Assembly (NCBI GenBank): GCA_964508195.1 | Contig: CAZDSH010000001.1 | Coordinates: 131,351 to 195,350 of the forward strand | Length of the DNA: 64,000 bases | Direction of reading: 5' to 3' | Source of the DNA: an uncultured Clostridiaceae bacterium | GTDB taxonomy: Bacteria; Bacillota; Clostridia; Ch29 | Shown: one piece after another, positions 1 to 64,000 of the stretch | Position numbering within the stretch: the first letter of the stretch is position 1 | Layout of the letters: each line of letters opens with the position of its first letter | Program-made: the position numbers and the translations under genes | The notes under the pieces: model-generated | What the model was told of the DNA's origin: nothing | Databases searched by the model: none | The model's input: the letters and a program-made list of their open reading frames with translations, nothing else

Positions 1-203
1 GCCCTTATTACCTTTTCGTCCCGCACTATTATTCCTGTAGTCCTTTCGGCGATCATTATATCGCCATACGCTACTAAAGCGGTATCCGGCGCTTTATTTC
101 TAAGGCCCGTTACGATTCTTGCTATTATGGCCATAAATATTATAAGAATTATAAACCTTATATAGCCCCTTCTTCTTTTAGTCTGTTGTTTTTTATCCCC
201 CAT
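1..203 (-). CDS. Partial CDS. It is the N-terminal part of a membrane-anchored hypothetical protein, and the gene runs off the left edge of the window.
   Basis: ATG at 203..201 on the minus strand with GGAGAG about 7 nt upstream. Translation MGDKKQQTKRRRGYIRFIILIIFMAIIARIV... shows a basic N-terminus followed by a hydrophobic helix. The frame stays open to position 1. Confidence 0.35.
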   Translation of the reverse strand, partial: MGDKKQQTKRRRGYIRFIILIIFMAIIARIVTGLRNKAPDTALVAYGDIMIAERTTGIIVRDEKVIR

Positions 204-304
204 GACGTCACTCTCCGTTTATAACATCAATGTATAATTCTTCATCCTTCGCCATTTTCCTGCCACGGAATTCTTTATTGTAAATTCTGTCCTCGATACA
301 CGAC

Positions 305-336
305 AAAAAAGGTACACCCCCCGGGTGCATCCTTTT
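305..336 (-). terminator. Rho-independent terminator-like hairpin. It is probably bidirectional and sits downstream of the 402..716 gene.
   Basis: AAAAAA, then GGTaCACCC ccc GGGTGcATCC, then TTTT. On the minus strand the stem is followed by TTTTTTG. Confidence 0.4.
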
Positions 337-401
337 CGCTCTGTACCGGGAACGTGTACCTTCTTTACTGAACTAATTTGCTCTGTTAATATTTTAATAA
401 T

Positions 402-716
402 TCAATCAAAATAGTTTTTGCCCATCTCGGATAATAGTCTGTAGCTTTCAACTAATTGTACGGCTAACATCACTTTCTCGCCGCTATACTCCGCTATAAG
501 GTCTGTAAACCCATCATCCTTCCTGTCATAGACCTCTTTGAGCAGCGGATTGCTTTCTATTTTGAATTTTATGCCTTTGAGTACATCCCTCGCCTCTGAC
601 GCAGATAATACCATATCCTTCGTGTTCACACCCAAACTGAATACCCCCTTGCAATAGTTTCCAGCACCTTTTAAATTATACATAGGGCCTGGAATTCCTC
701 TTGTAATTATATACAA
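402..716 (-). CDS. Hypothetical protein of 104 aa.
   Basis: Six-frame ORF. No family is recognisable from the sequence. A terminator hairpin lies downstream. Confidence 0.35.
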   Translation of the reverse strand: MYIITRGIPGPMYNLKGAGNYCKGVFSLGVNTKDMVLSASEARDVLKGIKFKIESNPLLKEVYDRKDDGFTDLIAEYSGEKVMLAVQLVESYRLLSEMGKNYFD

Positions 717-892
717 AATTATTGCAATTTATGATATAAAAAGACTTAAGGTAGGCTTATACGTTCTAAATATCAATTTATAAATACATTCCCAGGCTTT
801 GTTGACCATATATTGGATTATATAGGAAACAAGCAAAAACCGGTTGAATCTAACGATGAAATGTGTTATATTATTAGATGTCGTCGAGGTAC

Positions 893-969
<77 letters not shown>

Positions 970-986
970 GTATAAAACATATAAAG

Positions 987-1017
987 GCCGCTTATCCCTG
1001 TAGATAAGCGGCTTTTG
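987..1017 (+). terminator. Rho-independent terminator after tRNA-Pro.
   Basis: Perfect 10-bp stem GCCGCTTATC/GATAAGCGGC, loop CCTGTA, then TTTTG. Confidence 0.7.
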
Positions 1018-1079
1018 CTATTATAAATTTAAAACTACGTTGTGTTTGACCATATGAAAGGTTATATCCATAATTGACA

Positions 1080-2396
1080 TCATTTTTGCTGATATATATT
1101 TTTACATTCAGTTTCCTTTACAAAGGCTGAACTTATAAGGGATACCAAAACCGCCAAAGCGCACAATGTCAGGGCCTTCGTGTAAGCGACCTGGGGATAA
1201 ATCCTTACGCCGTCTATTATGCGGCCGGACCAATTTAAATCAAGCACGTAACCCATAAGGGGTTGCAATAAGGACGGGCCTAATAAACCACCTATGTTTA
1301 GAACGCCCACAGCCATCCCGGAAATGTGGGGCGGGTTAACTTCCTTTGCCAGTGCCCAGGTAACAATATATCCTGTAGAGGAGAACCCTAACAAAAACAA
1401 AAGGGGATAAAGAACGCCTATAGGCGGTTTACCGCCGTTCCATAGTATCAATATTAACCATAGACCTAAATTTATAGCACATAGTCCTATAAGGGGCTTT
1501 TTTCTTTTTCCTATTTTATCGGAAACAGTACCCGTGGTAAAAGCGCCAACCATTACTCCTAGGGTAACAATCATTATATAGGACGACGCTTTTATTTTGT
1601 CCAACCCATAGACCGCCATAATATATGGTACACCCCACATGCCTCTGAAGGATAGTATCGCCCCGGAAAGCCCCGCATAGATTAAAAGACCCACCCAAGA
1701 CAATTTATTCGCCGTTATGATTTTTATGCTTTCTAATATTTTTATTTCCTTAGCGGAGGTTTTTACGTCTTTGTTTCCCGTACCCGTTAATGCCGGTAGC
1801 CCGATATCCTCGGGATTGTTTCTCACTAGGGTATAATTTAGTACTGCTACTACAAGGGAGATAGCCCCAATACCTAAAAACACAGTTCTCCAGCCTAAAT
1901 TCATCACTGCCAGGGCTAAGGGGATACCCGCTAACAGTCCCCCGGTATTGCCTAGGAACGCAGTGAGCCCTGATATTGTGCCGAATTCACTTTCCTTGAA
2001 CCATTGGGATTGAACCTTTAATATAGCCACGAATACTACTGATACGCCGAGCCCTACTAAAAACCTGCCTAAGTAGGCCGTTGCTAGGCCTTTAGCCAGC
2101 CCGAATATCACCGAACCCGTACCTGCTATTAGGGTGCCGGTACTTACGGTTATCCTAGCACCCAGGGTATCCGCCAAAATCCCCGTAGGTAGTTGCATGA
2201 ACATGTAGACATAGAAAAATATTGCCCCGAGATTACCAAGGGCCGCTCCGGTAACACCGAATTCGGCCATGAGATTATCCGCCACCACTCCCACCGCTAT
2301 GCGATGGAAAAATACGATTATATAAGCGAGGCATACAGCCCCCCATACCAGCCACCGATACCCATACTTCTTTGTCGTATAAGACCTGCTTTGCAA
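1080..2396 (-). CDS. MFS transporter, of the organic-acid / acid-sugar permease type.
   Basis: 438 aa with about 12 hydrophobic segments. MFS-like motifs GxLADxLGxR and GxxLxGxG are present. It is adjacent to acid-sugar catabolic genes. Confidence 0.75.
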   Translation of the reverse strand: MQSRSYTTKKYGYRWLVWGAVCLAYIIVFFHRIAVGVVADNLMAEFGVTGAALGNLGAIFFYVYMFMQLPTGILADTLGARITVSTGTLIAGTGSVIFGLAKGLATAYLGRFLVGLGVSVVFVAILKVQSQWFKESEFGTISGLTAFLGNTGGLLAGIPLALAVMNLGWRTVFLGIGAISLVVAVLNYTLVRNNPEDIGLPALTGTGNKDVKTSAKEIKILESIKIITANKLSWVGLLIYAGLSGAILSFRGMWGVPYIMAVYGLDKIKASSYIMIVTLGVMVGAFTTGTVSDKIGKRKKPLIGLCAINLGLWLILILWNGGKPPIGVLYPLLFLLGFSSTGYIVTWALAKEVNPPHISGMAVGVLNIGGLLGPSLLQPLMGYVLDLNWSGRIIDGVRIYPQVAYTKALTLCALAVLVSLISSAFVKETECKNIYQQK

Positions 2397-2426
2397 GACC
2401 TTTCCCCCTTACCCCTTCGTTCCTTA

Positions 2427-3716
2427 TTAGTACGATATTTTCATGCGTTCCATAGCCCTATTGAAGAAATCCTTTTCGCCAAAATTGCCGGATTTTAATA
2501 CTAAGCCTACATCATCCCTATGCTCAGGAATTAATATCGGGATACCGGGGGATACGGTTTCCCCTATGGAAAAGACGTTATAGCCCAGCCCCTTCAATAC
2601 GGCCCCGGAGGTTTCTCCTCCGGCTATGATTATTCTACTATAACCCTTTTCAACTGCCCTTTGACCTATCTTTGCAAAGGTATCCTCGATTAGGACGGAT
2701 ACCCTATCATGGTTTATCCGTGCTTTAACACGGTCTATATCCCCATCAAAACTGTATACTAGTACGTCTTCATCCCCATTGCTAGAAATATGCTCCCATA
2801 GATCCTCTAATCTTTGTTCGCCCTTTAACAGTTTCTCAGGAACTATTTTAACGGCATAACCACCTTTTTTTATATAATCATTGATTTGGCCTACAGTAGT
2901 AACTGAACAACTACCCGATAAAATGATTCCTTTGCCGTCCTTCGTCCCTTGCACACGTTTCCCATGTTTTACTGTGGTTGTGCCGTACTTTCTGGCCAAT
3001 TCATAGGCGAGCCCGGAACTTCCCGTCAGTAACGGTAAATCCCCAAATAGATCAATGAGCCTTCCGGCATGATTTTCGTTATAATGGTCCGGGATCAGAT
3101 AAAAATGATCCCTTACCCTTTTATCAATATTATTGATAATACCCTTGATACTGTTCCTATCTTTATTTATCATCCTATCAGTAAATACGTAGGATTTGTA
3201 CTTGCCCTGGGACCTCATCAATTCAGGTATACTAGCCGACCACATAGGTGTCAGGGGATGATCCTTCATAGGGCTTTTGTTAAGGGGAACCCCGTCTACA
3301 TATAAAAGGCCCTTCTTAACCTCCCGGCCGTTAACGGGCAACCCCGGGGAAACAACAGTATACTTGATGTCGAAGGTTTCAAGTAAAGCATCGATCACTG
3401 GGCCTATATTCCCCGTTTTTGTTGAATTAAAAGTAGAACAGTATTTAAAGAACAACTGGCCGCATCCCAAAGATTTTAATCCTTTGAACGCATCTAAGGA
3501 TTTCCGAACAGCTATTTCCGGCTCATCGGTCCTGGTTTTAAGTGCTATTACAATGCACTGAACGTCTTTCCCCGGTTTAAAGTCATCCCTTAGTATACCG
3601 TTTACTAGGATAACGTTAAGCCCCCCGAGGGAGAAAAATGAGGCAATATCACTTGCACCGGTAAAATCATCCGCAACGCATCCGATTACCAGGCTGTTTT
3701 TATATCCTGTTTTCAT
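2427..3716 (-). CDS. Four-carbon acid sugar kinase family protein, OtnK/YgbK-like, with DUF1537 and DUF1357-type domains.
   Basis: N-terminal GCVADDFTGASD motif, which is characteristic of 3-oxo-tetronate kinase-like proteins. Length is 429 aa. Confidence 0.7.
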   Translation of the reverse strand: MKTGYKNSLVIGCVADDFTGASDIASFFSLGGLNVILVNGILRDDFKPGKDVQCIVIALKTRTDEPEIAVRKSLDAFKGLKSLGCGQLFFKYCSTFNSTKTGNIGPVIDALLETFDIKYTVVSPGLPVNGREVKKGLLYVDGVPLNKSPMKDHPLTPMWSASIPELMRSQGKYKSYVFTDRMINKDRNSIKGIINNIDKRVRDHFYLIPDHYNENHAGRLIDLFGDLPLLTGSSGLAYELARKYGTTTVKHGKRVQGTKDGKGIILSGSCSVTTVGQINDYIKKGGYAVKIVPEKLLKGEQRLEDLWEHISSNGDEDVLVYSFDGDIDRVKARINHDRVSVLIEDTFAKIGQRAVEKGYSRIIIAGGETSGAVLKGLGYNVFSIGETVSPGIPILIPEHRDDVGLVLKSGNFGEKDFFNRAMERMKISY

Positions 3717-3778
3717 TGTACTCCGTCCGCCTTTACTCCTTTATTCGACCCGGAACAGTTACTAAAAAGCTAACTTGT

Positions 3779-4603
3779 TTATATATTAGAACCCATAGAT
3801 GACCGCGGATATTCTGCATCCGCCTGTCGGAACAAATTTAAACAGCGTCTTCCATCGCCGTCTAGATCCTTTGTATGGGCCTCTATGCTCATAGTTTTAT
3901 CATAGCCCCCGGCCTTGGCATCGTGTATCAGCCGTTTTAAAAGGGGATAATCCACCTTTTTTAAATAACCCCGGGAATAGTTTTCTAGGTTTGTGCTTAT
4001 ATGCAAATGCTTTACATAGGGCATCGCGTAGGAAAGATCGTAAAGGTCTTCACCCATCACCATAGCATGATAATAGTCTAGCACTATATAAAGATTTGGC
4101 AATTCCAGTTCCTTTACTAGCTCCACTGCCTCGGGGGTAGTGTTAATATAATCGCAGGCATACTTATGAACCGCTTCCAACAGTACTCTTATCCCCTTTG
4201 GCTCAGCTACCTCGCATACAATAGCGAGGGACTCCTTCAACTGTTTTCGGGCTTCATCCAGGGGGAAGGCTACTGGCAACCTTCGTGCCGCCGGTGCCCC
4301 GATGCCTATGTTTTTGATACCTAGGGCATAGCCCCTATTACATATCCCGTCAGCGTATTTTCTTGTCCTCTCCCTATCGTAACCCGGGCCAATCATGGGA
4401 ACGTGGGCATCACAATAATCGTTGAATCCATAACAAGGGAATCCTTCCCTGTGGTACAAACCTCGGAAGGCCGAAAACTCTCGGTCTGATAGGCCCATGA
4501 TTTGCCTACCCGATAGTTCAATGTAATCAAAGCCGATCTCTTTTATTCCTAGATAATTTTTCGTCGTGCCGCAACATCCAAACTCCATTTTTATAGCCCC
4601 CAT
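3779..4603 (-). CDS. Sugar phosphate isomerase/epimerase with a xylose-isomerase-like TIM barrel (OtnI-like).
   Basis: 274 aa. The fold is recognised by pattern: conserved E/H/D metal ligands are spaced as in the AP-endonuclease-2 / xylose isomerase TIM family. It sits next to the OtnK-like kinase. Confidence 0.6.
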   Translation of the reverse strand: MGAIKMEFGCCGTTKNYLGIKEIGFDYIELSGRQIMGLSDREFSAFRGLYHREGFPCYGFNDYCDAHVPMIGPGYDRERTRKYADGICNRGYALGIKNIGIGAPAARRLPVAFPLDEARKQLKESLAIVCEVAEPKGIRVLLEAVHKYACDYINTTPEAVELVKELELPNLYIVLDYYHAMVMGEDLYDLSYAMPYVKHLHISTNLENYSRGYLKKVDYPLLKRLIHDAKAGGYDKTMSIEAHTKDLDGDGRRCLNLFRQADAEYPRSSMGSNI

Positions 4604-4687
4604 GCGTATTCAAGGTTTTTTATATGCTCTTTTTCGCTAATCCCTGGCCATCTTTTTGCGCGCTATTGCCCGTAATTACTTCCCCTG

Positions 4688-5629
4688 TTATTTATATAGG
4701 CACTTCGATATCTGCAGAAAATCCCTATCGCGTTTTTTGATAGCCTTTTCCGCCTTTCCCTCAGCATAGCTATAAAACCCTCTACCGCTTTTAGTACCGT
4801 GATCCCCGGCCTTTACCAAATCAGTAAGCAGTTTCTGCGGTTCCTTTACATCGCTTAGATCGTCGAACAGATAGTCCGCAATGTTCTTAAATACGTCGAG
4901 GCCGCCTAGATCCGCGATCTCGAAGGGACCCAGGCAAGCGTATCGCATGCCTAAGCCGTATTTAAATACATCATCCACATCCTCCGTCGATGCAATACCG
5001 CTTTCCACAATATGCATTGCTTCCCGTAAAACACAAAACTGTAACCGGTTTAAGATAAAGCCCCGGGCTTCTTTTTTAAGAATAACGGGCTTTTTACCGA
5101 TTTTAGTCGCTATATCGGCAATTAACTGGATAGTTTTCCCGTCGGTTTTGGCCCCGTGTATGATTTCAACTAGGGGAACGATATGGGGTGGGTTCACCCA
5201 GTGCATACCCCCAAACCGCTCCGGCTTTTTCACGGCCTCGGCTATCTTCGTAATGGAAAGGCCCGATGTATTAGTAGTTAGAACTGCGGATAACGGGGCG
5301 AGTGTTGAAACCATTGCCCAAAAAGAAAGCTTTGTCTCCAAATCCTCTACTATAGCCTCTATAACAAAATCTGCATCTCTAAAACAGTCCAAATCCTTAG
5401 AAAACCTTATCCTTTCCCTAAGTTCCATGGATTCATCGCGGCTGATATCCCCTTCTTTAATGGAGACATCTTGGTTGATAGCTATTGATTTTCGCCCCTT
5501 TTCCAGGCTGTTTTCAGATCTGCCGTAGAGAGTCACACAATATCCTCCCTTTGCAAAGATCTGGGCTATTGAAGCCCCCATAGTGCCGGTGCCGGCGATG
5601 ACTATCCTGTTTATATCCCCTAGTTCCAT
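4688..5629 (-). CDS. NAD-dependent dehydrogenase of the 3-hydroxyacyl-CoA dehydrogenase family.
   Basis: Rossmann motif IVIAGTGTMGASIA near the N-terminus when translation starts at the internal Met (MELGDINR...). A C-terminal 3HCDH-like region follows. The ORF track begins earlier, at 5710. Confidence 0.65.
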   Translation of the reverse strand: MELGDINRIVIAGTGTMGASIAQIFAKGGYCVTLYGRSENSLEKGRKSIAINQDVSIKEGDISRDESMELRERIRFSKDLDCFRDADFVIEAIVEDLETKLSFWAMVSTLAPLSAVLTTNTSGLSITKIAEAVKKPERFGGMHWVNPPHIVPLVEIIHGAKTDGKTIQLIADIATKIGKKPVILKKEARGFILNRLQFCVLREAMHIVESGIASTEDVDDVFKYGLGMRYACLGPFEIADLGGLDVFKNIADYLFDDLSDVKEPQKLLTDLVKAGDHGTKSGRGFYSYAEGKAEKAIKKRDRDFLQISKCLYK

Positions 5630-5690
5630 ACAAATCTCCTCCTCAAAAACACCGGTATACGCTTTGCAATTTTTATAATTCCGATAGCGG

Positions 5691-6998
5691 TTATCCCTTA
5701 AAGATGCCATTATTATAATGTAATTGAAACAAATTCAACAATCTCTTATTTTTTATAACGCTTACCGGTATTAAAAAACATATCTCCACGACCCCCGGCA
5801 GACGACAGATATAAGTTGTTCCCGTGATCGTCGCCCTTACGAGGACCTCCTCGGTGCCCATACCGGTAAAGAAGGCCGCCCGTTCAACTGCACATTGGAT
5901 AGCATCGTTAAGATTGTCCCCTGTCCCGATAACGCTAATAGGATAAAAGGTATCATCAATCTCCGCATCCCCTATCCTATGGGCTATTTCGTTTACCCTT
6001 TCCATCTCTTCCATCGAAAAGGGCTTTGCGAGAAATGGTATATCCTCCTTCGACGGCAACAATATAGGTCCTTTTATTGAAAGGGCCTTTATTAAATGGA
6101 CGGTTATCGTTACCTTTGCACTGACATCCGTGGTATGTCCCGCCAGTTCGCCGTCCCCTTGCATCCCGTGCACATCCCCGACAAAAACTCCGCCGCCTTT
6201 TATCTTTACCGGTGCTAATAGGATACTCCCTTCCCTAAGCCTGGGGCTGTCCACATGGCTATCGGTACACGCCTCCCCTAGGCCCCCATTGTCCTGTACA
6301 CCTTTGAAATGTTCCATAGCCAGCCTGCGTATACTGTCCCCGGCATTGCTGTTGCTAGGCATATCTATTTCAGGAACAGTTCCGATATTGCCTACAAAGG
6401 GGCGGCACCGGGCAGGTAAACCGCTAATATCGGCGGCAGCTATATGCAAGGACGAATGTTGACGGGCCTCCTTGGGCAACCCTGCGTAGTTGCTGTATTG
6501 TTTTGCTATATCCTGTGCCGCCCCCTTAGAAACCGTCAACCCCATTGTCTTGTTTTCATCAAATAACATGGTAAAGCCGTAGGTCATATTAAAAGGAGCT
6601 GCAGCGGCCCCACAATTATCGCATTTTATAGCATCTGTACCGGTCCCCTCCACATGGGTGCCAGGGTTTAGAATACCGCAACCGGGGCAAAGGCTCTCGG
6701 AAAAAGGATTCTTATTATATCTTTCGGGTATGAGTTCGTGAACTCCTGAACACGATGCTTCCGACATTATTTCAATCCCTTTAACGTGCAACGCCAAAAC
6801 ATCGCCTGCTTCGGCCCCCTTTACTTCAAGGGGCCAGGTGACCTCATGCCCGGCCCCGACGGAGGGCGTTATCATCGGCCCCCAACAACCGGGGGCAGTA
6901 TAACATACCAACGTTGTACCGCTTTCGATCGGCCCAAGCATCCTAAGGGATGGCCCGATTTTATCAGTTTGTTTAGAAATGTTCGTCACTTTGTTCAA
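5691..6998 (-). CDS. Acetamidase/formamidase (FmdA/AmdA) family protein.
   Basis: EVKGAEAGDVL and HGMQGDGE motifs as in the FmdA_AmdA family. The true start may be an internal Met. Confidence 0.55.
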   Translation of the reverse strand: MNKVTNISKQTDKIGPSLRMLGPIESGTTLVCYTAPGCWGPMITPSVGAGHEVTWPLEVKGAEAGDVLALHVKGIEIMSEASCSGVHELIPERYNKNPFSESLCPGCGILNPGTHVEGTGTDAIKCDNCGAAAAPFNMTYGFTMLFDENKTMGLTVSKGAAQDIAKQYSNYAGLPKEARQHSSLHIAAADISGLPARCRPFVGNIGTVPEIDMPSNSNAGDSIRRLAMEHFKGVQDNGGLGEACTDSHVDSPRLREGSILLAPVKIKGGGVFVGDVHGMQGDGELAGHTTDVSAKVTITVHLIKALSIKGPILLPSKEDIPFLAKPFSMEEMERVNEIAHRIGDAEIDDTFYPISVIGTGDNLNDAIQCAVERAAFFTGMGTEEVLVRATITGTTYICRLPGVVEICFLIPVSVIKNKRLLNLFQLHYNNGIFKG

Positions 6999-7092
6999 TG
7001 TTCTGCCTCCTAAATGCTCGGTTGATTGCTCAGATCATTACCTATAACCGTAGAATATAGTATTACCCCATAGATTTATCCTGAAGTCCTTT

Positions 7093-8601
7093 TTAGACCT
7101 CCTCCGCTTTTTTACGCTCCTTTTTATATGCGTAGAAAGCAGTAAATATTGATATAGCAGCTAACACAAGGAACAAAACAGAAAAGGGCCTTGTGACAAA
7201 AATACTTAAGCTGCCGTTAGATAAAACCAGAGCTTGGCGCAGGGAACTTTCCAAAGTCGGTGTCAGAACCATTGAAATTATTAATGGGGCCTGGGGAAAT
7301 TCAAACTTTTGCATAAAATATCCTAAAATGCTCCCCAAAAACATTACCCACACACTGTATAGATTATTCCCGTACACATAAGAACCAACAATACACATAG
7401 GAGCAACCACTGCGAACAGAATATGTTTTGGAATATCTATAATTCTTACAAAAAGTTTAATGGCGATCTTTGCTATAGCAAACAATAACACCCCTGTAAG
7501 GAGCATTCCGATAAATATGGCGTACACCGTTGGGCCGGACTTTTGGAACACTAGGGGACCTGGTGTAAGCCCCGCCAACATAAACCCTCCCAACAATATA
7601 GCCGTCGTCGCATCACCGGGTATCCCAAGGGCGATCATTGGTATAAGGGCCGAGCCGCATACTGCATTATTAGCCGCTTCCGGTGCTGCAACACCTTCAT
7701 AAAAGCCCGTACCGTACTTTTCCGGATGTTTAGATGTCTTCTGGGCCAACCCGTAAGCGGCAAAGGCGGAGGCCGTTGCCCCTATGCCAGGGAGGGCACC
7801 GAAAACAGAACCTATTATTGCTGACTGTGCTAGCAGTTTGCGTATCGAAAAGAATTCTTTGAAGGATAACCTAGAATTTGTAATATCTTTCTCGTCAGCG
7901 GTAATCGATGAATGTAAATCCTTTTTCATACCCCGTTCTATCTGGATATATACTTCAGACATTGCAAACAGACCGATTAACAACGGTATATATGGTATCC
8001 CTTCTACCAGATATTGCTGCCCAAAAGTAAATCTTAAAGTGCCAAGCATTGGATCGAGTCCCACGGTAGCCAAAAGTATCCCAAAAACGGCCACAATCAA
8101 TCCCTTTGTTATGGACTTCCCCGATATAGCCGCTACAATAGTTAAGGATAACAGGATCAACGAAAAGTATTCCGCCGGACCAAACTTCAACGCCAGCCTA
8201 GCGATAGGTTCAGCGAACAAAATCAATAGGATTATGCCAAAGGCGTCCCCGGCAACTGAAGCGTATATAGCCGTATCCAGCGCCTTCCCAGCCTGACCGT
8301 TCTTTGCCATTTTATATCCGTCTAATACCGTGGCAGCCGCGGCGGGTGTTCCCGGTGCATTAATAAGAATCGATGATATGGAACCGCCGTATATGCCGCC
8401 GCGATATAATCCGATTAACAGCATCATAGATAAGACCGGCGGCAGGTAATAGGTTATAGGCAACAAAATTACGATGGCCATAGATGCGCCTAGTCCCGGT
8501 ATAGCACCGAGTATAATGCCCCCGGTAATGCCTAACGCTGCGAATGCGAAATTTTCCCATCTAAATAGAAGTACTAAAGCCTTTGCGATTACTCCTAGCA
8601 T
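7093..8601 (-). CDS. tctA: Tripartite tricarboxylate transporter, large permease TctA.
   Basis: 502 aa polytopic membrane protein whose sequence is typical of TctA (DUF112). It lies in a tctC-tctB-tctA arrangement. Confidence 0.8.
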   Translation of the reverse strand: MLGVIAKALVLLFRWENFAFAALGITGGIILGAIPGLGASMAIVILLPITYYLPPVLSMMLLIGLYRGGIYGGSISSILINAPGTPAAAATVLDGYKMAKNGQAGKALDTAIYASVAGDAFGIILLILFAEPIARLALKFGPAEYFSLILLSLTIVAAISGKSITKGLIVAVFGILLATVGLDPMLGTLRFTFGQQYLVEGIPYIPLLIGLFAMSEVYIQIERGMKKDLHSSITADEKDITNSRLSFKEFFSIRKLLAQSAIIGSVFGALPGIGATASAFAAYGLAQKTSKHPEKYGTGFYEGVAAPEAANNAVCGSALIPMIALGIPGDATTAILLGGFMLAGLTPGPLVFQKSGPTVYAIFIGMLLTGVLLFAIAKIAIKLFVRIIDIPKHILFAVVAPMCIVGSYVYGNNLYSVWVMFLGSILGYFMQKFEFPQAPLIISMVLTPTLESSLRQALVLSNGSLSIFVTRPFSVLFLVLAAISIFTAFYAYKKERKKAEEV

Positions 8602-8707
8602 ATTATTCCTCCGTTCTTTTTTCTACATCTGAGGACCGCTGTGTATAGAGCGGATGTATTTTAATCCCTATTAACCCTGTTTTTATACTATCGTTAAAAT
8701 TCCGTTT

Positions 8708-9193
8708 CTAGGGCAACGGAACACGCATTAAATAGAAAAACACATAATAAACCATTCCGGTAGAAATCCCCGGGATAAGAATTAACCGTTTCCATTTACG
8801 CTCACCGTTTATCACCATAATAAGGGCTATTAAAGCGATGGTTACTATAATATAAGAGATCCTTCCCATAAATAAAATTGATAGCGCTGTCACTGCCATA
8901 CAAAGGATCATGCGCCATTGATCCTGCGTCAGGCCACCTTTTCTTTCCCCTTTATTTTCTCGGTCCCCGGGCTCCTCCTTCGAAACCGTGGGCTTTTCAA
9001 TTATAAGGAACAGTGACAAAACCGCTAGGCCTATTACGCATATCGATGGCAAAAACCTCGGCCCCATTAACATAGAATAGTTTTTTGGCACTTGGATATT
9101 ATTTGGCATTACGTAAAAATAAAATAGAACAGATAGCACAAATAAACTGAAGCCGAAAACAACGTTAGGACGTTTCAGTATGTCTTTGTTCAT
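8708..9193 (-). CDS. tctB: Tripartite tricarboxylate transporter, small subunit TctB.
   Basis: 161 aa with 4 TM segments, positioned between tctC and tctA. Confidence 0.65.
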   Translation of the reverse strand: MNKDILKRPNVVFGFSLFVLSVLFYFYVMPNNIQVPKNYSMLMGPRFLPSICVIGLAVLSLFLIIEKPTVSKEEPGDRENKGERKGGLTQDQWRMILCMAVTALSILFMGRISYIIVTIALIALIMVINGERKWKRLILIPGISTGMVYYVFFYLMRVPLP

Positions 9194-9214
9194 GCCCTTT
9201 CACCCCCCTATGGG

Positions 9215-9249
9215 CATGTGCGCCCACAAGAACCTTGCGGGCGCACATG
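9215..9249 (-). promoter_or_regulatory. Intercistronic GC-rich hairpin between tctC and tctB.
   Basis: Perfect 11-bp inverted repeat CATGTGCGCCC ... GGGCGCACATG with a further 4 bp of inner pairing. It sits between the tctC stop and the tctB ribosome-binding site. Confidence 0.6.
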
Positions 9250-9267
9250 TTCTTAGTATTGTTGTTG

Positions 9268-10266
9268 CTATTCGATCATCCCAATTTCCTTTAACACCGT
9301 TGCATATTTTTCGTATTCCGATTTAACAAATTCATAGGTTGCGTCGCCCTCCATAAATGCAGGGGCGATCATCATGCTGCTCATCGCCTTTAGGAAGGTT
9401 TCGTCATTCATCGCTTCTTCGAAGGCATCCTGAAGCTTATTGCGTACCTCCTTGGGCAGTCCCTTAGGCGCAACTATCGTCAAAAACGCAGGGGCATCAA
9501 CGGGATACCCGAGCTCCCGAAGGGTTTTTATTTCCGGTAGATCCGGGCTGGCCTCTGAAGAAAGAATAGCTAGCACCCGCAGGTTTCCGGACTCCACATG
9601 GGGCATGTCCTCTCCGGCGAAGGCACCGAAGTTTACGTGTCCGCCAAGGAGACCTGCCACTGATTTCGCACCATCGCCAAAGGGTACAGCTTCCCATTGT
9701 ACATCTTCATGTTTGCCTAACTGCTCAACGGCAAGCATGGGGGATGAGCCCGGCGTGGAAACACCGTATTTAAGTTTGCCGGGGTTCTCCTTGGCAAAGG
9801 CTACCAATTCATCAACGGATGTAAAGGGAGAATCCGCGGGTACAGACAGGGTATAGACATAAACACCGTAACGACAGATAAAATCAAAATCTCCGATGGG
9901 ATTATAGGGCACTTCCCTCAGGTGGGGAGCGGTAGCCCCTGCTGAAGAAACCATCACACCGAGGGTGTATCCATCGGCCTTCGATTTTGCAATAGCCGAT
10001 AGGCCCACGGCGGATGCGCCCCCTTCTCTGTTTTCCACCGCAACAGGCTGTCCCAAAACTTTACCGACTGCCTCTACTAGCGGGCGAACTGTGAGATCCG
10101 TAGAACCGCCAGCACCGGTAGGACAAATAAATTGTATCGCTTTTTCCGGGAATGGGTTCTCCTTCTCCCCCTGCCCCCCCGGAGCCGGAGCTGTAGACGT
10201 ACACCCAATTAAACCAATGCTAATAACAGATACCAGTAACAACAATAACCAGGTTTTTTTATACAT
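9268..10266 (-). CDS. tctC: TctC-family (Bug) periplasmic substrate-binding lipoprotein.
   Basis: Lipoprotein signal LIGC-TS. Sequence typical of the TctC/Bug family. Confidence 0.8.
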   Translation of the reverse strand: MYKKTWLLLLLVSVISIGLIGCTSTAPAPGGQGEKENPFPEKAIQFICPTGAGGSTDLTVRPLVEAVGKVLGQPVAVENREGGASAVGLSAIAKSKADGYTLGVMVSSAGATAPHLREVPYNPIGDFDFICRYGVYVYTLSVPADSPFTSVDELVAFAKENPGKLKYGVSTPGSSPMLAVEQLGKHEDVQWEAVPFGDGAKSVAGLLGGHVNFGAFAGEDMPHVESGNLRVLAILSSEASPDLPEIKTLRELGYPVDAPAFLTIVAPKGLPKEVRNKLQDAFEEAMNDETFLKAMSSMMIAPAFMEGDATYEFVKSEYEKYATVLKEIGMIE

Positions 10267-10420
10267 ATTAATCCTCCCTCATTTTGATATCATATATAAT
10301 CATCCCATATTGTTTCCATTGCTATTGTTTCTGTTGTTGCTTTTTATTTTTCCCATGAAGCGAGTCCCTTAGTACGTTGAAAGTAGTTAAATACTCCGGA
10401 AGTTTACCCCTACCTAGCAA

Positions 10421-11215
10421 TTAAAGCCCCTTCTTCATGTCCTCTAATTGTTGTTTAAAGGCCCGTAGCATTAAGGATGCATCACAGGGGGATCCTGTTA
10501 TCATACTAGCTCCGGCATCGATCAATTCCTTTGCTGTCCGGTTATAAGCGGAATGGCCTGCGGGTATCCCTAGCTTAACGGAGGTATCCATGGCCTTTGC
10601 CTTTGAAAAAATACCATCTATTGTTTCCGCTACCTTCGGATGATCCAATTCACCGAGTACGTCTAAGGATCTAGATAGGTCCGCGGGCCCTATAAATGCA
10701 AAGTCAAGCCCCTCAACCGTTAAGATATCTTCTACCATCTGCGCAGATGCGCTATCTTCAATCATTGTGCCAACTAAAATATCCTCATTTGAAATACGGA
10801 TGTGTTCCTTAAAGGGCACCGTCGAGTAATCAGCGGCCCTGGAGCCGGTAAATATACCGCGGTTACCATAGGGACGATAATATACAGCATCTATCAGCTT
10901 TTCGACGTCCTCCCTGTCCTTAGTACGGGGTATCATTATACCCTGCACCCCGGTTTCGAGCACCCTTAGGATGGTCTTCGAGTTGTTCTCCGGTACCCTT
11001 ACCATCGTTGTAATGCCTGTGGCGTCCCCGGCCCTGACCATTTCCTGGACCAACTGCAACGAAAAAGTTGAATGTTCCATATCAATAATAATGTAATCAA
11101 ATCCTGCATAGGCCGCCACTTCTATCATGGTAGGATCGGAAAAACCTAGCCCTGCAAAGGTTCCGAATATTGGTTTGCCTGCATCTAACATTGTTTTTGC
11201 TTTGTTTTTTTTCAT
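10421..11215 (-). CDS. HpcH/HpaI family aldolase (2-keto-3-deoxy-acid aldolase).
   Basis: The N-terminal half (KTMLDAGKPIFGTF ... DYIIIDMEHS) matches the HpcH/HpaI family. The internal Met start is preferred over the ORF-track start at 11236. Confidence 0.75.
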   Translation of the reverse strand: MKKNKAKTMLDAGKPIFGTFAGLGFSDPTMIEVAAYAGFDYIIIDMEHSTFSLQLVQEMVRAGDATGITTMVRVPENNSKTILRVLETGVQGIMIPRTKDREDVEKLIDAVYYRPYGNRGIFTGSRAADYSTVPFKEHIRISNEDILVGTMIEDSASAQMVEDILTVEGLDFAFIGPADLSRSLDVLGELDHPKVAETIDGIFSKAKAMDTSVKLGIPAGHSAYNRTAKELIDAGASMITGSPCDASLMLRAFKQQLEDMKKGL

Positions 11216-11340
11216 CTTAGTTTTATCCCCTTCCATTGATCTTTTAGTGGTTTGATCGCTTGTTTCATAACTCGCTCCTTTTATGGTTGATGCCCCTAGG
11301 CCCTTTGGGATGATTCTTGTTATCCTTTTAGATTTTTCAG

Positions 11341-12102
11341 TTAACCGCTATAACCCATCTTTGTAGATATTTTATGTGAATATTCGGTAATCAGTTTTTC
11401 AAATCTTTTGATCTTATCATCATCGAATGTATGTTTAAGCCCCGCTATGGCCATCCCGGCCACAGCCTTTCCCCGATGATCGAATATCGGTGCGCCGAAG
11501 GCTAGGACACCTATATCCACCTCCTCATCACTAACAGAGTACCCATGTTTTTGTATGGTCTTAATCTGGGATAACAATTCGTCAACGGATAATGTCTTGT
11601 GCGTAAAGGAATCATGTCTCATATCCGTTATTATTTCCTTTATATCCGCCGGGTCTAGATGGGCGAATAGAGCCTTTGCTGCAGCGCCGCCATAGAATGG
11701 GGCGATTTTCCCTATATCACAATAAAAACGTACATTTTCCCGTCCATCCACACGATCTATGAATATAAAATTATTTTTTGTCCTTATGCCTAATGTTACG
11801 GTTTCGCCACAGAGATAGGCCAATTCCTTAATAATCGGGTGGGCTACCTCGCGTAAATCCAAATCCTTTAAAATAAAATTACCTAATTCAAGTAACCCAA
11901 AACTTAGTCTGTACTTCCTAGTTTCGGGGTTTTGTTCCACGAGGTTCCTTTCCTTTAAAGAATATAAAATCCTATAGACTGTCCCCTTATTTATCCCTGT
12001 TAATTTACTGATTTGGTTTAGTCCTATTTCCCTACAATTATGATCCTTCCATACAAAAAGTATGTTTAGAACATTGTTAGCCGAGGTAAGTGGTTTCAAC
12101 AC
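11341..12102 (-). CDS. IclR family transcriptional regulator.
   Basis: N-terminal winged HTH (ISKLTGINKGTVYRILYSL) and a C-terminal effector domain. Length is 253 aa. Confidence 0.8.
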   Translation of the reverse strand: MLKPLTSANNVLNILFVWKDHNCREIGLNQISKLTGINKGTVYRILYSLKERNLVEQNPETRKYRLSFGLLELGNFILKDLDLREVAHPIIKELAYLCGETVTLGIRTKNNFIFIDRVDGRENVRFYCDIGKIAPFYGGAAAKALFAHLDPADIKEIITDMRHDSFTHKTLSVDELLSQIKTIQKHGYSVSDEEVDIGVLAFGAPIFDHRGKAVAGMAIAGLKHTFDDDKIKRFEKLITEYSHKISTKMGYSG

Positions 12103-12237
12103 CTCACCCCCTCGTATGTATGGTTACATATAGCAACCACTGGTTATTTTTCTACGTTTTGATTTAATTATAGTCCAATTTTCATTCGTTGTCAATTAAA
12201 TAAGTTTTGCATTGTCATACAAAGCCCCTTTGGAAAT

Positions 12238-12262
12238 AAAAAAAGGACCCCTTAAAGGTCCC
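12238..12262 (-). terminator. Rho-independent terminator downstream of spoIVA.
   Basis: On the minus strand: GGACC-TTTAAGG-GGTCC followed by TTTTTTT. Confidence 0.6.
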
Positions 12263-12269
12263 CAATAGC

Positions 12270-13748
12270 TTAAAGTATTATACAGATTAGTCCGCCGCTA
12301 CCCTCATTGACTATCCTTTGTAATGTAAGCTGTAGCTTATCCCGGGCATCGTCGGGCATCTTTAGCAGTTTATTTTGCAATTGTTCCCGTACCAGATCGT
12401 ATAAAGATTTGCCGAATATGTTCGATTCCCATAATTTCGATGGGTCGTTTTCGAATTCCGAGATCAAATAATTGAGCAATTCTTCGCTCTGTTTCTCCGT
12501 ACCTACTAGGGGAGATACCTCGGTCTTTATATCGGCCCTTATCATATGTATTGAGGGGGAGCTCGCCCTTAACTTAACGCCGAACCTACTGCCCTGTTTA
12601 AAAATTTCCGGCTCCTCGAGGATCAATTCGTCAAGCTTCGGTGATACGACACCGTAACCCTCCTCCCAAACATCCTTTAAAGCCGAGGCAACCCTGTCAT
12701 ATTGTTTTTTAGCCTCAGACAGTTCACCTACAAGACCCAATAGCTGATGCTCGCTTTCCAGGGGGTAATCGGTAATTTCTTCGATTATGTTATAAAATAA
12801 TCCCGCCTCGGTTTCAATCCTAATATGCACAATTCCTTCCCCTAGGTTTATATTTTCAAATTCCGACCTTTTAGCGAAATCATACGCGTCGAGGGCCTTC
12901 GGTATTCCCTCGGTATCCTTTAACCTTTTTATATCAGCGGTACTTGATTGAACCGCCTTTATTATCCCCTGCCTGAGCCAGTGATCAAAATCCAGGCCCT
13001 CTATCCATTGGGGTAGATCTATATGTATTTCAGTAACCGGGAATTCGAACAATACCCTTTCCAGTATATAATGAACATCGTCCATGGACATATTCATACA
13101 ATCTACTACACATACGGGTACTTCGTATTTTGCTTCCAAGGACTCCGCTATATTCCTGGTTTCCTCCGCCCTGGGATGGGTACTGTTTAAAAGTATTACG
13201 AAGGGTTTGTTCAGATCCTTTAACTCCTTTACAACCCTTTCCTCCGCCTGTATATAGTTTTGCCTGGGTATCTCGGTAATGGAGCCGTCAGTAGTTACCA
13301 AAAACCCTATAGTCGAATGATCGTTTATTACTTTCCTTGTGCCTAGCTCCGCAGCCTCCTCAAAGGGAATCTTGTTTTCGAACCAAGGCGTTGATACCAT
13401 CCTGGGCATTTCGTTCTCTAAATGCCCTATAGCTCCTTTTACCATATAGCCGACACAATCCACTAGCCTCACGCGGAACCTCGCATTGTCCTTTAATACT
13501 ATTTCGACGGCTTCATTAGGTACGAACTTAGGCTCGGTAGTGGAAATAGTACGCCCCGCCCCGCTTTGCGGCAGCTCATCCTTAGCCCTTTCCTTTATAT
13601 AGGGATTATCTATATTCGGTAGTACCAATAAATCCATAAACCTTTTGATGAACGTGGATTTACCTGTCCGTACGGGCCCCACTATTCCAATATAAATATC
13701 CCCCTGGGTTCGTTCTGCTATGTCTTTATATATATTGAATTCTTCCAC
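12270..13748 (-). CDS. spoIVA: Stage IV sporulation protein A, the spore-coat morphogenetic ATPase.
   Basis: N-terminus FNIYKDIAERTQGDIYIGIVGPVRTGKSTFIKRFM is near-identical in pattern to Bacillus SpoIVA. Length is 492 aa. GTG start with AAAAGGGGGGA upstream. Confidence 0.92.
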   Translation of the reverse strand: MEEFNIYKDIAERTQGDIYIGIVGPVRTGKSTFIKRFMDLLVLPNIDNPYIKERAKDELPQSGAGRTISTTEPKFVPNEAVEIVLKDNARFRVRLVDCVGYMVKGAIGHLENEMPRMVSTPWFENKIPFEEAAELGTRKVINDHSTIGFLVTTDGSITEIPRQNYIQAEERVVKELKDLNKPFVILLNSTHPRAEETRNIAESLEAKYEVPVCVVDCMNMSMDDVHYILERVLFEFPVTEIHIDLPQWIEGLDFDHWLRQGIIKAVQSSTADIKRLKDTEGIPKALDAYDFAKRSEFENINLGEGIVHIRIETEAGLFYNIIEEITDYPLESEHQLLGLVGELSEAKKQYDRVASALKDVWEEGYGVVSPKLDELILEEPEIFKQGSRFGVKLRASSPSIHMIRADIKTEVSPLVGTEKQSEELLNYLISEFENDPSKLWESNIFGKSLYDLVREQLQNKLLKMPDDARDKLQLTLQRIVNEGSGGLICIIL

Positions 13749-13871
13749 GTCTTTATCCCCCCTTTTTACTTAATGGAACATGCCTTAACATTATATATAT
13801 ATGAGGGGAAAACCGTATTATTACTAAAAAAAATACGTCCCCCACGCCCCCTGGACCGCCACCTATTTCAG

Positions 13872-13913
13872 ATTAAAAAAAAACAAAAAACCCCGGGGTA
13901 GGATCCGCCCGGG
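13872..13913 (-). terminator. Rho-independent terminator downstream of gpsA.
   Basis: On the minus strand: CCCGGG, a loop of about 10 nt, CCCGGG, then TTTTTTTGTTTTTTTT. Confidence 0.6.
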
Positions 13914-13935
13914 ATTTTATGTAGAATCTGATCCT

Positions 13936-14952
13936 TTACCAGCCTTCGGCAATTTCTTCAGTCTCATGGGTTTTACTCCTTAGCATCAGATTTTCTACGG
14001 ATTTTTTTACGTCACCCTTTTTAAATAAAACGCTATATATCTCCCTAGTTATGGGCATATCTATATCATGAAGTTCTGAAAGTTTGTAGGCGGCCTCAGT
14101 AGCCCTTATGCCCTCTACTACCATGTGTGTACCCCCTAATACTTCATCAAGGGGCTTACCTTCGCCTATCTGTATACCGGCCCTTCTATTACGACTATGC
14201 ATACTGGTACAGGTAACTATAAGGTCCCCTATACCGGTAAGACCTGCAAAGGTTGAAGCCTTGGCCCCCATCTTTACGCCTAACCTTGCTATTTCTACTA
14301 TTCCCCTAGTCATAATAGCTGCCTTAGTATTGTCGCCGTACCCTAGGCCGTCTGAGATCCCCGCGCCTAAAGCGATTACGTTTTTTAATGCGCCGCCTAT
14401 TTCGACCCCTATTATATCGGGGTTAGTATAGACTCTGAATGTCGGGGCCATAAATAGATCCTGTACGTATTCCGCCATTCCCCGTTCCCTGGAGGCAACA
14501 GCCACCGTTGTCGGCATACCCTTTCCAACCTCCTCTGCATGGCTTGGCCCGGACACAGTAGCTACACTGTTTTTTGGAAAGGTTCCCTTTATGATCTCCG
14601 ACATACGTTTAAGGGTATCTGTATCCAACCCCTTAGCTACGTTGATTAGCCTTTGTTTTGGTTCGATCAAGGGGTCCAGCACCTTTATGACATCCTTTAA
14701 TCCATGGGAGGGAACGGCAAACACGATAGCCTCGCATCCCCTGATACTTCCCTTTATATCACCTATCGGGTTAATGTTTTTACCCAGCTTAACCCCGGGT
14801 AAATATGTTGTATTTTCCCCGGTTTTTTTTATCTTCTCTAAAAGGTCCCTATTACGAACCCATAGATTTAATTCTATACCTTTGCCGTCGAGCACCGTAG
14901 CAAGGGCAGTGCCCCAACTTCCGGCGCCTAATATTGCAATTTTTGTATTCAT
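13936..14952 (-). CDS. gpsA: NAD(P)H-dependent glycerol-3-phosphate dehydrogenase.
   Basis: N-terminal KIAILGAGSWGTALA. Length is 338 aa. Followed by plsY as in other Firmicutes. Confidence 0.9.
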   Translation of the reverse strand: MNTKIAILGAGSWGTALATVLDGKGIELNLWVRNRDLLEKIKKTGENTTYLPGVKLGKNINPIGDIKGSIRGCEAIVFAVPSHGLKDVIKVLDPLIEPKQRLINVAKGLDTDTLKRMSEIIKGTFPKNSVATVSGPSHAEEVGKGMPTTVAVASRERGMAEYVQDLFMAPTFRVYTNPDIIGVEIGGALKNVIALGAGISDGLGYGDNTKAAIMTRGIVEIARLGVKMGAKASTFAGLTGIGDLIVTCTSMHSRNRRAGIQIGEGKPLDEVLGGTHMVVEGIRATEAAYKLSELHDIDMPITREIYSVLFKKGDVKKSVENLMLRSKTHETEEIAEGW

Positions 14953-14958
14953 AATAAA

Positions 14959-15567
14959 CTATTCCCCCTTTTTTGATGTGAATTTTATCGTAATCTTCGA
15001 TTCCCGGCCCCTTAGTAACCTTTTTATATTATCTTTATGCCGTAACAGGGCAAACACGCTTATGGCCCCAGAAAATATTATCATCTCCCGGGAGGATTTA
15101 AAGAATATTACGAGTACTGGATAGAGCAGCGCACAGCTAATTGATGCCAAGGATACGTACCGGGTTATTATTATTATAAGTACACCGATAGTAAGCACTA
15201 TAGCCGCCACCCTTATATCCAAGCTAAAAAGCACCCCTAGGGAAGTAGCTATCCCCTTACCCCCCTTAAATTTGAGTACGAAGGGCCAGTTGTGACCGCA
15301 CACCGCCGCTGTTCCAGCTAGGATAGTGCTTATATCGCCGCCCCCTATATGTCTGCCTACGATTACCGCCATTACCCCTTTGAGGATGTCTATGGCAAAG
15401 GCAAAGGCCGCGGGCTTGCTACCCAGTACCCTGTTCACGTTCGTCGCACCGGCGTTTTTGCTCCCATGTTCCCTTATATCTATGCCCCCTACGATTTTGC
15501 CTATTATGTATGCTCCATTTACGTTTCCGAGTAAATACCCTAAAAGAACTGATACTGCCAGACCCAT
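14959..15567 (-). CDS. plsY: Glycerol-3-phosphate acyltransferase PlsY.
   Basis: 202 aa membrane protein with the NxGATN and HNWP motifs. Confidence 0.85.
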   Translation of the reverse strand: MGLAVSVLLGYLLGNVNGAYIIGKIVGGIDIREHGSKNAGATNVNRVLGSKPAAFAFAIDILKGVMAVIVGRHIGGGDISTILAGTAAVCGHNWPFVLKFKGGKGIATSLGVLFSLDIRVAAIVLTIGVLIIIITRYVSLASISCALLYPVLVIFFKSSREMIIFSGAISVFALLRHKDNIKRLLRGRESKITIKFTSKKGE

Positions 15568-15580
15568 AGATTAGCCCCCT

Positions 15581-16897
15581 TTATTCATTCTTTTCCCTTA
15601 CTGCTATTCTGATCGGCGTTCCGTTAAAATCGAAGGCTTCGCGAAATTGGTTTTCGATGTAACGAAGATAGGAAAAGTGCATCAGCTTGTTGTCATTAAC
15701 AAATAGTGCAAAGGAAGGGGGTTTGATATCGAACTGGGTACCATAGAAAATCTTAAGCCTTCTGCCTTTGTCTGAAGGCGGTTGATTTATAAGCGTTGCC
15801 TCCCCTAAAACTTCGTTTAACACCCCCGTGGTAATCCGCCGCATTGCATTTAGATTTACTTCTTCTACTAATTTTAGAATCCTATTTACCCTTTGCCCGG
15901 TTTTGGCGGATATGAACAGGATAGGTGCATAGTCTATAAATGCGAGCTTAGTCCTTATATTGTTTCTATACTCCTTAGTACCCTTACTTTTTTCTCTATA
16001 GATATCCCATTTGTTAATCGCTATTATACAAGCCTTGCCTTCTTTTTGTATGTGTCCCGCTATTTTTGTATCCTGCTCCGTCGGCCCTTCACAGGCATCT
16101 ATCACTAAAATGCTGACATCGCTCCTTGTAACCGCTGTCAATGCCCTTAGGACGCTATATTTTTCGATAACTCCGTCTATTCGACTCTTCCTCCTTATAC
16201 CTGCAGTATCTATAAATATATATTTCTTCCCATCGGCAATAAAGGGCGTATCTACTGCATCCCTTGTAGTACCGGGTACATCGCTTACTATGACCCTATC
16301 TTCACCGAGGATTTTGTTTAGAAGCGATGATTTACCCACATTAGGCTTGCCTAATATAGCAACCCTTGTTATATCCTCGGCTTTTGTTTCGGCTTCCCTA
16401 TCCGGAAATTTTGACGCTATCTCGTCCAATAAATCCCCAAGGCCTAGCTGTTGTTCCGCGGATATAGGTATAGGTTTTCCTAGACCAAGGTTATAAAATT
16501 CGTATACGTATTCTTCCCATCGTTTAGAATCCACCTTATTACATACCAGTATTATCGGTTTCAAGGATTTCCTTAAAACGTCCGCTACCTCATGATCAGT
16601 TGACGTTATACCCTCCCTTGCATCAACCATAAACAAAATAATATCTGCGGTATCTATTGCAATTTGTGATTGGATCCGCATTTGTTCGAATATAGGATCT
16701 TCCTTCGCAAATTCAATGCCCCCTGTATCTATTAACGTAAATTCGTGGTTTAGCCACCCCACATCGGCGTATATTCTATCCCGTGTTATGCCGGGGATGG
16801 CCTCTACTATAGAAATTCTTTTACCTGCTATTTTATTAAAAAACGTGGATTTGCCTACGTTTGGCCTTCCCACTATAGCCACTATCGGTTTTGCCAT
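15581..16897 (-). CDS. der: Ribosome-associated GTPase Der (EngA).
   Basis: Tandem GTPase domains (GRPNVGKST and GKPNVGKSS) and a KH-like C-terminus. Start at MAKPIV. Overlaps the upstream gene as TGATG. Confidence 0.9.
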   Translation of the reverse strand: MAKPIVAIVGRPNVGKSTFFNKIAGKRISIVEAIPGITRDRIYADVGWLNHEFTLIDTGGIEFAKEDPIFEQMRIQSQIAIDTADIILFMVDAREGITSTDHEVADVLRKSLKPIILVCNKVDSKRWEEYVYEFYNLGLGKPIPISAEQQLGLGDLLDEIASKFPDREAETKAEDITRVAILGKPNVGKSSLLNKILGEDRVIVSDVPGTTRDAVDTPFIADGKKYIFIDTAGIRRKSRIDGVIEKYSVLRALTAVTRSDVSILVIDACEGPTEQDTKIAGHIQKEGKACIIAINKWDIYREKSKGTKEYRNNIRTKLAFIDYAPILFISAKTGQRVNRILKLVEEVNLNAMRRITTGVLNEVLGEATLINQPPSDKGRRLKIFYGTQFDIKPPSFALFVNDNKLMHFSYLRYIENQFREAFDFNGTPIRIAVREKNE

Positions 16898-18216
16898 CAC
16901 AAACCCCCCAGGATTAATTTTTCCAACAATATCCCACCATCGACGGGACATGCTCTTACCTCTACATCGAGGGCTTCTTTTACCATGGATATGGTTATAT
17001 CGTCAAGGAATACTTCTTCCCCGGCCCTCAACATATTCTTAGGTATGATCAATTTTTTTCCTAATTCCTTGTCCCTTAACTGAGCGATTAAATCGTTGCC
17101 TGTAACAAGGCCGGATACGTTTATAGTTTCGCCGAAGAATTTATTCGATATTGGATACACGGATATATTCCTGTGTCCCGTCTTTTTCTCGGCCTTTTCG
17201 ATGAGGCGTTTTATAAAATCCGCTGCAGCAACCCCTGTTGCAATGGAAATCCTATCTCGTTTCCTATAACCGTAGGACGCTCCGTTAAACATATCATTAA
17301 ACTGTTTTTCAAATAAGGACATCATACCTATACCATTTTCCAACTGCGGAAAATCCCCATAGGTTTCGTAATGCGGTATCGGTAGTTTAGCCTTTAGATA
17401 TAATTCGTCAGCGGCGTACACAACCCTGCTTTTGCACCTTTGATAGAAAGATCTTTGCCACTTATTTATAATATCTATGGCATAGACGGCGCCCCTGGCG
17501 TCAAGGGGTCTTAATGGAAAAAGTCCCTCCCTATATCTGGTGATGCCAACAGGCACTACGCCAATGCTTTTTATGTTATGCCCTAGATTAAACAAATCCC
17601 TTAGCGTCCTATCAAGCTCAATCCCGTCGTTTATCCCGGGGCACAACACTATCTGGCAGTTTAACGCTAGTCCATTTTGTGAAAATGTGTCCAATATTCT
17701 AAGTCCTTTATCGGCCCTTGGGTTCCTTAGCATCCGTACCCTTAAATCCGGGTCCGTGGTATGCACCGATACGTTTAGCGGGCTTATTCTATATTTTATT
17801 ATCCTATCTATATCCGATGATCTTAAATTAGTCAATGATATAAAATTGCCCTGTAAGAACGAAAGCCTCAAATCATCATCCTTAAAATAAAGGCTCTCCC
17901 TCATCCCTTGGGGCAACTGATCTATAAAACAAAATATACATTTATTCGCACAGCTTTTCTCAGGACTCATAAGTTCCGTTTCGAATACAAGTCCCAAGTC
18001 CTCGTAGGGTTCCTTATCTATCTCTAATAGCCACTCCTCGCCGGAGACCTTTTTGATAAGTACCTCTATGTAATAATCATTTATCACGTACCTATATTCT
18101 AAAATGTCCTCTATAGGATCACCGTTAATACTAAGCAGCATATCCCCCGTTGAGACGCCTGATTCCTCCGCAATGCTACCCTCTTTAACCGTCGTTATCC
18201 GATGGGCTTTTGTCAT
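16897..18216 (-). CDS. Radical-SAM-like protein with an N-terminal PDZ-like domain (DUF512 family).
   Basis: CANKCIFC (CX3CX2C) motif. The N-terminal region is PDZ-like (GSIAEESGVSTGDMLLSINGDPI). Translationally coupled to der. Confidence 0.6.
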   Translation of the reverse strand: MTKAHRITTVKEGSIAEESGVSTGDMLLSINGDPIEDILEYRYVINDYYIEVLIKKVSGEEWLLEIDKEPYEDLGLVFETELMSPEKSCANKCIFCFIDQLPQGMRESLYFKDDDLRLSFLQGNFISLTNLRSSDIDRIIKYRISPLNVSVHTTDPDLRVRMLRNPRADKGLRILDTFSQNGLALNCQIVLCPGINDGIELDRTLRDLFNLGHNIKSIGVVPVGITRYREGLFPLRPLDARGAVYAIDIINKWQRSFYQRCKSRVVYAADELYLKAKLPIPHYETYGDFPQLENGIGMMSLFEKQFNDMFNGASYGYRKRDRISIATGVAAADFIKRLIEKAEKKTGHRNISVYPISNKFFGETINVSGLVTGNDLIAQLRDKELGKKLIIPKNMLRAGEEVFLDDITISMVKEALDVEVRACPVDGGILLEKLILGGL

Positions 18217-18383
18217 ATTTATTACCTCCGCCTACTACCTGATGCTAGTATTATATCATAATAATGTTTTAGATTATATGTGTAACTATTATCCCATACC
18301 TTTGTAATATAACAAAGGGATTTTGCTCCTTTAGACGAATGCAAAATCCCTAACTGTCTTAATATAATGTAATTGGAACGGCT

Positions 18384-19496
18384 TTACCTGCCTCGATCCC
18401 TTTTATCTTCATTTTCGGAGGACAGATTAAACTCCCTTGTTATAAAACCCTTAACCTTAGAGAATATCTCCCTGTCGCCGGTACTTATAAATAAAAACCC
18501 GATACCGCCTAATAAGACGATGCCTATAAGCCAGGCTATACCCGATTTAGAACCTTTGCCGCTTTTTTTGACGCCCGGTTCGACTGTACCCTGTTTTGTA
18601 CTTTCGCCATATAAGGCCTTAGTGACTATACCGGCAAAGATCTTTGCACCATTTTCCGCCCTTTCCCTAGTGTGCTCATGACTTCCGAACTCGAACAACA
18701 GCATCCTTGGTGCAAGGTCCTGGTTGTAGTTTCCCTTTGCATAGAATATATCCCTGACAAAACCGGCATTAGTCTTATCGGAGACAGCTTTAATCTTGCG
18801 GGCCAATTCCTCATTGGCCTTTATATTTTGATTTTGCCTGCCTAAAACAATCCTTACCCGGGCTACCGGCGTATCATCTATAGTGGCGATATAATGTTCC
18901 TTAGGTATGGCATCCCTGTGGACATCAAATAGCGCATCGGGCCTTTGTTGAAGCAGTTTTATCGCCGTTCGCCTAGATCGTATATAGGAATTAGCGTCAT
19001 GGGGCTCGTGGGGCGTTTTATTAATAATGGCCTTTACTCCATGCTTTTCGAAACCCTTTTTGAAGGCCTCCCCTACTTTCATTATGCCGCCGTTCCCTGG
19101 TTTACTGTCAGTACCGTCGGAGGGTACGTAGGACTCGGCGCTATGACTGAAATATAGGGCTACCTTTTTTTCTTTTTCAGCGGTCTGCATCGCTTCCGTA
19201 ACGAGCATTTCATCTATTACCGGCATTTTTATATCCTCTATAAAACGTGCGTATGCCTTCTTTTGATCCCGGTCCGCCTCTAAGACCTCGTACATTTTGT
19301 TATCGGTACTGTGGTACTTGTCCCCTACGTCTACTTCCCAGGACGTGGCAAATATTTCGTCCCCCGTACCCTGTTCAAAGACGATATAATATTCCCTATT
19401 ACTGTGTTCATTGCCAACGGTATCAGCGCGGATCGTTATACCCATCGTTAACAGCATTATAATAATAGGTACTAATATACGTTTTTTAATCCCCAT
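18384..19496 (-). CDS. spoIIP: Stage II sporulation protein P, the engulfment amidase.
   Basis: N-terminal signal/TM segment. Motif ALYFSHSAESYVP corresponds to the conserved SpoIIP HTHxxESY region. Length is 370 aa. Confidence 0.75.
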   Translation of the reverse strand: MGIKKRILVPIIIMLLTMGITIRADTVGNEHSNREYYIVFEQGTGDEIFATSWEVDVGDKYHSTDNKMYEVLEADRDQKKAYARFIEDIKMPVIDEMLVTEAMQTAEKEKKVALYFSHSAESYVPSDGTDSKPGNGGIMKVGEAFKKGFEKHGVKAIINKTPHEPHDANSYIRSRRTAIKLLQQRPDALFDVHRDAIPKEHYIATIDDTPVARVRIVLGRQNQNIKANEELARKIKAVSDKTNAGFVRDIFYAKGNYNQDLAPRMLLFEFGSHEHTRERAENGAKIFAGIVTKALYGESTKQGTVEPGVKKSGKGSKSGIAWLIGIVLLGGIGFLFISTGDREIFSKVKGFITREFNLSSENEDKRDRGR

Positions 19497-20181
19497 CCCT
19501 ATCGCCGCCGTTTCTTGGTATACTGTCTCTAGTTTTTACGAATTCACCCTTATCGAAGACCATATCCTTTTTATCGGTACCCCCCTGCAATTTCTCCCGC
19601 GTTTCGCCTATAACCTCGGCTAACACTACGGCAAATATACCGGCTATCACGGTGGCGTCAAAGGCGCCGGCCCCGCCAAAAACTGTCTTTCCGGGGCTTT
19701 TAGTAAAACCGTTAACTAAGGCCTGGGCCAGATCACTTAAAATAATAGCCATAATGCCTGCTATGAAGGCCGCCCTCCTAGACCTGCCTAGCAAATACGC
19801 TATGCCACCGCCTATCAGCGCATAAAGATAATTGTAGGTCATAAACTGGTTCTCCTCGGGCCCCGCCGGTAAAACCTTGCTCAAGCCATACACCACGGCC
19901 CCTGATGCAATAGCTGCAACGACGGCCCTCGTCCTTTCTTCAGCGGTCCCGGCCTTTATAAACAGATACACCGCCAGGGCTATAGGTATAATCGCTCCTC
20001 CTACGTTAATGGAAACATTTTTGTTTATGCCTATATCCGGTATAAAGGTACCCACCAGCATCGCGACGATAACCGCTAGGGCACCGCCGTCGGTAAGCCT
20101 TAATCTGTCCAATACCCTATGGCCGACCCCTAAAAGGATAAGCACCGATACGAGTACCAATATTACCAATCCAACGGGCAT
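19486..20181 (-). CDS. Integral membrane protein, possibly of the DUF1614 family.
   Basis: 231 aa, polytopic, with a C-terminal acidic tail. Family assignment is by recall only. Confidence 0.35.
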   Translation of the reverse strand: MPVGLVILVLVSVLILLGVGHRVLDRLRLTDGGALAVIVAMLVGTFIPDIGINKNVSINVGGAIIPIALAVYLFIKAGTAEERTRAVVAAIASGAVVYGLSKVLPAGPEENQFMTYNYLYALIGGGIAYLLGRSRRAAFIAGIMAIILSDLAQALVNGFTKSPGKTVFGGAGAFDATVIAGIFAVVLAEVIGETREKLQGGTDKKDMVFDKGEFVKTRDSIPRNGGDRDGD

Positions 20182-20362
20182 TTTATCACCTCATTTTTGT
20201 GTTTCTTAATATTTAGATTTCCCTTTGCAAAAATAATCTATTCATTTCCCAGAACATTTGAACGCATTGAAGTGATATACTACATACTTTTTCTTTTAAA
20301 ATACAATTTAAAAACCCGGCGCCCTTTGGCCACCGGGTAGTAGTTTTCCCTTCCTGCTTTTT

Positions 20363-21190
20363 TTAGCCCCTGCCCCCCTCCAGCCCTATAAAGGCCGCTA
20401 GGCTGCCGGTATCCCTTCCCTCTCCTCTATAAGAATAAAATAGGCCTGGATTACACCTTGTACATAGCCCGCTATCAGTAATATTTTCTTCTTTTACACC
20501 GGCTTTACATAAAATCCTTTTATTCGTCTGTTGCAGATCGAGGAGGTATTTATCCTTGCCAAGATATCTCGTAACCTCCTGCCAATGTTTAAAGTTTCGT
20601 CTAAGTTCGTCTATAACCGGCCCATCCACTTCATAACAATCCTTACAGATAGAGGGCCCTATCCCAACTAATATATCCCTAGGTTCCGTATTGAAGGCAT
20701 CCTCCATTTTCATTACCGTCTTTTTTGCAATACCGGATATCGTTCCCTTCCATCCGGCATGGGCTAAACCAATTGCCGGACTTTTCGGATCTAAAAAATA
20801 AAGGGGTACACAGTCTGCGTGGAATGTCACGAGGGTAAGGCCCCCTTGAGCCGTTATAAATCCGTCGGTATTTCTTATATCCGAGGCGCGCCATATCCCT
20901 TTACCCCTATCCTTTGTATCTACTTCCTTTATAGTCGTGCCATGCACCTGATGCGCCAGTATTAGCCCTTCTACATCAACCCCCGTTACATCGCAAAGCC
21001 GTTTAAAGTTACGGATCCTCTCCCTCCTAAGGCCTACCTTTGGAGGGCCTAGACTTAGTTCTATCGGTCCGCCCCTTTCCTTTATGCCTCCAACCCTTGT
21101 GCTGAACAGGTGTCTCACAAGGCCCGTATTGTCGAAGGAAGGTATCGTGAAGTATGTAAGGCCGTTTACATCATGCCTTCTAAACGTCAT
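20363..21190 (-). CDS. pgeF: Peptidoglycan editing factor PgeF (YfiH / DUF152 laccase-domain purine nucleoside phosphorylase-like).
   Basis: [15 protein letters not shown] and HAGWKG motifs. Length is 275 aa. Confidence 0.8.
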
Positions 21191-21668
21191 CGGAATCCTC
21201 CATATTTCTTTCCTTTTCCTTTTCCAATAGCCTGCTAAGCTCCTCCATAAATGTATTTATATCCTTAAACTGCCGGTATACCGATGCGAACCTAACATAG
21301 GCCACTTCGTCCAACTCTTCTAACTCGGCCATTATTATCTCCCCTATGGTCTTGCTGGTTATCTCCTTTTCGGGCATACTGTATAGTTTTTTCTCTATCT
21401 CATCTACAAGATTATTTATCTCCTCCATGGCTATGGGCCTCTTTTCCATGGCCTTTATTATGCCGCCTAAAATCTTTTCCCTATTAAAATGTTCCCTCCT
21501 ACCATCCTTTTTGACCACCATAAGGGGGAGACGATCCAACTTTTCGTAGGTAGTAAACCGTCTATTGCATTTAGTGCATTCCCTCCTACGCCTTATAATA
21601 AAACCCTCATCGGTAGGCCGAGAATCCACTACCTTTGAATCGAGATTGCCGCAAAATGGACATTTCAT
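21180..21668 (-). CDS. nrdR: Transcriptional repressor NrdR.
   Basis: [18 protein letters not shown] zinc ribbon followed by an ATP-cone. Start at the internal Met with GGAGGGG upstream. Confidence 0.9.
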
Positions 21669-21725
21669 ACACTTTTTCCCCTCCCCTTGGCCTATATGAA
21701 TTATATTACAATAATTCAACATTTT

Positions 21726-22001
21726 CTAGGGAGTATGACTTATTTCTAAATCTATGGTTTCTTTAAATTCTACGAGGATTACATCTATACCGATATGTAC
21801 TATATCCTCCCAGGGTATCAACATGTCCTTTTCCCTGTTAAAAAGCCCAAAAAACCTATCCGGCCCTGGGATAATTATAGCCTCCACTTTACCCTCCTCT
21901 AAGTTTACCTCCATATCCGATATCAGCCCTAGATTCCTACCTTCCTTTAACGTGACCACTTCTTTTTCCGCCAGGTCCGATGTCTTTATCATGTAATACA
22001 C
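21726..22001 (-). CDS. YlmC/YmxH family sporulation protein (PRC-barrel).
   Basis: 91 aa. The sequence pattern matches Bacillus YlmC/YmxH. It has the conserved position downstream of sigG. Confidence 0.75.
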   Translation of the reverse strand: MYYMIKTSDLAEKEVVTLKEGRNLGLISDMEVNLEEGKVEAIIIPGPDRFFGLFNREKDMLIPWEDIVHIGIDVILVEFKETIDLEISHTP

Positions 22002-22082
22002 CGCCTTAATATTCTTTTTTTAATGGGATATAATTTTATTAACACTTTATATATATGTGGGACAAGGGGTATTTATGCAAAA

Positions 22083-22113
22083 CAAAGGACCTGCAACCGT
22101 AGCCACAGATCCT
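22083..22113 (-). terminator. Weak terminator-like hairpin just after the sigG stop.
   Basis: 10-bp stem with one mismatch (AAAGGACCTG/CAGATCCTTT), a 12-nt loop, then GTTTTG on the minus strand. Confidence 0.3.
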
Positions 22114-22887
22114 TTACATATGCTTTTTCATGTGATTTAATGCGGACTTTTCTAGTCGTGATACCTGGGCCTGGGAAATACCGATTTCCTTCGCCACTTC
22201 CATCTGGGTTCTGCCTTCGAAAAAACGTAAGTTCAATATCAGTTTTTCCCTTTCGTTTAATTTTCGCATAGCTTCCCGTAGGGCTATTCCTTCCATCCAC
22301 ACTTCATCTGCGTTCTTTTCATCCTTCACCTGATCCATAACGTATATGGCATCCCCGCTGTCATGGTATATCGGTTCAAATAATGATACGGGATCCTGTA
22401 TAGCATCCAGGGCGAATACTACCTCCTCCCTAGGCATATCTAACTCTTTGGATATCTCAGATATAGTGGGTTCCTTTGAATGTTTATGGATGAGTTGATC
22501 CCGTACCTGTAATGCTCTGTATGCGATATCCCGCAAAGATCTACTCACCCTTATGGAATTATTATCCCTTAGATACCTTCGTATCTCGCCTATTATCATG
22601 GGAACAGCATAGGTGGAAAACTTAACATTCTGACTTAAATCAAAATTATCTATGGCTTTAATGAGGCCGACGCAACCTACTTGAAACAAATCGTCGAGGT
22701 ATTCTCCACGGTTGCTAAACCTTTGGATGACGCTTAATACTAACCTAAGGTTACCCTTGATAAACTCCTCCCGGGCGCTTTTATCCCCCTTATGCATCCT
22801 TGCAAAAAGGGCCCTCATTTCCTTATTGGTAAGCACCGGAAGCTTTGATGTGTTTACTCCGCATATTTCCACTTTGTTTATATACAT
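22114..22887 (-). CDS. sigG: RNA polymerase sporulation sigma factor SigG.
   Basis: Start YINKVEICGVNTSKLPVL... then GNLRLVLSVIQRF and a C-terminus that aligns residue-for-residue by pattern with B. subtilis SigG. Confidence 0.92.
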   Translation of the reverse strand: MYINKVEICGVNTSKLPVLTNKEMRALFARMHKGDKSAREEFIKGNLRLVLSVIQRFSNRGEYLDDLFQVGCVGLIKAIDNFDLSQNVKFSTYAVPMIIGEIRRYLRDNNSIRVSRSLRDIAYRALQVRDQLIHKHSKEPTISEISKELDMPREEVVFALDAIQDPVSLFEPIYHDSGDAIYVMDQVKDEKNADEVWMEGIALREAMRKLNEREKLILNLRFFEGRTQMEVAKEIGISQAQVSRLEKSALNHMKKHM

Positions 22888-22923
22888 TGCATCAGCCTTC
22901 TTTCTTCCAGCCACTAACATCTG

Positions 22924-22954
22924 TGATTATTCCACTGCCCGGATGCTTTTATAC
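22924..22954 (-). promoter_or_regulatory. Candidate forespore-sigma (SigF/SigG-type) promoter for sigG.
   Basis: On the minus strand: GTATA, 16 nt, then GGAATAATCA. This resembles the GTATA-N15-GGnnAnAnTA class. It lies about 35 nt upstream of the sigG start. Confidence 0.3.
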
Positions 22955-22956
22955 AT

Positions 22957-22988
22957 AAAAAAACTGCCTACTTAGGTGGCAGTTTTTT
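22957..22988 (-). terminator. Bidirectional terminator-like hairpin between sigE and sigG.
   Basis: AAAAAAA-CTGCC-tacttaggt-GGCAG-TTTTTT. A- and T-runs are present on both flanks. Confidence 0.55.
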
Positions 22989-23015
22989 CTTATACGGCAT
23001 ATTCGGAAAATAGGT

Positions 23016-23744
23016 TTATACCATTCTACTGATCTCCTTTTTTAACCTTTTTATTATCCTTTTTTCGAGCCGGGAAATATAGGATTGGGATATGCCTAAA
23101 AGGTCCGCTACTTCCTTTTGTGTACGTTCTTGGCCACCGCCTAACCCAAACCTAAGCTTCATTATCCGTTTCTCCCGTTCGTTTAATTTCTTCATCGCAA
23201 GGCCTAACAGTTCCCTATCCACTTCCTTTTCCAGGCATCTATAAATAATATCGTTTTCTGTGCCTAGTATATCCGAAAGCAGAAGTTCATTCCCATCCCA
23301 GTCCACGTTAAGGGGTTCATCGAAGGATATCTCCGCTTTAAGTTTATTGTTCCTCCTTATATACATGAGTATCTCGTTTTCTATGCACCTTGATGCGTAG
23401 GTAGCAAGTTTTATATTCTTACCCGGATCAAAGGTGTTCACAGCCTTTATAAGACCAATAGTCCCTATAGATATTAGATCCTCAACGCACAGGCCGGTAT
23501 TTTCGAACTTCCTCGCTATATACACAACTAACCTAAGATTACGTTCGATTAGTATAGTCTGTACGGATTTCTCCCCATCTTTCAGCTTTGACACCAAATG
23601 TTTCTCCTCATCGATTGTAAGGGGCGGGGGTAATACTTCGCTACCTCCTATATAGAATATCCGTGCCGGCGGTGAAAGCCCTAATCGATGAAAAAGTTTT
23701 ATTAAATAGATCCTAACAACAAATCTGTATCGGCGTGTCATCAT
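23016..23744 (-). CDS. sigE: RNA polymerase sporulation sigma factor SigE (pro-sigma-E).
   Basis: The pro-sequence [22 protein letters not shown] is followed by [26 protein letters not shown] and a C-terminus that matches B. subtilis SigE by pattern. ATGA overlap with spoIIGA. Confidence 0.92.
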
Positions 23745-23746
23745 CT

Positions 23747-24643
23747 TCACATCCTCCCCCCTTGTCTTATCAATACCGGGTTTAGCAATGCCGTATACTC
23801 TTCGTTCTCCGATAGGGGTTTGGAATAGATCGCCACTATTACATTTTGCATATACCGGTTTCCTACGGTTACTCCGTCGGCCTTGAAACCTAACAACATT
23901 CCCTTTTCCTTCCCTAAGGAACAAAAGGGTATGAGCCTTAGTCTAGATGACCAATCCGCCTTTTTAAAACCATCGTATACGCTTTCTAGGTCCTCCTCAT
24001 GGTTTTGTTCGTATATCTCCCTTATGCTTTCATGGAGCAGCCCCTTTATTACGGAATACTGCACCACTATTACGGGATAATTTGTAATAGGATCGAAAAG
24101 TTCGTTACCTGTATCCAAAAGCCCCATCGCTTCTACGGATTTATCCCCGACGTTTATCTTAAGGTCATAGTAAAGGGACATCTTCTCCAGATAACTGTAA
24201 AGGGGCATAAGGCACAGCCTTATTATCGCTGTAGTAACGACACCGGCGCCTATTGTTACCGATAGGGGAATACCCCTAATGAGGAATACGCCGCCGGCGT
24301 TCACAATACTTGTATTAGTAAAATAAAAAAGCCCGAAGACCGCGCCACCTAGGATAAAAGAAATGAGGTAAAATACCGATAATTGTTTTAAAAATTCTCT
24401 AAACCGTGAAGGAGTGAAGGCTATTATTATAATGAGCAACGATAAAAGTACCTTCATTACTGAACTATGCAATATTTTATACCCGGGAAAGAATATAAAC
24501 AATGCATAAAGCGCCCCCACTATGGAAGCGATGAACATTTTAAACCTACCGGCATGCATCTTTAAAGTAATAGACGTTAACCAAAGTATAAGGTAATTTA
24601 TAATAATATTTTCTAAAAGTAGCATGTCCGCATAAATTTCCAT
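23747..24643 (-). CDS. spoIIGA: Sigma-E processing peptidase SpoIIGA.
   Basis: Five-TM N-terminal domain and a C-terminal aspartic protease motif LLDTGN. Position upstream of sigE. The ORF track starts at 24685 and [10 protein letters not shown] is the preferred start. Confidence 0.85.
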
Positions 24644-24829
24644 ATTAACCCCCGTCATGAATATAATCGAACAAAGCCGGCCCATATTATAATTACTATT
24701 CGCCAGCTCTGGTCAGTATGTTCATTATATATCACGGGGGCTAAAAACTTTGTCACTTGTTGAACGGTCATCATTAAAAAAAAGCAAACTATATACTTTC
24801 AAAACATCCCATAGGACCTGCCCTTTTTT

Positions 24830-25906
24830 TTATTTTATGCTTCTTTTCTTACGCAGGAAAGTGGGCACATCTAAATCTATGCCTTCATAACCGCCAAACA
24901 AACTGTCCTCTGTCCTTTTTTCCATTCCTTTTTTAATAGTCTTCTTAGGCTTATCATCGCTAAATCCCGTCGCGATAACGGTTATTCGTATTTCATCCTT
25001 AAGGTTTTCGTCTATAACCGCGCCGAATATTATATTTGCATCGGCATCCGCCGACTGAGATACGAGTTCCGCCGCCTCGTTTACTTCGAACAGCCCTAGG
25101 TTGGAACCGCCGGTGATGTTCAATAGGACACCCTTAGCACCCTCTATAGAGGTTTCTAATAATGGACTTTGGATTGCCTGTTTTGCCGCCTCCGCAGCCC
25201 GGTTTTCGCCATTGGAACAGCCTATCCCCATATGGGCCATCCCGGTGTTAAGCATTATCGTTTTAACATCGGCAAAGTCCAAATTAACAAGCCCGGGTAC
25301 TGCAATAAGATCCGAGATACCCTGCACACCCTGCCGCAGCACATCATCGGCAATGGTAAAGGCCTCTATAATAGAGGTCCTTTTTTCGGATATCTGCAAT
25401 AACCTATCGTTAGGGATAATAACCAAGGTATCGACCTTTTCCTTAAGCTCCTTTATACCTTCATTGGCATGTAATGCCCTTTTACGTCCTTCGAATGTAA
25501 AGGGCTTTGTAACGATCCCCACAGTCAATATGCCGAGCTGTCTAGCGATGTCCGCAATTATCGGGGTAGCCCCCGTCCCCGTGCCGCCGCCCATACCGGC
25601 GGTTATGAATACCATATCTGAACCCTGTAATAAATTATGTATGATTTCCCTACTCTCCTCTGCGGCCTTTTGGCCTATTTCCGGGTTAGCCCCGGCTCCT
25701 AAGCCCTTTGTCAGCTTTTCGCCAATTTGCACCTTATGGGAGGCATTCGATAACAAGAGGGCTTGCCTATCGGTGTTAACCGCTATAAAATCTACCCCTT
25801 TTAACCTCGCATCAATCATCCTGTTAACAGCGTTACTGCCACCGCCGCCAACGCCAATTACTTTGATTACCGCAAATTGATTGTTCTCTAAATCAAACTC
25901 CAGCAT
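24830..25906 (-). CDS. ftsZ: Cell division protein FtsZ.
   Basis: [13 protein letters not shown] tubulin signature and the NTDRQAL motif. Confidence 0.95.
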
Positions 25907-25973
25907 AGCCATTATCCCCTTCCTTTAATCGGCATTCCAACCAAGTCTTCAACCTAAAGGAAACGCAAAATAT

Positions 25974-27224
25974 TTAGAAGTATTCATCTAAAAAGTCCTT
26001 CAGCCGGTTTAATACGTTACCTTTTTGTCTCTGCCTTGCTCTTGACCTACCGAATAGTGTAACATTCTTAGTGACCCCTTCTATTTCACCGGGATAATAA
26101 TGTTTTCTACCTGCCAGATACTTTATTATACCTACCCCTGACGAATATACCGGGGAACTTACCCCTATATATTCAGGTATACCTATTCTGACGGGCAATC
26201 CCGTTACTTCCTGCGCAACCTCTTTACTTCCCTTAAGGAAACTTACCCCACCGCCGGTTATTACCACGCCGGAGGCCAGCCTTGTCTTTATGCCGCTTTT
26301 TATTATCTCACGGTTTACTAGGAAAAATATCTCGTAGACCCTCGCTTCGACGATCTCACAAAAATCCTCTATGCTTATTTGTCGTTCGCTGTCATCGGAA
26401 ATCCCCCTAACGAGTACGGTGTCCTGTTGCGCATATTCAGGCTTTATAACACCGTACTGTTTTTTTAAGCTTTCCGCCTCGCTAAAGTTAATGCGCAATC
26501 CAACGGCTAAATCATTCGTAACGCTGTAACCACCGACGGGAATGAACCCGGCCCCCTTTAATACGCCGCCTTCGAAAATCGAATACTCCGTCTTACCCGC
26601 TCCCACATCAATTACTAATACCCCGAGCTCCTTTTCATCCTTACTAAGTAACACTTCACCCAGAGCCAGGGGCTCTGCAACTATACCCTCTATATTAAGA
26701 TCCGCCCGTTCTACGCTTCTAATCAGGTTTCGAAGGGTAGTGCTGTTGCATGCAATTATGCTGGCATCTATTTCGAGCCTTGTCCCAAACATGCCCACAG
26801 GATCACGAATACCATCGTACCCGTCCACTATAAACTGTAGGGGCACAATATCTATTATTTCCTTCTCCGGGGGTAGTGCAAATATCCTCGCAGCCTTCAT
26901 AACCCTTTCTACATCCTCGTCGGTTATCTCTCCATCCTCCGCTGTAACCGCTATTACACCCCTATTTTCATATAGCGTTATATGGCCGCCGGATATGTTT
27001 ATAAACACTGAACCCACTTCCATACCCGCCATGTGTTGGAGCTGGTCCATCGCCTGTTTGACCGCTGATGCTGTGCTTTCTATATCGACTACGACGCCCT
27101 TTTTGACACCATTATTGGGACTAATCCCAACACCTAGTATCTGAACGCCGCCGGAACCCGACTTTGCCAAAACCGCACTTATCTTTGACGTCCCTATATC
27201 CAAACCGGCAATAATGCTATCCAT
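25974..27224 (-). CDS. ftsA: Cell division protein FtsA.
   Basis: Actin-like ATPase with the N-terminal motif AGLDIGTSKI. 416 aa. Position upstream of ftsZ. Confidence 0.92.
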   Translation of the reverse strand: MDSIIAGLDIGTSKISAVLAKSGSGGVQILGVGISPNNGVKKGVVVDIESTASAVKQAMDQLQHMAGMEVGSVFINISGGHITLYENRGVIAVTAEDGEITDEDVERVMKAARIFALPPEKEIIDIVPLQFIVDGYDGIRDPVGMFGTRLEIDASIIACNSTTLRNLIRSVERADLNIEGIVAEPLALGEVLLSKDEKELGVLVIDVGAGKTEYSIFEGGVLKGAGFIPVGGYSVTNDLAVGLRINFSEAESLKKQYGVIKPEYAQQDTVLVRGISDDSERQISIEDFCEIVEARVYEIFFLVNREIIKSGIKTRLASGVVITGGGVSFLKGSKEVAQEVTGLPVRIGIPEYIGVSSPVYSSGVGIIKYLAGRKHYYPGEIEGVTKNVTLFGRSRARQRQKGNVLNRLKDFLDEYF

Positions 27225-27334
27225 ATCCCGCTGCCCCCCTTAGGCTTATCCTTTCACCAAACATTACGGCTTAATAATAGATTTCAATTTTAGCTTTGCC
27301 CCTTACTTCATTAATCTATGGCAAACGCCTTTGT

Positions 27335-27685
27335 TTACGAATCCTCGCCTATATTAAATATACGACGTCGGATTGTGGCAAAGTTCTGGAACAGCCTCGT
27401 ACCGAAGACTACAACCGCCGCAAGGTATATAGGCACACCTAACCTGTCCCCGATATAGGCTAAGGAAGCCGCAAGGATTGCATTGCCGAAAAAACCCGTT
27501 ATAAATACATCGCTATCGAAGTCATCCTCGAGGAATGCCCTTATACCTCCGAATACTGAATCCAAAGCCGCAAGGATAGCCACAGAAAGGTACGCAGAGT
27601 ACGCTACCGGTACATTAATTGGAAAGAATAATCCTAACAATACCCCTAAAGCAAGTCCAACAAGTGCCAATATCAATTTATTCAC
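27335..27685 (-). CDS. sbp: Small basic protein Sbp (DUF1290).
   Basis: 116 aa membrane protein at the conserved position between the DUF881 genes and ftsA. Confidence 0.7.
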   Translation of the reverse strand: MNKLILALVGLALGVLLGLFFPINVPVAYSAYLSVAILAALDSVFGGIRAFLEDDFDSDVFITGFFGNAILAASLAYIGDRLGVPIYLAAVVVFGTRLFQNFATIRRRIFNIGEDS

Positions 27686-27689
27686 CCTT

Positions 27690-28403
27690 TTATTGTAATT
27701 TTACATATTTAAAGCTCATAGCCCCTGTATATCCGGGAACGATTAATTCTTCCTTCCGTTCAATGTTCACCTGCAGCCCGTAATATTCCAAGAGATCGAG
27801 GTAACCGCTCCCATAATCGTTCATATAACCGTAGAGGTTGTTCGGCTCACCTATTGCCACGATTGTATAGGGCGGTGCATATCTGACGGTATTAATATTT
27901 ATAGTCGGCCCCCCGCATCGTATCTCGGTATTAAACATTATCCTTTGACCGTTAATCGCAATAGCCTCGGCCCCCGCCGCCTTAAGCTCTGAGACGATTG
28001 CCAGGATATCCTCATCGTGTATCAACAAAAGATTAGGATCATTATCTCCTATGATCTCCCAGCTACTATCGTCTAGCAATATCTCAATGCCCGGCCCCGT
28101 AACCTCCGTAAGCCCCGCTAGCATCTCCGCCTGGGTTAACTGCTGTTCTAAGACTTCGTTAAGGTTACCCTGTTCGTCCATTGCCTTTTTGTATTCTTCG
28201 TTCCTGGCCCTTAGACCGATGTACTGCTTATGTAGGCCATCTATTTCGGACAGGGTATTGTGCAGATCATTCTCAAGTTGCGGTACCGTCTCGGGGCTTA
28301 TTAGCCCTATCCCTTCCTGGGGTATTTTAAACTGAACTGTGAGGGTAAGCCCTAATAGCAGTGCCCCTAAGAACATCACACCATTTTTAAACAGTTTTTT
28401 CAT
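27690..28403 (-). CDS. DUF881 domain protein (YlxW/YlxX-like).
   Basis: N-terminal TM segment, a coiled-coil and a DUF881-like C-terminus. It is the paralog of the next gene. Confidence 0.7.
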   Translation of the reverse strand: MKKLFKNGVMFLGALLLGLTLTVQFKIPQEGIGLISPETVPQLENDLHNTLSEIDGLHKQYIGLRARNEEYKKAMDEQGNLNEVLEQQLTQAEMLAGLTEVTGPGIEILLDDSSWEIIGDNDPNLLLIHDEDILAIVSELKAAGAEAIAINGQRIMFNTEIRCGGPTININTVRYAPPYTIVAIGEPNNLYGYMNDYGSGYLDLLEYYGLQVNIERKEELIVPGYTGAMSFKYVKLQ

Positions 28404-28414
28404 ACGGCCTCCCC

Positions 28415-29119
28415 CTATTTGCTAACGGGCTTTGCATATTTAAATTCAAGGACTTTGCTATACCGGGGCACGAACATATCCTGTTCTTTTTTTATGTTCA
28501 CAGAAATTCCGTAATAATCGAGCTCCTCGACTATACCGCCCTTTAGTTTTAGCGCAGCCTCTAGCGTCTGGGGATCACCGATAGCCTTAAATACGAAGGG
28601 AGGAGCAAATCTCTGGTAGTTTATGTTTATATGGGAGCCCGCAAGCCTTATTTCCGTCATCGCTATTACTCGCTGATCGTTAATAGATACGGCTTCGGCT
28701 CCGGCGGAGTTCAGCTCGTTTAGCACCTTAAGGAGCTTATCATAATGTATATAAAACACGTTAAACTCCTGATCAAAGTGCGCCTCGGAAAGGGTGACTA
28801 TAATACCGGGCCCCTCTACATCTGTGAGCCCAGCCAACAGTCTGGCCTTTTCTAAATCACTTTTCATCCCTTCGGCTATTACGCTCACCTTAGCGGCGGA
28901 TTCCTCGTATTCCGATATCCTGTTTTCGTATTCCCGAATCTGCTGCAAAAGGGTATCCCTTTGGGCCCTTGCATCCTTAAGCTCCTTCGCAAGCTCCTGG
29001 GCCCTCTGTACCGAGAGTATACCCCCATAATCCTGCACATTCCTGAATTGGAGGGCTAACATTAACCCCAGGGCTAAGCACACTATGCCTATTGAAAGCT
29101 GTGCCTTAATCCTTCTCAC
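28415..29119 (-). CDS. DUF881 domain protein (YlxW/YlxX-like).
   Basis: Same architecture as the neighbouring gene. The order divIB-DUF881-DUF881-sbp-ftsA matches Bacillus. Confidence 0.7.
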   Translation of the reverse strand: MRRIKAQLSIGIVCLALGLMLALQFRNVQDYGGILSVQRAQELAKELKDARAQRDTLLQQIREYENRISEYEESAAKVSVIAEGMKSDLEKARLLAGLTDVEGPGIIVTLSEAHFDQEFNVFYIHYDKLLKVLNELNSAGAEAVSINDQRVIAMTEIRLAGSHININYQRFAPPFVFKAIGDPQTLEAALKLKGGIVEELDYYGISVNIKKEQDMFVPRYSKVLEFKYAKPVSK

Positions 29120-29136
29120 ATTTCATCCTCCTATTT

Positions 29137-29874
29137 CTACCAAGGCCTGAAGAAGGCCTTTTCCCCGCGGGAGACATCTATTTCCCCGCCCACATCCTGG
29201 GGATAAAGCTTTTCCAGTATGGTATTGCTGAACTCTAGTTTATAGCTTAGCTCACGTATATCCCCTACCCCTAGGACAAACCTATCCCCTAGCCTTATAA
29301 CGATATCCTGCAAATCCATCACATCAACTTCTATTGGCGAGTACTGAGAAATACTTTTTTTAATATATTTAGAAATATATATAATTTTATCGTATTCAAT
29401 ATTATTATCAATACCTAAAACCTTTTCCGATTGGAAATCCCTTACTTTTATACCGTTAAACACGGGTAATTCCTCGATAGGTAGCTGCGAAGTTGCGCTT
29501 ATAACCCTAGCTTCATCGTCTACAAGGAGGTAACTGCCCATATAGGGTATGTATCCTACAAGATTCCTTTCCTTTATATTTATTATTATCTCCCGTGGCA
29601 TCTTTCTTTTTATATCGGCCTCCATTATAAAGGGGTGCCCCTTTAGCCTTTCCGCTACATCCTTTGTATTTATCCTTAAAATATTCATCCCCGGGCCGAT
29701 ATGGGCGTATTCTATTATTTCGTCATGGCTGATAAGCTCGTTGCCCTGTACCGTAACATTGGAAATACAAAAGAAACTTGTCCCCATAATGAGCAAAGAC
29801 CCTAATATAACAGCGAACAGGAGGAGCAATATAATAATACCCCTTTTATGAGTCCCTTTTTTGTTCCTTCGCAT
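29137..29874 (-). CDS. divIB: Cell division protein DivIB/FtsQ.
   Basis: Basic N-terminus, a single TM segment, and POTRA plus FtsQ-like domains. It holds the conserved position. Confidence 0.8.
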   Translation of the reverse strand: MRRNKKGTHKRGIIILLLLFAVILGSLLIMGTSFFCISNVTVQGNELISHDEIIEYAHIGPGMNILRINTKDVAERLKGHPFIMEADIKRKMPREIIINIKERNLVGYIPYMGSYLLVDDEARVISATSQLPIEELPVFNGIKVRDFQSEKVLGIDNNIEYDKIIYISKYIKKSISQYSPIEVDVMDLQDIVIRLGDRFVLGVGDIRELSYKLEFSNTILEKLYPQDVGGEIDVSRGEKAFFRPW

Positions 29875-31135
29875 TTTCTTCCTCTCCCCGTATCGTCGTA
29901 ATCTCCGCGCCTAAACATCTTAACTTATGCCCGAGATCTTCGTACCCCCTATCAATATGTTCAACGCCCTCCACCTCGGTAACCCCATCCGCTATTAAAC
30001 CCGCTAACACTAGCGCGGCACCCCCCCTTAGATCCTTTGCCGTTACCTGGGCGCCGCTTAATCCGGTCACGCCCCTTACTACGGCTATCCGGCCGTCTAC
30101 CTTTATATCCGCCCCTAGTTTTAAAAGTTCGTCTATATGACGATATCGGTTTTCGAATATAGTCTCAACGAATATACTCGTACCTGAAGCGGTACACATA
30201 GTCGCCATTAACTGTGGCTGTGCATCGGTGGGAAACCCGGGGTGTGGCAATGTTCTAACGAGATCGACGGCCTTTAACCTTTTTGGTGCGATCAATCTTA
30301 AATTATTGCGGTTTGTCTTTATAATGCATCCGCTTTCCTTTAGTTTATCAATAATCGGATGCACGTGCTCTATTATAACCCCCCCTAAGGTTATTTTTCC
30401 GCCGGTTAAAGCTGCAGCGGCCATGTACGTCCCCGCTGCTATACGATCCGATATAACCTTATATTTACAACCCTTGAGCTTCCTTACTCCCTCTATCCTT
30501 ATCACGGAATTGCCTGCACCGTACACCTTTGCACCCATTGCATTTAAAAAACCCTGTAAATCGACTATCTCCGGCTCCTTAGCCGCATTCCTTATTATGG
30601 TTTCGCCCTTTGCCAAAACCGCCGCAAGCATGATATTCTCCGTGGCCCCGACGCTGGGATAATCAAGCTGTATCTCCGTTCCCCTAAGGTCCTCACCTAT
30701 GCAGATTATTTGGCCGTGCAGTTCCGCCTTTGCACCTAATTGGCGCAATCCCTTAAGGTGCAGATCAATAGGCCTTACACCAATGGCACAACCACCAGGA
30801 TAACTGGTCGTAACCCTTCCCATTCTGCCTAACAGAGAACCTAGCAGTATTATAGATGATCGCATTTTTTTTACCAATGCAGTGGGTATCTTGTTTGAAG
30901 TGATATCAGAGGAATCAATCATAACGGTTCGATCCCGGTATTCCACATAACACCCCAGATTACTTAGTATCTCTAGCATTGTAACCACATCATTAAGTGC
31001 AGGCACGTTCTCTATTATATTAATGTCCCCATTGAGTACGGTAGCTGCTAATATGGGGAGCACAGCATTCTTCGCACCTTCCATTTCTATATTACCGGCA
31101 AGGGACTTTCCCCCTATTATCCTGTATAATGACAT
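29846..31135 (-). CDS. murA: UDP-N-acetylglucosamine 1-carboxyvinyltransferase.
   Basis: Start YRIIGGKSLAGNIEMEGAKNAVLPILAA. Length is 429 aa. Confidence 0.9.
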   Translation of the reverse strand: MSLYRIIGGKSLAGNIEMEGAKNAVLPILAATVLNGDINIIENVPALNDVVTMLEILSNLGCYVEYRDRTVMIDSSDITSNKIPTALVKKMRSSIILLGSLLGRMGRVTTSYPGGCAIGVRPIDLHLKGLRQLGAKAELHGQIICIGEDLRGTEIQLDYPSVGATENIMLAAVLAKGETIIRNAAKEPEIVDLQGFLNAMGAKVYGAGNSVIRIEGVRKLKGCKYKVISDRIAAGTYMAAAALTGGKITLGGVIIEHVHPIIDKLKESGCIIKTNRNNLRLIAPKRLKAVDLVRTLPHPGFPTDAQPQLMATMCTASGTSIFVETIFENRYRHIDELLKLGADIKVDGRIAVVRGVTGLSGAQVTAKDLRGGAALVLAGLIADGVTEVEGVEHIDRGYEDLGHKLRCLGAEITTIRGEEENAKEQKRDS

Positions 31136-31225
31136 TTATAGTTCCACCTCCGGGATTTTTGCCTTAAACCGCTTGGAAAAAAAGCAGTATTGTATATTTC
31201 ATACTATGCAAAATCCCGAAGAGTG

Positions 31226-32338
31226 TTACCCCTTGACTATTCCCCTTATTATGTCGCATATTTTTATTGCGGCGCCTTCCTTAGCCAGGCCCCTGCTGCA
31301 TTCCCCCATCCTATGCAACCGCTCCCTGTCCTTTATTAGCTTTAAGACCTCTTTATGCAACAACTCTCCCCTTAACTGTGCTTCGGTTATCACTATTGCA
31401 GCACCTTTGTTTTCCAGTGCCCGGGCGTTGTGTTCCTGATGGTTCCCGGTTACGTAAGACTTCGGAATCAGTATAGAGGGAAGACCCGCCATTGTCACTT
31501 CGGCTATAGTTATCGCGCCGGCACTCGTTATTACAAGGTCCGCCGCCAAAAGTGCCCGGGGCATATCGTATAAATAGGGTACAACCTTTATATTGCCTTT
31601 ACTTTTTAAATTGATACCCTTTACCCTAAGGCTTTGCATAAAGATTTCAAAATGTTCTTCACCGGTAGCATGTAACAATTGGAGACTATCCTTCTTCATT
31701 AAAAAACCGATGAAATCTACCATTGCTCTATTCAGGCTAAAGGAGCCCCCACTGCCACCAAAGCTCAATACGATAGGTAATTGGGATGTAAACCCAAACT
31801 TCTCTATCGCTTTCGATTTGTCACCACGTACAATCTGTTGCCTTATGGGATTACCGGTAACGAAAACCCGATCATTTTTGCCGAAATATTTTACCGCCCC
31901 TTCGAAACTCACCGCTATGGCATCGACGAAATGTCCTAATATTTTATTCGTCGCACCGGGTAGAACATTTTGCTCATGTATCACCGTGGGTATACCCCTA
32001 AGGTGTGCAACCATAAGCACCGGCCCCGCTACATATCCGCCTGTGCCTACTACTACATCCGGCTTATATTCTTTCAAAAGCCTATGGGCATCATAGAGTC
32101 CTTTAAGGAGTTCTGTAAAGGATTTTATGGTATCTGCGGACAATTTACGCCTAAACCCCTTCACCCTGATGCTTTTAAATGGGTATCCATGTTTAGGCAC
32201 CAGGTTGCTTTCCAGCCCGGCGGCGGTACCTATATACAGGATTTCTGTATTTTTGTCCTCCCTTTTAAGGGCATCGGCGATAGAAAGTGCGGGGTATATA
32301 TGACCGCCGGTACCGCCCCCGCTGATTATGACCCTCAT
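31226..32338 (-). CDS. murG: Undecaprenyldiphospho-muramoylpentapeptide beta-N-acetylglucosaminyltransferase.
   Basis: MRVIISGGGTGGHIYPALSIA N-terminus. Confidence 0.92.
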   Translation of the reverse strand: MRVIISGGGTGGHIYPALSIADALKREDKNTEILYIGTAAGLESNLVPKHGYPFKSIRVKGFRRKLSADTIKSFTELLKGLYDAHRLLKEYKPDVVVGTGGYVAGPVLMVAHLRGIPTVIHEQNVLPGATNKILGHFVDAIAVSFEGAVKYFGKNDRVFVTGNPIRQQIVRGDKSKAIEKFGFTSQLPIVLSFGGSGGSFSLNRAMVDFIGFLMKKDSLQLLHATGEEHFEIFMQSLRVKGINLKSKGNIKVVPYLYDMPRALLAADLVITSAGAITIAEVTMAGLPSILIPKSYVTGNHQEHNARALENKGAAIVITEAQLRGELLHKEVLKLIKDRERLHRMGECSRGLAKEGAAIKICDIIRGIVKG

Positions 32339-32342
32339 TTTA

Positions 32343-33446
32343 TCAGCCCCAGTTTAAAGATGTTTCCCTGGATATATTCAACAGTATACCTACTGCAGAC
32401 AGTGTAAAAAACAATGATGACCCCCCGGCACTTATAAAGGGAAGGGGAATCCCCGTAACGGGCATTGATGAAGTCACCACTGCTATATTCATTATCACCT
32501 GTACAGCTATCATGGCCACTATACCCGTAGCCAACATACTGCTAAAAAAATCCGGTGCATGGATAGCAATTCTGATACCCCGCCAAACTAGGAGCATAAA
32601 TAAAAACACGATTGTAACGGAGCCGACAAATCCTAATTCCTCTCCTATAATGGAAAATATAAAATCGTTTTGTGGCAGGGGTATATAAAAAAATTTCTGC
32701 CGGCTTCGTCCAAGACCCAATCCAAACAATCCGCCGGAACCGAGGGCATACAATGACTGAATCGCCTGGTAGCCGCTGTCCCTTGGATCCTGGAAGGGAT
32801 CTAAAAAGGATGTCCATCTTAACATTCTATAGGGTTCTGTCACTATAAGGAGCGTCAACGCCGCTATTCCCGGTAGAATAAGCCCTAACAAATGCCCAAT
32901 GTTTACGCCGGCTATAAATAACATAATGAGCACTATAGCCATTATGCATACCCCGGTGCTAAAATCCGGTTGCAGCATTATAAGGCCGAATACTATACCC
33001 GTTATAATCAGAAAGGGTACCACGCCCCTTACAAAACTGCGTACCTCGCCCCTTTTTTTGTTCAGCGCACCGGCAGTATATATTATTATGGCTAGCTTTG
33101 CAAACTCCGAGGGCTGTATCGTATGCCCGGCGATGGATATCCATCGTGTGGCCCCGTATATAGTAACCCCTAGTTTCGGTATGAATACCAAAAGGAGCGA
33201 CAAAAGTCCGGCTATCAGTATATGCTTAGACAGTCTATCATAGTTCTTATAACTGAGCCTTGACAATATAAACATCGAAATAAAGCCTAATACCGCCCAT
33301 GCCATTTGCTTTTTAAGGAAATGGTAACTGTCCTTATGCACGTAATAGGCACTGGCGGAGCTGGAGCTAAATACCATTATTATGCCTATTATTACAAGGA
33401 GTATCGTCACGAACAATAATGTAAAATCTACGGCGCTATCTCTCAC
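32343..33446 (-). CDS. ftsW: FtsW/RodA/SpoVE (SEDS) family peptidoglycan glycosyltransferase.
   Basis: 367 aa polytopic SEDS protein between murD and murG. Confidence 0.85.
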   Translation of the reverse strand: MRDSAVDFTLLFVTILLVIIGIIMVFSSSSASAYYVHKDSYHFLKKQMAWAVLGFISMFILSRLSYKNYDRLSKHILIAGLLSLLLVFIPKLGVTIYGATRWISIAGHTIQPSEFAKLAIIIYTAGALNKKRGEVRSFVRGVVPFLIITGIVFGLIMLQPDFSTGVCIMAIVLIMLFIAGVNIGHLLGLILPGIAALTLLIVTEPYRMLRWTSFLDPFQDPRDSGYQAIQSLYALGSGGLFGLGLGRSRQKFFYIPLPQNDFIFSIIGEELGFVGSVTIVFLFMLLVWRGIRIAIHAPDFFSSMLATGIVAMIAVQVIMNIAVVTSSMPVTGIPLPFISAGGSSLFFTLSAVGILLNISRETSLNWG

Positions 33447-33448
33447 TG

Positions 33449-34813
33449 TTAGGAAAACCTCCCTAAAGCATTGACATACCTTTTAAACTCTTTTCCCCGT
33501 TCTTCAAAATTGTTATACATATCCCAACTTGCGCAGGCGGGGGAAAATAAAACCGTATCCCCTTCCTTTGCCAATGACGCTGCCCTGTTTACAGCCTCCT
33601 CCATATCTTTTACTACATACATATTATTCAAGTTCGCCCTTTGACATGACTTTTTTAATTTAGCCGCCGTATCTCCCATAAGGACTACGCCCTTTACGCT
33701 ATCATCGAAGCTTTGGACAAATTCATCGAAGTCACTACCCTTATCATAGCCGCCTAGTATCATTATAATAGGCCCGTCAAAGGCCTTTATCGCATTAAAA
33801 GAGGCATCGGGATTCGTCCCTTTGGAATCGTTTATAAACTTTACTCCCTTTATAGTACCGACATACTCTAGACGGTGTTCCACGCCCTTGAAATTTAGCA
33901 ATGCAGCGGTTATGCTTTTTATCGGCACATCCATACACCATGCCAAGGCCGACGCAGCCAGTGCATTTTCGAGGTTATGGGCTCCGGGTATCCCTAGATC
34001 CGTGACAGCGCATAACCTTTCAACGACGTTGTTTTTTTTCAATACCAAGTACCCTTTTTCTACAAAAACGCCGGTATCTAATACCCTTCGCCGGCTGAAT
34101 AATATAACTTTGGATTTATACTTACCCACCATAGCCGCAACGATCGGGTCATCGGCATTGAGTATTGCAAAATCCCCGGGGCCCTGGTTTTCAAATATTC
34201 TGGCCTTCATACCTGCATAGTTATCAAAGGTCCCATGCCTGTCCAGGTGATCCGGCGTAATATTTAATACCGCCGCGGCCCTTGGTTTAAAATCTTTTAT
34301 ACTTTCTAATTGAAAGCTACTTATTTCCGCAACTAATACATCCTCGGCCCGGGAAGTGACGGCCCGTTTTATAATAGGGGTACCTATATTCCCCACTACG
34401 TAGGTGCCCCTCCCTGAAAGGCGAAACATCTCCCCGGTAAGGACTGTCGTAGTAGTCTTACCGTTTGTACCGGTTATCGCTACGATAGGCGTCTTTGTAA
34501 GCCGCTGAGCCAGTTCGATTTCGCTCATTACTTCCCGGCCCCTTTTTAATATACCCTGTACCATAGGAATATCCATCGGTACACCGGGGCTTATTATCGC
34601 AAAGTCCGGCCAGGAGGAAAGCTCTACGGGATGCTTGCCTAACACGTAATCTATATCTATGCCCCTTAGATCTTTAATTATGCCCTTGAGCTCATCCTCA
34701 TCCCTGCGATCGTTTACGGTCACCTGTGCACCAAGGCCGTATAGTACCCGAGCCGTTTGTATGCCGCTTATCCCAAGGCCGATTACAAGCACCTTTTTAC
34801 CCTTTATCGCCAT
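33449..34813 (-). CDS. murD: UDP-N-acetylmuramoylalanine--D-glutamate ligase.
   Basis: KVLVIGLGISG Rossmann-like N-terminus and the GTNGKTTT P-loop. Confidence 0.92.
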   Translation of the reverse strand: MAIKGKKVLVIGLGISGIQTARVLYGLGAQVTVNDRRDEDELKGIIKDLRGIDIDYVLGKHPVELSSWPDFAIISPGVPMDIPMVQGILKRGREVMSEIELAQRLTKTPIVAITGTNGKTTTTVLTGEMFRLSGRGTYVVGNIGTPIIKRAVTSRAEDVLVAEISSFQLESIKDFKPRAAAVLNITPDHLDRHGTFDNYAGMKARIFENQGPGDFAILNADDPIVAAMVGKYKSKVILFSRRRVLDTGVFVEKGYLVLKKNNVVERLCAVTDLGIPGAHNLENALAASALAWCMDVPIKSITAALLNFKGVEHRLEYVGTIKGVKFINDSKGTNPDASFNAIKAFDGPIIMILGGYDKGSDFDEFVQSFDDSVKGVVLMGDTAAKLKKSCQRANLNNMYVVKDMEEAVNRAASLAKEGDTVLFSPACASWDMYNNFEERGKEFKRYVNALGRFS

Positions 34814-34828
34814 GACGTTATTCCTTCC

Positions 34829-35794
34829 TCATCTAATAGCAAGGGCTCCTATTAATACGAGCACTATAGTGATTATCCAAAATGAAATGACTATCTTAGT
34901 CTCTTCCCAGCCCTTGACCTCATAATGATGGTGCAATGGTGCCATTAAAAAAACCCTTCTACCCGTTAATTTAAAGCTTATAACCTGTACAATTATTGAA
35001 AGGGTTTCCAGTACATATATTCCGCCTACGATACCCAATAAAAGGGGTAGCTTCAAAAGTACAACGACTGCGGCTACTGCGCCCCCTAGGGCCATGGAAC
35101 CGGTATCCCCCATAAAGATCTGTGCCGGGTAGGAGTTGTACCTCAAAAAACCTAATGTGGATCCAGTAACAGCGGCGGATATTATAGCTATTTCCTTTTG
35201 CCCGGTTTTAAGGGCGATAAGGCTTAAAAATGCCATTATGATCATCGTAACACCGGCTGCAAGCCCGTCCAGACCATCGGTAAAATTTACGCTGTTTACG
35301 GTACCAATAAATATAATAACCGTCGTAAAGGGTATATACCACAGGCCAAGGTCCCAGAACCGTGTCGTAAAGGGAACTAAAACTGCCGGGCCTACATCGG
35401 GGGCTCTATAAGCATAAAGAGTCATCGTTATGCCTAGGGCCAGTTGGGCGATTATTTTATGGGTCGCCCTTAACCCAAGGGAACGCTTCATAACAACCTT
35501 TATAAAGTCATCAACAAGGCCAATGGCTCCGAAACCTAGGATGCTAATCAGTATAAAGATCATTTCCCTTTCCCATTGTGCAGTTATAAGTACCGAGAAA
35601 AAAACAGCGATCACTATAATAATGCCACCCATTGTCGGGGTTCCCGATTTCTTAAAATGGGTTTTTGGACCATCCCCCCGCACGCTTTGCCCCATCTTAA
35701 GCTTTTCTAAGATCGGTATTACTATAGGTCCTATTATTATCACTATCAGAAATGCAATTATTATCGGGAAAATTATCTGTTGATGTTCCTGCAT
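34829..35794 (-). CDS. mraY: Phospho-N-acetylmuramoyl-pentapeptide transferase.
   Basis: DDxxK and GTPTMGG motifs. 321 aa with 10 TM segments. Confidence 0.92.
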   Translation of the reverse strand: MQEHQQIIFPIIIAFLIVIIIGPIVIPILEKLKMGQSVRGDGPKTHFKKSGTPTMGGIIIVIAVFFSVLITAQWEREMIFILISILGFGAIGLVDDFIKVVMKRSLGLRATHKIIAQLALGITMTLYAYRAPDVGPAVLVPFTTRFWDLGLWYIPFTTVIIFIGTVNSVNFTDGLDGLAAGVTMIIMAFLSLIALKTGQKEIAIISAAVTGSTLGFLRYNSYPAQIFMGDTGSMALGGAVAAVVVLLKLPLLLGIVGGIYVLETLSIIVQVISFKLTGRRVFLMAPLHHHYEVKGWEETKIVISFWIITIVLVLIGALAIR

Positions 35795-37181
35795 CCCTTT
35801 GGCCCCTCTCTAGTATTTCTTCTACCAGCTCCTCCATTTGCATACCCCGTGAACCTTTAACTAAAACAATGTCTCCCCTTTCAATGAAACTTTTTAGAAG
35901 TTCCGTGGCCCCCCGTTTATTGTCGAAGGAATAGACTCTATCATGTTTCATCCCCGCTTTCTTTGCCTCTAGCGCAATAAACCTACTTTTACGTCCCACC
36001 GTTATTAGAACATCCACGCCGGTCTCCGCAGCGATCCTTCCTACAAACCGATGCCCATCTTCGCTAAACCTGCCCATCTCCAAAATGTCCGCTAACAGAG
36101 CGATCTTCCGTTTGCCCGCCGCATCCTTTAGTACCTTTAATGCAGCCTCCATGGATTCGGGGCTGGCATTATAGGCATCGTTTATTACCTTAACGCCGCC
36201 GGGGGCACTATGTATAGAAAGGCGCATACTCTCACCTTCGAGATATCCTAGGGCATCAATTATCTCGTCGAAGCCGATACCAAAGTGCCTTGCCACCGCT
36301 ATGGCGGCTAGGGAATTGTATACGTTATGGATACCCGGTAACGGCGATACCACATCAAAGGTCTCACCCCGGGCCAAAAGAGTATAGGCCATACCTTCTA
36401 CACCCTTCGATAGCACCTTTTTAGCCCTGAAATCGCCTTCCCTAAGCCCATAGTACACTATCGGTATATCCAAATCCTTACAACCCGTCCTAAGGAGCTC
36501 ATCATCGGCGTTTATTACCGCTATGGAATCCTTATCCATCCCTTGGAATATCTCCATCTTTGCCCTTAGGATGCCTTCACGACTACCAAGTTTCTCTATA
36601 TGGGACATACCTATATTAGTTATAACGGCCACCCTAGGCTTTACTATTTCCGCTAGTTCCTCTATTTCGCCGTAACCGCTCATACCCATCTCCACGACCC
36701 CTAGTCGGTGGCTATAGTCAAGGTCCATAACGGTCATGGGCAACCCTATCTGGTTATTATAATTACCGGGAGTCCTTAGAACTTTAAACCTTTTCTCTAA
36801 AAGTGTAGCTATTATATTTTTCGTAGTAGTTTTGCCCGCACTACCCGTAACCGCGATAAAATCTACATGAAACCTTGTCCTGTACCATCGTGCAAGCCGG
36901 TGCAGTGCCTTCAGCGTATCCTTTACGCGTATTACTGTGACACCTTCATGTCGATAACATCCGTTATCCTTATGGGTAAATATTACCTTTGCGCCTTTTT
37001 TTACAGCCTCGTGCAGGAAATCATGACCGTCAAATCTATCGCCTTTAATAGGTATAAATAGGCCCCCCGGCTCTAACGCTCTCGTATCCAAGGATATCAT
37101 ATCAATCCTTCCATCCTGGGGGCCATGCACCACAGAGCCTTCTACTGCGGCAACTATGTCCTGGACATCAAGCTTGATCAT
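35697..37181 (-). CDS. murF: UDP-N-acetylmuramoyl-tripeptide--D-alanyl-D-alanine ligase. It carries an unusual low-complexity C-terminal tail of about 35 aa that overlaps mraY by 98 nt.
   Basis: GSAGKTTTK P-loop and the Mur ligase domains. The tail ...ILERGQRDAGTSTDNFPDNNCISDSDNNRTYSNTDLRKA extends past the usual MurF end. Confidence 0.88.
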   Translation of the reverse strand: MIKLDVQDIVAAVEGSVVHGPQDGRIDMISLDTRALEPGGLFIPIKGDRFDGHDFLHEAVKKGAKVIFTHKDNGCYRHEGVTVIRVKDTLKALHRLARWYRTRFHVDFIAVTGSAGKTTTKNIIATLLEKRFKVLRTPGNYNNQIGLPMTVMDLDYSHRLGVVEMGMSGYGEIEELAEIVKPRVAVITNIGMSHIEKLGSREGILRAKMEIFQGMDKDSIAVINADDELLRTGCKDLDIPIVYYGLREGDFRAKKVLSKGVEGMAYTLLARGETFDVVSPLPGIHNVYNSLAAIAVARHFGIGFDEIIDALGYLEGESMRLSIHSAPGGVKVINDAYNASPESMEAALKVLKDAAGKRKIALLADILEMGRFSEDGHRFVGRIAAETGVDVLITVGRKSRFIALEAKKAGMKHDRVYSFDNKRGATELLKSFIERGDIVLVKGSRGMQMEELVEEILERGQRDAGTSTDNFPDNNCISDSDNNRTYSNTDLRKA

Positions 37182-38643
37182 CGTTTATCCTCTCCAGAAT
37201 ATCCATTACTATTTTTCTTTCGTCGAATTCTATAGTATGATCCGCAAACTCCTGATATATTTCGTGGCCTTTACCGGCCAAGACTACTATATCCTCGGCC
37301 TCCGCTAGCCCTAGGGCATATTCTATAGCCTTATACCTATCTACTATACATATATAGCTCGTTCCGGTCCTTTCCACACCGGGCAATATATCCTCTATAA
37401 TTTTATGGGGTTCCTCTTTCCTAGGATTATCCGAAGTAACTATAACAAAATCCGATAGCCTTGCCGCTATTTCCCCCATCATGGGACGCTTTTCCCTGTC
37501 GCGGTTGCCGCCACATCCGAACATAGTTATTACCTTGCCCGGGGCATAACCCTTTATGGTTGAAAGTATGTTTTCCAGGCCGTCGGGGGTATGGGCATAA
37601 TCTATTATAACGCTGAAGCCTAATCCCGTATCCAAGGTTTCCGACCGACCCCGTACACCCTTTACATTCTTTAACCCTTCTTGTACGTGTTCAGGGTTAA
37701 TGCCATCGGTTATAAGCACCGCTGCCGCAGCAAGGCTGTTATACACGCTTATTGTGCCGGGTATTTTAACCTCTATAGGCAGGCTGTTACCCTTCCAAAC
37801 CAGCCTGTACCTGACTCCCTTAGCATCAACGTCTATATCCTTTGCACTAAAATCCGACTTATTTTTGATACCAAAGGTAAGGATACCCGTAGGGAGATTT
37901 CTCACCCGTTTTGCTATGACATCCCCCGATGGGTCGTCGGCGTTTATTATATTATATCGGTCCGTGGATTTAAATAGCTTGAGCTTTGCCTCTAGATAAT
38001 TTTTCATGTTTCCATGAAAATCAAGGTGATCCCGGGTAAGGTTTGTAAATATTCCGTAATCGAAATCCACATAACCCACCCTGTCCAGATCCAGGGAATG
38101 GGACGACACCTCCATCACTGCATAATCCACTTTACTCCTTACCATCTCCGCAAACAACCGATGCAGATCCAAGGATTCCGGTGTAGTCCGCATAGCGGGG
38201 ATTTCCCTATCCCCTATTCTTATAGAGATAGTACCTAAAAGGCCTACATTATGCCCTGCACTTTCTAATATGGACTTTATCAAGTAGGTAGTTGTTGTTT
38301 TGCCGTTAGTACCGGTAACGCCTATAACTTTTAACTTCTCCGAAGGGAACCCATAAAACACGTGGCCTATTGCGGCCATAGCCTTACGGGAATCCTTTAC
38401 CTTTACTATCGTGACATCTTTGCTGTCAACCTCTATATCCCTTTGGACCACGAGTACCCTAGCACCCTTTTCTACGGCCTGTTTTGCAAAATCGTGCCCG
38501 TCCCAGTTAAAGCCGTCAATACAAACAAACAAATAGCCGGGTTCTATTTCCCGGGAATCATAGCTCACCCCGGTGACTACTGCATCCGGCCTACCTTTGA
38601 TCTCGATTATCTCTATAAAACTCCATAAATCTGAAACTTTCAT
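37168..38643 (-). CDS. murE: UDP-N-acetylmuramoyl-L-alanyl-D-glutamate--2,6-diaminopimelate ligase (DAP-specific).
   Basis: GTNGKTTTT P-loop and the DNPR motif, which is the meso-DAP specificity determinant. Start at MKVSDLW with AGAGGT upstream. The ORF track starts at 38697. Confidence 0.9.
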   Translation of the reverse strand: MKVSDLWSFIEIIEIKGRPDAVVTGVSYDSREIEPGYLFVCIDGFNWDGHDFAKQAVEKGARVLVVQRDIEVDSKDVTIVKVKDSRKAMAAIGHVFYGFPSEKLKVIGVTGTNGKTTTTYLIKSILESAGHNVGLLGTISIRIGDREIPAMRTTPESLDLHRLFAEMVRSKVDYAVMEVSSHSLDLDRVGYVDFDYGIFTNLTRDHLDFHGNMKNYLEAKLKLFKSTDRYNIINADDPSGDVIAKRVRNLPTGILTFGIKNKSDFSAKDIDVDAKGVRYRLVWKGNSLPIEVKIPGTISVYNSLAAAAVLITDGINPEHVQEGLKNVKGVRGRSETLDTGLGFSVIIDYAHTPDGLENILSTIKGYAPGKVITMFGCGGNRDREKRPMMGEIAARLSDFVIVTSDNPRKEEPHKIIEDILPGVERTGTSYICIVDRYKAIEYALGLAEAEDIVVLAGKGHEIYQEFADHTIEFDERKIVMDILERINDDQA

Positions 38644-38662
38644 ATAATTACCTCTATTTCCA

Positions 38663-40657
38663 CTATACCTCCCGGTTTTGGTGGTTATAGTCTTCAAGAT
38701 ATAGTAGCACTATGGATTTCTCCGACACCATTATATCAGGTTTAGGAGTCTGGTCAACTATGGGGTTAAGGCCCTCCTCCACTACATTTCCCACTACCTG
38801 ATACTGAAGATTTCTATCGCTTAAAACCTTTATTGCATCCTGTAAAGGCATGCCCACAACATCGGGCACGGAAATCCTTTCCTGGATTAATTTTTCCGCC
38901 TCGTCCTCCGTATACCTCGGTTGTACCTTTAAATATCTTAATGTATCACTTAATATACTACCTACTACCGGTGCCGCTATCTGGCCCCCGTAATAGTTCC
39001 CGGGATCTGGTTCATCAATGACTACGAGCAACACTACCTTCGGATCGTCTGCAGGGGCTATCCCGATAAAAGAGGCAACGTATCTACCTTGGACATACCT
39101 GCCATCGACTACTTTTTGTGCTGTACCAGTTTTACCCGCCACCCTAAAACCCGGTATATATGCGTTGGAACCAGTACCCGCTGATACCACTGTCTCCAGT
39201 ATCTGCATTTCTGTTCGCGCCGTTTGTGGCGAAATAACCTGCCTTCTGAATTTAGGCGCAAATTCCCGGACGGTATTACCTTCCCCGTCCTTAAGCCCGA
39301 GGGCGATCCTAGGTTCCATTAACATACCTTCATTGGCGATAGCCGCCGCTGCGCTTACAAGCTGTATAGGAGTAACGGCCACTCCTTGGCCGAAACCCAT
39401 ATTGGCCAGCTCCACGGGTCCTACGCTCTTCGATTCCATTACAAGGCCGTATGCCTCGCCGGGTAATTTGACACCCGTTGGTTCACCGAAGCCAAAGGCC
39501 CTTATATAATCGAGGAATTTCTCCTTACCTAGACGTTGGGCCACTTCAATAAAGACAGGGTTACATGAATTTTGTGCCGCCTCTACAAAGGTCTGGTGCC
39601 CGTGGGGCGCGTAACTCCTCCAGCATTTTAAGTTCCGTCCGCCGACGCTAATAAATCCTTTACAGTAAAAAGTGCTCTCTGGCGCGATTACTCCTTCCTC
39701 TAGCCCCGCTGCGGTAGTGATTATTTTAAATGTAGAACCGGGCTCATACAGATCGGATACGGCATAATTCCTCCACATCTTTAACCTCTCATCCCTTAGT
39801 TCCTCCGCCGAAAGCCCTTCCCAGGACCTTTGGTCGCCGGTTTCTAACGGATCGAAGGGTGTATTCGGATCGTAATCAGGCTTCACCGTCAACGCTAATA
39901 TGTCCCCGTTTTTAGGGTCTATCATAATCGCGGCGCCTTTCTTTGCGTTTGTATTTATAACCGCCTCCTCTACAGCCTTTTCCGCGAAATGCTGTATAAC
40001 TTCATCTATGGTTAATACAAGGTGATACCCATCCTTTGGGGAGTACTGTGTATCAAACCCGAAGGGTATCCGGCGGCCTGCGGCATCGGTCTCGGATATA
40101 TTCCTACCGGGGAGGCCGTATAAATACGTGTCGAACAGCGCCTCTACCCCGTCTAAACCTTGGTTGTCCGCCCCGGTAAAACCCAGTATATGGGCGGCAA
40201 AGTTCCTGTTGGGATAATACCTTTTACTATCGTCCACGGGGTACAATCCTTCGATATCCCTTATGCTATCCACAATTTCCTTCTCCACTCGCCTTTTTAA
40301 AAGCACCGTATCTACTTTCCGTGTAAGCCTGTCGAGTACATCCTCTCTGTCCATGCCCAGCACCTCTGCGAGTCTGTAGGATACGTTCTCAACATCCTTT
40401 ATCTCTATAGGTCTTACGTACAGAGTCTCTATGCTAGCGCTTATAGCTAGTTTTTTTCCATTTCTATCATATATTATACCCCTCTTAGATGGGATAGGTA
40501 TATCCCTTCGCCATTGTTCCACCGCCATATCCCTGTACTTATCGCCGCATACCACCTGTATCCAAGCAAGCCTCAGAAATAAGGCGAAAAACAGAAAAAG
40601 CGCTGTAAAAAGGCAAAATATAAGCCTTTTTTTATGCCTTATCTCCAAAGTAGCCAC
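38663..40657 (-). CDS. Class B penicillin-binding protein (FtsI/SpoVD-type transpeptidase) with C-terminal PASTA domain(s).
   Basis: SxxK (STFK), SxN and KTGT motifs. N-terminal TM segment plus a dimerisation domain. The C-terminal region is PASTA-like. Length is 664 aa. Confidence 0.88.
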   Translation of the reverse strand: MATLEIRHKKRLIFCLFTALFLFFALFLRLAWIQVVCGDKYRDMAVEQWRRDIPIPSKRGIIYDRNGKKLAISASIETLYVRPIEIKDVENVSYRLAEVLGMDREDVLDRLTRKVDTVLLKRRVEKEIVDSIRDIEGLYPVDDSKRYYPNRNFAAHILGFTGADNQGLDGVEALFDTYLYGLPGRNISETDAAGRRIPFGFDTQYSPKDGYHLVLTIDEVIQHFAEKAVEEAVINTNAKKGAAIMIDPKNGDILALTVKPDYDPNTPFDPLETGDQRSWEGLSAEELRDERLKMWRNYAVSDLYEPGSTFKIITTAAGLEEGVIAPESTFYCKGFISVGGRNLKCWRSYAPHGHQTFVEAAQNSCNPVFIEVAQRLGKEKFLDYIRAFGFGEPTGVKLPGEAYGLVMESKSVGPVELANMGFGQGVAVTPIQLVSAAAAIANEGMLMEPRIALGLKDGEGNTVREFAPKFRRQVISPQTARTEMQILETVVSAGTGSNAYIPGFRVAGKTGTAQKVVDGRYVQGRYVASFIGIAPADDPKVVLLVVIDEPDPGNYYGGQIAAPVVGSILSDTLRYLKVQPRYTEDEAEKLIQERISVPDVVGMPLQDAIKVLSDRNLQYQVVGNVVEEGLNPIVDQTPKPDIMVSEKSIVLLYLEDYNHQNREV

Positions 40658-40740
40658 TTTCTTTCCCCCTTAGCCCCTACAATAATACTTATGAACGGTT
40701 ATATTTTTGCCCCTTTTATATTTAAAGGATTTTAAGGGGC

Positions 40741-41226
40741 CTAGGGCCTTTTAAAAATTTTATTTATTGTATTCGTAAGGAACGAAAACAATCTGTTATC
40801 TAAAATACCAGCCTTTTGCGCTTCTTCGGGTTCTTTTGCGTACAGCAAATCCTCCTTTGACTTTTCCACTGCGACGTAAATTATATCCCTGCTATCGGGA
40901 TAAATCATACCTAACTGATGAAGGGCATAATGTTCTAACCTGTTTATATCCATAACCCGGGCGCGCTGAAGCTGTAACCTTTCATTTTCCTTGTGCAGTT
41001 CCGCTAATTCCTTTTCCATGGCCCTTATCCTAAAGTTATGTTCCGATATAACGGCAAAGCGTGAAATGACCAGAATCCCAATAGCTAAAATTACACAAAC
41101 CCTGATCAATGCCCTTCTTCTAATGCCGACCCTTTTTTTCCGGATCGGTTTTCTTTTTTTTATATCCGGTCTCTGAGCCTCGCCGGGTATAGTTTGATAG
41201 TATTGCCTTTGCCTTGCTACTATCAT
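40741..41226 (-). CDS. ftsL: Cell division protein FtsL-like.
   Basis: 161 aa with a basic N-terminus, a single TM segment and a coiled-coil (ELAELHKENERLQL). It sits between rsmH and the PBP gene. Confidence 0.7.
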   Translation of the reverse strand: MIVARQRQYYQTIPGEAQRPDIKKRKPIRKKRVGIRRRALIRVCVILAIGILVISRFAVISEHNFRIRAMEKELAELHKENERLQLQRARVMDINRLEHYALHQLGMIYPDSRDIIYVAVEKSKEDLLYAKEPEEAQKAGILDNRLFSFLTNTINKIFKRP

Positions 41227-41257
41227 TTTTATTCACCCCTTGATGCAATTAGAACTT

Positions 41258-42202
41258 TCATAGCCTTTGGGCAACCCTTAGCCCGGCGCTCCTAGATCTT
41301 GGGTTCTTATGGATCTCGTCTTTATCCGGGACTATCAATTTGCGATTGATTATCTTTATTATCGGTTTTTTTTCACATACGCAAATCGGTATTTCCGGGG
41401 GACAGGTGCATGGGTTTTCTAATTCTCTGAAGGTCCTTTTTATTTTCCTGTCCTCGAGGGAATGGAAGGTGATCACACAGATCCTGCCGCCGGTTTTCAA
41501 AAGCTGTACCCCGTCCTTTATTGCATCCTCTAATATTTCCAGTTCGTCGTTTACCGCTATTCTAAGGGCTTGGAATGTTCTCTTTGCGGGATGTGGTCCC
41601 CTTCTCCTAGCCGATGCAGGTATGGCAGCTTTTATTATGCTCACCAACTGCCCGGTAGTTTCTATGGGGGCCCTATCCCTACCGCGCACTATAAACTGTG
41701 CTATCCTTTTCGCCCACCGTTCTTCCCCGAATGTACTGATTATCGAAGTCAGATCCGCCTCATCATAACTATTCACGATCTCCTTAGCGTCTAAGGGTTG
41801 TCCCCTATCCATTCTCATGTCAAGGGGCGCATCCTGCATATAGCTAAACCCTCGTTCACCTTTATCCAATTGGAATGAGGACACGCCTAAATCCATCACT
41901 ATACCGTCTACATGGGTTATATTGCGGTCGCCTAAAAGGGATTTTATGTTCTTAAAGTTCCCATGTAACAAGATCGTCCTATCGGAATAGGCCGCCAACC
42001 TCTCCCGGGATATCTTTAGGGCAAAGGGATCCCTGTCAATCCCTATAAGTCTACCCTTTGTATCTAACCTTTTTAAAATCTCTAGGGAGTGTCCGCCTCC
42101 GCCTAGGGTAGCGTCAACATACGTGCCCCCGGGTTTTACGTTTAAATATTCAACAATCTCCCTTAACAATACCGGCCTATGTTCAGGCGTCATATTATTC
42201 AT
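41258..42202 (-). CDS. rsmH: 16S rRNA (cytosine1402-N4)-methyltransferase.
   Basis: Start [13 protein letters not shown], then [14 protein letters not shown] (the SAM-binding motif). Confidence 0.92.
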
Positions 42203-42227
42203 CTCCGGTCCGATCTAATACCCTTGA

Positions 42228-42659
42228 TCATATCCCAAGGCGCTCCATATTTTCTGCGATTTTATCGTATTCCTTTATTGTATCACTGCTGTATAGATCC
42301 CATCCCTCCACGCTCCAGATTTCCACCCGAGTAGAAACCCCTATAACTACAGCATCCTTTTCTATTGCCGCGTACTCCCTTAGATTTGCCGGGAGCAGTA
42401 TCCTACCTTGTTTGTCAAGTTCACATTCCGCAGCCCCCGAAAAGAAAAACCTAACAAAGGCCCTTGCATCCCTGGATGTAAGGGGAAGGGTTTTGAGCTT
42501 CTCTTCAAAATTACGCCATTCTATAAGGGGGTAGACGAAAAGACAATTATCGAGGCCCTTAGTCAATACAAATATCTCGCCTAGATCCTCTCTGAACTTA
42601 GACGGTATAATAAGCCTTCCTTTATTATCCAGGGAGTGATAGAACTCGCCTATAAACAC
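42228..42659 (-). CDS. mraZ: Division/cell wall cluster transcriptional regulator MraZ.
   Basis: [24 protein letters not shown] is the canonical MraZ N-terminus. The likely start is GTG at 42659. The ORF track extends to 42710. Confidence 0.88.
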
Positions 42660-42862
42660 TATGCCACCCCATTTAGGGACTGTTCCCCACTTCGTACCAC
42701 ATCTACCCACTTTTTTATTTAATTCTATATAACTTTCTGAATTCCTGCTTATTTTAAAAAATTTAAAATTAAAAAAGCATCGATGTACGATTTATAATCC
42801 GTCGTGGAATAGCCCTATCATACATCGGTGCTTTATAATTTAAACGTTAGAATAATTTATAA

Positions 42863-43594
42863 TTATTCTAATGCTCCCTTATTTCTGTAGAACATAATAA
42901 GTGTCCCGATTATTATTACGCCTATACTCACAAATTGGGCGGCCCTTATATTCCCAAGCATGAGACTGTCCGTCCGTAACCCCTCTACAAAAAACCTTCC
43001 TACGGAATAAAGAATTAAATATAATAAAAATATGTTACCCCTTGTTTTTCTCCTTTTACGGTACCCTAGGAGTATCAAAAATATTGAAAGGTTCCAAAGG
43101 GATTCGTATAAAAATGTAGGGTGCACCCTGAGACCGTCAACCATTATTCCCCAGGGCAGATCCGTAGGCACGCCATGGGCCTCCTGGTTTACAAAATTAC
43201 CCCACCGTCCGATGGCCTGTCCCAGTATAAGGCCCGGGGCCGCAACATCGACCAAGGCCCAAAAGTTTACGTCCTTTACCCTTGTATATATAACCGCCGT
43301 GATGATCGCTGCTATGAGGGTACCATGAATAGCTAAACCCCCACCCCTTATATTTAATATCTGCTTAGGATTCATTGAGTAGTACTCCCAGTTAAAAAAT
43401 ACATAATAAAGCCTTGCCCCTATAATACCCGAGGGTATTGCGAATATAACGAGATCCAGTATTATATTCTCATCCATACCGACCCTTTTAGACTCGCTCA
43501 AGGCATACAAAAGACCGCATACTATGCCGACGGCCATAATAATGCCGTACCACCTGACGGCTATACCGAATATTTCAAAAGCCACAGGATTCAT
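42863..43594 (-). CDS. lgt: Prolipoprotein diacylglyceryl transferase.
   Basis: Polytopic protein with the conserved start FEIFGIAVRWYG and the H103/Y235-type Lgt signature region. Confidence 0.85.
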   Translation of the reverse strand: MNPVAFEIFGIAVRWYGIIMAVGIVCGLLYALSESKRVGMDENIILDLVIFAIPSGIIGARLYYVFFNWEYYSMNPKQILNIRGGGLAIHGTLIAAIITAVIYTRVKDVNFWALVDVAAPGLILGQAIGRWGNFVNQEAHGVPTDLPWGIMVDGLRVHPTFLYESLWNLSIFLILLGYRKRRKTRGNIFLLYLILYSVGRFFVEGLRTDSLMLGNIRAAQFVSIGVIIIGTLIMFYRNKGALE

Positions 43595-43613
43595 ATCGTA
43601 CCCCCCTTTTTTT

Positions 43614-44909
43614 CTACTGCGGCGAAATTATTGATAGGGAAGAAACCCAAGGCTTTATATGCCCTTTAAACCTTTCCCTTACGGCCTCTAACTCTATCCC
43701 CTCTAATATCCCGATAAAATCCAAAAAGCTTGCCCCCTTAAAGTGGTAGGAAATGAAGTTAGAGGCTATATATTCTAACCTATCGAAGTTCCTCAGGTAT
43801 CTACCTAACAGCTTGTTCCTTGCCAGAAGAAATTCCTCCTGTTTTAGGTCATTTTGTTCCGTATCCATGATCCACCCTTTAATCATATCAAAAAGCCTAT
43901 CAGGATCAGGGGACTCGCCCCCTACCATGGAATAGGAATAATTCGTCTCCCCCACAAAATCGAAATTAAAGCTATCGTTTATAAGGCCATCATTATATAG
44001 CCTTTGGTACAGTTCAGAACTCTTTCCGAATAGCATCTCCAGTAAAACCGAAGTCATTATTTCCCTTTCAAAAAGTTCTTTCCCCGATAACTCCTTTTCG
44101 GTATCCTTAATGCCTATATTGAAAAGGGGCTGGGCCACGGCCAGGGCTTGCTTTGTCCTTTCTGCGCGGACACTTTCCGGCTCCTTCGGATAGAACCTTT
44201 TTATGCTATCCGCCCTCTTATCCGCCCCCGTCTTTATGCTTCTATCTATCAAATCTAGGGTATCTTCCACATCTATATTCCCTACTACAAACAAAGCCAT
44301 ATTGTCCGGGTGATAAAAAGTATTGTAGCATTTGTATAATATATCCCTATCTATACTAGTTATACTTTCAACGGTCCCGGCGATATCAACCCTTACGGGA
44401 TGTTCATGATACAAGCCTTGAAGCATGTTAAAAAGGCTTTTCCATTCGCCGTTATCATCATACATTTTGATCTCCTGGGCAATGATCCCCTTTTCCTTTT
44501 CCACATTTTCATCGGTAAAATGGGGTTCCTGCACAAACCCCAGTAACACTTCTAAACACTCGTAAAAGTTTTTAGTAGAGGAAAAAAGGTACGCGGTATT
44601 CGTAAAGCCCGTGTAGGCGTTGGCGGAGGCGCCTAACCTTGAGAACCGGTCGAATACATTCCCCCCTTCTTCCTCGAAGAGCTTATGCTCGAGGAAGTGG
44701 GCTACGCCCGCCGGTACCTCCGTTATATGTTCCTCACCGGGAACTATAAACTTCATATCCACGGAACCAAACCTCGTAGCAAATAGGGCAAATTGTTTCG
44801 AATACTCCTTTTTAGGGAGCAAAAAAACTTTAAGACCGCTGTCCAATTTTGAATAATATAGCTTTTCCCTTATCCTATCCATATTCATTTCCTTAAAGGA
44901 TACTGTCAT
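43614..44909 (-). CDS. M16 (pitrilysin/insulinase) family metallopeptidase.
   Basis: Inverted zinc motif HFLEH (HxxEH) is present. Length is 431 aa. Confidence 0.75.
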   Translation of the reverse strand: MTVSFKEMNMDRIREKLYYSKLDSGLKVFLLPKKEYSKQFALFATRFGSVDMKFIVPGEEHITEVPAGVAHFLEHKLFEEEGGNVFDRFSRLGASANAYTGFTNTAYLFSSTKNFYECLEVLLGFVQEPHFTDENVEKEKGIIAQEIKMYDDNGEWKSLFNMLQGLYHEHPVRVDIAGTVESITSIDRDILYKCYNTFYHPDNMALFVVGNIDVEDTLDLIDRSIKTGADKRADSIKRFYPKEPESVRAERTKQALAVAQPLFNIGIKDTEKELSGKELFEREIMTSVLLEMLFGKSSELYQRLYNDGLINDSFNFDFVGETNYSYSMVGGESPDPDRLFDMIKGWIMDTEQNDLKQEEFLLARNKLLGRYLRNFDRLEYIASNFISYHFKGASFLDFIGILEGIELEAVRERFKGHIKPWVSSLSIISPQ

Positions 44910-46204
44910 CTTTTTATTTCCTCCTTCACGGCCCTTTTATTACTAGTTAAGAAATATGTAACGACATGTTCTATTTCGTCGGCTATGCCCGTTACATCTT
45001 CCTTTGTCACCTGTTCTATCCTCTCTACCAGTACCTCTGGGGTCATGTCGTGGCCGGATACAATTTTGTTTATTAAGAAATCTACGATCTGTAATTGATT
45101 GTCCTGCATAGAATGAATACCGTTTATCAGCGCCTTTTTTGCCGCGGTAAGCTCGCTATCCGATATGTTACCCCCTTGCATCTCGTCTAACTGTTCGTTT
45201 ATTATGCCAAGGGTTTTGTCGTAATTATCTATCTCAATACCGGCACCTATGACCATAAGTCCTTTAAAACTCTCTAACCGGGAAAAGGAATAATAGGCAA
45301 GGCTAGCCTTTTCCCTGACATTGTTAAAGAGCTTTGAATGTGCCCCTCCCCCTAGTATGCTGTTATAAACCAACATGGGAACGTATCGGACATCGGCATA
45401 ATCCACGCCGGTGGTATAACCTATCGTAATTTTACCTTGGCTTACATCCATAGGTTCAATTACTTCCCTAGGTTTATCCTGTTCGATGGATAATACATCC
45501 TGCCGTGGATATTTTATATCCAGCCTTTTAAGGGTCGGCGGATTGTCCAAAAAGGGTTTCAGATCGGCTATATCTACATCCCCCACTACGAATATATCTA
45601 TAGGGGCCTCGGTTATAATATCCTCGTAATGCCTCGCTAACCCCTCGGGGGTCAGGCTCTTTAGTTCTTCCGTACCACCATATCTATACCTGCCGAAGGG
45701 CTGCCCCTTGGCCATCTCCTCGTAACATCGGTCTATAGAGTACTGAATCTTATCGTTTATCCTCGAATTTATCAGTTCTCCGAGATTGTGTTTCTCCTGA
45801 TTAAAGTATTCCTCCTTAAAGCCTGTCCCTTCAATGAGCGGCCTCTCTATAAGCCCCGTTAAAAAGTGCAGTATATCGGCTACTACACCTTCACCCTTAA
45901 TAGTATACTTATCGCTTATCACATCGCTACCCATATAGATTAACTGCACATCACCTTTTTTTAACACATCCACGTTTAACGAGGCGCCATAGCACTTTCC
46001 CAGGAATCTTTCAATAGCCCCCATATCCCTTAAATCCTCATTACCCCGTTTAAGCACACGGGGTAGCAGTGCATTGCCCGTCGTATTTACATCTAAGGAC
46101 CGGTGAACCAAAAGGTTTACTGAAACTGTTTTGAATTTCGGTTCCCTAATAAGATATAAATTGATCCCTTCTCCAAGCCGTTCTTTGTAGTATATACCCT
46201 CCAT
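44906..46204 (-). CDS. M16 family peptidase-like protein without an HxxEH motif. It is probably the non-catalytic partner.
   Basis: 432 aa with M16-like architecture. 4-nt overlap with the downstream active M16 gene. Confidence 0.6.
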   Translation of the reverse strand: MEGIYYKERLGEGINLYLIREPKFKTVSVNLLVHRSLDVNTTGNALLPRVLKRGNEDLRDMGAIERFLGKCYGASLNVDVLKKGDVQLIYMGSDVISDKYTIKGEGVVADILHFLTGLIERPLIEGTGFKEEYFNQEKHNLGELINSRINDKIQYSIDRCYEEMAKGQPFGRYRYGGTEELKSLTPEGLARHYEDIITEAPIDIFVVGDVDIADLKPFLDNPPTLKRLDIKYPRQDVLSIEQDKPREVIEPMDVSQGKITIGYTTGVDYADVRYVPMLVYNSILGGGAHSKLFNNVREKASLAYYSFSRLESFKGLMVIGAGIEIDNYDKTLGIINEQLDEMQGGNISDSELTAAKKALINGIHSMQDNQLQIVDFLINKIVSGHDMTPEVLVERIEQVTKEDVTGIADEIEHVVTYFLTSNKRAVKEEIKR

Positions 46205-46391
46205 CCGTTGTCCTCCTTTTCTATGTCCCTTAAGGGTGTTATCCCTTGTTTTGTATGTAGATGCCTATATACCTTAATTTATAATATTATTAAGAGTTAA
46301 CTCTATATTTATCCATATAACCATGAATCCCTTCTTTGGATTCAATAAAGACCTATAAAAATTGCCCTTACAAGGCCAAAAACCGGCGATA

Positions 46392-47606
46392 TTAATCCTC
46401 GAACAGATCCCACGCCATTTCAAGCCTTTCTATCAGTGCGTCTATTAAATGTTCGCTATCCCCCCAGGGACCTATAAACTCCACATCCATATATTCCGGT
46501 AGGTTTAGCTTTTCCAGAGTCCTAGGCAACGTCCTTTGAACGTTCAAATCCAAGCTTTCAAACCCCGCGGCCACTACGATGAGTTTATCTATTTGGTGTT
46601 CCATAAGAGAATCCGCCGCATCCCTTATCCCAGGCCGCCTATGACGTAGGTAAGCAACCTTTATCCTTTTATTCTCATACCCGTTTTTCATTACGCTCTC
46701 CTTAATCTTATTATAGAAAACTGCTTCCCGTTTAACGGCCTCGGGATATCTTTTTCGAATTTTTTTGTCATTCCCCGTCGCTACCAACACAATCCCTATC
46801 TGGTCCGGGTCCCTTCCCCGGGCCCCTTCTATAATACGTTGTTCGTAATAGGAAATAAGTGCATCATGATTCCAAAGGGGAAATGTAAACTTTACTTCGG
46901 CTTTTATACCGCTTTTGTTTATCGTGTCTAATATTTTGGCATCTATTATCCCTTTATAGGGCTGCTCTACTAATAAGTTATTTAACACGATTATTTTATT
47001 ATACCCATCATTTAAAATATCCCCCACCGATGTTTCAATAAAGGGCGGCCCGAAGAGGTTTGCCCTGTATAGCCTAAACTCATCGCCGATCCTTTTACTG
47101 AGTTCATTGTACAGGTTTTCACCGGTTCCGATACAATATCCCCAATCGGTCCCTTTAATGTTTCGTTTTAACTGTAATGCTCTAACGGGCATATTCCACC
47201 ATCTTACGCCGTCCATACCTACTTTTCTTTTTATGTTTAACCGATACAACACATCCTTATAATTGTATTCGCTAAGCTCCCCGGGCGAAAGGAGCAATAG
47301 GGCTATCTCTTCCCTCCTTTCCGATGGACATATCTCGCTTACGCTAGTTTTAACCGGGGATACACAAAACAAAAGAGCGCATAAAAGGTACCCACAAATC
47401 GTGATCCCCGCAATACCCAGTACCATCATTACCTTTCCCCTACGCTTTTTTATTAAAACCATAAGGGTAAAAAATATTGAGCACAAAAGAATAATCTCTA
47501 TTAATTGCGAAACACCCTGCAGAGCCATAGCCATGGCGATAGAAAAGCCCATTAAAAGCCCGAGGAACATTAACAACAAATTTTTTAAACCTAGACCAGC
47601 CCTCAT
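46392..47606 (-). CDS. Ferrochelatase/CbiX-like (class II chelatase fold) protein with an N-terminal membrane anchor of about 85 aa containing 3 TM segments.
   Basis: The C-terminal 310 aa follow the ferrochelatase pattern (LLLSPG..., RW..P, GPP, VAAGFESLDLNVQRTL). The canonical catalytic His and Glu are not evident. The hydrophobic N-terminus is Cys-containing. Confidence 0.45.
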   Translation of the reverse strand: MRAGLGLKNLLLMFLGLLMGFSIAMAMALQGVSQLIEIILLCSIFFTLMVLIKKRRGKVMMVLGIAGITICGYLLCALLFCVSPVKTSVSEICPSERREEIALLLLSPGELSEYNYKDVLYRLNIKRKVGMDGVRWWNMPVRALQLKRNIKGTDWGYCIGTGENLYNELSKRIGDEFRLYRANLFGPPFIETSVGDILNDGYNKIIVLNNLLVEQPYKGIIDAKILDTINKSGIKAEVKFTFPLWNHDALISYYEQRIIEGARGRDPDQIGIVLVATGNDKKIRKRYPEAVKREAVFYNKIKESVMKNGYENKRIKVAYLRHRRPGIRDAADSLMEHQIDKLIVVAAGFESLDLNVQRTLPRTLEKLNLPEYMDVEFIGPWGDSEHLIDALIERLEMAWDLFED

Positions 47607-47738
47607 AAAACCCCTCCTTCCTTTTCTAACTAATATTTATGCCATGGCTCCCGTATAAATAACACAAAAAAACAATGAGGACCCGGGATATTCCCGGGTC
47701 CTCCCAAAAAGATGTTTTCTTCTGGATCTTAATGCCTA

Positions 47739-48317
47739 TTAATCGGTGATCACTTCTACCATATCGCCGTTGCTAAGGCCCGCTGCATTGCCTTCTTCCA
47801 CGTCTATGTGCATATCCAGTGCAAAGTTTGGCGCTACCCTTATAAGTACATTTTCAAATACGAGACCTCGCATACCCTCGGCCCTGACCTTAACCCTTTG
47901 GAAATCCTCTACGCCAAAGGCCTTCGCATCGTCAGGGTGCATGTGAATATGCCTTGCCGCTACTATAACGCCTTTATCCAGCTCTACCTCACCCTTTGGC
48001 CCGATAATCTTTGCGCCGGGGGTACCCTCTATGTCCCCGGAATCCCTTACCGGAACCTTAAGCCCTAGCTTATAGGAATCCGATACCGATATCTCAATCT
48101 GTGTTGCACTCCTTACGGGACCTAGAATCCTAACGCCTTTAAGCGTCCCCTTCGGCCCTACTATGTCTACTTTTTCCTCACAGGCGTATTGCCCCGGTTG
48201 GGTTAAAATTTTAAACTCCGTCAGCTGATGCCCCTCACCGAAGAGTTTGTCGAGGTGTTCCTGTGTTACGTGTAAGTGCCTATTGGAAAGTCCAATGGAT
48301 ACCTTTTTACCGCTCAT
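47739..48317 (-). CDS. pduL: Phosphate propanoyltransferase / phosphotransacylase PduL.
   Basis: The two PduL repeats are present, each with an RHxH motif (SNRHLHV and ARHIHMH). Length is 192 aa. Confidence 0.75.
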   Translation of the reverse strand: MSGKKVSIGLSNRHLHVTQEHLDKLFGEGHQLTEFKILTQPGQYACEEKVDIVGPKGTLKGVRILGPVRSATQIEISVSDSYKLGLKVPVRDSGDIEGTPGAKIIGPKGEVELDKGVIVAARHIHMHPDDAKAFGVEDFQRVKVRAEGMRGLVFENVLIRVAPNFALDMHIDVEEGNAAGLSNGDMVEVITD

Positions 48318-48423
48318 ACATTCTCCTCCTAACCCCTTTAGGTTTTTATTTGTTAAAACAATTCCCCTAGCTGGAAATTGTGCTATACCGTTAATTTTAT
48401 CAGATTTAATAATATATTGCCAG

Positions 48424-49518
48424 CTACCTCGTGCCTATGTATTCGATATAACTTTTATAATTTGCGCCCATACAATCTAAGGAATCCCCTGCAAACTTTT
48501 CACAAAGCTCCTTAGCTATTTCCCAGGCTACCGCGGCCTTCGCTACCACCGCTGCAGCGTCTATAGCGCATACATCTGAACGCTGGTACACCGCCTTAAC
48601 CTCTTCCTTTGTTTCCATATCAACGCTTGGTAAGGGTTTTGCCAGGGTGGGTATAGGTTTAAAGGCGCAGCGCAGAACTAATGGGCTTCCGTTCGTCACG
48701 CCCCCTTCTAGGCCGCCGGCATTATTGGTCTTTCGGTAATACCCTACATCCCCATTGTAGAATATCCCATCATGTACCTGGGATCCCCTAAGATCCGCTA
48801 CCTTAAAGCCCATACCTATTTCGATACCCTTTATACCCTGAATGCTCATAAGGGCCCTAGCCAGTTTGCCATCTAGCCTCCGATCGTAATGGACATAGCT
48901 GCCTAGCCCCGGGGGTAACCCCGTAGCCGTTATTTCCAATACACCCCCCAGGGTGTCCCCGTCTTCCCGGGCACCTTTGATAATCCCCTTTGCCGAGCTT
49001 TCCGATGCATCGTCGCCAAGCCGTATACCGCCTATGCTTATTACTTTCTTTTCTATCCCTATATCAAACTGCTGCAACAACTGTAGGGCCACGGCACCTA
49101 CTGCGGTCCTTATAGCGGTTTCCCGGGCGCTGGCCCTTTCTAAGACGTTCCTTATATCCCTATGATTATATTTAATGGCCCCGGCGAGGTCCGCATGCCC
49201 CGGGCGTGGCCTTTTTATGGGTTCGTCAATGGCGGCCACCGTTTCGGCAACCATTGCGTCCTTCCAGTTCTCCCAGTCCTTATTTTCTATATATAGGCAA
49301 AGGGGGCTACCCAGGGTGTAACCACCCCTCATCCCTGATAGCACCCTTACGCTATCCTTTTCGATCTGCATCCTTTCGCCCCTGCCACTTCCCCTTTGCC
49401 TTTCGGCAAGGACCTCGTTAATACTTTTAAGGTCTATGGGCATATTCGACGGAAGGCCTTCTATTATCGCGCAAAGCCCTATACCATGGGATTCCCCCGC
49501 GGATAAATATCTTAACAT
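48424..49518 (-). CDS. aroC: Chorismate synthase.
   Basis: Start MLRYLSAGESHG, then GRGERMQ and ARETA. Confidence 0.92.
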   Translation of the reverse strand: MLRYLSAGESHGIGLCAIIEGLPSNMPIDLKSINEVLAERQRGSGRGERMQIEKDSVRVLSGMRGGYTLGSPLCLYIENKDWENWKDAMVAETVAAIDEPIKRPRPGHADLAGAIKYNHRDIRNVLERASARETAIRTAVGAVALQLLQQFDIGIEKKVISIGGIRLGDDASESSAKGIIKGAREDGDTLGGVLEITATGLPPGLGSYVHYDRRLDGKLARALMSIQGIKGIEIGMGFKVADLRGSQVHDGIFYNGDVGYYRKTNNAGGLEGGVTNGSPLVLRCAFKPIPTLAKPLPSVDMETKEEVKAVYQRSDVCAIDAAAVVAKAAVAWEIAKELCEKFAGDSLDCMGANYKSYIEYIGTR

Positions 49519-49673
49519 CTTTAAACACCGCCTATGGATTTTTTATTATTATACTACACTTTTTATGAATAAAAAAATAGGGGCCGGAATTGTCCCTTTT
49601 AAAACTGGACATTAACCGTCCCCTATTCTAGAGACGTTTCTAGATTCATAATCCCCTTAGTATAATCTAACCC

Positions 49674-50279
49674 CTAGGGGCAATAAAAGTCATGGTTGCC
49701 TATAGTCGTTACGTATTCTAACCTTTCCCTAAACCATTTGGCAGCACCCTTGCCTGCAAGGTTTTCATATATAAAAAACAGTGCATTCCCTACGGTTTGC
49801 CCGTTATCCCCCGCGGGTTTTTCCCCCGCTAAGGCATCCATAGCGGCTCTATAGGCCTCTTCACCGGGTTCTTTGTTCTTCCATCCGCCATCGGTTAACG
49901 GTTGAAATTGGCCCCTTTGGTATATTACGCCCTTTATAGTATCGGGAAAGTTTTCGCTCATAACCCTATTCAGTACAACAGCCCCGACCGCTACCTTACC
50001 GTCATAGGGCTCATAGCGGGCTTCACACTCTATTATCTTTGCTAATAGGTAAAGGTCCTCCTCCTTATCCTTATCTATCCCCTTTGCGCCTCGGCTTACT
50101 ACGGCCCCTGGGCTTAATGCAGCGGGCATCATCCTTTGATCCTGTAAAGGCGTTACCCCCGGGGCACTAAGATAAGTATCCTCTATAGGTTTAACGCTAT
50201 CCTGTCCCCCCGTTAGCAGTATCATCGCCGTTATTGAAATGACGGCCCAGAATACTGCCCTTTGTGCTTTTATCATCAT
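49674..50279 (-). CDS. Cell wall hydrolase of the SleB/CwlJ family (spore cortex-lytic enzyme-like).
   Basis: The C-terminal Hydrolase_2 domain (LLAKIIECEARYEPYDGKVAVGAVVLNRV...IGNHDFYCP) matches the SleB catalytic domain. N-terminal signal peptide. Start at MMIKA with GGAGGA upstream. Confidence 0.8.
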   Translation of the reverse strand: MMIKAQRAVFWAVISITAMILLTGGQDSVKPIEDTYLSAPGVTPLQDQRMMPAALSPGAVVSRGAKGIDKDKEEDLYLLAKIIECEARYEPYDGKVAVGAVVLNRVMSENFPDTIKGVIYQRGQFQPLTDGGWKNKEPGEEAYRAAMDALAGEKPAGDNGQTVGNALFFIYENLAGKGAAKWFRERLEYVTTIGNHDFYCP

Positions 50280-50395
50280 TTTCTCCTCCTGCTTATGGAA
50301 ACTTAAACCAACACAAGTCAGAACTATACCATGTATTGGAATACATTGCAACCTCCCTACTGTTTATATCCATTTTTTATATAAAATATAACCAT

Positions 50396-50421
50396 AAAAA
50401 AAAGACCGCTCGTTTAGCGAT
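50396..50421 (-). terminator. Rho-independent terminator between punA and the sleB-like gene.
   Basis: On the minus strand: GATCGCT-AAACG-AGCGGTC (7 bp including one G-U pair), then TTTTTTTT. Confidence 0.6.
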
Positions 50422-50619
50422 CCCATAATTCTTTCCCTCCAGCCTTTATCCTGTACCGTAAACCCGATCTTTGGGTTGGATCCTAAGTGATTTTAAATAA
50501 ACGCCATGACCCCCCATATCGGTTTTTTACCCCTTTAAAACCTTAAAAAAATCATCCCTCCGACAATTTTTCCGCCACTTATACGACAGATGCATAAAAG
50601 ACACAAAATTATTAATACA

Positions 50620-51459
50620 TTAAAGCCTTTTTAATATTTCTTTAAGCAACGCCACGAACTTTGCCTGGGATTTCTGTCCTACCTCCAGTACCTTTTCATG
50701 ACTCGGTACATGATCCGATACCCCCGCGGCCATATTGGTTATACAGGAGATACCTAGCACCCTCATACCGCAATGGGCTGCGGCGATAACCTCCGGTACC
50801 GTGGACATGCCTACTGCATCGCCGCCGATAATTCTGAGCATTTTTATCTCCGCGGGGGTTTCATAACTAGGGCCCGTGACGCCGCAGTAGACCCCCTTCT
50901 TTATTCCTAACCTAAGTTCCTTTGCACAGGCTAGGGCAATATCGACGAATCCCTTATCGTAGGCTTTAGTCATACCGGGAAACCTCTCTCCTAGCTCATC
51001 TACATTCGGACCGATAAGGGGGTTATGTCCCATCATATTTATGTGATCCGTTATAACCATCAAATCACCGGCTTCGAAGGACCTGTTTATGCCCCCCGCG
51101 GCATTTGTAACTATAAGCTTTTCTACGCCCGTAAGCCTTAATGCCCGTACTGGAAATACTACCTTGTCCATGGTATAGCCCTCATAGTAATGAAACCTGC
51201 CCTGCATTGCTATAACGTGCCTTCCCATAAGTTTGCCGGATATTAACCGTCCCGCATGTCCCTTTACCGTCGATAGGGGAAACCCTGGAATGTCTGTATA
51301 TTCGATCATTTTTTTATTTTCGAAACATTCCGCTAAATAGCCTAATCCGGAACCTAGGATCATACCGATAGTAGTTTTCCTTTCAAGTTTATCCTTTATA
51401 AATTCCGCCGCTTTTTTATATTCCTCTATCCTTTCCAAAGATTGTCCCTCCCTATGCAA
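50620..51459 (-). CDS. punA: Purine nucleoside phosphorylase (PNP-I family).
   Basis: 279 aa. GSGLG near the N-terminus and the central motif VTNAAGGIN. Confidence 0.88.
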   Translation of the reverse strand: MHREGQSLERIEEYKKAAEFIKDKLERKTTIGMILGSGLGYLAECFENKKMIEYTDIPGFPLSTVKGHAGRLISGKLMGRHVIAMQGRFHYYEGYTMDKVVFPVRALRLTGVEKLIVTNAAGGINRSFEAGDLMVITDHINMMGHNPLIGPNVDELGERFPGMTKAYDKGFVDIALACAKELRLGIKKGVYCGVTGPSYETPAEIKMLRIIGGDAVGMSTVPEVIAAAHCGMRVLGISCITNMAAGVSDHVPSHEKVLEVGQKSQAKFVALLKEILKRL

Positions 51460-51683
51460 TTAGTATAGTTGCTTTACCGATGAATTTTGCCGCCGTTTAT
51501 ACTTGTTAACATAAAGCCTCGGTTATCATATCTCTAAACATCAGCCGCTTCTCTGTGGCCCATAAGTTTTAAACGCACTTTTTAGGTTTTTGTGCAATCA
51601 TTTTTGGCATATTATTTATAGCGGTTTTCTCAGTCTAGTATACCATTTTAACAAAAAAAAGAAAAACCTGCACTCTGTGCAGG

Positions 51684-52811
51684 CTATATTCCTAACCATG
51701 GTCTGGGGTTAACTACCTCTCCATCCTTTCTAACCTCGAAGTGCAGGTGCGGCCCTGTGGATACGCCGGTACTTCCCGATAATGCTATGGTCGTCCCTGC
51801 GGCGACAACCGCCCCGACTTTGACCTTAAGGCTCGAATTGTGCGCATAGAGGGTTACTATCCCGCCGCCGTGGTCCACCATCACCGTTTCACCGTATCCG
51901 CCGTAGGTATCGGAATATATTACCCTCCCGGCTCCCGCTGCCACTACTTTTTTGCCCCAGGGAACGCGTATGTCTATGCCGGAATGGAACTTGTTCGTCT
52001 TGTATATGGGATGCAACCGCCATCCGTAGTCCGATGTGATATAAGTATAGCCCGGGGCCGGCCATACAAACTTCCCGCCTACGAATTCGCCGCCCTGGGT
52101 AAGACTAAGTATTGTCTGCGTTATCTGTCTTGAGGTTTCTTCGAGCTCCGCCAACATCTTGTCCAATTCTTTTTCGTCGTTTTTTACCCTGGCTAGGGCA
52201 CTATTCCTGCTGGCAGTAACGGTTTTAATCTCTTCCTTCTGCCTAAGGAGATTGTTTTTAAGGGTTAGCATCTTTATTTCTTTTTCCTTAACTTCGTCCT
52301 CCTTAGCCTGTACTAAATCCCGGTATCCCTTTAGCTCCTCTAGTATGGAGATATCGTAATCCGCAACTTTACTTACAAGATAAAATCGGGAAACAAAATC
52401 CGAAAAACTCTCCGCGTTAAGGAGTACCTCCAGATAGCCGTAGCCGCTGTTTTTATACATAGTTCTGAGCCTTTGTTTATAAAGGTCATCCCTTTTCTCT
52501 AGCTCTTTTTGGGCTTCTTCTAACTCCGCGGCAACCCTTTCTAACTCTTTTCTGGTAGCGTCAATATCCCTTTCTACCCGGCCTAATTGATTCTCCGCCT
52601 CGTTTAATTGGTTGTTCAGCCTTTCTAACTCTTTAATGAGGCTATTTTTCTGCTGTTGGATGTCCTTAAGCTCCCCTTGCCTATCTTGCATCTCCCGTTG
52701 TATTTCCTCAAGTTTTTTTTGTTCCTCTGCGAGGTTTGCATAAACCGCTGTGCTATGTAATAAAACTATTGACGCCGCCACTATTATCGACACTAATCTG
52801 GATTTTCCCAT
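51684..52811 (-). CDS. M23 family peptidoglycan metalloendopeptidase with an N-terminal coiled-coil (EnvC / SpoIIQ-unrelated type).
   Basis: Signal peptide and a long coiled-coil. The C-terminal LytM domain carries HxxxD and HLHFE motifs. Confidence 0.85.
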   Translation of the reverse strand: MGKSRLVSIIVAASIVLLHSTAVYANLAEEQKKLEEIQREMQDRQGELKDIQQQKNSLIKELERLNNQLNEAENQLGRVERDIDATRKELERVAAELEEAQKELEKRDDLYKQRLRTMYKNSGYGYLEVLLNAESFSDFVSRFYLVSKVADYDISILEELKGYRDLVQAKEDEVKEKEIKMLTLKNNLLRQKEEIKTVTASRNSALARVKNDEKELDKMLAELEETSRQITQTILSLTQGGEFVGGKFVWPAPGYTYITSDYGWRLHPIYKTNKFHSGIDIRVPWGKKVVAAGAGRVIYSDTYGGYGETVMVDHGGGIVTLYAHNSSLKVKVGAVVAAGTTIALSGSTGVSTGPHLHFEVRKDGEVVNPRPWLGI

Positions 52812-52989
52812 GCTAAAGACCCCCTGGATACAATGTTCTCCATCCATTTTATATCATAGGGGCCTATTTTGTCATACCCTTTGATGAAAATTTAATATAA
52901 TTGTAACACTTCATAATTATTACAGATTTCCTGTAAATATTTGTACCTCAATTATACTCCGGGTATCCTTAGACCATAGCCCCGCTCCT

Positions 52990-53418
52990 TTACATATCCC
53001 ACAGGGCCAGTTTCGTTGTTTCGTCGTATTTGCGTTCAAGGATCTCCCCCTCAAACTCATTGATTATAACCTCCGCCGCGAAAACAATCGTACCTTCCGC
53101 AAGGTGGCCTCCGAAGCTATGGCCCTTATCGTCCCCGAGCGTTATATGGGCGTGTATGAAGGGTTTACCATCCTTCGTCGTGATGTTCCCCATAAGACTT
53201 AAAACCTCCATGGGCTTTTCAAATAGAATGTCCCTATACTGTCCATTGCTACTATCGTAAAACCCTAATACCGCCCGCTTTACCGCACCGATCATCTGTA
53301 GTTTGCCGCACCTTATATCCTTTTTTGTCACAAATTCCGTTAACCCCTTAAGAAGGTCCGAGCCATGGGGTATGCGGCCTATATGCGTTTTTTTGTAAGC
53401 GTACTCATTCATTGCCAT
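52990..53418 (-). CDS. PPC domain (DUF296) protein.
   Basis: 142 aa with a DUF296-like pattern. TAATG overlap with deoC. Confidence 0.6.
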   Translation of the reverse strand: MAMNEYAYKKTHIGRIPHGSDLLKGLTEFVTKKDIRCGKLQMIGAVKRAVLGFYDSSNGQYRDILFEKPMEVLSLMGNITTKDGKPFIHAHITLGDDKGHSFGGHLAEGTIVFAAEVIINEFEGEILERKYDETTKLALWDM

Positions 53419-54113
53419 TATAAATCCTCCTCCTGATATTTCTGTACGAACTCATGTAATATTCTTATTCCGTTGCTACTTCCTATACGGTTTGCCCCCG
53501 CTTCTACCATGTCTTTAAAAGTTTCAAAGTCCCCTATGCCCCCTGCCGCCTTCACCCCCATATCGGGCCCTATGATTTTTCTGATGAGCTTGACATCGGT
53601 TATAGTTGCCCCTGCGCTGCCAAAGCCCGTAGAGGTTTTAATGAAGTCTGCGCCACTTTCCTTGGCAATATTGCATAATGTCACCTTTTCATCATAGTTA
53701 AGGAAACATGTCTCTATTATCACTTTAACTATCCTGTCCCCCGCAGCCTTTTTTACTTCGATTATTTCCCTCTCTACCCCCTTGTATTCCCTATCCTTTA
53801 CCGCCCCTATATTCACGACCATGTCCAATTCGTGGGCCCCCGTCTCCAGCGCACTTTTGGCCTGATATACCTTTGTATCGCTGCTATCGGCACCTAGGGG
53901 AAAACCTATAACCGTACAAATTTTCACCGGTTTGTTCTCTAAAAGCCGCGCCACCCTTTTAACCCGGCAGGGGTTAACGCAGAGGGCGTAAAACCCTTTA
54001 TCTAGGGCCTCGTTGCACAGCTTTTCGATTTCTCGTCGGTCCGCATCAGCTTTTAACAGCGTATGATCAATAAATTTTGCAACATCCCCGGGCTTTTGAA
54101 AAACGTAAGACAT
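53418..54113 (-). CDS. deoC: Deoxyribose-phosphate aldolase.
   Basis: 231 aa. Catalytic-lysine region FIKTSTGF and the GGIGDFETFKDMVEAGANRIGSS segment. Confidence 0.9.
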   Translation of the reverse strand: MSYVFQKPGDVAKFIDHTLLKADADRREIEKLCNEALDKGFYALCVNPCRVKRVARLLENKPVKICTVIGFPLGADSSDTKVYQAKSALETGAHELDMVVNIGAVKDREYKGVEREIIEVKKAAGDRIVKVIIETCFLNYDEKVTLCNIAKESGADFIKTSTGFGSAGATITDVKLIRKIIGPDMGVKAAGGIGDFETFKDMVEAGANRIGSSNGIRILHEFVQKYQEEDL

Positions 54114-54118
54114 CAGAA

Positions 54119-55543
54119 TTATCGTCTCCTCATATATCTATTTATCATGTCCTGGGTAATAACGCTACCGGATAAGATACCGGGCTGTGTACCGGGTTTT
54201 GAAAGGCCCTTTATCTCCTTACGAAGTTCCGTTATCTGTGATTCTAATGTATCGAACCTGTCCTTTACACCCTGTTTCATAGCCTCTATTTCCGCCTTCA
54301 ATTCTTCAACCCCATAACCCTTCGTTAGCGGAGCCTCCCCCCCGTTATTATCCTTTTCGTAGGCATCATCATAGTTTCCTATACCGGACTCCCCTCCCTC
54401 AGCCGTAGTGTACCCATGCCGTGCCTTCGATCCATGGCCATTTTCAACCCCGTCCGCCGCAGGCGGTATAGCCAGCTTTATCCTTTCAACGGATCTATGC
54501 AGGAAGGGGATATGAATATCCGGTGGGGAGGTGGCTATTAGTTTCTTTGCATTTAACAGCAGCGAATAGGTACCGTCAAAACCGTAGATCTCTAATTCCC
54601 TACCCCGGGTATGGTGATAATATTTAACCTGACCCCAACTATCGCCCCCGTCATAGGAGGCACGATATCCTAAACTTCCCGCTTCAACCCAGGCTATGTA
54701 AAGGGTATTACGCCTGCTTATTAAAACCGGACCTTCCTCTATATGCCCCGCCTCGATTATCAACTGGGGGTGCATAACATCTATACGCCGAACATCCCTT
54801 ACAAAGAATACGCCCTCGTCATTCCGTAACATTATGGAGCCCTCCCGGAACTCCATATACATTGTCTTTTCCCAGGTACTGTTATCCTTTGTTGCGGATA
54901 ATGTCCACTGGGTACCGTCAAAGTCCCATAACAAAAGGGTACCATTATTTATAGCGGCTATTTTTAGGCCATTATTTTTCCCGATATCCCTATCATAGCA
55001 TATATCTTTAACCCTGTCGGGCATATCGAATACCCTATAGCCCACCCATTCGGTACCGGTCCATTGGTGATGAAAAAGTGCGCAGCCGCCACCCTTTTCG
55101 GAATATACATAAAAAAGGTGCAGACCACCGGATGCCTTCATTATTTTCAGATTGGATATACTGACGGGTTTTCCGGCAAAGTCGTATAGGGTATATCTCA
55201 CCCAACCTTTAAAATCATGGCGGCTGTAGACTACCCGCTGTCCCGCAGTTAGGGCTACTACATGGATATCATCCCGATCATCAATTATTATATCATATTC
55301 CGTAACGGTTTCGTCCATTATTAGATGCCCCGCCTCGGATGCGCCCCTACTCCGGCTTACTACATAGCCGGTTCTGCCCGAGGCCAAGGGATAGAACAGC
55401 CATGCGTTTCTTTTGCTGTCGATAACTATCTTTTTTTCGTATACGCCCTCGATCAAAATATCACCCCCCATAAAAATATATGCCCAGTTAGGACAATTAG
55501 AAGAAACACATATTGATAGATGCACCAAAAACATGCCTGCCAC
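54119..55543 (-). CDS. Hypothetical protein of 474 aa. It has repeated Trp-rich beta-strand motifs and a C-terminal disordered, coiled-coil, basic tail.
   Basis: Long ORF tightly coupled to deoC (5-nt gap). No family is recognised. Start uncertain (GTG at 55543 or a downstream ATG). Confidence 0.5.
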   Translation of the reverse strand: MAGMFLVHLSICVSSNCPNWAYIFMGGDILIEGVYEKKIVIDSKRNAWLFYPLASGRTGYVVSRSRGASEAGHLIMDETVTEYDIIIDDRDDIHVVALTAGQRVVYSRHDFKGWVRYTLYDFAGKPVSISNLKIMKASGGLHLFYVYSEKGGGCALFHHQWTGTEWVGYRVFDMPDRVKDICYDRDIGKNNGLKIAAINNGTLLLWDFDGTQWTLSATKDNSTWEKTMYMEFREGSIMLRNDEGVFFVRDVRRIDVMHPQLIIEAGHIEEGPVLISRRNTLYIAWVEAGSLGYRASYDGGDSWGQVKYYHHTRGRELEIYGFDGTYSLLLNAKKLIATSPPDIHIPFLHRSVERIKLAIPPAADGVENGHGSKARHGYTTAEGGESGIGNYDDAYEKDNNGGEAPLTKGYGVEELKAEIEAMKQGVKDRFDTLESQITELRKEIKGLSKPGTQPGILSGSVITQDMINRYMRRR

Positions 55544-55601
55544 ATATATTACTACTGCAACGAGGATATTTATCTAATTATGTAAGAAAGGAGTTGAATA
55601 T

Positions 55602-56279
55602 ATGTCTTTCTATACTGCTGCCAGCAGGGAAAATGAAAACTGCCCCGGGCTTGTGGCCGGCGGCCAGGGCGCCCTCGGGGTACGGGAAAGGGTTTGCGTA
55701 CAAGTAAAGAAAGTATATGATGCATGTTTACAGCAGTTGGTCCTCGAGGATGAGAGGGTAGTAATATGCCCTACGGGGGGACCTTTTACAAGGCCTTTAA
55801 GTTTTGTTAAATGTAGAAGCATAAAATCTAAAGGGGTTATAAAAAACCTAAAAATTAATAAGATAAGGGATCGTCGTCATTTTGCAAGGGTAAGGGGAAA
55901 TGTGGAGGTACCTATTATCGTTGAATTCGTTGATGCCAATGGAGTTAAGGGTACGGGTACTGCGGTGATAACCGTTCGTAAGGATGTGGTACTCTTTGTA
56001 CCTAGGGATTCTATTATCCCCTTCGAGGTAGAAGCGATGGTAGGCGCCACCTGTGCAGATGGTACATTCCTTAATGATTTCAGGTTTAGACTAGACCTTT
56101 GCATTACAGTAATAATGAAGGTAATCGCGGAAGTAGAACTTTTGATCCCCGCTTATGGTTTTTGTTTCATACCCCCCTGCGAGGAATTCGCCGAAGCTAT
56201 ATGCACAGAATTTTTTGGACTTCCGTTGTTCCCTCCACAGTTAGAAGATATCCGGCGTAGACAAGACCATTGTAACTAA
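55602..56279 (+). CDS. Hypothetical Cys-rich protein of 225 aa.
   Basis: AAAGGAG ribosome-binding site 7 nt upstream of the ATG. Multiple CxxC-like cysteines. Divergent from the 474-aa gene. A strong terminator follows. Confidence 0.55.
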   Translation: MSFYTAASRENENCPGLVAGGQGALGVRERVCVQVKKVYDACLQQLVLEDERVVICPTGGPFTRPLSFVKCRSIKSKGVIKNLKINKIRDRRHFARVRGNVEVPIIVEFVDANGVKGTGTAVITVRKDVVLFVPRDSIIPFEVEAMVGATCADGTFLNDFRFRLDLCITVIMKVIAEVELLIPAYGFCFIPPCEEFAEAICTEFFGLPLFPPQLEDIRRRQDHCN

Positions 56280-56282
56280 AAT

Positions 56283-56314
56283 AACCCCCTGGCCCCTTAT
56301 AAAGCCAGGGGGTT
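56283..56314 (+). terminator. Convergent, bidirectional terminator.
   Basis: Perfect 11-bp stem AACCCCCTGGC/GCCAGGGGGTT with a 10-nt loop. It is shared by the plus-strand hypothetical gene and the minus-strand cobO-like gene. Confidence 0.7.
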
Positions 56315-56397
56315 ATCTTCTATACCCGGTTGCCATCCTTTTTAAGATTGAATATCAAAAGGGCGGGCCCGGGGATTTTATCGCTTCGATCTTACTA

Positions 56398-56913
56398 TTA
56401 TTTTTCTATACCGATTCTGGCCTGAACACCTTCGTTATAATAATGTTTTATCTCCTTTACCTCACTTATAAGGTCAGCCTTTTCAAGGAGCTCCCGGGGT
56501 GCTTTGCGTCCCGTGAATACGAGCTCAACTCCTTCGGGCCTTTCATCTATCAATCCTAAGAAATCTTCCACGGGTATAAGGCCAAAATGTACTGCAATAC
56601 TCGCCTCATCCAATATCACCACATCGTAATTCCCTGACATTATCACCTTTTTTATGTCTATAAACCCCTCCCTAGCGGCTTCAATATCCTCAGCGTCGGG
56701 CTTTTTTTCTATAAAACAACCTCGGCCGTATTGCTTAACGATGATGTCGGGGTAGAACCTTTTTAGAGCATTGAGTTCGCTATAGTGCATGCCCTTAACA
56801 AACTGTCCGATAAAAACGTTATACCCCGCCCCTACCGCCCTGATTGCAAGCCCTATAGCCGCCGTTGTTTTACCCTTCCCGTCACCGGTGTAGACCTGTA
56901 CATAACCTCTCAT
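56398..56913 (-). CDS. cobO: Cob(I)yrinic acid a,c-diamide adenosyltransferase (CobO/BtuR family).
   Basis: MRGYVQVYTGDGKGKTTAAIGLA P-loop and family pattern. AAAGGGGAA ribosome-binding site before the second ATG. Confidence 0.85.
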   Translation of the reverse strand: MRGYVQVYTGDGKGKTTAAIGLAIRAVGAGYNVFIGQFVKGMHYSELNALKRFYPDIIVKQYGRGCFIEKKPDAEDIEAAREGFIDIKKVIMSGNYDVVILDEASIAVHFGLIPVEDFLGLIDERPEGVELVFTGRKAPRELLEKADLISEVKEIKHYYNEGVQARIGIEK

Positions 56914-57252
56914 AGAAATTCCCCTTTCATACAACATTTCAATGTTTTTAATATTTTGTTATCAATAGTAGCCGACCTTGGACCCTTCGGCCCTATTCCC
57001 AGGATAAACCCTTTGCGGGCCGTACGCCGCATCCTGCTGTTACCATCGTCATAGCTGCACCCTATTTGTTACCTTAGCCATGATTTGCCCTGCCGTTACT
57101 ATAATCATAACCGCGCTCCTTTGATTATATTTAATATATTCTATAACCCCGCTAAATTCAAACATAAGCGCTAGTTTAATGGAATCATCCTTCCTAATCG
57201 TATGGGAGGGGGTATATATTACCTAGGTTCCGTAGACTGTTAGTATACAATA

Positions 57253-57269
57253 AATCAATAATATTGATT
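57253..57269 (+). promoter_or_regulatory. 17-bp perfect palindrome AATCAATA-A-TATTGATT, a candidate operator. A second TATTGATT half-site lies 21 bp downstream.
   Basis: Read directly from the sequence. It is located 28 bp upstream of a consensus -35 element. Confidence 0.5.
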
Positions 57270-57296
57270 ATACTATTAATATTATTGATTTATATA

Positions 57297-57324
57297 TTGA
57301 CATATTTAATGTTTCGTGTATAAT
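57297..57324 (+). promoter_or_regulatory. Consensus sigma-A promoter (TTGACA-16-TATAAT) for the DUF2089 operon.
   Basis: Perfect -35 and -10 hexamers with a 16-nt spacer. An AAGGAGG ribosome-binding site and a TTG start follow 34 nt downstream. Confidence 0.7.
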
Positions 57325-57357
57325 ATTGTTAAAAGTTTAAATAAAGGAGGCATAGTT

Positions 57358-57723
57358 TTGAAAGAGGCCCTGGGCAAGTGTCCCGTTTGCGAAAAGGATT
57401 TGACGATAACGAGATTACATTGCAGCCATTGTAATACCACTATAGAAGGTAATTTTTCGTTATGTAAATACTGCAGACTCACGGAAAAGCAAAAACAGTT
57501 CATCGAGGCCTTCATAAAATGTAGGGGCAATATTAAGGAGGTGGAAAAGGACCTCGGGATCTCATACCCCACGGTTAGGGGCAGATTAGATGATGTCATC
57601 ACCGCCCTAGGGTATTCCATTAAGGAAACCGAAAAGGATAAAAACAAAAAAGAGATCCTTAACATGTTAAGCCGAGGGGAGATCAGCCACGATGAAGCGA
57701 TAAGGCTTATGCAAGGGGAATAA
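57358..57723 (+). CDS. DUF2089 family protein (zinc ribbon plus HTH).
   Basis: CPVCEKDL...CSHCNTTIEG (a four-Cys ribbon) and a C-terminal HTH-like region. TTG start with a perfect AAGGAGG Shine-Dalgarno. The ORF track starts at 57316 in the same frame. Confidence 0.65.
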   Translation: MKEALGKCPVCEKDLTITRLHCSHCNTTIEGNFSLCKYCRLTEKQKQFIEAFIKCRGNIKEVEKDLGISYPTVRGRLDDVITALGYSIKETEKDKNKKEILNMLSRGEISHDEAIRLMQGE

Positions 57724-58151
57724 TGGAGTATCAAGGTACAAAAATCCCATTTAGAAGGGAGAGACGTATTATGAAAGAAGAAATGAAACAAATACTTAAA
57801 ATGATCGAAGAAGGCAAAATTACTGCGGAGCAGGGTATACAACTTATGGAGGCCGGCGGCTTCGACGATGAAGGCAGCATCTCCGAACACAGGGCTGTCG
57901 GTAAATCCAGATGGCTTAGGATAAGGATTTATGACGTACAAACGAACAGGCGAAAGGTAAATATAGGGGTTCCCCTAGCTCTGATATCCGTGGGCTTAAA
58001 GCTAGGCATGAAGTTCGGGTTAGACCGGGAAGAGCTTGAGGGGTTCAACTTCGAAGAAATTATTCAGATGATAGAATCCGGCGAAGAGGGTACTTTAGTC
58101 GATGTAGTAGACGAAAAACAGGGGGACAGAGTCGAAATTTTTGTTGAATAG
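57723..58151 (+). CDS. Hypothetical protein with an N-terminal SHOCT-like helix pair. Translationally coupled to the DUF2089 gene.
   Basis: TAATGG stop/start overlap. EEMKQILKMIEEGKITAEQGIQLMEA resembles the SHOCT motif. Acidic C-terminus. Confidence 0.5.
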   Translation: MEYQGTKIPFRRERRIMKEEMKQILKMIEEGKITAEQGIQLMEAGGFDDEGSISEHRAVGKSRWLRIRIYDVQTNRRKVNIGVPLALISVGLKLGMKFGLDREELEGFNFEEIIQMIESGEEGTLVDVVDEKQGDRVEIFVE

Positions 58152-58190
58152 CCCGCCGTTTCCGGTAGGCTATTCAACAAAATGTAATAT

Positions 58191-59708
58191 TTAGAACCAT
58201 TCTCCTTTTATGAGGTCCTTTGCATCATGGGTTAGGGGTATAAGATCGTCCCTGGATAAATAGGATATATCAAACTTACGATTTAGGGCTGCAAAGTGTT
58301 TGATACCGAAGGCGATCTTGTTTAAATAGGAGAAAACCCCAACGGCGCCTAGGGAGAAATCCTTGGCCTTTTTACCGTATATAGCCCTTAAATCGGCTAG
58401 GTCACCGTATATCTCCTCTACGGTGTTCCCGTATTTTTTAAAAATCTTCGGCACGTTCCCGTTTTTTATCCTATGCCCTATACTTTTACCGGTCATGGCG
58501 GCGGTCATAGCCGCACGGCACAGGCCTACCGCCGTGACTGTTCCATTGCCATAGGCTAGGGCTTTAAATACCTGATCCTCTGAGCTAAATCCGCCGGTAA
58601 TAGTAATAGCGGGTATCCAATGGCCCTTGGCTTTTAGTTTATTTACAATACTGCAAACAACGTCCTCCATCACTATCGTCGGCAGGCCCCATTCGTTCAT
58701 CATTTCACTAGGACTGTATCCACTACCGCCGCCGGCGCCGTCAAAGGTAATCATATCCGCCTGGGCTTCACTTCCGATTAGTATAACCCTTTCGAGGTCC
58801 TTTACGTCGTACCCGGCCATTTTGAAATATATATTCTTTATGCCGAGGTTACGTAACTGTTCTATACGGGGTAGCAAATAGTCCTCATCCCATAGGGGTA
58901 GCCTTCCATAGGAATAAAAGTTCGGACATAACCCGTCTTCGTATGCCTTGATAGTTTCGGGGTTTAGAGGGTCCGGTAATATTAATTCGCCCATTTCTAG
59001 GTGTTTTAAAGCCTGTTTTCGATCTTTCATTTTAACCACCGGTTGGGTACCCTTCGCCCCCTGGCCAAACTTAAACTCTATCGCCTCTAGCCCGTGTTCT
59101 TTTATCGCATACTCGGGCAGACCGAGCATATCGTCTTCGACGTTGCACTGTAATACGATCTGACCGTAGCCCCTATAATATTTACGAAAGGCATCGAGCA
59201 TAGCCCCTAGGGCGGAAAATTCCACTATTTTACCCTTTTCTATCTTTAGATTCGGATCCTTTGTTCTGGCCGCCTCGCCTATTACGCATACCACGCCGGC
59301 CATTGCCGCCCCGCCGAAGTAATCCTCCCAGTTTAGTTTTATAAGAGCCGGCAAAATAACTGGCATAGTCAGTTTAATAGGATGAAACTTTCCAAACTCC
59401 CTTTCTAATTTGACATGGTATATAGTCGCTTTTTCATAGTCCTCCTCGGCGCCGATGGCACCGAAAACCCGTCCGTTAACATTAAAATGTGAAAAATCTA
59501 TGGGATAATCCTTCTCCGATGCCACTTGATTGGCACCGGTGTTCGTCGGGTATACGGTCTGCGCGCCTAGGACCGCTCCTAGGGCGATTTCGCAAGTTCC
59601 TTCGCATTCTTCGGTACAAAAGGAACACATCCCCGATTGTGGTGAGATATGGCGACTCCTAAGATATGTATCATTAAACGCAGAGGATAATTTAGGTGAA
59701 TAGGTCAT
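58191..59708 (-). CDS. FMN-binding glutamate synthase family protein (GltS FMN-domain homolog, YerD-like).
   Basis: DGAGGGSGYSP and TGGFSSEDQVFKALAYGNGTV motifs of the GltS FMN domain. N-terminal Cys cluster CSFCTEECEGTC. Confidence 0.7.
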   Translation of the reverse strand: MTYSPKLSSAFNDTYLRSRHISPQSGMCSFCTEECEGTCEIALGAVLGAQTVYPTNTGANQVASEKDYPIDFSHFNVNGRVFGAIGAEEDYEKATIYHVKLEREFGKFHPIKLTMPVILPALIKLNWEDYFGGAAMAGVVCVIGEAARTKDPNLKIEKGKIVEFSALGAMLDAFRKYYRGYGQIVLQCNVEDDMLGLPEYAIKEHGLEAIEFKFGQGAKGTQPVVKMKDRKQALKHLEMGELILPDPLNPETIKAYEDGLCPNFYSYGRLPLWDEDYLLPRIEQLRNLGIKNIYFKMAGYDVKDLERVILIGSEAQADMITFDGAGGGSGYSPSEMMNEWGLPTIVMEDVVCSIVNKLKAKGHWIPAITITGGFSSEDQVFKALAYGNGTVTAVGLCRAAMTAAMTGKSIGHRIKNGNVPKIFKKYGNTVEEIYGDLADLRAIYGKKAKDFSLGAVGVFSYLNKIAFGIKHFAALNRKFDISYLSRDDLIPLTHDAKDLIKGEWF

Positions 59709-59756
59709 ACCCGCCCCCTCCTTATTTTATATTTTATAATTTAAACAACTGCACCT

Positions 59757-60350
59757 TCACGTATTTCGTTCCTCGATGCAGTTGATAAACTCCCCTTCGG
59801 TTATTATAAAATCCACGGGCCAATCCGTAGGCTCTACAGGCACCCTATGGATGATCTGACATCCATAGGCAAGGCCGACGCTGGGTATATCTTCCCTTAG
59901 TTTTTTTAATTCATCAAAAAATCTATCATAATAACCGCCGCCGTAGCCTAGCCTAAAGCCTAGCCTATCAAAGGCCACCCCGGGTACCAAAACTATATCG
60001 AGCTCCTCCCGGGGAAAGGGCCTTAAATATTCACGCAACGGTTCCGGTACGTTGTAGGTACCCGAACCTAACTCCTTTTTTGGATCCTTTAATTCAGATA
60101 AAAGTAGCCTACGGGTTTCTTTTATACATACTGGCACCACGACTCTTTTACCCGTCGACAGGCAATGCTCTATTAAGGGTAGCGTCTCTACTTCGTTTCT
60201 AAAGGCTACGTAGGCCATTATGTTGACGGCCTGTTCAAAGGCTTCCCACTGCAATAGCCGCTCTTTAATACGGCGGCTATGATCCTGCCCTTGCCCCGGG
60301 GATATATTTTGTCTTAATTCCAATACTTCCCCCCTTAGCCTTTGTTTCAT
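59757..60350 (-). CDS. 5-formyltetrahydrofolate cyclo-ligase.
   Basis: About 197 aa. Conserved C-terminal motif LVPGVAFDRLGFRLGYGGGYYDRF. Confidence 0.85.
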   Translation of the reverse strand: MKQRLRGEVLELRQNISPGQGQDHSRRIKERLLQWEAFEQAVNIMAYVAFRNEVETLPLIEHCLSTGKRVVVPVCIKETRRLLLSELKDPKKELGSGTYNVPEPLREYLRPFPREELDIVLVPGVAFDRLGFRLGYGGGYYDRFFDELKKLREDIPSVGLAYGCQIIHRVPVEPTDWPVDFIITEGEFINCIEERNT

Positions 60351-60411
60351 CCGTCTTGTTGCCCCCTTCATACTCGGTTTTGTATCCCTAAGCGAATCAT
60401 CGCCCCTTGAG

Positions 60412-61164
60412 CTATATATCCTGTTCAGTTAAAACCAGGGGACCGTCCTTCGTTATGGCTATCGTGTGTTCGTATTGTGCGGACAATTTCCCATCGGCGG
60501 TCCTTGCGGTCCATCCGTTCGAATCCGCCCTACTGTGCCATGTACCCTCGTTTATCATAGGTTCTATTGTAATAACCATACCTTCTAGTAGCCTAAGCCC
60601 CCTGCCAGGCCGACCAAAGTGCGGTATTTGTGGATCTTCGTGTATAGTTGGTCCGATACCATGACCTGTATAATCCCTTACAACGGCAAACCCCTTACCC
60701 TCGGCATAGGCCTGTATTACATGACCGATGTCTCCGATCCTTGATCCTACATGGGCCTTCTCTATACCCTTATATAAACAATTTCTTGTAACCTCCATGA
60801 GCTTTTTTGCCCTGTCTGAAATCTCGCCGACACCGTAGGTCCACGCGGAATCCGCAAGCCCATTGTTTAAGTTTACAACCATATCTATAGTAACAATATC
60901 CCCGTCCTTTAACGGGGTACTCCGTGGGAAACCGTGACATATCTCATCATTAACGGAGGCGCAGGTGGCATACCCATAGCCCATGTACCCTTTTTGTTCC
61001 GGTGTTGCACCATGTTTTTTTAGATAACTTTCAACAAATCTGTCTATCTCCAGGGTAGAAATGCCGGGTTCTATTATTTTGGATATCTCCCTGTGACAGG
61101 CAGCTAACAGCTTGCCCGCCGCATGCATATTCTTTATTTCCCTTGCTGATTTCAGAGTAATCAA
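60412..61164 (-). CDS. map: Type I methionyl aminopeptidase.
   Basis: 250 aa. Conserved N-terminus IKSAREIKNMHAAGKL. The metal ligands D, D, H, E and E are in typical spacing. TTG start. Confidence 0.88.
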   Translation of the reverse strand: MITLKSAREIKNMHAAGKLLAACHREISKIIEPGISTLEIDRFVESYLKKHGATPEQKGYMGYGYATCASVNDEICHGFPRSTPLKDGDIVTIDMVVNLNNGLADSAWTYGVGEISDRAKKLMEVTRNCLYKGIEKAHVGSRIGDIGHVIQAYAEGKGFAVVRDYTGHGIGPTIHEDPQIPHFGRPGRGLRLLEGMVITIEPMINEGTWHSRADSNGWTARTADGKLSAQYEHTIAITKDGPLVLTEQDI

Positions 61165-61611
61165 TCACATCTGCCCTTTCATTTTAGAAATGCTACATTT
61201 AACCGATTAAATTAATACTATCACATCAAACCCCCGGCCTTCAATAATATTTTCCCAAAAGTCGCCATCCCTTAGCCAAACCCATCTTATTTTTTATGCT
61301 ACCGTCTTGACATAATAAATAGAGGCGACCTATTCCATCCTTTTTAATATATTGGTTTACCTTATTATATCACGTCCTCCCACAGATAGGATCAGGCACC
61401 GTAGCACTCTTTAGTTCGATCACATGGGCGATTAATGATATTGAGGATTATTATCCTTCTGGGCTTTATGGGCGGTTTTCCTTACCACGGTTTACTTGTA
61501 AACGGATCAGAAGTTGATGTAAAAAAATAAAGCCCTGTTTTAATAACTAAGGCGTTTATTAACATCATACGTGAGTAAATAAGTAAGTAAGTAGGCTTTA
61601 AGCCCACCGCT

Positions 61612-62109
61612 TCATCTAGGGGCATAAAAGCACGCTACCTCTTTACCCTTTTTGTTTGTAATTACGTCGCTCTTTGGCGGGTTAACAAGGATCAGCCGAA
61701 TATCTACCCATCCTTTAAAACCAAAGGCAAAACTTTTATGATATTTAAAACCTTTAACACCTTCGATCACATCGGCACCAGGCTCCTTCGCAACGACCAT
61801 TACCCCCGTTACAATACTCGACATATGTTCTCTATGGGGTATCACCAGCCTATCGGTTACGACTTTTAAATCATCTAGAAAAATATCAAGGTCCTCTAGC
61901 CCTAACCGGTCAAAATATTTAATAAGGCAATGTTCATGGTTTTCATAGCTATAAACCTTAGCCTTTTTCGTTAAAAAATACTTTTCGTTCTTTATAAAGG
62001 ACTTAGCATACAAATCGCAACGTATATCCCCTAGGGCCCAGTCCTTCTCAATATCAAAGTAAGCGCTTAACTTTTCCGCCAGATCGTCGATATATCCGTA
62101 ATCCTCCAT
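61612..62109 (-). CDS. Hypothetical protein of 165 aa.
   Basis: ORF only. No recognisable motifs. Confidence 0.4.
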   Translation of the reverse strand: MEDYGYIDDLAEKLSAYFDIEKDWALGDIRCDLYAKSFIKNEKYFLTKKAKVYSYENHEHCLIKYFDRLGLEDLDIFLDDLKVVTDRLVIPHREHMSSIVTGVMVVAKEPGADVIEGVKGFKYHKSFAFGFKGWVDIRLILVNPPKSDVITNKKGKEVACFYAPR

Positions 62110-62212
62110 AGATTCACTTCCCCGATTGTATTAGAACCTAAAACCCCCTCACCAGTCGCCTTCGGGGATTTTGCAAGTTCTTTTTATATTATATTATGTC
62201 GGGGGCAACCAT

Positions 62213-63826
62213 TCAATACCCTTCGATAGTCCCTGCTATTCTGTTCATAAGGACCGCCATTTGGCCCCTGGTTATATTTTCTGTAGGTTTAAAGGTACCG
62301 TCATCGTATCCGACGAACACTCCACGGCTGTTCATCTCTCTAATAGCTTCGTAGGACCATTGACCACGATTAACATCCCTGAAGGGGACATCCTTTTCCT
62401 TTGCAATGTCATCATCGGCATCAATAATCCTTCCTAGGATGACCGCCATCTCTTCCCTGGTAAGGGGTTCCTCGGGACAAAAACTGCCCTGCCCTTTGCC
62501 CTTAACTATACCATGCTCCCAGGCCGTATGTATTTCCCGAGCAGCCCAATGCCCGCCGGGCACATCGTTAAAATAGCCGGTCCCATGACTATTTTGAAGT
62601 CCTAAGGCCCTTACTATTACCGTTGCAGCCTGGCTCCGGGTAAGGGGGCTATCCGGGGCGAAATGGGTACTGGATATACCCTGCATCCAACCCCTGCTCT
62701 CTATATCGGCGATATCCCCCTGGGCCCAATGTCCGAAACTATCCATGAACCAATCCCCGTTAAGCCAAAGGCCAAAATAATCCCAGGTATCAGCGGTCTC
62801 CTGGCCTAGGCTCCAGCTACCGGCCCCCTTTAGCCCGTACTTTTGTACGAGACGTAATTTATGTTTGATCGAATCCTCGTTTTCGAACCACATTACGTAG
62901 GTACCCTGGGGGAGGCTCTTACCGAACAACTTATAATCCCCGCTTCCGGGCCCGACTGTCATGATCGCCTTCGGTGAGGCGGTATATTTATCAAATTCTA
63001 CCTTTCCGTTAAATCTTTTTAACATCTCATGGGCTTTGTTTAAATGCACTCCATAGCCGCCATATTTCTGGCCTACTCGCCAATATCTGCCATAAAAAGG
63101 AACCCCTAATACGATTTTTTCCGCGGGCACGTATTTAAGGGCATATTTTATGGAATCCTCGACAAAGGATAGGCTCGCTACGGGCCCTTGTACGCCGCCC
63201 TCGCTATGCTCGTCGTAGGCCATTATTACTAAATAATCGCTGTACCGGGCTAAAGCCGCGTAATCATAGGAACCCTGCCATCCATTATTAACACCCTTCG
63301 CATTTGCGGCTACGGCTACGGATACCTCCTTTGCCCGGGGTAATTTATCCCGGATTAACCTTACAAGTTCCACATAATCTTCCCGATCCCTTTCCGTGAG
63401 GTTTTCTATATCCACGTTAACCCCATCGAACCCGTATTCCTCTATGGCCTTCGCTATCTGTTCAGCTAACCTTTCCCTATTAGCCATAGCCGCCCTACCC
63501 TTGGCCCTATCCCAATGGTTGCTCAAAAACGGGGCAACCCTTATACCCCGTTCTTCCATGGCCCTTAGGAAATCCCTATCAGTCGCGCCGTTAAGCACTA
63601 AATTTCCCCCTAGGTCCAGGTCAAAGTAACCGGGGGAAACCACATCAAAGGCGCCGCCGGTTTTGTCTACGTTCTGTATAAACGCCCGGGTATCCCCGAA
63701 ATATATGTACGTCATATTAAACCTTTCGCCCTTCGCAAGAGTCCCGTTACAAAAAACAAAACCCATGATTATACTAAAAACTATGCCTATCTTTACAATT
63801 TTCTCCCTAAATATCGGTCTATTCAT
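62213..63826 (-). CDS. Glycoside hydrolase family 18 protein with two C-terminal SLH (S-layer homology) domains.
   Basis: GH18 motif region (FDGVNVDIENL, catalytic DxxDxDxE-like). Two SLH repeats (FNDVPGGHWAAREI... and FRDVNRGQWSYEAI...ITRGQMAVLMNRI). Signal peptide. Start at MNRPIF with AAAGGGGAA upstream. Confidence 0.75.
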   Translation of the reverse strand: MNRPIFREKIVKIGIVFSIIMGFVFCNGTLAKGERFNMTYIYFGDTRAFIQNVDKTGGAFDVVSPGYFDLDLGGNLVLNGATDRDFLRAMEERGIRVAPFLSNHWDRAKGRAAMANRERLAEQIAKAIEEYGFDGVNVDIENLTERDREDYVELVRLIRDKLPRAKEVSVAVAANAKGVNNGWQGSYDYAALARYSDYLVIMAYDEHSEGGVQGPVASLSFVEDSIKYALKYVPAEKIVLGVPFYGRYWRVGQKYGGYGVHLNKAHEMLKRFNGKVEFDKYTASPKAIMTVGPGSGDYKLFGKSLPQGTYVMWFENEDSIKHKLRLVQKYGLKGAGSWSLGQETADTWDYFGLWLNGDWFMDSFGHWAQGDIADIESRGWMQGISSTHFAPDSPLTRSQAATVIVRALGLQNSHGTGYFNDVPGGHWAAREIHTAWEHGIVKGKGQGSFCPEEPLTREEMAVILGRIIDADDDIAKEKDVPFRDVNRGQWSYEAIREMNSRGVFVGYDDGTFKPTENITRGQMAVLMNRIAGTIEGY

Positions 63827-63898
63827 GTCCGTTCCCCTTTCTTCTTTATAATAAAAATAATAAGTTAGGGGGACATAAATAGCAATGCACAATTTATG

Positions 63899-64000
63899 TT
63901 AACCTTCGGACATCTTACCGGTAAGTTCTTCTATCTTAACCTTTATCACAGCAAGCCTATTAAGAGTCTCCTTTGGATAATCGCCCTGGGGCTTTCCTAT
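63899..64000 (-). CDS. Partial CDS. It is the C-terminal end of a gene that begins beyond the right edge of the window.
   Basis: Open frame ending ...DYPKETLNRLAVIKVKIEELTGKMSEG with stop TAA at 63899..63901. Confidence 0.3.
   Translation of the reverse strand: MGKPQGDYPKETLNRLAVIKVKIEELTGKMSEG

Follow-up and report, generated by a model that had tools for sequence, protein, structure and literature searches.

A putative clostridial variant of the tetronate pathway within a ten-gene catabolic island

Ten co-oriented genes on the minus strand, all with intact ORFs, make up an island at positions 1080-12102 of the window, the whole 64 kb stretch of DNA that was analysed. With moderate confidence, we propose that the dehydrogenase, TIM barrel, OtnK-type kinase and MFS permease of this island form a self-contained module, which would be a clostridial version of the tetronate (L-threonate/D-erythronate) pathway type, and that the upstream half serves a second carboxylate. 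The TIM barrel and the 3HCDH dehydrogenase are a conserved, sometimes fused clostridial gene pair, which is a new finding.

Organisation of the island

The island lies, as the sequence-only reading had placed it, between a tRNA-Pro gene and a sporulation gene. All ten ORFs were full length with complete domain coverage, and Pfam searches bore out every earlier domain call (DUF1537, AP_endonuc_2, 3HCDH, FmdA_AmdA, HpcH_HpaI, TctA/B/C, MFS and IclR). The features of the locus were:

893-969, plus strand: tRNA-Pro(GGG), flanking the island
987-1012, minus strand: intrinsic terminator-like hairpin between the MFS gene and tRNA-Pro, 11-bp stem (-18.5 kcal/mol, z = -4.3)
1080-2396, minus strand: MFS permease, starting 30 bp past the kinase gene (Pfam MFS_1 6e-39)
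2427-3716, minus strand: DUF1537 kinase of the 3-oxo-tetronate kinase (OtnK) type (Pfam SBD_N and NBD_C, 4e-51 and 4e-30)
3779-4588, minus strand: xylose-isomerase-fold TIM barrel, metal-dependent isomerase/epimerase (Pfam AP_endonuc_2 3e-28)
4688-5629, minus strand: 3HCDH-family NAD(P) dehydrogenase (Pfam 3HCDH_N and 3HCDH, 6e-55 and 1e-25)
5691-6998, minus strand: acetamidase/formamidase-fold hydrolase (Pfam FmdA_AmdA 2e-36) of a subfamily of about 430 aa with a CxxC...CxxC insertion
7093-8601, minus strand: TctA large membrane subunit (Pfam TctA 7.4e-147)
8708-9193, minus strand: TctB small membrane subunit (Pfam TctB 2e-20)
9215-9249, minus strand: very stable RNA hairpin between tctC and tctB, 16-bp stem, 3-nt loop, no U-tract
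9268-10266, minus strand: TctC-type solute-binding protein, predicted lipoprotein (Pfam TctC 1.4e-54)
10421-11215, minus strand: HpcH/HpaI-family class II pyruvate aldolase (Pfam HpcH_HpaI 1.1e-29)
11341-12099, minus strand: transcriptional regulator of the IclR family, leading the unit (Pfam IclR_C 1.5e-37 and HTH_IclR)
12167-12195, minus strand: sigma-70-type promoter 5' of the IclR gene, perfect consensus TTGACA-17-TATAAT (12/12 matches)
12243-12263, minus strand: intrinsic terminator-like hairpin and T-run directly past spoIVA, 9-bp stem followed by TTTTTTATTTC
12270-13748: SpoIVA gene, the other flank of the island, followed by gpsA, plsY and der

The ten genes are probably one chromosomal catabolic operon of a spore-forming member of the Clostridia, transcribed from the promoter before the IclR gene. 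This promoter was the only perfect site in 700-12500 and is the likely operon start. The hairpin past spoIVA would set the island apart from that gene, and the hairpin before tRNA-Pro is predicted to close the unit. Gaps between the genes measured 30-154 bp, and no convincing intergenic terminator was found within the unit between the promoter and the 3' terminator. The upstream half (HpcH, Tct and FmdA-like genes) is tied to the downstream module solely by this co-orientation and lack of terminators. The hairpin between tctC and tctB (-32.7 kcal/mol, z = -6.5 versus shuffles) may influence how stable the transcript is or how it is processed.

Kinase, TIM barrel and dehydrogenase

The kinase contained the ADDFTGA motif noted previously (VIGCVADDFTGASD) and passed the OtnK equivalog NF043035 of NCBIfam (384.4 bits; cut-off 350). 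Its closest solved structures were HI1011 (1yzy), 3dqq and 5dmh. A point against our proposal is that the gene contexts of its nearest homologues (57% and 50% identical) are unrelated, so that its substrate specificity within the clade is uncertain. The best NCBIfam matches of the MFS permease were the models for D-galactonate (the best subfamily) and phosphoglycerate transporters, both far below cut-off.

The TIM barrel failed the NCBIfam model of 2-oxo-tetronate isomerase (OtnI), on which it scored 35.8 bits (cut-off 325). Of the two signature tetronate enzymes recognised earlier, only the kinase therefore counts as such by the HMM criterion. The TIM barrel belongs to a small clostridial family with a family-wide E-D-H-E metal tetrad and a conserved R206, and YgbM (OtnI) was its fifth-best structural match. 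In one locus (L096), genes for a beta-hydroxyacid dehydrogenase, a TIM barrel (34% identical), OtnK, an OtnC-like protein, a DtnK-like protein, PdxA and GntP follow one another, so that the family member stands where a canonical cluster has OtnI. Distant family members take this position in gut tetronate clusters that are canonical in other respects and, together with the kinase score, uphold the link to tetronate metabolism drawn before. Against our proposal, the TIM barrel of the window grouped with the subclade linked to IlvD and beta-keto-acid cleavage enzyme (BKACE), not with the kinase-linked one, and the partners of its subclade suggest chemistry on 2-keto-3-deoxy acids. An OtnI-like isomerase would also be redundant if the dehydrogenase yields the 3-oxo acid directly, so that the part assigned to the TIM barrel is tentative.

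The dehydrogenase, whose best solved match was FHMPC dehydrogenase (4om8), retains the catalytic Ser/His/Asn. Lys56 and Asn221, named as CoA contacts in PMC10470551, are changed to Asp and Gly, respectively, and three residues are inserted. Both residues were replaced in the window enzyme and in all TIM-linked homologues (23/23), as in FHMPC dehydrogenase, an enzyme acting on a free acid. Because these two contacts are missing whilst the catalytic residues are kept, the substrate is probably a free hydroxy acid instead of a CoA ester.

The gene pair in other genomes

TIM barrel orthologues (36-55% identical) adjoined a dehydrogenase 47-52% identical to that of the window in 17 of 47 non-redundant loci. 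These came from Oscillospiraceae, Ca. Limivicinus, Dysosmobacter and human-gut metagenomes. In one locus (L021), the two proteins were fused in a single 566-aa ORF. The 3HCDH enzyme, previously listed among the genes in place of OtnC and PdxA2, is thus a conserved partner of the TIM barrel in Clostridia. Other partners varied. OtnK and an OtnC-like class II aldolase accompanied the pair in L028, L032 and L083; elsewhere the partner was a BKACE close to the triacetate lyase (TAL) model and located between the TIM barrel and the dehydrogenase, an FAA-family hydrolase or an IlvD-type dehydratase. The first three partner types work on beta-keto acids or products thereof. The recurrence of kinase, TIM barrel and dehydrogenase in gut Clostridia points to an uncharacterised variant of the threonate/erythronate pathway.

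The order FAA hydrolase, TIM barrel, dehydrogenase, IlvD recurred in L076-L084, and the window TIM barrel groups with orthologues that neighbour an IlvD-type dehydratase, a BKACE or an FAA-family hydrolase. HpcH enzymes split 4-hydroxy-2-oxo acids, and the best NCBIfam matches of the window HpcH aldolase were the HpaI, GarL and YfaU equivalogs, all far below cut-off. One could hence envisage a non-phosphorylative route in which all ten genes serve a single pathway, for a ready-made keto-deoxy or dicarboxylic acid imported by TctABC. Here, the dehydrogenase and TIM barrel would act on 2-keto-3-deoxy acid sugars, the 4-hydroxyl being oxidised as in dehydratase/4-dehydrogenase/hydrolase routes; HpcH would replace the hydrolase or BKACE and release pyruvate and an aldehyde or hydroxy acid from a 4-hydroxy-2-oxo acid, and the kinase would phosphorylate this small product. 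The 3HCDH-family TfD does act on a free acid in which the oxidised hydroxyl lies beta to a ketone (PMC10470551). We nonetheless consider this route rather unlikely: the window lacks a dehydratase, and the kinase passes the model of OtnK, which is known to act on 3-oxo acid sugars. As the IlvD-type neighbours score above the cut-off of the true IlvD equivalog, it is unproven that they take part in breaking down sugar acids. HpcH genes near related clusters share just 29-30% identity with the window HpcH, which is therefore not an orthologous partner.

Homologues of OtnC-type class II aldolases and IlvD-type dehydratases were absent from the whole 64 kb (tblastn; queries were class II aldolases and IlvD proteins of Clostridia), and no PdxA-type dehydrogenase was among the ten island proteins (Pfam, NCBIfam); the absences of OtnC and PdxA2 reported earlier are thus borne out. 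The lack of OtnC counts against our proposal, as L028 and L032, the kinase-TIM-dehydrogenase clusters annotated in detail, both carry this decarboxylase. Partners common in relatives being missing, and the gene combination being unique among the fetched loci, the island might be the remnant of a fuller clostridial acid-sugar cluster, minus decarboxylase and dehydratase, accidentally joined to unrelated genes for a transporter, an amidase and an aldolase, without a coherent pathway. We regard such decay as very unlikely given the full-length ORFs with complete domains, the tight spacing within a single promoter/terminator frame and the intact catalytic residues of the dehydrogenase, TIM barrel and hydrolase; moreover, clusters without a decarboxylase exist and work (PMC12994016).

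Proposed pathway and comparison with known systems

In the proposed tetronate-type module, the permease would import a C4-C6 acid sugar and the dehydrogenase would oxidise the hydroxyl beta to the carboxylate of the free acid, giving a 3-oxo acid. The metal-dependent TIM barrel may then interconvert the 2-keto and 3-keto forms or epimerise the neighbouring carbon, after which the kinase would phosphorylate the terminal hydroxyl. Loss of CO2 from the resulting beta-keto-acid phosphate, either spontaneous or by an enzyme encoded outside the window, would yield a ketose phosphate (dihydroxyacetone phosphate from a C4 substrate). We infer which substrate is used, how the steps are ordered, what becomes of the phosphorylated product and what the upstream half does.

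The four-step L-threonate/D-erythronate pathway is exemplified by E. coli ygbJKLMN. It consists of LtnD/DenD, OtnI, OtnK and OtnC (Zhang et al. 2016, as cited in PMC12994016). The window resembles it in the OtnK-type kinase, the adjacent AP_endonuc_2 TIM barrel with the fold and metal ligands of YgbM, the putative acid-sugar permease and the distant TIM barrel relatives in complete clusters. It differs in the failed OtnI match, in a dehydrogenase of the 3HCDH instead of the beta-hydroxyacid dehydrogenase (LtnD/DenD) family, in the lack of OtnC, in a regulator of the IclR instead of the DeoR or GntR type and in the extra Tct, HpcH and FmdA-like genes.

The L-ascorbate/3-keto-L-gulonate route uses a kinase, a decarboxylase, the AP_endonuc_2 3-epimerase UlaE and the class II aldolase-fold 4-epimerase UlaF. 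Its kinase (FGGY) and decarboxylase (OMPDC) belong to other families, and no protein of the window has a class II aldolase fold.

The L-threonate 3-dehydrogenase bypass comprises Ltn3D, 3OtnK and 3OtnC (Watanabe et al. 2026, PMC12994016); there, the dehydrogenase supplies OtnK directly, and 3-oxo acids decarboxylate spontaneously. Direct oxidation at C3 followed by phosphorylation by OtnK, promiscuity for C4-C6 acid sugars and possible spontaneous decarboxylation would be common to both systems. Ltn3D is, however, a short-chain dehydrogenase/reductase and not of the 3HCDH family, and the bypass needs no isomerase, whereas the window dehydrogenase has a conserved TIM barrel partner and the window lacks a decarboxylase.

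The anaerobic phloroglucinol pathway uses TfD and TAL (Zhou et al. 2023, PMC10470551), and the oxidative deoxyribonate pathway a 3-dehydrogenase and BKACE (bioRxiv 10.1101/205583). Like the window dehydrogenase, TfD is without the two CoA-contact residues, and its substrate is a free 3-hydroxy acid. Relatives of the window pair carry a BKACE close to the TAL model between the two genes. In contrast, the phloroglucinol ring-opening enzyme is of the 'cyclase' family and not a TIM barrel, and the window has a kinase instead of a BKACE or phloroglucinol reductase.

The upstream half

The upstream half would most likely take up a second, related carboxylate and trim it, with the same IclR regulator in control. 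The best NCBIfam matches of the regulator were KdgR and BhcR, both below cut-off. The HpcH aldolase forms an isolated lineage, with nearest representatives at most 44% identical among 1.8 billion proteins and 3qz6 and 4tv5 as closest solved structures; those of TctC were Bug/TTT binding proteins. Among 124 loci retrieved from other genomes and from metagenomes, none had a homologue of the island's Tct, FmdA-like, IclR or MFS genes, and none linked the upstream half, HpcH aldolase included, to the downstream module. A full-text literature search did not find the exact gene combination as a described pathway, in agreement with the sequence-only reading.

A single promoter and terminator frame all ten genes, the FmdA-like hydrolase retains the signature motif and fold of its family, and two transporters could serve a conjugate and a free acid. 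TctABC might therefore import a carboxylate bearing an amide or ester, from which the hydrolase would free an acid sugar for the dehydrogenase, TIM barrel and kinase, leaving the other fragment to HpcH. This appears quite unlikely to us. Homologues of the hydrolase (45-49% identical) lay beside acetyl-CoA synthetase and MFS genes, 2-oxoacid dehydrogenase genes or Calvin-cycle genes, or alone, and such unrelated contexts indicate a generic short-chain amidase. No other fetched locus combined it with Tct, HpcH or the kinase-TIM-dehydrogenase triad, and no data back any candidate substrate.

Composition and origin

The adjoining tRNA gene, the core genes on either side and the absence of the Tct/FmdA-like/HpcH/IclR set from all fetched clostridial loci could be explained by recent insertion of a foreign island beside tRNA-Pro, for example from Proteobacteria, in which TctABC with IclR and HpcH clusters is common. 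This origin, suggested earlier as horizontal acquisition, is highly improbable. Composition and codon usage gave no sign of recent transfer: GC content, GC3, codon usage and tetranucleotide usage matched the rest of the window, and the first three could not be told apart from those of the other 48 ORFs (p = 0.39 and 0.96). No direct repeat of the tRNA 3' end was present over 1-14000, nor an integrase or transposase among the ten genes (Pfam). Tetranucleotide usage deviated mildly across the Tct genes (z = -2.3), but this region coincides with hydrophobic membrane proteins. The relatives of the triad are all Clostridia, and the TctC signal peptide ends in an LIGC lipobox (read from the translation), a Gram-positive lipoprotein signal.

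Organization of the predicted operon

The island at 1080–12102 comprised ten intact open reading frames (ORFs), every one on the minus strand, and Pfam confirmed each of the ten genes with all of the domains that a sequence-only reading had named. Start codons are those predicted independently for an identical metagenome contig (L001).

Features of the island and its borders, with genes assigned by Pfam
893–969, tRNA-Pro(GGG), one flank of the island
1012–987, strong hairpin terminator after the MFS gene (−18.5 kcal/mol, z = −4.3)
1080–2396, minus strand, MFS permease
2427–3716, minus strand, DUF1537 kinase
3779–4588, minus strand, AP_endonuc_2 TIM barrel (TIM)
4688–5629, minus strand, 3HCDH-family dehydrogenase (HCDH)
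5691–6998, minus strand, FmdA_AmdA-fold hydrolase
7093–10266, minus strand, TctA, TctB and TctC
10421–11215, minus strand, HpcH/HpaI aldolase
11341–12099, minus strand, IclR regulator
12195–12167, perfect promoter (TTGACA-17-TATAAT) preceding the IclR gene
12263–12243, hairpin with T-run after spoIVA

The promoter, the terminator after the MFS gene, the lack of any convincing intergenic terminator between the two and the intergenic gaps of 30–154 bp fit a single predicted transcription unit of ~11 kb, possibly with weak internal promoters. An Rfam scan detected no riboswitch or leader, the tRNA being the sole match, and a comparison of the intergenic regions gave no convincing shared operator motif. 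The gap between tctC and tctB, just after the binding-protein gene, contained a hairpin with a 16-bp stem and a 3-nt loop and no U-tract (9215–9249, minus strand; −32.7 kcal/mol, z = −6.5), which may stabilize or process the transcript and thereby lead to an excess of the binding protein.

A conserved TIM barrel–dehydrogenase pair

HCDH had at first been regarded as a stray substitute, but proved to be a conserved partner of TIM in Clostridia, sometimes fused to it. In three independent metagenome contexts, a TIM orthologue adjoined a 3HCDH protein with 49–51% identity to HCDH, compared with ~34% for ordinary Hbd-like proteins. When an alignment of the TIM family was used to scan collections of genomes and of metagenomes, 20 and 80 loci were returned, respectively; their ORFs were labelled by BLAST comparison with reference proteins verified by Pfam or NCBIfam. 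The loci derived almost exclusively from Oscillospiraceae, Ca. Limivicinus, Dysosmobacter, Lachnospiraceae and human-gut assemblies. HCDH was located at most 4 kb from TIM in 17 of the 47 non-redundant TIM loci, which is an undercount since many of the remaining contigs were short. An Oscillospiraceae metagenome-assembled genome (RGIG1653, JAFQAX010000111.1; L021:7396–9096) encoded a single 566-aa ORF with the domains AP_endonuc_2, 3HCDH_N and 3HCDH; the next gene encoded an IlvD-type dehydratase. Such a natural fusion suggests that the two enzymes act in successive or coupled steps.

The partners of the pair varied among loci and included an IlvD-type dehydratase, a beta-keto-acid cleavage enzyme (BKACE) scoring near the triacetate-lyase model (400 vs 430 bits), a FAA-family hydrolase, and a kinase of the 3-oxo-tetronate kinase (OtnK) type with a class II aldolase resembling 3-oxo-tetronate-4-phosphate decarboxylase (OtnC; 165–183 vs 250 bits). 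The gene order was kinase–aldolase–TIM–HCDH–IlvD in two loci (L032, L083) and kinase–GntR–TIM–HCDH–IlvD–aldolase in a third (L028). Among the loci compared, only the window combined HCDH, TIM and the kinase without an aldolase or dehydratase.

IlvD-type genes stood beside the pair in L012, L015, L020, L021, L028, L032, L043–L046 and L076–L086, with a spacing from overlap to 20 bp where this was checked. The two that were scored passed the true IlvD equivalog (759–767 vs 618 bits), and L012 additionally contained a bona fide IlvC; these neighbours are candidates for either housekeeping ilv genes or sugar-acid paralogues. In Ca. Limivicinus-type clusters, the kinase, TIM, HCDH and IlvD block was followed by a conserved trio (L028:14113–17677, L032:13483–16913), consisting of a PEP_hydrolase-like domain fused to an AraC-type HTH, a UPF0261 protein and a second PEP_hydrolase-like protein.

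A distant TIM clade (34% identity) was present in 13 loci from human-gut assemblies (L090–L102). These were complete clusters of the tetronate type, as exemplified by L096:9098–16474, which encoded, in order, a beta-hydroxyacid dehydrogenase, TIM, OtnK (455 bits), an OtnC-like protein, a DtnK-like protein, PdxA and GntP. This order agrees with the layout of characterised tetronate clusters, with the TIM family in the slot of 2-oxo-tetronate isomerase (OtnI). The protein in this slot reached only ~41 bits against the OtnI cut-off of 325; apparently the curated model misses the clostridial isomerase.

Candidate functions of TIM and HCDH

TIM had the AP_endonuc_2 TIM-barrel fold and a metal site of Glu, Asp, His and Glu. 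These four residues (E138, D171, H196, E236), which form the metal tetrad in ketose epimerases and isomerases, were kept in all clades of the family, as were E180 and R206. With 35.8 bits, TIM failed the OtnI model (NCBIfam NF043033, cut-off 325), as did the family members within canonical tetronate clusters (38–46 bits). The similarity of TIM to ketose 3-epimerases was only remote (E ~1e-9), only 61 word-sharing homologues were found, and structural searches were compatible with either an OtnI-like or an epimerase-like function. A neighbour-joining tree placed TIM in the subclade linked to HCDH, IlvD and BKACE rather than in the one associated with the kinase. In clusters of the LtnD-OtnI-OtnK-OtnC type, the OtnI position was occupied by members of the distant 34%-identical clade. 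Candidate activities of TIM are isomerisation, epimerisation at C2/C4, and epimerisation of a ketose phosphate, the last as in the Ula pathway. In the dehydrogenase-linked subclades, the first strand carried a conserved GCCG motif (residues 5 and 6), and Cys59 and Cys145 were conserved as well; of these residues, the canonical-cluster clade retained only Cys5; these are possibly subclade-specific metal or redox residues.

HCDH consisted of the Pfam domains 3HCDH_N and 3HCDH (Rossmann and C-terminal domains) and kept the catalytic Ser/His/Asn, yet scored under the cut-off of all NCBIfam Hbd/HADH models. Zhou et al. singled out Lys56 and Asn221 as CoA contacts, both of which are missing in TfD, the 3HCDH-family free-acid dehydrogenase of the phloroglucinol pathway (PMC10470551). 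In HCDH, Lys56 was replaced by Asp, and Asn221 by Gly with a three-residue insertion (C. butyricum Hbd numbering). All 23 TIM-linked homologues likewise lacked Lys56 (Ile or Leu instead) and had Gly at position 221. The best solved match of HCDH was FHMPC dehydrogenase, a free-carboxylate enzyme that also lacks Lys56 and Asn221. The lost CoA contacts, together with several alternative partners from enzyme types known to act on beta-keto or beta-diketo acids (OtnK/OtnC, BKACE, FAA hydrolase), argue that the substrate of HCDH would be a free acid, with the oxidised hydroxyl group in the beta position to a carboxylate or ketone.

Since the BKACE beside TIM orthologues almost matched the triacetate-lyase model, a phloroglucinol-type pathway was also considered. 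TIM as the ring-opening dihydrophloroglucinol cyclohydrolase was ruled out, since the cyclohydrolase is a 'cyclase'-family enzyme (PMC10470551); the analogy between TfD and HCDH was retained.

Kinase

The kinase matched the 3-oxo-tetronate kinase equivalog over its full length (NCBIfam NF043035; 384.4 bits, cut-off 350). It contained both Pfam domains of the SBD_N–NBD_C architecture as well as the ADDFTGA motif, and its nearest solved structures were HI1011 (1yzy), 3dqq and 5dmh. By this model it is a predicted member of the OtnK family. The tetronate link proposed from the sequence stood for the kinase by score and for the TIM family by genomic position, whereas the identification of TIM itself as OtnI was not borne out by the sequence model. 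The same reading had correctly described OtnC and PdxA2 as absent: a tblastn search of the entire 64 kb revealed no OtnC-type class II aldolase to accompany the kinase, and no PdxA-type dehydrogenase was encoded among the ten island proteins.

The nearest kinase homologues (57% and 50% identity) were found in non-tetronate contexts. The neighbourhoods of the three nearest homologues were rejected as a functional guide, being unrelated to one another and to the window. The closest homologue (57%; L009, a Logan contig from ERR8135915) was surrounded by genes for an RpiR/SIS regulator, a sigma-54 PrpR-type activator, a LarA-like protein, class I fumarase/tartrate-dehydratase subunits, Ldh_2, an MR_MLE enzyme, a 2HCT transporter and an aconitase. 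The presence of an 'OtnK' within this apparent hydroxy-dicarboxylate cluster suggests a wider substrate range in the kinase clade of the window.

Hydrolase, transporter and aldolase

The FmdA-like hydrolase exceeded the gathering score of PF03069 and had the family fold with the GDxHxxQGDGE motif, but failed the formamidase equivalog FmdA (NF045496; 29.4 vs 500 bits). It belonged to a separate subfamily of ~430 aa with a CxxC...CxxC insertion. In an alignment of the subfamily, this insertion (residues 104–129), which the Pfam match skips, contained four invariant cysteines (CPGCG ... CDNCG) and looks like a zinc-ribbon-type element. The subfamily was widespread (Anaerolineae, Burkholderiales, Gammaproteobacteria, Thermovenabulum) and had no characterised member. 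The neighbourhoods of five homologues with 45–49% identity (P0044, P0035, P0009, P0004, P0006) shared no context with the operon, so they indicated nothing about its role there beyond 'generic amidase'.

The aldolase scored well on PF03328 (103.7 bits, gathering score 25), but failed the HpaI, GarL and YfaU equivalogs (score/cut-off in bits: 140/369, 131/393, 122/407, 90/441). An exhaustive HMMER search found its nearest relatives at no more than 44% identity and gave no functional lead. The tripartite tricarboxylate transporter was complete, with all three components encoded together in the order tctC-tctB-tctA. None of the 124 other loci contained homologues of the Tct, FmdA-like, IclR or MFS proteins of the window, and their HpcH proteins were only remote relatives (29–30% identity). 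The extension of HpcH, TctCBA and hydrolase is so far unique to the window.

Proposed pathway

Directly downstream of the pair lay the genes for the OtnK-type kinase and an MFS permease of acid-sugar type, and the simplest reading of the module would be a variant of the tetronate pathway. The permease would take up the substrate, HCDH would oxidise the free acid sugar to a 3-oxo acid sugar, TIM would isomerise or epimerise the resulting alpha-hydroxy-ketone, and the kinase would phosphorylate the product. Watanabe et al. described an unrelated SDR L-threonate 3-dehydrogenase that feeds OtnK directly and accepts C4–C6 acids, related clusters without any decarboxylase (for D-ribonate), and the spontaneous decarboxylation of 3-oxo acids (PMC12994016). 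In view of these precedents, the missing OtnC is a weakness of the tetronate-type reading rather than its refutation; an OtnC gene could also lie outside the window.

In a non-phosphorylative route, 2-keto-3-deoxy acids would be the substrates and the HpcH aldolase the cleaving enzyme. The association of the TIM subclade of the window with IlvD, FAA hydrolase and BKACE speaks for such a route; an IlvD/Edd dehydratase was not detected by tblastn in the entire 64 kb. We consider this route unlikely. The tetronate-type reading can be extended to an uncharacterised acid-sugar route widespread in gut Clostridia, in which a non-CoA HCDH takes the place of the dehydrogenases LtnD/DenD and a non-orthologous TIM that of OtnI. 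In the window, this route would operate without a dedicated decarboxylase and would have recruited the tripartite transporter, the FmdA-fold hydrolase and HpcH for an acid sugar without a known pathway, either a dicarboxylic one or one conjugated through an amide or ester bond. As a complete account, this is decidedly improbable. The sequence-only reading was right that the combination matches no described pathway.

Vitamin C, pectin and sugars give rise on degradation to four-carbon and related acid sugars, whose catabolism has been elucidated only from 2016 onwards, mostly in Proteobacteria. Our comparisons suggest that, in gut and other anaerobic Clostridia, the first two steps of acid-sugar catabolism rely on other enzyme families. 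They also suggest that HCDH is a free-acid dehydrogenase tightly coupled to TIM, and that current annotation models miss TIM as the pathway isomerase. If this is confirmed, many genes of gut genomes now annotated as 'sugar phosphate isomerase/epimerase' or '3-hydroxybutyryl-CoA dehydrogenase' would receive corrected annotations, tetronate pathways would gain a new type of dehydrogenase, and there would be a starting point for finding what the transporter, amidase and aldolase extension feeds into the route of the pair. The operon of the window is a single, idiosyncratic case; what can be generalised is the conserved, uncharacterised TIM–HCDH pair of gut Clostridia.

Genomic setting and composition

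The sequence-only reading had located the island between a tRNA-Pro and sporulation genes, which was correct. The flank opposite the tRNA was formed by spoIVA-gpsA-plsY-der, with SpoIIP and a cell-division/cell-wall cluster beyond, from which we conclude that the island is part of the core chromosome of a spore former within the Clostridia. Seven of the eight proteins queried (SpoIVA, GpsA and five island proteins) were singleton clusters at 90% identity, and the eighth, Der, had no exact sequence in the protein collection. The collections searched contained no close sequenced relatives of the host. The source lineage appears poorly sampled and was otherwise seen only in run SRR8925798.

The suggestion of horizontal acquisition was not supported by the checks of composition, codon usage, repeats and integrases, all of which were negative. 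The GC content of the island equalled that of the rest of the window, and neither GC3 (p = 0.39) nor codon usage (p = 0.96) set it apart from the 48 other ORFs. Tetranucleotide usage was mildly off only over the hydrophobic Tct genes (z = −2.3). Pfam detected no integrase or transposase among the ten island genes, no direct repeat matching the tRNA 3' end was found over 1–14000, and TctC carried a Gram-positive lipoprotein signal. The marks of a mobile genomic island (integrase or transposase, att repeats, deviant composition) were lacking; an ancient acquisition is conceivable.

The remaining window was ordinary core DNA, encoding SpoIIP, FtsA, Mur ligases, a PBP, an EPSP-synthase-fold protein and M16 peptidases. 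It also contained a 474-aa ORF without a Pfam match at E up to 1e-8 (54119–55543, minus strand), and a DUF512 radical-SAM-like protein was encoded adjacent to der (16897–18216, minus strand).

What the first reader, a model, noticed from the sequence alone, without database searches (positions are those of the whole stretch)
46392..47606. Membrane-anchored ferrochelatase-like protein lacking the canonical catalytic His and Glu
A chelatase-fold domain of about 310 aa is fused to an N-terminal segment of about 85 aa with three predicted TM helices and several cysteines. Where HemH-type ferrochelatases have the catalytic His (in the APHFS region) and Glu (in the HSLPE region), this protein has LVEQPY and FTFPLW. 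It may therefore be a non-canonical or inactive chelatase, or a membrane-tethered porphyrin or metal-binding protein. Soluble CpfC/HemH is the norm in Firmicutes.
Basis: partly seen in the sequence, partly recalled or inferred. Interest (0 to 1): 0.5.

Follow-up and report, generated by a model that had tools for sequence, protein, structure and literature searches.

The report
Membrane-anchored ferrochelatase-like pseudoenzyme in spore-forming Clostridia
This gene encodes a membrane-anchored protein with a ferrochelatase fold that has lost every residue needed to put iron into porphyrin; it is still under selection and sits in a conserved spore-envelope gene neighbourhood, so databases that call it "ferrochelatase" are almost certainly wrong about what it does.

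The parts
46392..47606 (-). CDS, 404 aa: membrane-anchored class II chelatase-fold protein ('CHEL')
   Evidence: ORF list; 100% identical database protein P0001 and 19 homologs of the same length; dN/dS 0.15-0.18 among orthologs
47361..47588 (-). Three transmembrane helices (residues 7-28, 32-53, 58-82), with a KKRRGK loop between TM2 and TM3 and a GYLL motif in TM3 conserved across the superfamily
   Evidence: Hydropathy; AlphaFold helices at pLDDT ~90; alignments A1 and A2
47316..47360 (-). Flexible linker (residues 83-97), lower model confidence
   Evidence: pLDDT ~60-78 in this block
46398..47315 (-). Two-lobed chelatase-fold domain (residues 98-403). The catalytic positions are replaced: Thr277 for His183, Asn355 for Glu264, Leu184/Phe185 for Lys87/His88, Asn149/Ile150/Gly156 for Arg46/Tyr47/Ser54. 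Clade-specific invariants are P108, E110, W136-W137, E214, Y217, W245-N246-H247, E350.
47611..47621 (-). Ribosome-binding site GGAAGGAGGGG, 4 nt before the ATG
   Evidence: Sequence; conserved in all orthologous loci
47634..47663 (-). Conserved promoter-like element GTTATTTAT-N13-GCATAAATA (orthologs: GCATAAAGATTA). It is not sigma-A-like and has a CATA-type -10.
   Evidence: Present once, at the same position, in all 16 close-family loci and once in the window. It resembles this genome's spoIVA upstream element. It scores only ~10/15 against the sigma-E consensus.
47677..47703 (-). Strong intrinsic terminator (12-bp stem, 9 GC pairs, T-run) ending the upstream pduL-like gene, so CHEL starts its own transcription unit
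   Evidence: Terminator scan
46364..46376 (-). Weak terminator-like hairpin just after the CHEL stop codon; whether CHEL is co-transcribed with ymfF in this clade is uncertain
   Evidence: Terminator scan. The gap to ymfF is 187 nt here but only 22-26 nt in distant relatives.
44906..46204 (-). YmfF-type M16 'inactive' subunit: conserved downstream partner
   Evidence: NCBIfam NF047422 393 bits; follows CHEL in nearly all lineages
43614..44909 (-). YmfH-type M16 active subunit (HFLEH zinc motif): conserved downstream partner
   Evidence: NCBIfam NF047421 533 bits; the motif is visible in the translation; same contexts as YmfF
42863..43594 (-). Lgt (prolipoprotein diacylglyceryl transferase): conserved end of the module, followed by mraZ-rsmH-ftsL-PBP
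   Evidence: Pfam LGT in all contexts; tblastn synteny

Best explanation
The gene encodes a bitopic/polytopic membrane protein. Three N-terminal TM helices tether a two-lobed class II chelatase (ferrochelatase-like) domain to the membrane. The domain is a pseudoenzyme with respect to metal insertion: it has lost the metal-ligand and proton-abstraction residues and the porphyrin-lid motif. It has kept the cleft architecture, which is now lined by clade-invariant carboxylates, a Tyr and an Arg/Lys (E110, E214, Y217, R/K277, E350, D/E355). I infer that it acts as a non-catalytic ligand-binding or scaffolding module at the membrane surface, most likely the outer face. I further infer that it works in the envelope of sporulating cells together with the products of its conserved neighbours: a YhcN/YlaJ-type spore lipoprotein (lost from this position in the query's sub-clade), the YmfF/YmfH M16 peptidase pair and Lgt. 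Shown: the gene, the fold, the TM helices, the loss of catalytic residues, purifying selection, the superfamily, the conserved module, and that the organism is a spore-former. Inferred: the outward topology, expression during sporulation, and the binding/scaffold role.
Against: There is no experimental datum for any member. The sigma-E match is significant in only one sub-lineage, marginal in two (P 0.05-0.07) and not significant elsewhere; the query clade's element scores ~10/15. The whole region upstream of the dcw cluster is syntenic in these Clostridia, so adjacency may partly reflect inherited gene order and not function. YhcN/YlaJ is absent from the whole 64-kb window and is always separated from CHEL by a terminator. 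One lineage lacks the M16 pair. High-GC relatives look C-in by the same charge rule, and the M16 partners have no signal peptides, which would fit a cytoplasmic domain.
Confidence: 0.5

Rival explanations
1. Cytoplasm-facing membrane adaptor for the M16 peptidase pair. The chelatase-fold domain is inside the cell and recruits or regulates the soluble YmfF/YmfH heterodimer at the membrane, for example to dispose of peptides released there (such as lipoprotein signal peptides, given the Lgt linkage).
For: CHEL and the first M16 gene are 22-26 nt apart, operon-like, in L020/L022/L027/L028. The M16 pair follows CHEL in almost every lineage. YmfF and YmfH lack signal peptides. High-GC relatives are predicted C-in.
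Against: The positive-inside rule gives N-in/C-out for the query and the low-GC clades (7 vs 0 K/R). One lineage keeps YhcN-CHEL-Lgt without the M16 genes. In the window a 187-nt gap with a hairpin separates CHEL from ymfF.
Confidence: 0.2
2. Extracytoplasmic tetrapyrrole (haem or corrinoid) binding protein. It would be a membrane-tethered analogue of the periplasmic or surface chelatase-fold proteins CbiK(P), FetB and IhtB, which bind haem rather than make it.
Against: The query clade specifically lost the lid motif (R46->N, Y47->I/L, S54->variable) and all His ligands. Its only invariant His (H247) is in the inter-lobe segment. There is no transporter or haem-uptake gene in the module.
Confidence: 0.12
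3. A still-active, non-canonical chelatase or dechelatase that uses carboxylate ligands (E110, E214, E350, D/E355) instead of His.
For: Pfam Ferrochelatase above gathering threshold. The cleft positions are occupied by conserved acidic residues in the family. Relatives with four His may be real chelatases. Purifying selection.
Against: The query itself has Thr and Asn at the two key C-lobe positions, while its relatives have Arg/Lys and Asp/Glu, so even the family-level pattern is not kept. NCBIfam hemH and CfbA scores are 19-20 bits against cutoffs of 120-125. There is no tetrapyrrole pathway context. The porphyrin-lid motif is lost.
Confidence: 0.1
4. Inherited gene order only: a lineage-specific membrane protein of unrelated (for example vegetative envelope) function, whose position next to YhcN/YlaJ, M16 and Lgt is a relic of ancestral synteny upstream of the dcw cluster.
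For: The whole 20-kb block is collinear in close relatives. Each of YhcN, CHEL and Lgt has its own terminator or promoter. The sigma-E scoring is non-significant in most lineages.
Against: The module persists at ~20% protein identity while the upstream flank changes completely (PTAC, pst-phoU, YchF, POR). There is a perfect sigma-E promoter in one lineage. All identified hosts are Clostridia with sporulation genes nearby.
Confidence: 0.08

Closest known systems
HemH / CpfC ferrochelatase (Pfam PF00762; B. subtilis CpfC, PDB 1AK1/1DOZ; yeast and human ferrochelatase)
   Different: There is an N-terminal 3-TM anchor, whereas Firmicute CpfC is soluble. His183, Glu264, Lys87, His88, Arg46, Tyr47 and Ser54 are all substituted. 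Identity is 13-15%. The NCBIfam hemH score is 18.9 against a cutoff of 124.6. There is no haem-pathway context.
SirB / CbiX / CbiK / CfbA (sirohydrochlorin chelatases)
   Different: The query clade has Pro108, Tyr217, Thr/Arg/Lys277 and Asn/Asp/Glu355 at those four positions. The query gets no Pfam CbiX or CbiK hit.
Extracytoplasmic chelatase-fold haem-binding proteins: periplasmic CbiK(P) of Desulfovibrio vulgaris (PDB 2XVX/2XVZ) and FetB of Porphyromonas gingivalis (PDB 9B86)
   Different: Those proteins are soluble periplasmic proteins or lipoproteins and keep His residues. The query is anchored by three TM helices, has lost the His and lid residues, and has no haem-uptake context.
Cyanobacterial and plant ferrochelatase with a C-terminal CAB (chlorophyll a/b-binding-like) transmembrane helix (own knowledge)
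   Same: A ferrochelatase-fold domain fused to a membrane anchor.
   Different: In those enzymes the anchor is a single C-terminal helix and the enzyme is fully active with canonical residues. Here the anchor is N-terminal with three helices, and the catalytic residues are gone.
YpeB, the membrane-anchored partner of SleB and YlaJ in Bacillus spores (PMC12331253)
   Same: A functional analogy only: a membrane-anchored, non-enzymatic extracytoplasmic protein encoded next to a YlaJ/YhcN-family lipoprotein gene. A SleB-like Hydrolase_2 gene lies three genes upstream of CHEL in the window.
   Different: There is no sequence or fold relationship (YpeB has PepSY domains; own knowledge). No interaction has been tested.

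Membership tests
HemH/CpfC ferrochelatase | Two-lobed class II chelatase fold of the ferrochelatase type | tested here: met
HemH/CpfC ferrochelatase | Sequence-model membership: Pfam PF00762 gathering score; NCBIfam TIGR00109 hemH equivalog cutoff | tested here: inconclusive
   Pfam 31.7 bits against 27, a marginal pass covering residues 164-350 only. NCBIfam hemH 18.9 bits against 124.6, a clear fail. phmmer against PDB sequences finds no chelatase.
HemH/CpfC ferrochelatase | Catalytic/metal-ligand His (B. subtilis His183, human His263) | tested here: not met
   Aligns to Thr277. The position is Arg in 11, Lys in 7 and Thr in 1 of the 19 close homologs, and His only in distant clades.
HemH/CpfC ferrochelatase | Conserved active-site Glu (B. 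subtilis Glu264, human Glu343) | tested here: not met
   Aligns to Asn355 in the query; Asp or Glu in 16 of 19 close homologs
HemH/CpfC ferrochelatase | Porphyrin-binding lid motif L-K-x-R-Y-x-x-I-G-G-x-S-P (B. subtilis Lys44, Arg46, Tyr47, Ser54) and Lys87/His88 | tested here: not met
   Query residues are K147, N149, I150, G156, L184, F185. Only the Lys is kept, whereas all other clades of the superfamily keep Tyr47 and Ser54.
HemH/CpfC ferrochelatase | Haem-biosynthesis genomic context, or presence of the pathway | tested here: not met
   None of the ORFs scanned against Pfam/NCBIfam is a hem, sir, cbi or cob biosynthesis gene, apart from a CobA-type adenosyltransferase at 56398-56937; most ORFs between about 31 and 39 kb were not scanned. 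None was found in 12 homolog loci. The rest of the genome could not be examined.
CbiX/SirB/CbiK/CfbA sirohydrochlorin chelatases | His pair in the N lobe (SirB His10/His76) or in the C lobe (CbiK His145/His207) | tested here: not met
   The query has Pro108/Tyr217 and Thr277/Asn355. Thirteen distant superfamily members have His at all four positions.
CbiX/SirB/CbiK/CfbA sirohydrochlorin chelatases | Model membership (PF01903, PF06180, NF033198) | tested here: not met
   No Pfam CbiX or CbiK hit at E<=1; CfbA 20 bits against a cutoff of 120
TM-anchored chelatase-like superfamily (uncharacterised; defined here) | ~380-420 aa; 2-3 N-terminal TM helices with a G-Y motif in the last helix; chelatase domain with 'G-E' after the first strand and the inter-lobe Trp | tested here: met
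   131 representatives at E<1e-3 and 45 at E<1e-10, with matches often spanning residues ~10-398. TM counts and motif columns: E110 in >90%, W245 in >90%, GY in the consensus.
Sporulation (mother-cell, sigma-E) regulon gene | Sigma-E-type promoter (kmATATT-N13-15-CATAnnnT) upstream | tested here: inconclusive
   15/15 in L022 and L027 (P<0.0005), 13/15 in L025 and L019 (P 0.05-0.07), not significant elsewhere. The window element is conserved, but at TATTTAT-N13-CATAAATA it scores ~10/15.
Sporulation (mother-cell, sigma-E) regulon gene | Host is an endospore former | tested here: met
   SpoIIGA (233 bits), SigG (505 bits), SpoIIP and SpoIVA (784 bits) are in the same window. YhcN/YlaJ and Spo0E-like genes occur in homolog loci.
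Sporulation (mother-cell, sigma-E) regulon gene | Expression during sporulation, or a sporulation/germination phenotype | not testable with these tools
   No expression or genetic data exist for any member; literature searches found nothing on such proteins
Extracytoplasmic chelatase-fold haem-binding proteins (CbiK-P, FetB) | Domain located outside the cytoplasm | tested here: inconclusive
   The positive-inside rule favours N-in/C-out for the query (K/R: N-tail 2, loop1 0, loop2 5) and the low-GC clades, but C-in for high-GC relatives. No dedicated topology predictor was available.

The most novel reading that the evidence does not exclude
The protein is the mother-cell half of a trans-envelope pair. 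It would be expressed from a sigma-E-type promoter and inserted in the outer forespore membrane, with its pseudo-chelatase cleft facing the intermembrane (cortex) space. There it would bind the forespore-made YhcN/YlaJ lipoprotein, or a cortex or germination ligand. That would make it a clostridial counterpart of the Bacillus YpeB-SleB-YlaJ arrangement, built from a recycled tetrapyrrole-enzyme fold.
Probability: 0.12. Interest if true: 0.75.

Novelty: new variant of a known kind. Interest (0 to 1): 0.45.

Why it matters
There are three reasons. First, annotation. RefSeq, UniRef and IMG call these proteins 'ferrochelatase', 'protoheme ferro-lyase' or 'sirohydrochlorin ferrochelatase', which would wrongly credit haem-making capacity to anaerobic Clostridia in metabolic reconstructions. 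Second, enzyme evolution. The superfamily forms a graded series, from four-His, probably active, membrane-anchored chelatase-like proteins, through forms that keep only the porphyrin lid, to this fully remodelled clade. That is a clear natural example of a chelatase fold being turned into something else while staying under selection. Third, spore biology. YlaJ/YhcN lipoproteins control cortex-lytic enzymes in Bacillus through membrane partners. A conserved, unstudied membrane protein encoded beside the clostridial YhcN/YlaJ gene, and in an apparent operon with an M16 peptidase pair, is a concrete candidate for genetic tests in cultivable hosts (Sporosalibacterium, Proteiniborus).

Tried and rejected
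1. Single-sequence and close-family searches of PDB sequences gave no useful chelatase alignment, and hhalign of the close family alone against HemH was insignificant. Only the 68-sequence superfamily profile worked.
2. The word-indexed search with the superfamily alignment hit the candidate cap and returned only known close relatives.
5. I first placed the His183-equivalent at residue 278; recounting gave Thr277.
6. I considered that the conserved upstream element might be a sigma-F or sigma-G promoter or a sigma-K box. The sequences do not fit GCATR-N15-GGnnAnAnT, GHATR-N18-CATnnTA or AC-N17-CATAnnnTA. This was a manual comparison against consensus sequences from my own knowledge.
7. I tested the element as a clean sigma-E box. 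It is not significant for the query clade.
8. A shared motif with the SleB-like gene and with spoIVA was found. The patterns were derived post hoc, so I treat them only as a hint.
9. Rfam finds no known RNA element in the leader.
10. No YhcN/YlaJ homolog is present anywhere in the window.
11. Literature searches for a membrane-anchored or sporulation-linked ferrochelatase-like protein found nothing relevant.

Full report
**1. The observation**

The ORF reported at 46392-47606 exists on the minus strand. It encodes 404 aa and starts at an ATG four bases after a GGAAGGAGGGG ribosome-binding site. A strong intrinsic terminator (47703-47677) ends the upstream pduL-like phosphotransacylase gene, so this gene starts a new transcription unit.

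Hydropathy shows three hydrophobic segments, with a KKRRGK loop between the second and third. There are five Cys in the first 93 residues.

Pfam's Ferrochelatase model is matched just above threshold (31.7 vs 27 bits, residues 164-350). NCBIfam's hemH and CfbA equivalogs score 19-20 bits against cutoffs of 120-125. A single-sequence search of PDB sequences finds nothing.

**2. Fold**

An AlphaFold2 model was built on the 20-sequence family alignment. It is confident (mean pLDDT 87.2, pTM 0.84). It has helices at 7-28, 32-53 and 58-82, a lower-confidence linker at 83-97, and two Rossmann-like lobes.

- Foldseek ranks B. subtilis ferrochelatase first (E 1.9e-11, target TM 0.73, 15% identity).

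The chelatase fold is not in doubt.

**3. Active-site mapping**

That mapping is wrong.

I wrote out the B. subtilis HemH sequence and verified that it is identical to PDB 1AK1 over 310 residues. The close family alone aligns insignificantly to it. A 68-sequence superfamily profile aligns at 97% probability, E 1.2e-10 (also hmmsearch E 1.9e-8).

| B. subtilis HemH residue | Query residue |
|---|---|
| His183 ('SAHSLPE') | Thr277 |
| Glu264 ('DHLEVL') | Asn355 |
| His262 | Asp353 |
| Lys87 / His88 | Leu184 / Phe185 |
| Lys44 / Arg46 / Tyr47 / Ser54 (porphyrin lid) | Lys147 / Asn149 / Ile150 / Gly156 |

'LAPHFS' does align with 'LNNLLVEQ', but that His is not catalytic. 'FTFPLWNHD' corresponds to 'TSVESWYDEP', the inter-lobe segment. 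By strand-pattern equivalence, which is an inference, Tyr13 corresponds to Pro108.

**4. A wider superfamily, and graded loss**

The word-indexed search of 5.8 billion proteins finds only 20 close homologs, 36-66% identical and all about 400 aa. A scan of 185,579 species genomes finds 9, all uncultured Clostridia/Bacillota MAGs.

The exhaustive HMMER scan finds 131 cluster representatives at E<1e-3 and 45 at E<1e-10. Most are 380-420 aa and 19-28% identical, and many match from the TM region to the C terminus. I aligned 123 of them and tabulated the mapped positions by clade.

- **Four-His group (13 representatives).** These have His at all four ligand positions: 'HGEP' and 'SSHT' in the N lobe, as in SirB/CbiX, and 'GHGQP' and 'SIHS' in the C lobe, as in CbiK.
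- **C-lobe-His group (16 representatives).** These keep only the first C-lobe His.
- **Low-GC Clostridial group and a high-GC group.** These have lost the His residues but keep the HemH lid residues (Tyr47 in 31/32 low-GC members, Ser54 in 25/32).
- **Query clade.** It has lost the lid as well. It has acquired its own invariant set: P108, E110, W136-W137, N209-N210, E214, Y217, W245-N246-H247, R/K277, E350, D/E355.

Nei-Gojobori dN/dS is 0.15-0.18 for the three pairs that are not saturated. The gene is therefore remodelled and maintained, not decaying.

It is nevertheless one of the fastest-evolving genes in its block, at 37-58% identity where its neighbours are mostly 60-88% (FtsL, at 41-60%, is similarly divergent).

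**5. Genomic context**

In the window the order on the coding strand is: M23 peptidase, purine nucleoside phosphorylase, SleB-like Hydrolase_2, AroC, PduL-like PTAC | CHEL, YmfF, YmfH (M16 pair; YmfH has HFLEH), Lgt, MraZ, RsmH, FtsL, PBP and the rest of the dcw cluster.

Close relatives are collinear over the whole block, so that alone proves little. The informative cases are distant.

| Homolog | Identity to query | Locus | Context |
|---|---|---|---|
| P0017 | 37% | L004-L006 | YhcN/YlaJ lipoprotein gene directly upstream of CHEL |
| P0015 | 40% | L007, L017 | YhcN/YlaJ lipoprotein gene directly upstream of CHEL |
| P0027 | 23% | L022 | pstSCAB-phoU, YhcN/YlaJ, CHEL, M16, M16, Lgt, Spo0E-like |
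| P0035 | 19% | L020 | pst-phoU, YhcN/YlaJ, CHEL |
| P0026 | 24% | L023 | PTAC, DeoC, YhcN/YlaJ, CHEL, Lgt, MraZ (no M16 pair) |
| P0030 | 24% | L025 | YchF, 67-aa ORF, CHEL, M16, M16, Lgt, Spo0E-like, MraZ |
| P0036 | 23% | L026 | YhcN/YlaJ, CHEL, M16, M16, Lgt |

The last homology search revealed cultured hosts, Sporosalibacterium faouarense, Proteiniborus ethanoligenes, Proteiniborus sp. DW1 and Dethiothermospora halolimnae, all annotated 'ferrochelatase'. The first two show the same module.

A terminator separates YhcN/YlaJ from CHEL in every lineage. CHEL and the first M16 gene are only 22-26 nt apart in four lineages, which looks like an operon. The gap is 187 nt in the window.

The four-His relative P0024 has none of this context. 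The window itself has no YhcN/YlaJ homolog.

**6. Sporulation link**

The organism is an endospore former. SpoIIGA, SigG, SpoIIP and SpoIVA are in the window with strong equivalog scores.

Upstream of CHEL, every close-family locus has the element GTTATTTAT-N13-GCATAAAGATTA, followed by the RBS. It occurs once per locus and once in the window, at 47634-47663. No sigma-70-type promoter is detected there, and no Rfam family matches.

The C. difficile study gives CATATTAT/CATATAAT as the mother-cell -10, with -35 ATA for sigma-E or AC for sigma-K (PMC3789822). I scored KMATATT-N13-15-CATAYWWT in the 100 nt upstream against 2000 shuffles.

- L022 and L027, which belong to one sub-lineage, are perfect (TCATATT-N13-CATATTAT, P<0.0005).
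- L025 and L019 score 13/15 (P 0.05-0.07).
- The others, including the query clade, are not significant.

The window's element (TATTTAT-N13-CATAAATA) resembles this genome's own spoIVA upstream box (TAATAAT-N13-CATATATA). It also resembles a conserved element before the SleB-like gene. Those patterns were derived after the fact, so I treat them as hints only.

YlaJ/YhcN lipoproteins modulate the cortex-lytic enzyme SleB in Bacillus, apparently in a complex with the membrane protein YpeB (PMC12331253).

**7. Topology**

For the query, K/R counts are: N-tail 2, TM1-TM2 loop 0, TM2-TM3 loop 5, and 3 in the 15 residues after TM3, where they are offset by acidic residues. TM3, with its strongly positive N-flank, looks like a signal-anchor, which predicts N-in/C-out with the chelatase-fold domain outside.

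The low-GC clades behave the same way. High-GC relatives give the opposite prediction. No dedicated predictor was available, so this remains an inference at roughly two-to-one odds.

**8. Interpretation**

- **Shown:** a real, selected gene; a 3-TM anchor; a ferrochelatase-type fold; loss of every mapped catalytic and porphyrin-binding residue; membership of an uncharacterised TM-anchored chelatase-like superfamily; and a conserved YhcN/YlaJ | CHEL-M16-M16 | Lgt module in spore-forming Clostridia.
- **Inferred:** that the protein is a non-catalytic binding or scaffold module, that it probably faces outward, and that it acts in the sporulation envelope.
- **Rivals:** a cytoplasmic adaptor for the M16 pair; an extracytoplasmic tetrapyrrole binder like FetB or CbiK(P); a carboxylate-based active chelatase; or mere inherited synteny.

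It should not be filed as a ferrochelatase. The fold criterion is met, but the catalytic His, the Glu, the lid motif, the equivalog model and the pathway context are all tested and not met.

**9. Novelty and score**

No member of the superfamily has been studied, as far as the literature searches show. Database names are automatic. It is a new variant of a known fold family, not a new kind of system.

The interest is moderate. It corrects a misannotation, gives a clear example of the chelatase fold being repurposed, and offers a testable candidate partner for clostridial YhcN/YlaJ and the YmfF/YmfH peptidases. The family is narrow, and the proposed function rests on context alone.

Noticed in passing
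Proteins P0024, P0028, P0031, P0032, P0038, P0040, P0042, P0051, P0068, P0069, P0084, P0110, P0113 (locus L008 6001-7233 for P0024): A clade of ~400-aa, 3-TM-anchored chelatase-like proteins keeps His at all four ligand positions: a SirB/CbiX-like pair in the N lobe ('HGEP', 'SSHT') and a CbiK-like pair in the C lobe ('GHGQP', 'SIHS'). It also keeps the HemH lid motif. These may be genuine membrane-bound chelatases with two pseudo-symmetric sites. The one context examined has no tetrapyrrole genes.
   Followed up: partly
window 50365-50392 (-) and about 50310-50350 (-), upstream of the SleB-like Hydrolase_2 gene (49674-50351): Two conserved promoter-like elements lie in tandem in all orthologous loci: GGTTATATTTT-N12-TGGATATAAA, then a clean sigma-A-type TTGCAA-N17-TGGTATAGT. 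The first resembles the element upstream of the chelatase-like gene. The listed TTG start is probably too far upstream; the real start is likely the ATG of 'MMIKAQ'.
   Followed up: partly
window 13796-13823 (-), upstream of spoIVA (12270-13748): A good sigma-E-type promoter, TAATAAT-N13-CATATATA (13/15 to consensus). It could serve as an in-genome reference for mother-cell promoters.
   Followed up: partly
Proteins P0152, P0168, P0171, P0091 (loci L027, L028): RefSeq and UniRef annotate the His-less homologs of cultured Sporosalibacterium faouarense, Proteiniborus ethanoligenes, Proteiniborus sp. DW1 and Dethiothermospora halolimnae as 'ferrochelatase'. This is probably a systematic misannotation driven by the Pfam hit.
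   Followed up: partly
window 43614-46204 (-): The M16 pair matches the NCBIfam equivalogs named 'EF-P 5-aminopentanol modification-associated protein YfmF/YfmH'. No YmfI-like reductase follows (Lgt does). In Clostridia the pair is instead tightly linked to the chelatase-like gene, so the EF-P-related name may not apply in these organisms.
   Followed up: no
window 56398-56937 (-); L023 889-1419: A CobA-type corrinoid adenosyltransferase lies ~9 kb from the gene. A PduO-type adenosyltransferase lies ~5 kb upstream of the distant homolog P0026, which also sits next to a stand-alone PduL-type phosphotransacylase. This could be coincidence or a weak corrinoid link.
   Followed up: no
window 27690-28403 (-) and 28415-29119 (-): Two adjacent ORFs of ~235 aa, between an FtsQ-like gene and ftsA inside the dcw cluster, have no NCBIfam match at E<=1e-5.
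   Followed up: no
window 54119-55543 (-), 57306-57941 (-), 19486-20181 (-): ORFs of 474, 211 and 231 aa with no Pfam or NCBIfam hit. The 231-aa ORF overlaps the start of spoIIP by 11 nt and may belong to the same operon.
   Followed up: no
window 62213-63892 (-): A 559-aa protein weakly matches a NEAT-domain/leucine-rich-repeat model (88 bits against a cutoff of 1275). It is probably a surface repeat protein and not a true NEAT haem receptor.
   Followed up: no
window 16897-18216 (-): A radical SAM protein related to the TIGR03279 'cyano_FeS_chp' family (394 bits, below the 575-bit cutoff) lies between der (engA) and spoIIP.
   Followed up: no
low-GC homologs (alignment A3), TM1-TM2 loop: A Glu (usually in 'ER') in the short loop between TM1 and TM2 is nearly invariant in the low-GC clade, and a G-Y motif in TM3 is conserved across the whole superfamily. 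The membrane part may therefore be more than a passive anchor.
   Followed up: no

Follow-up and report, generated by a model that had tools for sequence, protein, structure and literature searches.

To our knowledge, no function has been published for the family of proteins encoded divergently from csxA, and we know of no clostridial homologues of the proteins that anchor the exosporium in Bacillus; these anchoring proteins therefore do not account for how the CsxA lattice is positioned around the spore. CsxA itself forms the basal lattice of the exosporium (PMC7333573; bioRxiv 10.64898/2026.09.03.749163), and the ORF beside its gene figures in a 2020 paper only as the "highly conserved divergent partner" of csxA. 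Here we describe a gene, X, in a 64,000-nucleotide stretch of DNA from an uncultured Clostridiaceae bacterium (the whole stretch is referred to as the window), where X, deoC, and a PCC/DUF296 gene make up a run of three tightly packed ORFs on the minus strand. Judged by homology, head-to-head position, and architecture, X is a member of the uncharacterized csxA-divergent-partner family of Clostridia. An earlier, sequence-only reading of this DNA had looked downstream, to deoC, and overlooked the informative neighbor, the csxA-like gene that is divergently oriented upstream of X.

The X family and its predicted architecture

The sequence-only reading had given X a length of 474 aa; this was revised when the start codon was reassigned, as follows.

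54119..55543, minus strand: X ORF as listed, 474 aa counted from GTG
54119..55456, minus strand: X coding sequence as corrected, 445 aa plus stop, with a TTG start, encoding propeller and coiled coil
55461..55469, minus strand: X ribosome-binding site, GGGGGGTGA, its GGGGGTG core kept in 10 of 10 loci

The real start of X is almost certainly the TTG at position 55456, from which the protein begins MIEGVYEKK. This codon aligns with the ATG or TTG starts of all homologues (start codons were aligned in 10 loci) and is preceded by the ribosome-binding site above; the sequence 5' of it is non-coding and constitutes a conserved promoter. An NCBI homologue (P0001) has 445 aa and is 100% identical to X.

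Only 20 close homologues of X were found among the 5.8 billion proteins searched, and a profile search returned 263 distant relatives. With hmmsearch, the X-family profile gave 45 matches at ≤1e-10; the top 150 were mostly about 350 to 620 aa long, and those looked at further matched X in length and architecture. No match to X was obtained in Pfam (nothing at an E value of 0.1 or better), NCBIfam, PHROGs, or the PDB sequences, and the earlier description of X as a large unrecognized protein thus holds; the family in which homology searches place it is uncharacterized. Likewise, no paper joining "exosporium," "beta-propeller," and "coiled-coil" for a protein of this type was found in the literature. 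When the X-family alignment (A1) was compared by hhalign with an alignment of the Clostridium partner ORFs (A5), the two matched at 99.1% (E = 6.4e-19) over 310 columns that cover the whole propeller, with about 22% identity between X and the partner ORFs over this domain. All named source organisms of the family, mostly uncultured metagenome-assembled genomes, are Clostridia or unclassified Bacillota, and the named isolates carrying it all belong to spore-forming genera.

The AlphaFold2 model of X comprises a confidently predicted seven-bladed beta-propeller, a linker, a coiled coil, and a C-terminal helix.

54467..55456, minus strand: seven-bladed beta-propeller (residues 1 to 330), with degenerate Asp-box-like W..G..W repeats
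54635..54658, minus strand: single canonical Asp-box (BNR), S-Y-D-G-G-D-S-W (residues 267 to 274), from alignment A1
54314..54466, minus strand: disordered Gly/Asp/Glu-rich linker (residues 331 to 381), with pLDDT <50 at 333 to 381
54203..54310, minus strand: coiled-coil helix (residues 383 to 418), from the AlphaFold2 model
54122..54169, minus strand: conserved basic amphipathic C-terminal tail, GSVITQDMINRYMRRR, from alignments and moment analysis

The Trp-rich motifs from which the sequence-only reading had suggested a propeller or beta-sandwich (LLLWDFDGTQW and HHQWTGTEW) are present in X, and the model settles on the propeller; it also bears out the beta-rich N-terminal domain, Gly/Asp-rich disorder, coiled coil, and basic tail described there. 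Within the Asp-box, S267, Y268, D269, G271, and W274 are invariant in A1 and S273 nearly so. The linker differs among homologues in length and sequence, with abundant insertions and deletions in A1. The coiled coil ranges from about 36 to >200 residues across the superfamily alignment (A4), and the equivalent region of distant relatives matches coiled-coil Pfam families. In the tail, A1 shows no variation at G430, Q435, I438, and N439, and a superfamily motif of two hydrophobic residues, any residue, R, two hydrophobic residues, and two or three K/R is found again in the relatives from Clostridium and Caldanaerobius. The hydrophobic moment of the tail is about 0.5 to 0.75 in 18 of 20 sequences and its net charge +2 to +6, values comparable to those of the FtsA membrane-targeting sequence and SpoVM. 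At the other end, the N-terminus, MIEGVYEKKIVIDSKRN, contains no hydrophobic stretch and is modeled as all-beta from residue 8; by inspection, X has neither a signal peptide nor a transmembrane segment.

One candidate function of the tail, prompted by a PduL gene in the window, was discarded.

47739..48317: PduL, the basis for the microcompartment idea

If X were cargo of a microcompartment or encapsulin, targeted by its C-terminal peptide, shell genes might be expected; none was present at 28 to 64 kb of the window, which holds the dcw cluster and housekeeping genes, and the tail is unlike known cargo peptides.

The propeller could also be a lectin or a GH145/PL25/PL42-like enzyme that acts on the cortex or on spore-surface glycans such as those of a glycosylated collagen-like nap. 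The canonical Asp-box speaks for such an activity, as do weak BNR_2 and BNR_4 Pfam matches in distant members and glycosyltransferase/epimerase genes that lie beside the X/csxA pair in two loci (L004 and L017) and near csxA in C. sporogenes. However, X is about 10% identical to each of its structural matches, it falls short of any Pfam match at the E value given above, it would be cytoplasmic given that no signal peptide is present, and no glycan-related genes lie near it in the window. Furthermore, no residues suggesting a ligand site were found superfamily-wide in A4: nearly every invariant position there is occupied by an aromatic or a hydrophobic core residue, and these positions form no catalytic constellation. 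We therefore regard a glycan-directed function as unlikely. A protein that mainly recognizes or processes glycans, and is not a scaffold for CsxA, would still overlap partly with the explanation preferred below.

The divergent csxA-like gene and the promoters of the pair

Upstream of X and on the opposite strand lies a gene, Y, whose start (55602, plus strand) is separated from that of X (55456, minus strand) by a spacer of 145 nt containing promoter elements for both.

55602..56279, plus strand: Y, 225-aa cysteine-rich CsxA homologue, conserved divergent partner of X
55524..55551, plus strand: sigma-K-type promoter of Y, with AC, 17 nt, and CATATATTA
55475..55507, minus strand: X promoter region, with the GTTTCTTCTAATT block, 11 variable nt, and GCATATATT, a mother-cell-type -10 (CATAnnnT)

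By homology, Y belongs with the CsxA family (PF27077): it matched C. sporogenes CsxA (BLASTP, 5e-11; hhalign, 97.8%, E = 1e-12, 195 columns), a Caldanaerobius CsxA-like protein (BLASTP, 5e-28), and a C. pasteurianum protein that itself matches PF27077 (BLASTP, 8e-10). Y is 82% identical across loci in which X is 41 to 51% identical.

Seen from the X side, the divergent neighbor is Y in 11 distinct close-family loci. At L004, a SipL/SPOCS-domain gene adjoins X instead, and the Y homologue lies 7.6 kb from X beside cotE, with CotS/YutH kinase and glycosyltransferase genes in between; Y has no BLAST similarity to this SipL-domain neighbor, and the two are linked only via the published claim of a SPOCS superfamily. 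The distant relatives of X in Caldanaerobius, C. tertium, C. pasteurianum, Aminipila, and L023 are all divergent beside CsxA genes; by locus, the head-to-head arrangement of the window holds in 10 further close loci and in L017 to L020 and L023. The C. pasteurianum locus reads pheT, zapA, CsxA divergent from the X-like gene, and a U32 peptidase gene, an order that fits the published account of csxA, whose divergent partner is described there as "highly conserved." From the Y side, a divergent X-like gene was found in 46 of the 67 evaluable metagenomic csxA-like loci, at a median distance of 129 nt. Another gene, e.g., a DUF1015-like gene, lies upstream in about 27% of csxA-like loci, and locus L022 has no adjacent csxA.

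We then examined the promoters of the pair, using as the type tested a -10 of CATAnnnT(A) with a -35 of ATA for sigma-E or AC for sigma-K; the consensus sequences were taken from PMC3789822. These patterns occur window-wide at chance frequency (4 found versus 5.7 expected), and for this reason they carry weight only through their position and their conservation across loci. The -35 and -10 blocks of the Y promoter are nearly invariant across 10 loci. More widely, AC-N16/17-CATAnnnT was present in all 37 distinct upstream regions of csxA-like genes, 48 to 72 nt before the start, compared to a mean of 1.6 and a maximum of 6 in shuffled regions. Genes resembling csxA, preceded by sigma-K-type promoters, thus extend well beyond what Pfam annotation shows and reach into uncultured Clostridia of anaerobic digesters.

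On the X strand, the promoter blocks are invariant in 10 loci except for the first base of the GTTTCTTCTAATT block, while the flanks vary, and the implied leader is short, about 12 to 14 nt. L004 has a matching TTCTAWTT-N12-CATA arrangement, and Caldanaerobius has GCATATATTT. No canonical sigma-K or sigma-E -35 was found for X of the window when looked for; in the window clade this region (TCTAATT-N12) is a clade-specific conserved block, noncanonical for either factor. Across the wider X family, the canonical sigma-E-type pattern ATAWW-N13-15-CATAnnnT was present in 17 of 37 regions, with a mean of 0.49 and a maximum of 3 in shuffles, and in none of these regions was it present on the Y strand.

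Since a family of propeller/coiled-coil proteins stands back-to-back with csxA in many Clostridia, the most likely role of X is in the assembly of the spore envelope and not in nucleoside metabolism. Specifically, with somewhat more confidence than doubt, we propose that X is a mother-cell sporulation protein that acts with the CsxA-like protein in building the outer spore envelope, i.e., the exosporium or the outermost coat layer; the pointer to the spore coat in the sequence-only reading was apt. X would be produced before CsxA, like known morphogenetic proteins ahead of the layers they organize. It may oligomerize via its coiled coil, its C-terminal helix may dock it on the outer membrane of the forespore or on the coat underneath, and its propeller may bind CsxA or glycans on envelope proteins, such that X would serve to nucleate the CsxA lattice, anchor it, or set its spacing. 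We infer this role, including expression, localization, and binding, for hosts that are uncultured and in which exosporium formation is putative. The presumed C. sporogenes partner, whose accession G9F2F9 was deduced from accession order, is absent from the 68 proteins listed from purified exosporium; this absence fits an assembly factor and not a stable structural component.

A more specific and more tentative version, which we hold to be possible but doubtful, is that the X family constitutes a widespread early (sigma-E) mother-cell tether, with the helix as anchor, the coiled coil as spacer, and the propeller capturing or nucleating CsxA, and that it is the missing link between coat and exosporium. 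The length of the coiled coil would then set the spacing, and the role would be like that of CotE, ExsA, and CotO with an unrelated fold.

It is also conceivable that X is a general coiled-coil envelope or cytoskeletal protein with no specific part in sporulation and that its adjacency to csxA is inherited synteny. Cell division commonly involves coiled-coil proteins that have an amphipathic membrane-targeting tail, the pair adjoins zapA in Clostridium sensu stricto, and the pairing is absent from L022 and from about one-quarter of csxA-like loci. We nonetheless give this little credence: the divergent pair is kept across orders while its surroundings change, the mother-cell-type motifs on the X strand lie far above shuffles, and the named hosts described above are confined to Clostridia and unclassified Bacillota, with isolates in spore-forming genera.

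The downstream deoC and PCC genes

Downstream of X, the cluster continues as follows.

53418..54113, minus strand: deoC, deoxyribose-phosphate aldolase (TIGR00126, 259 bits against a cut-off of 117)
52990..53418, minus strand: PCC/DUF296 gene (PF03479, 119 bits), overlapping the deoC stop
51685..51665, minus strand: the sole convincing terminator on this strand, past the next gene, which encodes an M23 peptidase

Five nucleotides, TTCTG, separate the X stop from the deoC ATG, and the deoC stop and PCC start overlap as TAATG; this packing, noted in the sequence-only reading, was confirmed from the ORF list and the sequence. No terminator-like sites were found between the three genes, and scanning the window and the one long X-to-deoC spacer (240 nt, in L010) against Rfam returned one tRNA and nothing else. 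The packing is not due to chance. In every close-family locus for which sequence downstream is available, X is again adjacent to deoC. Across 12 loci, with gaps of 5 to 73 nt, no terminators, and the 240-nt spacer as the one exception, co-transcription is probable, which sustains the claim of a single operon to that degree; deoC and the PCC gene probably share the X transcript in the window clade only. In the PDB, the relatives of the PCC protein (2h6l, 2dt4, and 3htn) bear no other names than "hypothetical" or "putative DNA-binding protein."

From this packing, and from the purine nucleoside phosphorylase gene punA about 3 kb downstream, it had been proposed that X, deoC, and the PCC protein act in one pathway, in which deoxynucleoside or deoxyribose catabolism is tied to a further activity. 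The distance to punA is correct, but the functional link is not upheld: punA lies beyond the M23 gene and the terminator and is a separate transcription unit, and deoA, deoB, nupC, and deoR were not found near X and deoC in the window. The adjacency to deoC is confined to a narrow clade, and even there L004 has an M20 peptidase gene between X and deoC, and in L033 and L085 no PCC gene was detected after X. The clade shares synteny over about 15 kb (CobO, M20, CsxA-like, X, deoC, PCC, M23, PNP, SleB-like, and PduL), and because the whole stretch is syntenic, adjacency within it carries little functional information. Among loci of distant X relatives with at least 1.9 kb of downstream sequence, deoC, PCC, M23, or PNP was present downstream in 0 of 30, and the genes that do follow differ among Caldanaerobius, Clostridium, and Aminipila. 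The coupling to nucleoside salvage is unsupported. We consider a shared pathway very unlikely and take the deoC/PCC arrangement to be lineage specific, with no mechanistic tie to X. This removes a false lead.

Comparison with known systems

The E. coli deoCABD and B. subtilis dra-nupC-pdp operons have in common with the window a bona fide deoC, and the window also holds a purine nucleoside phosphorylase gene 3 kb away. A deo-type operon combines deoC with deoA, deoB, deoD, or nupC and a DeoR regulator, whereas the neighbors of deoC here are X, PCC, and M23; deoA, deoB, nupC, and deoR are missing. Unlike in the deo/dra operons, deoC stands between a sporulation-type gene on its 5' side and the PCC gene on its 3' side, and punA forms its own unit past the M23 gene and terminator.

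Among propeller proteins, the PLL-family lectins (Photorhabdus PLL, 5c9o; BP39L; and CV39L), PL25, PL42, and GH145 are seven-bladed like X, but identity is about 10%, with no detectable sequence homology, and the PLL lectins are secreted or soluble and lack the coiled coil and tail. With BNR/Asp-box propellers (PF13088 and PF15892), X shares one exact Asp-box (SYDGGDSW) and the degenerate W..G..W repeats, and the UniRef name of the Caldanaerobius family member is "BNR repeat-containing family member." The six-bladed BNR/sialidase type is marked by several Asp-boxes, a catalytic Arg triad with Tyr/Glu, and a match to the Pfam BNR models, whereas X has a single Asp-box and seven blades and stays below Pfam thresholds.

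[quoted passage not shown] X is related to them neither in sequence nor in fold: CotE, SipL, SpoVID, and CsxA are of the SPOCS/DUF3794 type, whereas X combines a propeller of seven blades with a coiled coil.

The closest counterparts of X are the Clostridium csxA-partner ORFs. Those of C. pasteurianum, C. tertium, C. puniceum, and others are homologous to X by the hhalign match above, stand head-to-head beside a csxA homologue, and have the propeller, coiled coil, and basic tail in common with it; for the C. sporogenes partner ORF, homology is deduced from its locus structure, identical to that of C. pasteurianum. The coiled coil is about 36 residues in X versus 100 to 200 or more in the Clostridium partners, X has in addition a Gly/Asp-rich disordered spacer, and the downstream genes are deoC and PCC in the one case and aminotransferase, Se/S-carrier, and U32 peptidase genes in the other. 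Altogether, a member of the X family next to csxA in several clostridial orders, apparently expressed earlier in the same cell and equipped with a head for binding, a stalk as spacer, and a putative anchor, is an obvious candidate assembly factor.

Gene order and synteny downstream of X

X lies in a closely packed run of minus-strand genes, whose features are as follows.

54119..55543, minus strand: X as it stands in the ORF list
54119..55456, minus strand: true X coding sequence, with a TTG start at 55456
55457..55543, minus strand: 5' over-extension of the X ORF, a conserved non-coding promoter and not coding sequence
53418..54113, minus strand: deoC (TIGR00126, 259 bits; cut-off, 117)
52990..53418, minus strand: PCC/DUF296 gene (PF03479, 119 bits)
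52875..52846, minus strand: sigma-70-like promoter belonging to the M23 gene
51684..52847, minus strand: M23 peptidase gene; the product has a PcsB-type coiled coil, and its HxxxD/HLH metal site is intact

The tight packing described in the sequence-only reading was borne out: a 5-nt spacer (TTCTG) separates the X stop codon from the deoC ATG, deoC and the PCC gene overlap at TAATG, and there is no terminator-like site between the three genes. The sole strong minus-strand terminator lies at 51685..51665, past the M23 peptidase gene next to PCC. Judged by its sequence, the deoC product is a bona fide deoxyribose-phosphate aldolase, and the solved structures related to the PCC product are all unnamed structural-genomics proteins. 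The length of 474 aa first given to X had to be revised; we judged this frame over-extended by 29 codons because the NCBI homologue is 445 aa long, the TTG of X lines up with the ATG or TTG starts of all relatives and is preceded by a conserved GGGGGTG ribosome-binding site, and the region upstream is a non-coding promoter. The GTG at 55543 that begins the longer frame falls within the promoter of the divergent gene, in its -10 element.

X is followed by deoC in all loci of its close family that have downstream sequence, with gaps of 5-73 nt and no terminator hairpins; the exception is one locus (L010) with a strongly structured 240-nt X-deoC spacer (5588..5829, MFE -59.6 kcal/mol) that has no match in Rfam. 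In L004, the close-family locus that is most distant, X and deoC are separated by an M20 peptidase gene. The window clade shares the collinear run CobO, M20, Y, X, deoC, PCC, M23, PNP, SleB-like and PduL. The deoC-PCC pair appears not to be fixed within the clade either, as in the sub-clade of L033 and L085 (Y 68% identical) no PCC homologue was detected downstream of X, and M23 is the next homologue detected after deoC. A rival reading, the link first proposed, makes X a nucleoside-salvage partner. When co-occurrence was checked, none of 30 loci with distant X-like genes (at least 1.9 kb downstream each) had deoC, PCC, M23 or PNP downstream, and the genes following X in Caldanaerobius, Clostridium and Aminipila are all different. 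X, deoC and PCC are probably co-transcribed in the window clade, and the coupling is restricted to this clade; the association is lineage-specific synteny, with no evidence of a shared pathway, and the salvage link was not upheld.

Further genes of the window are listed below; PduL is not accompanied by microcompartment shell genes in the part of the window that was read, 28-64 kb. The 559-aa protein is probably a cell-wall-anchored glycosidase.

49674..50351, minus strand: SleB-like cortex-lytic hydrolase gene, below the TIGR02869 cut-off
47739..48317, minus strand: stand-alone PduL phosphotransacylase
42863..46204: lgt and two M16 peptidase genes, adjoining mraZ at the high-coordinate end
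27690..43600, minus strand: complete dcw cluster (mraZ, rsmH, ftsL, PBP gene, murE, murF, mraY, murD, ftsW/spoVE, murG, murA-like gene, ftsQ and two DUF881-like genes)
62213..63892, minus strand: 559-aa protein, GH18-like in its N-terminal domain and ending in three SLH repeats

X is encoded head-to-head with a csxA homologue

Upstream of X lies the divergent gene Y, which is 82% identical across loci where X reaches only 41-51%.

55602..56279, plus strand: Y, an unannotated 225-aa cysteine-rich ORF, CsxA homologue, divergent from X

Precomputed Pfam annotation labels the matching divergent gene as CsxA (PF27077) in Caldanaerobius, C. tertium, C. pasteurianum and Aminipila. Y matched those labelled proteins by BLASTP at 5e-28 and 8e-10, and the experimentally studied C. 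sporogenes CsxA (sequence from the supplement of PMC4942563) at 5e-11, with 97.8% in hhalign. CsxA, a cysteine-rich protein, forms the exosporium's hexagonal basal lattice by self-assembly (PMC7333573). More than 180 Y homologues at ~39-100% identity, in Caldicoprobacterales, Christensenellales, Gehongia and others, are all called 'hypothetical' and lack a Pfam label; thus, csxA-like genes are far more widespread than annotation shows.

In C. pasteurianum the order is pheT, zapA, DUF4489, CsxA divergent from the X-like gene, and a U32 peptidase gene, exactly the arrangement described in PMC7333573, where 'a highly conserved ORF, organized divergently from csxA' ('csxA and its divergent partner') was left uncharacterised. 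When the X family was compared profile to profile with the Clostridium group, the probability was 99.1% (E 6e-19, 310 columns), showing that X is homologous to, and belongs to, the csxA divergent-partner family. We also approached the pairing from the Y side, using 80 metagenomic loci that encode Y homologues (45-81% identity for the full-length matches). A divergent X-like ORF was present in 46 of the 67 csxA-like loci having at least 1 kb upstream (median distance, 129 nt), with a very weak candidate in 3 more, and the remaining loci have a different neighbor, usually a DUF1015-like gene. The latter, ~420-466 aa as a stop-to-stop ORF, was seen in L037, L039, L041, L043, L061 and L068-L070. 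One distant X relative (L022) has no adjacent csxA. The X-csxA pairing is strong, not universal.

In L004, X adjoins a 155-aa SipL-domain gene and the Y homologue lies 7.6 kb away beside cotE, a layout that makes sense because CsxA, according to a 2026 preprint, has the SPOCS/DUF3794 fold common to CotE and SipL. Between the two lies a spore-coat island (L004:1..8000) that includes cotE and the SipL-domain gene, with genes for an NAD-dependent epimerase, two CotS/YutH-type kinases, a GT4 glycosyltransferase and a highly acidic 437-aa protein. Other genes recur near csxA/X pairs of unrelated lineages, namely a small PF11823 Se/S-carrier-like gene (L017, L018, L019, L023), a PF00188 CAP/SCP domain gene (L002, L003, L008, L017, L022) and PF14879 DUF4489 (L018-L020), and these may be part of the same spore-envelope neighborhood.

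The 145-nt X-Y spacer is strikingly conserved in 10 loci. On the Y strand (55524..55551, plus), CACC, 17 nt and CATATATTA fit the sigma-K consensus (AC at -35, CATAnnnTA at -10), with sigma consensus sequences taken from a summary covering C. difficile and B. subtilis (PMC3789822). AC-N16/17-CATAnnnT occurred 48-72 nt before the start codon in each of the 37 distinct regions upstream of Y homologues (shuffled controls: mean, 1.6; maximum, 6). On the X strand (55507..55475), loci of the window clade share an invariant GTTTCTTCTAATT, followed by 11 nt and GCATATATT; the -10 element is of the mother-cell type and the -35 region is non-canonical. Across the family at large, the sigma-E pattern ATAWW-N13-15-CATAnnnT was found in 17 of 37 X-strand regions (shuffled controls: mean, 0.49; maximum, 3) and in none of the Y strands. 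Because such short patterns alone occur at chance frequency across the window, the evidence lies in position and conservation. At the level of sequence motifs, both genes carry conserved mother-cell-type promoters.

Architecture of the X family

X is indeed a large unrecognised protein, with no match in Pfam, NCBIfam, PHROGs or PDB sequences and only 20 close homologues (32-100% identity) among 5.8 billion proteins. Their alignment shows a well-conserved N-terminal region of ~330 residues, a linker with many insertions and deletions, a helical segment and a strongly conserved C-terminus, GS(V/I)ITQDMINRYxRKK. With this alignment as input, AlphaFold2 confidently predicted an all-beta domain whose 28 strands form seven sets of four (block pLDDT, ~78-94), disorder at residues 333-381, a helix at 383-418 and a short terminal helix at 435-444. 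The Trp motifs earlier taken as a sign of a propeller or beta-sandwich fit this model as degenerate Asp-box-like hairpins; one, SYDGGDSW (residues 267-274), is a canonical Asp-box.

An exhaustive profile search with the X family returned 263 proteins at E <=1e-3 and 45 at <=1e-10; the best 150 matches are mostly 350-620 aa, many aligning end to end. The relatives examined come from Caldanaerobius fijiensis, Clostridium tertium, C. puniceum, C. saccharoperbutylacetonicum, C. diolis, C. pasteurianum, Aminipila and Sedimentibacter. They are unannotated save for weak coiled-coil and BNR matches, and their records read 'hypothetical' or 'coiled-coil domain-containing'. A rival reading takes X to be a general coiled-coil protein. 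X and its distant relatives share a propeller plus a coiled coil of very variable length. The tail usually has two hydrophobic residues, any residue, R, two hydrophobic residues and K/R-K/R (SIMERLLRRK, GIINRLLKK, DMINRYMRRR), and is amphipathic and cationic (hydrophobic moment, ~0.5-0.75 in 18 of 20 tails; net charge, +2 to +6). X is a predicted cytoplasmic protein of propeller, stalk and tail.

A proposed role in the spore envelope

The X family is real, conserved and uncharacterised, having been noted once before, in passing, as the divergent partner of csxA (PMC7333573). Our analysis adds a structure-based architecture, the extension of the family to distant, uncultured Clostridia, a quantified csxA-X pairing, the split between sigma-E (X) and sigma-K (Y) promoters, and the clade-specific nature of the deoC/PCC coupling. 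For spore-envelope biology, the family offers a good lead that can be tested, and no surprising new system. The 68 proteins published for the exosporium do not include the presumed csxA partner of C. sporogenes, whose accession was deduced from accession order; this is weak evidence, pointing to an assembly factor more than to a major structural component.

We propose that X would help to position, nucleate or tether the lattice of CsxA. The propeller may bind CsxA or envelope glycans (in a rival reading, X is a glycan-active propeller); the coiled coil would serve as oligomerisation element and spacer. In B. subtilis and C. difficile, the known morphogenetic proteins depend on sigma-E, and the outer structural layers on sigma-K; by this timing, X would be made in the mother cell, probably before CsxA. 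The amphipathic basic tail may anchor X to the forespore membrane or the underlying coat; its hydrophobic moment and charge are comparable to those of the FtsA membrane-targeting sequence and SpoVM.
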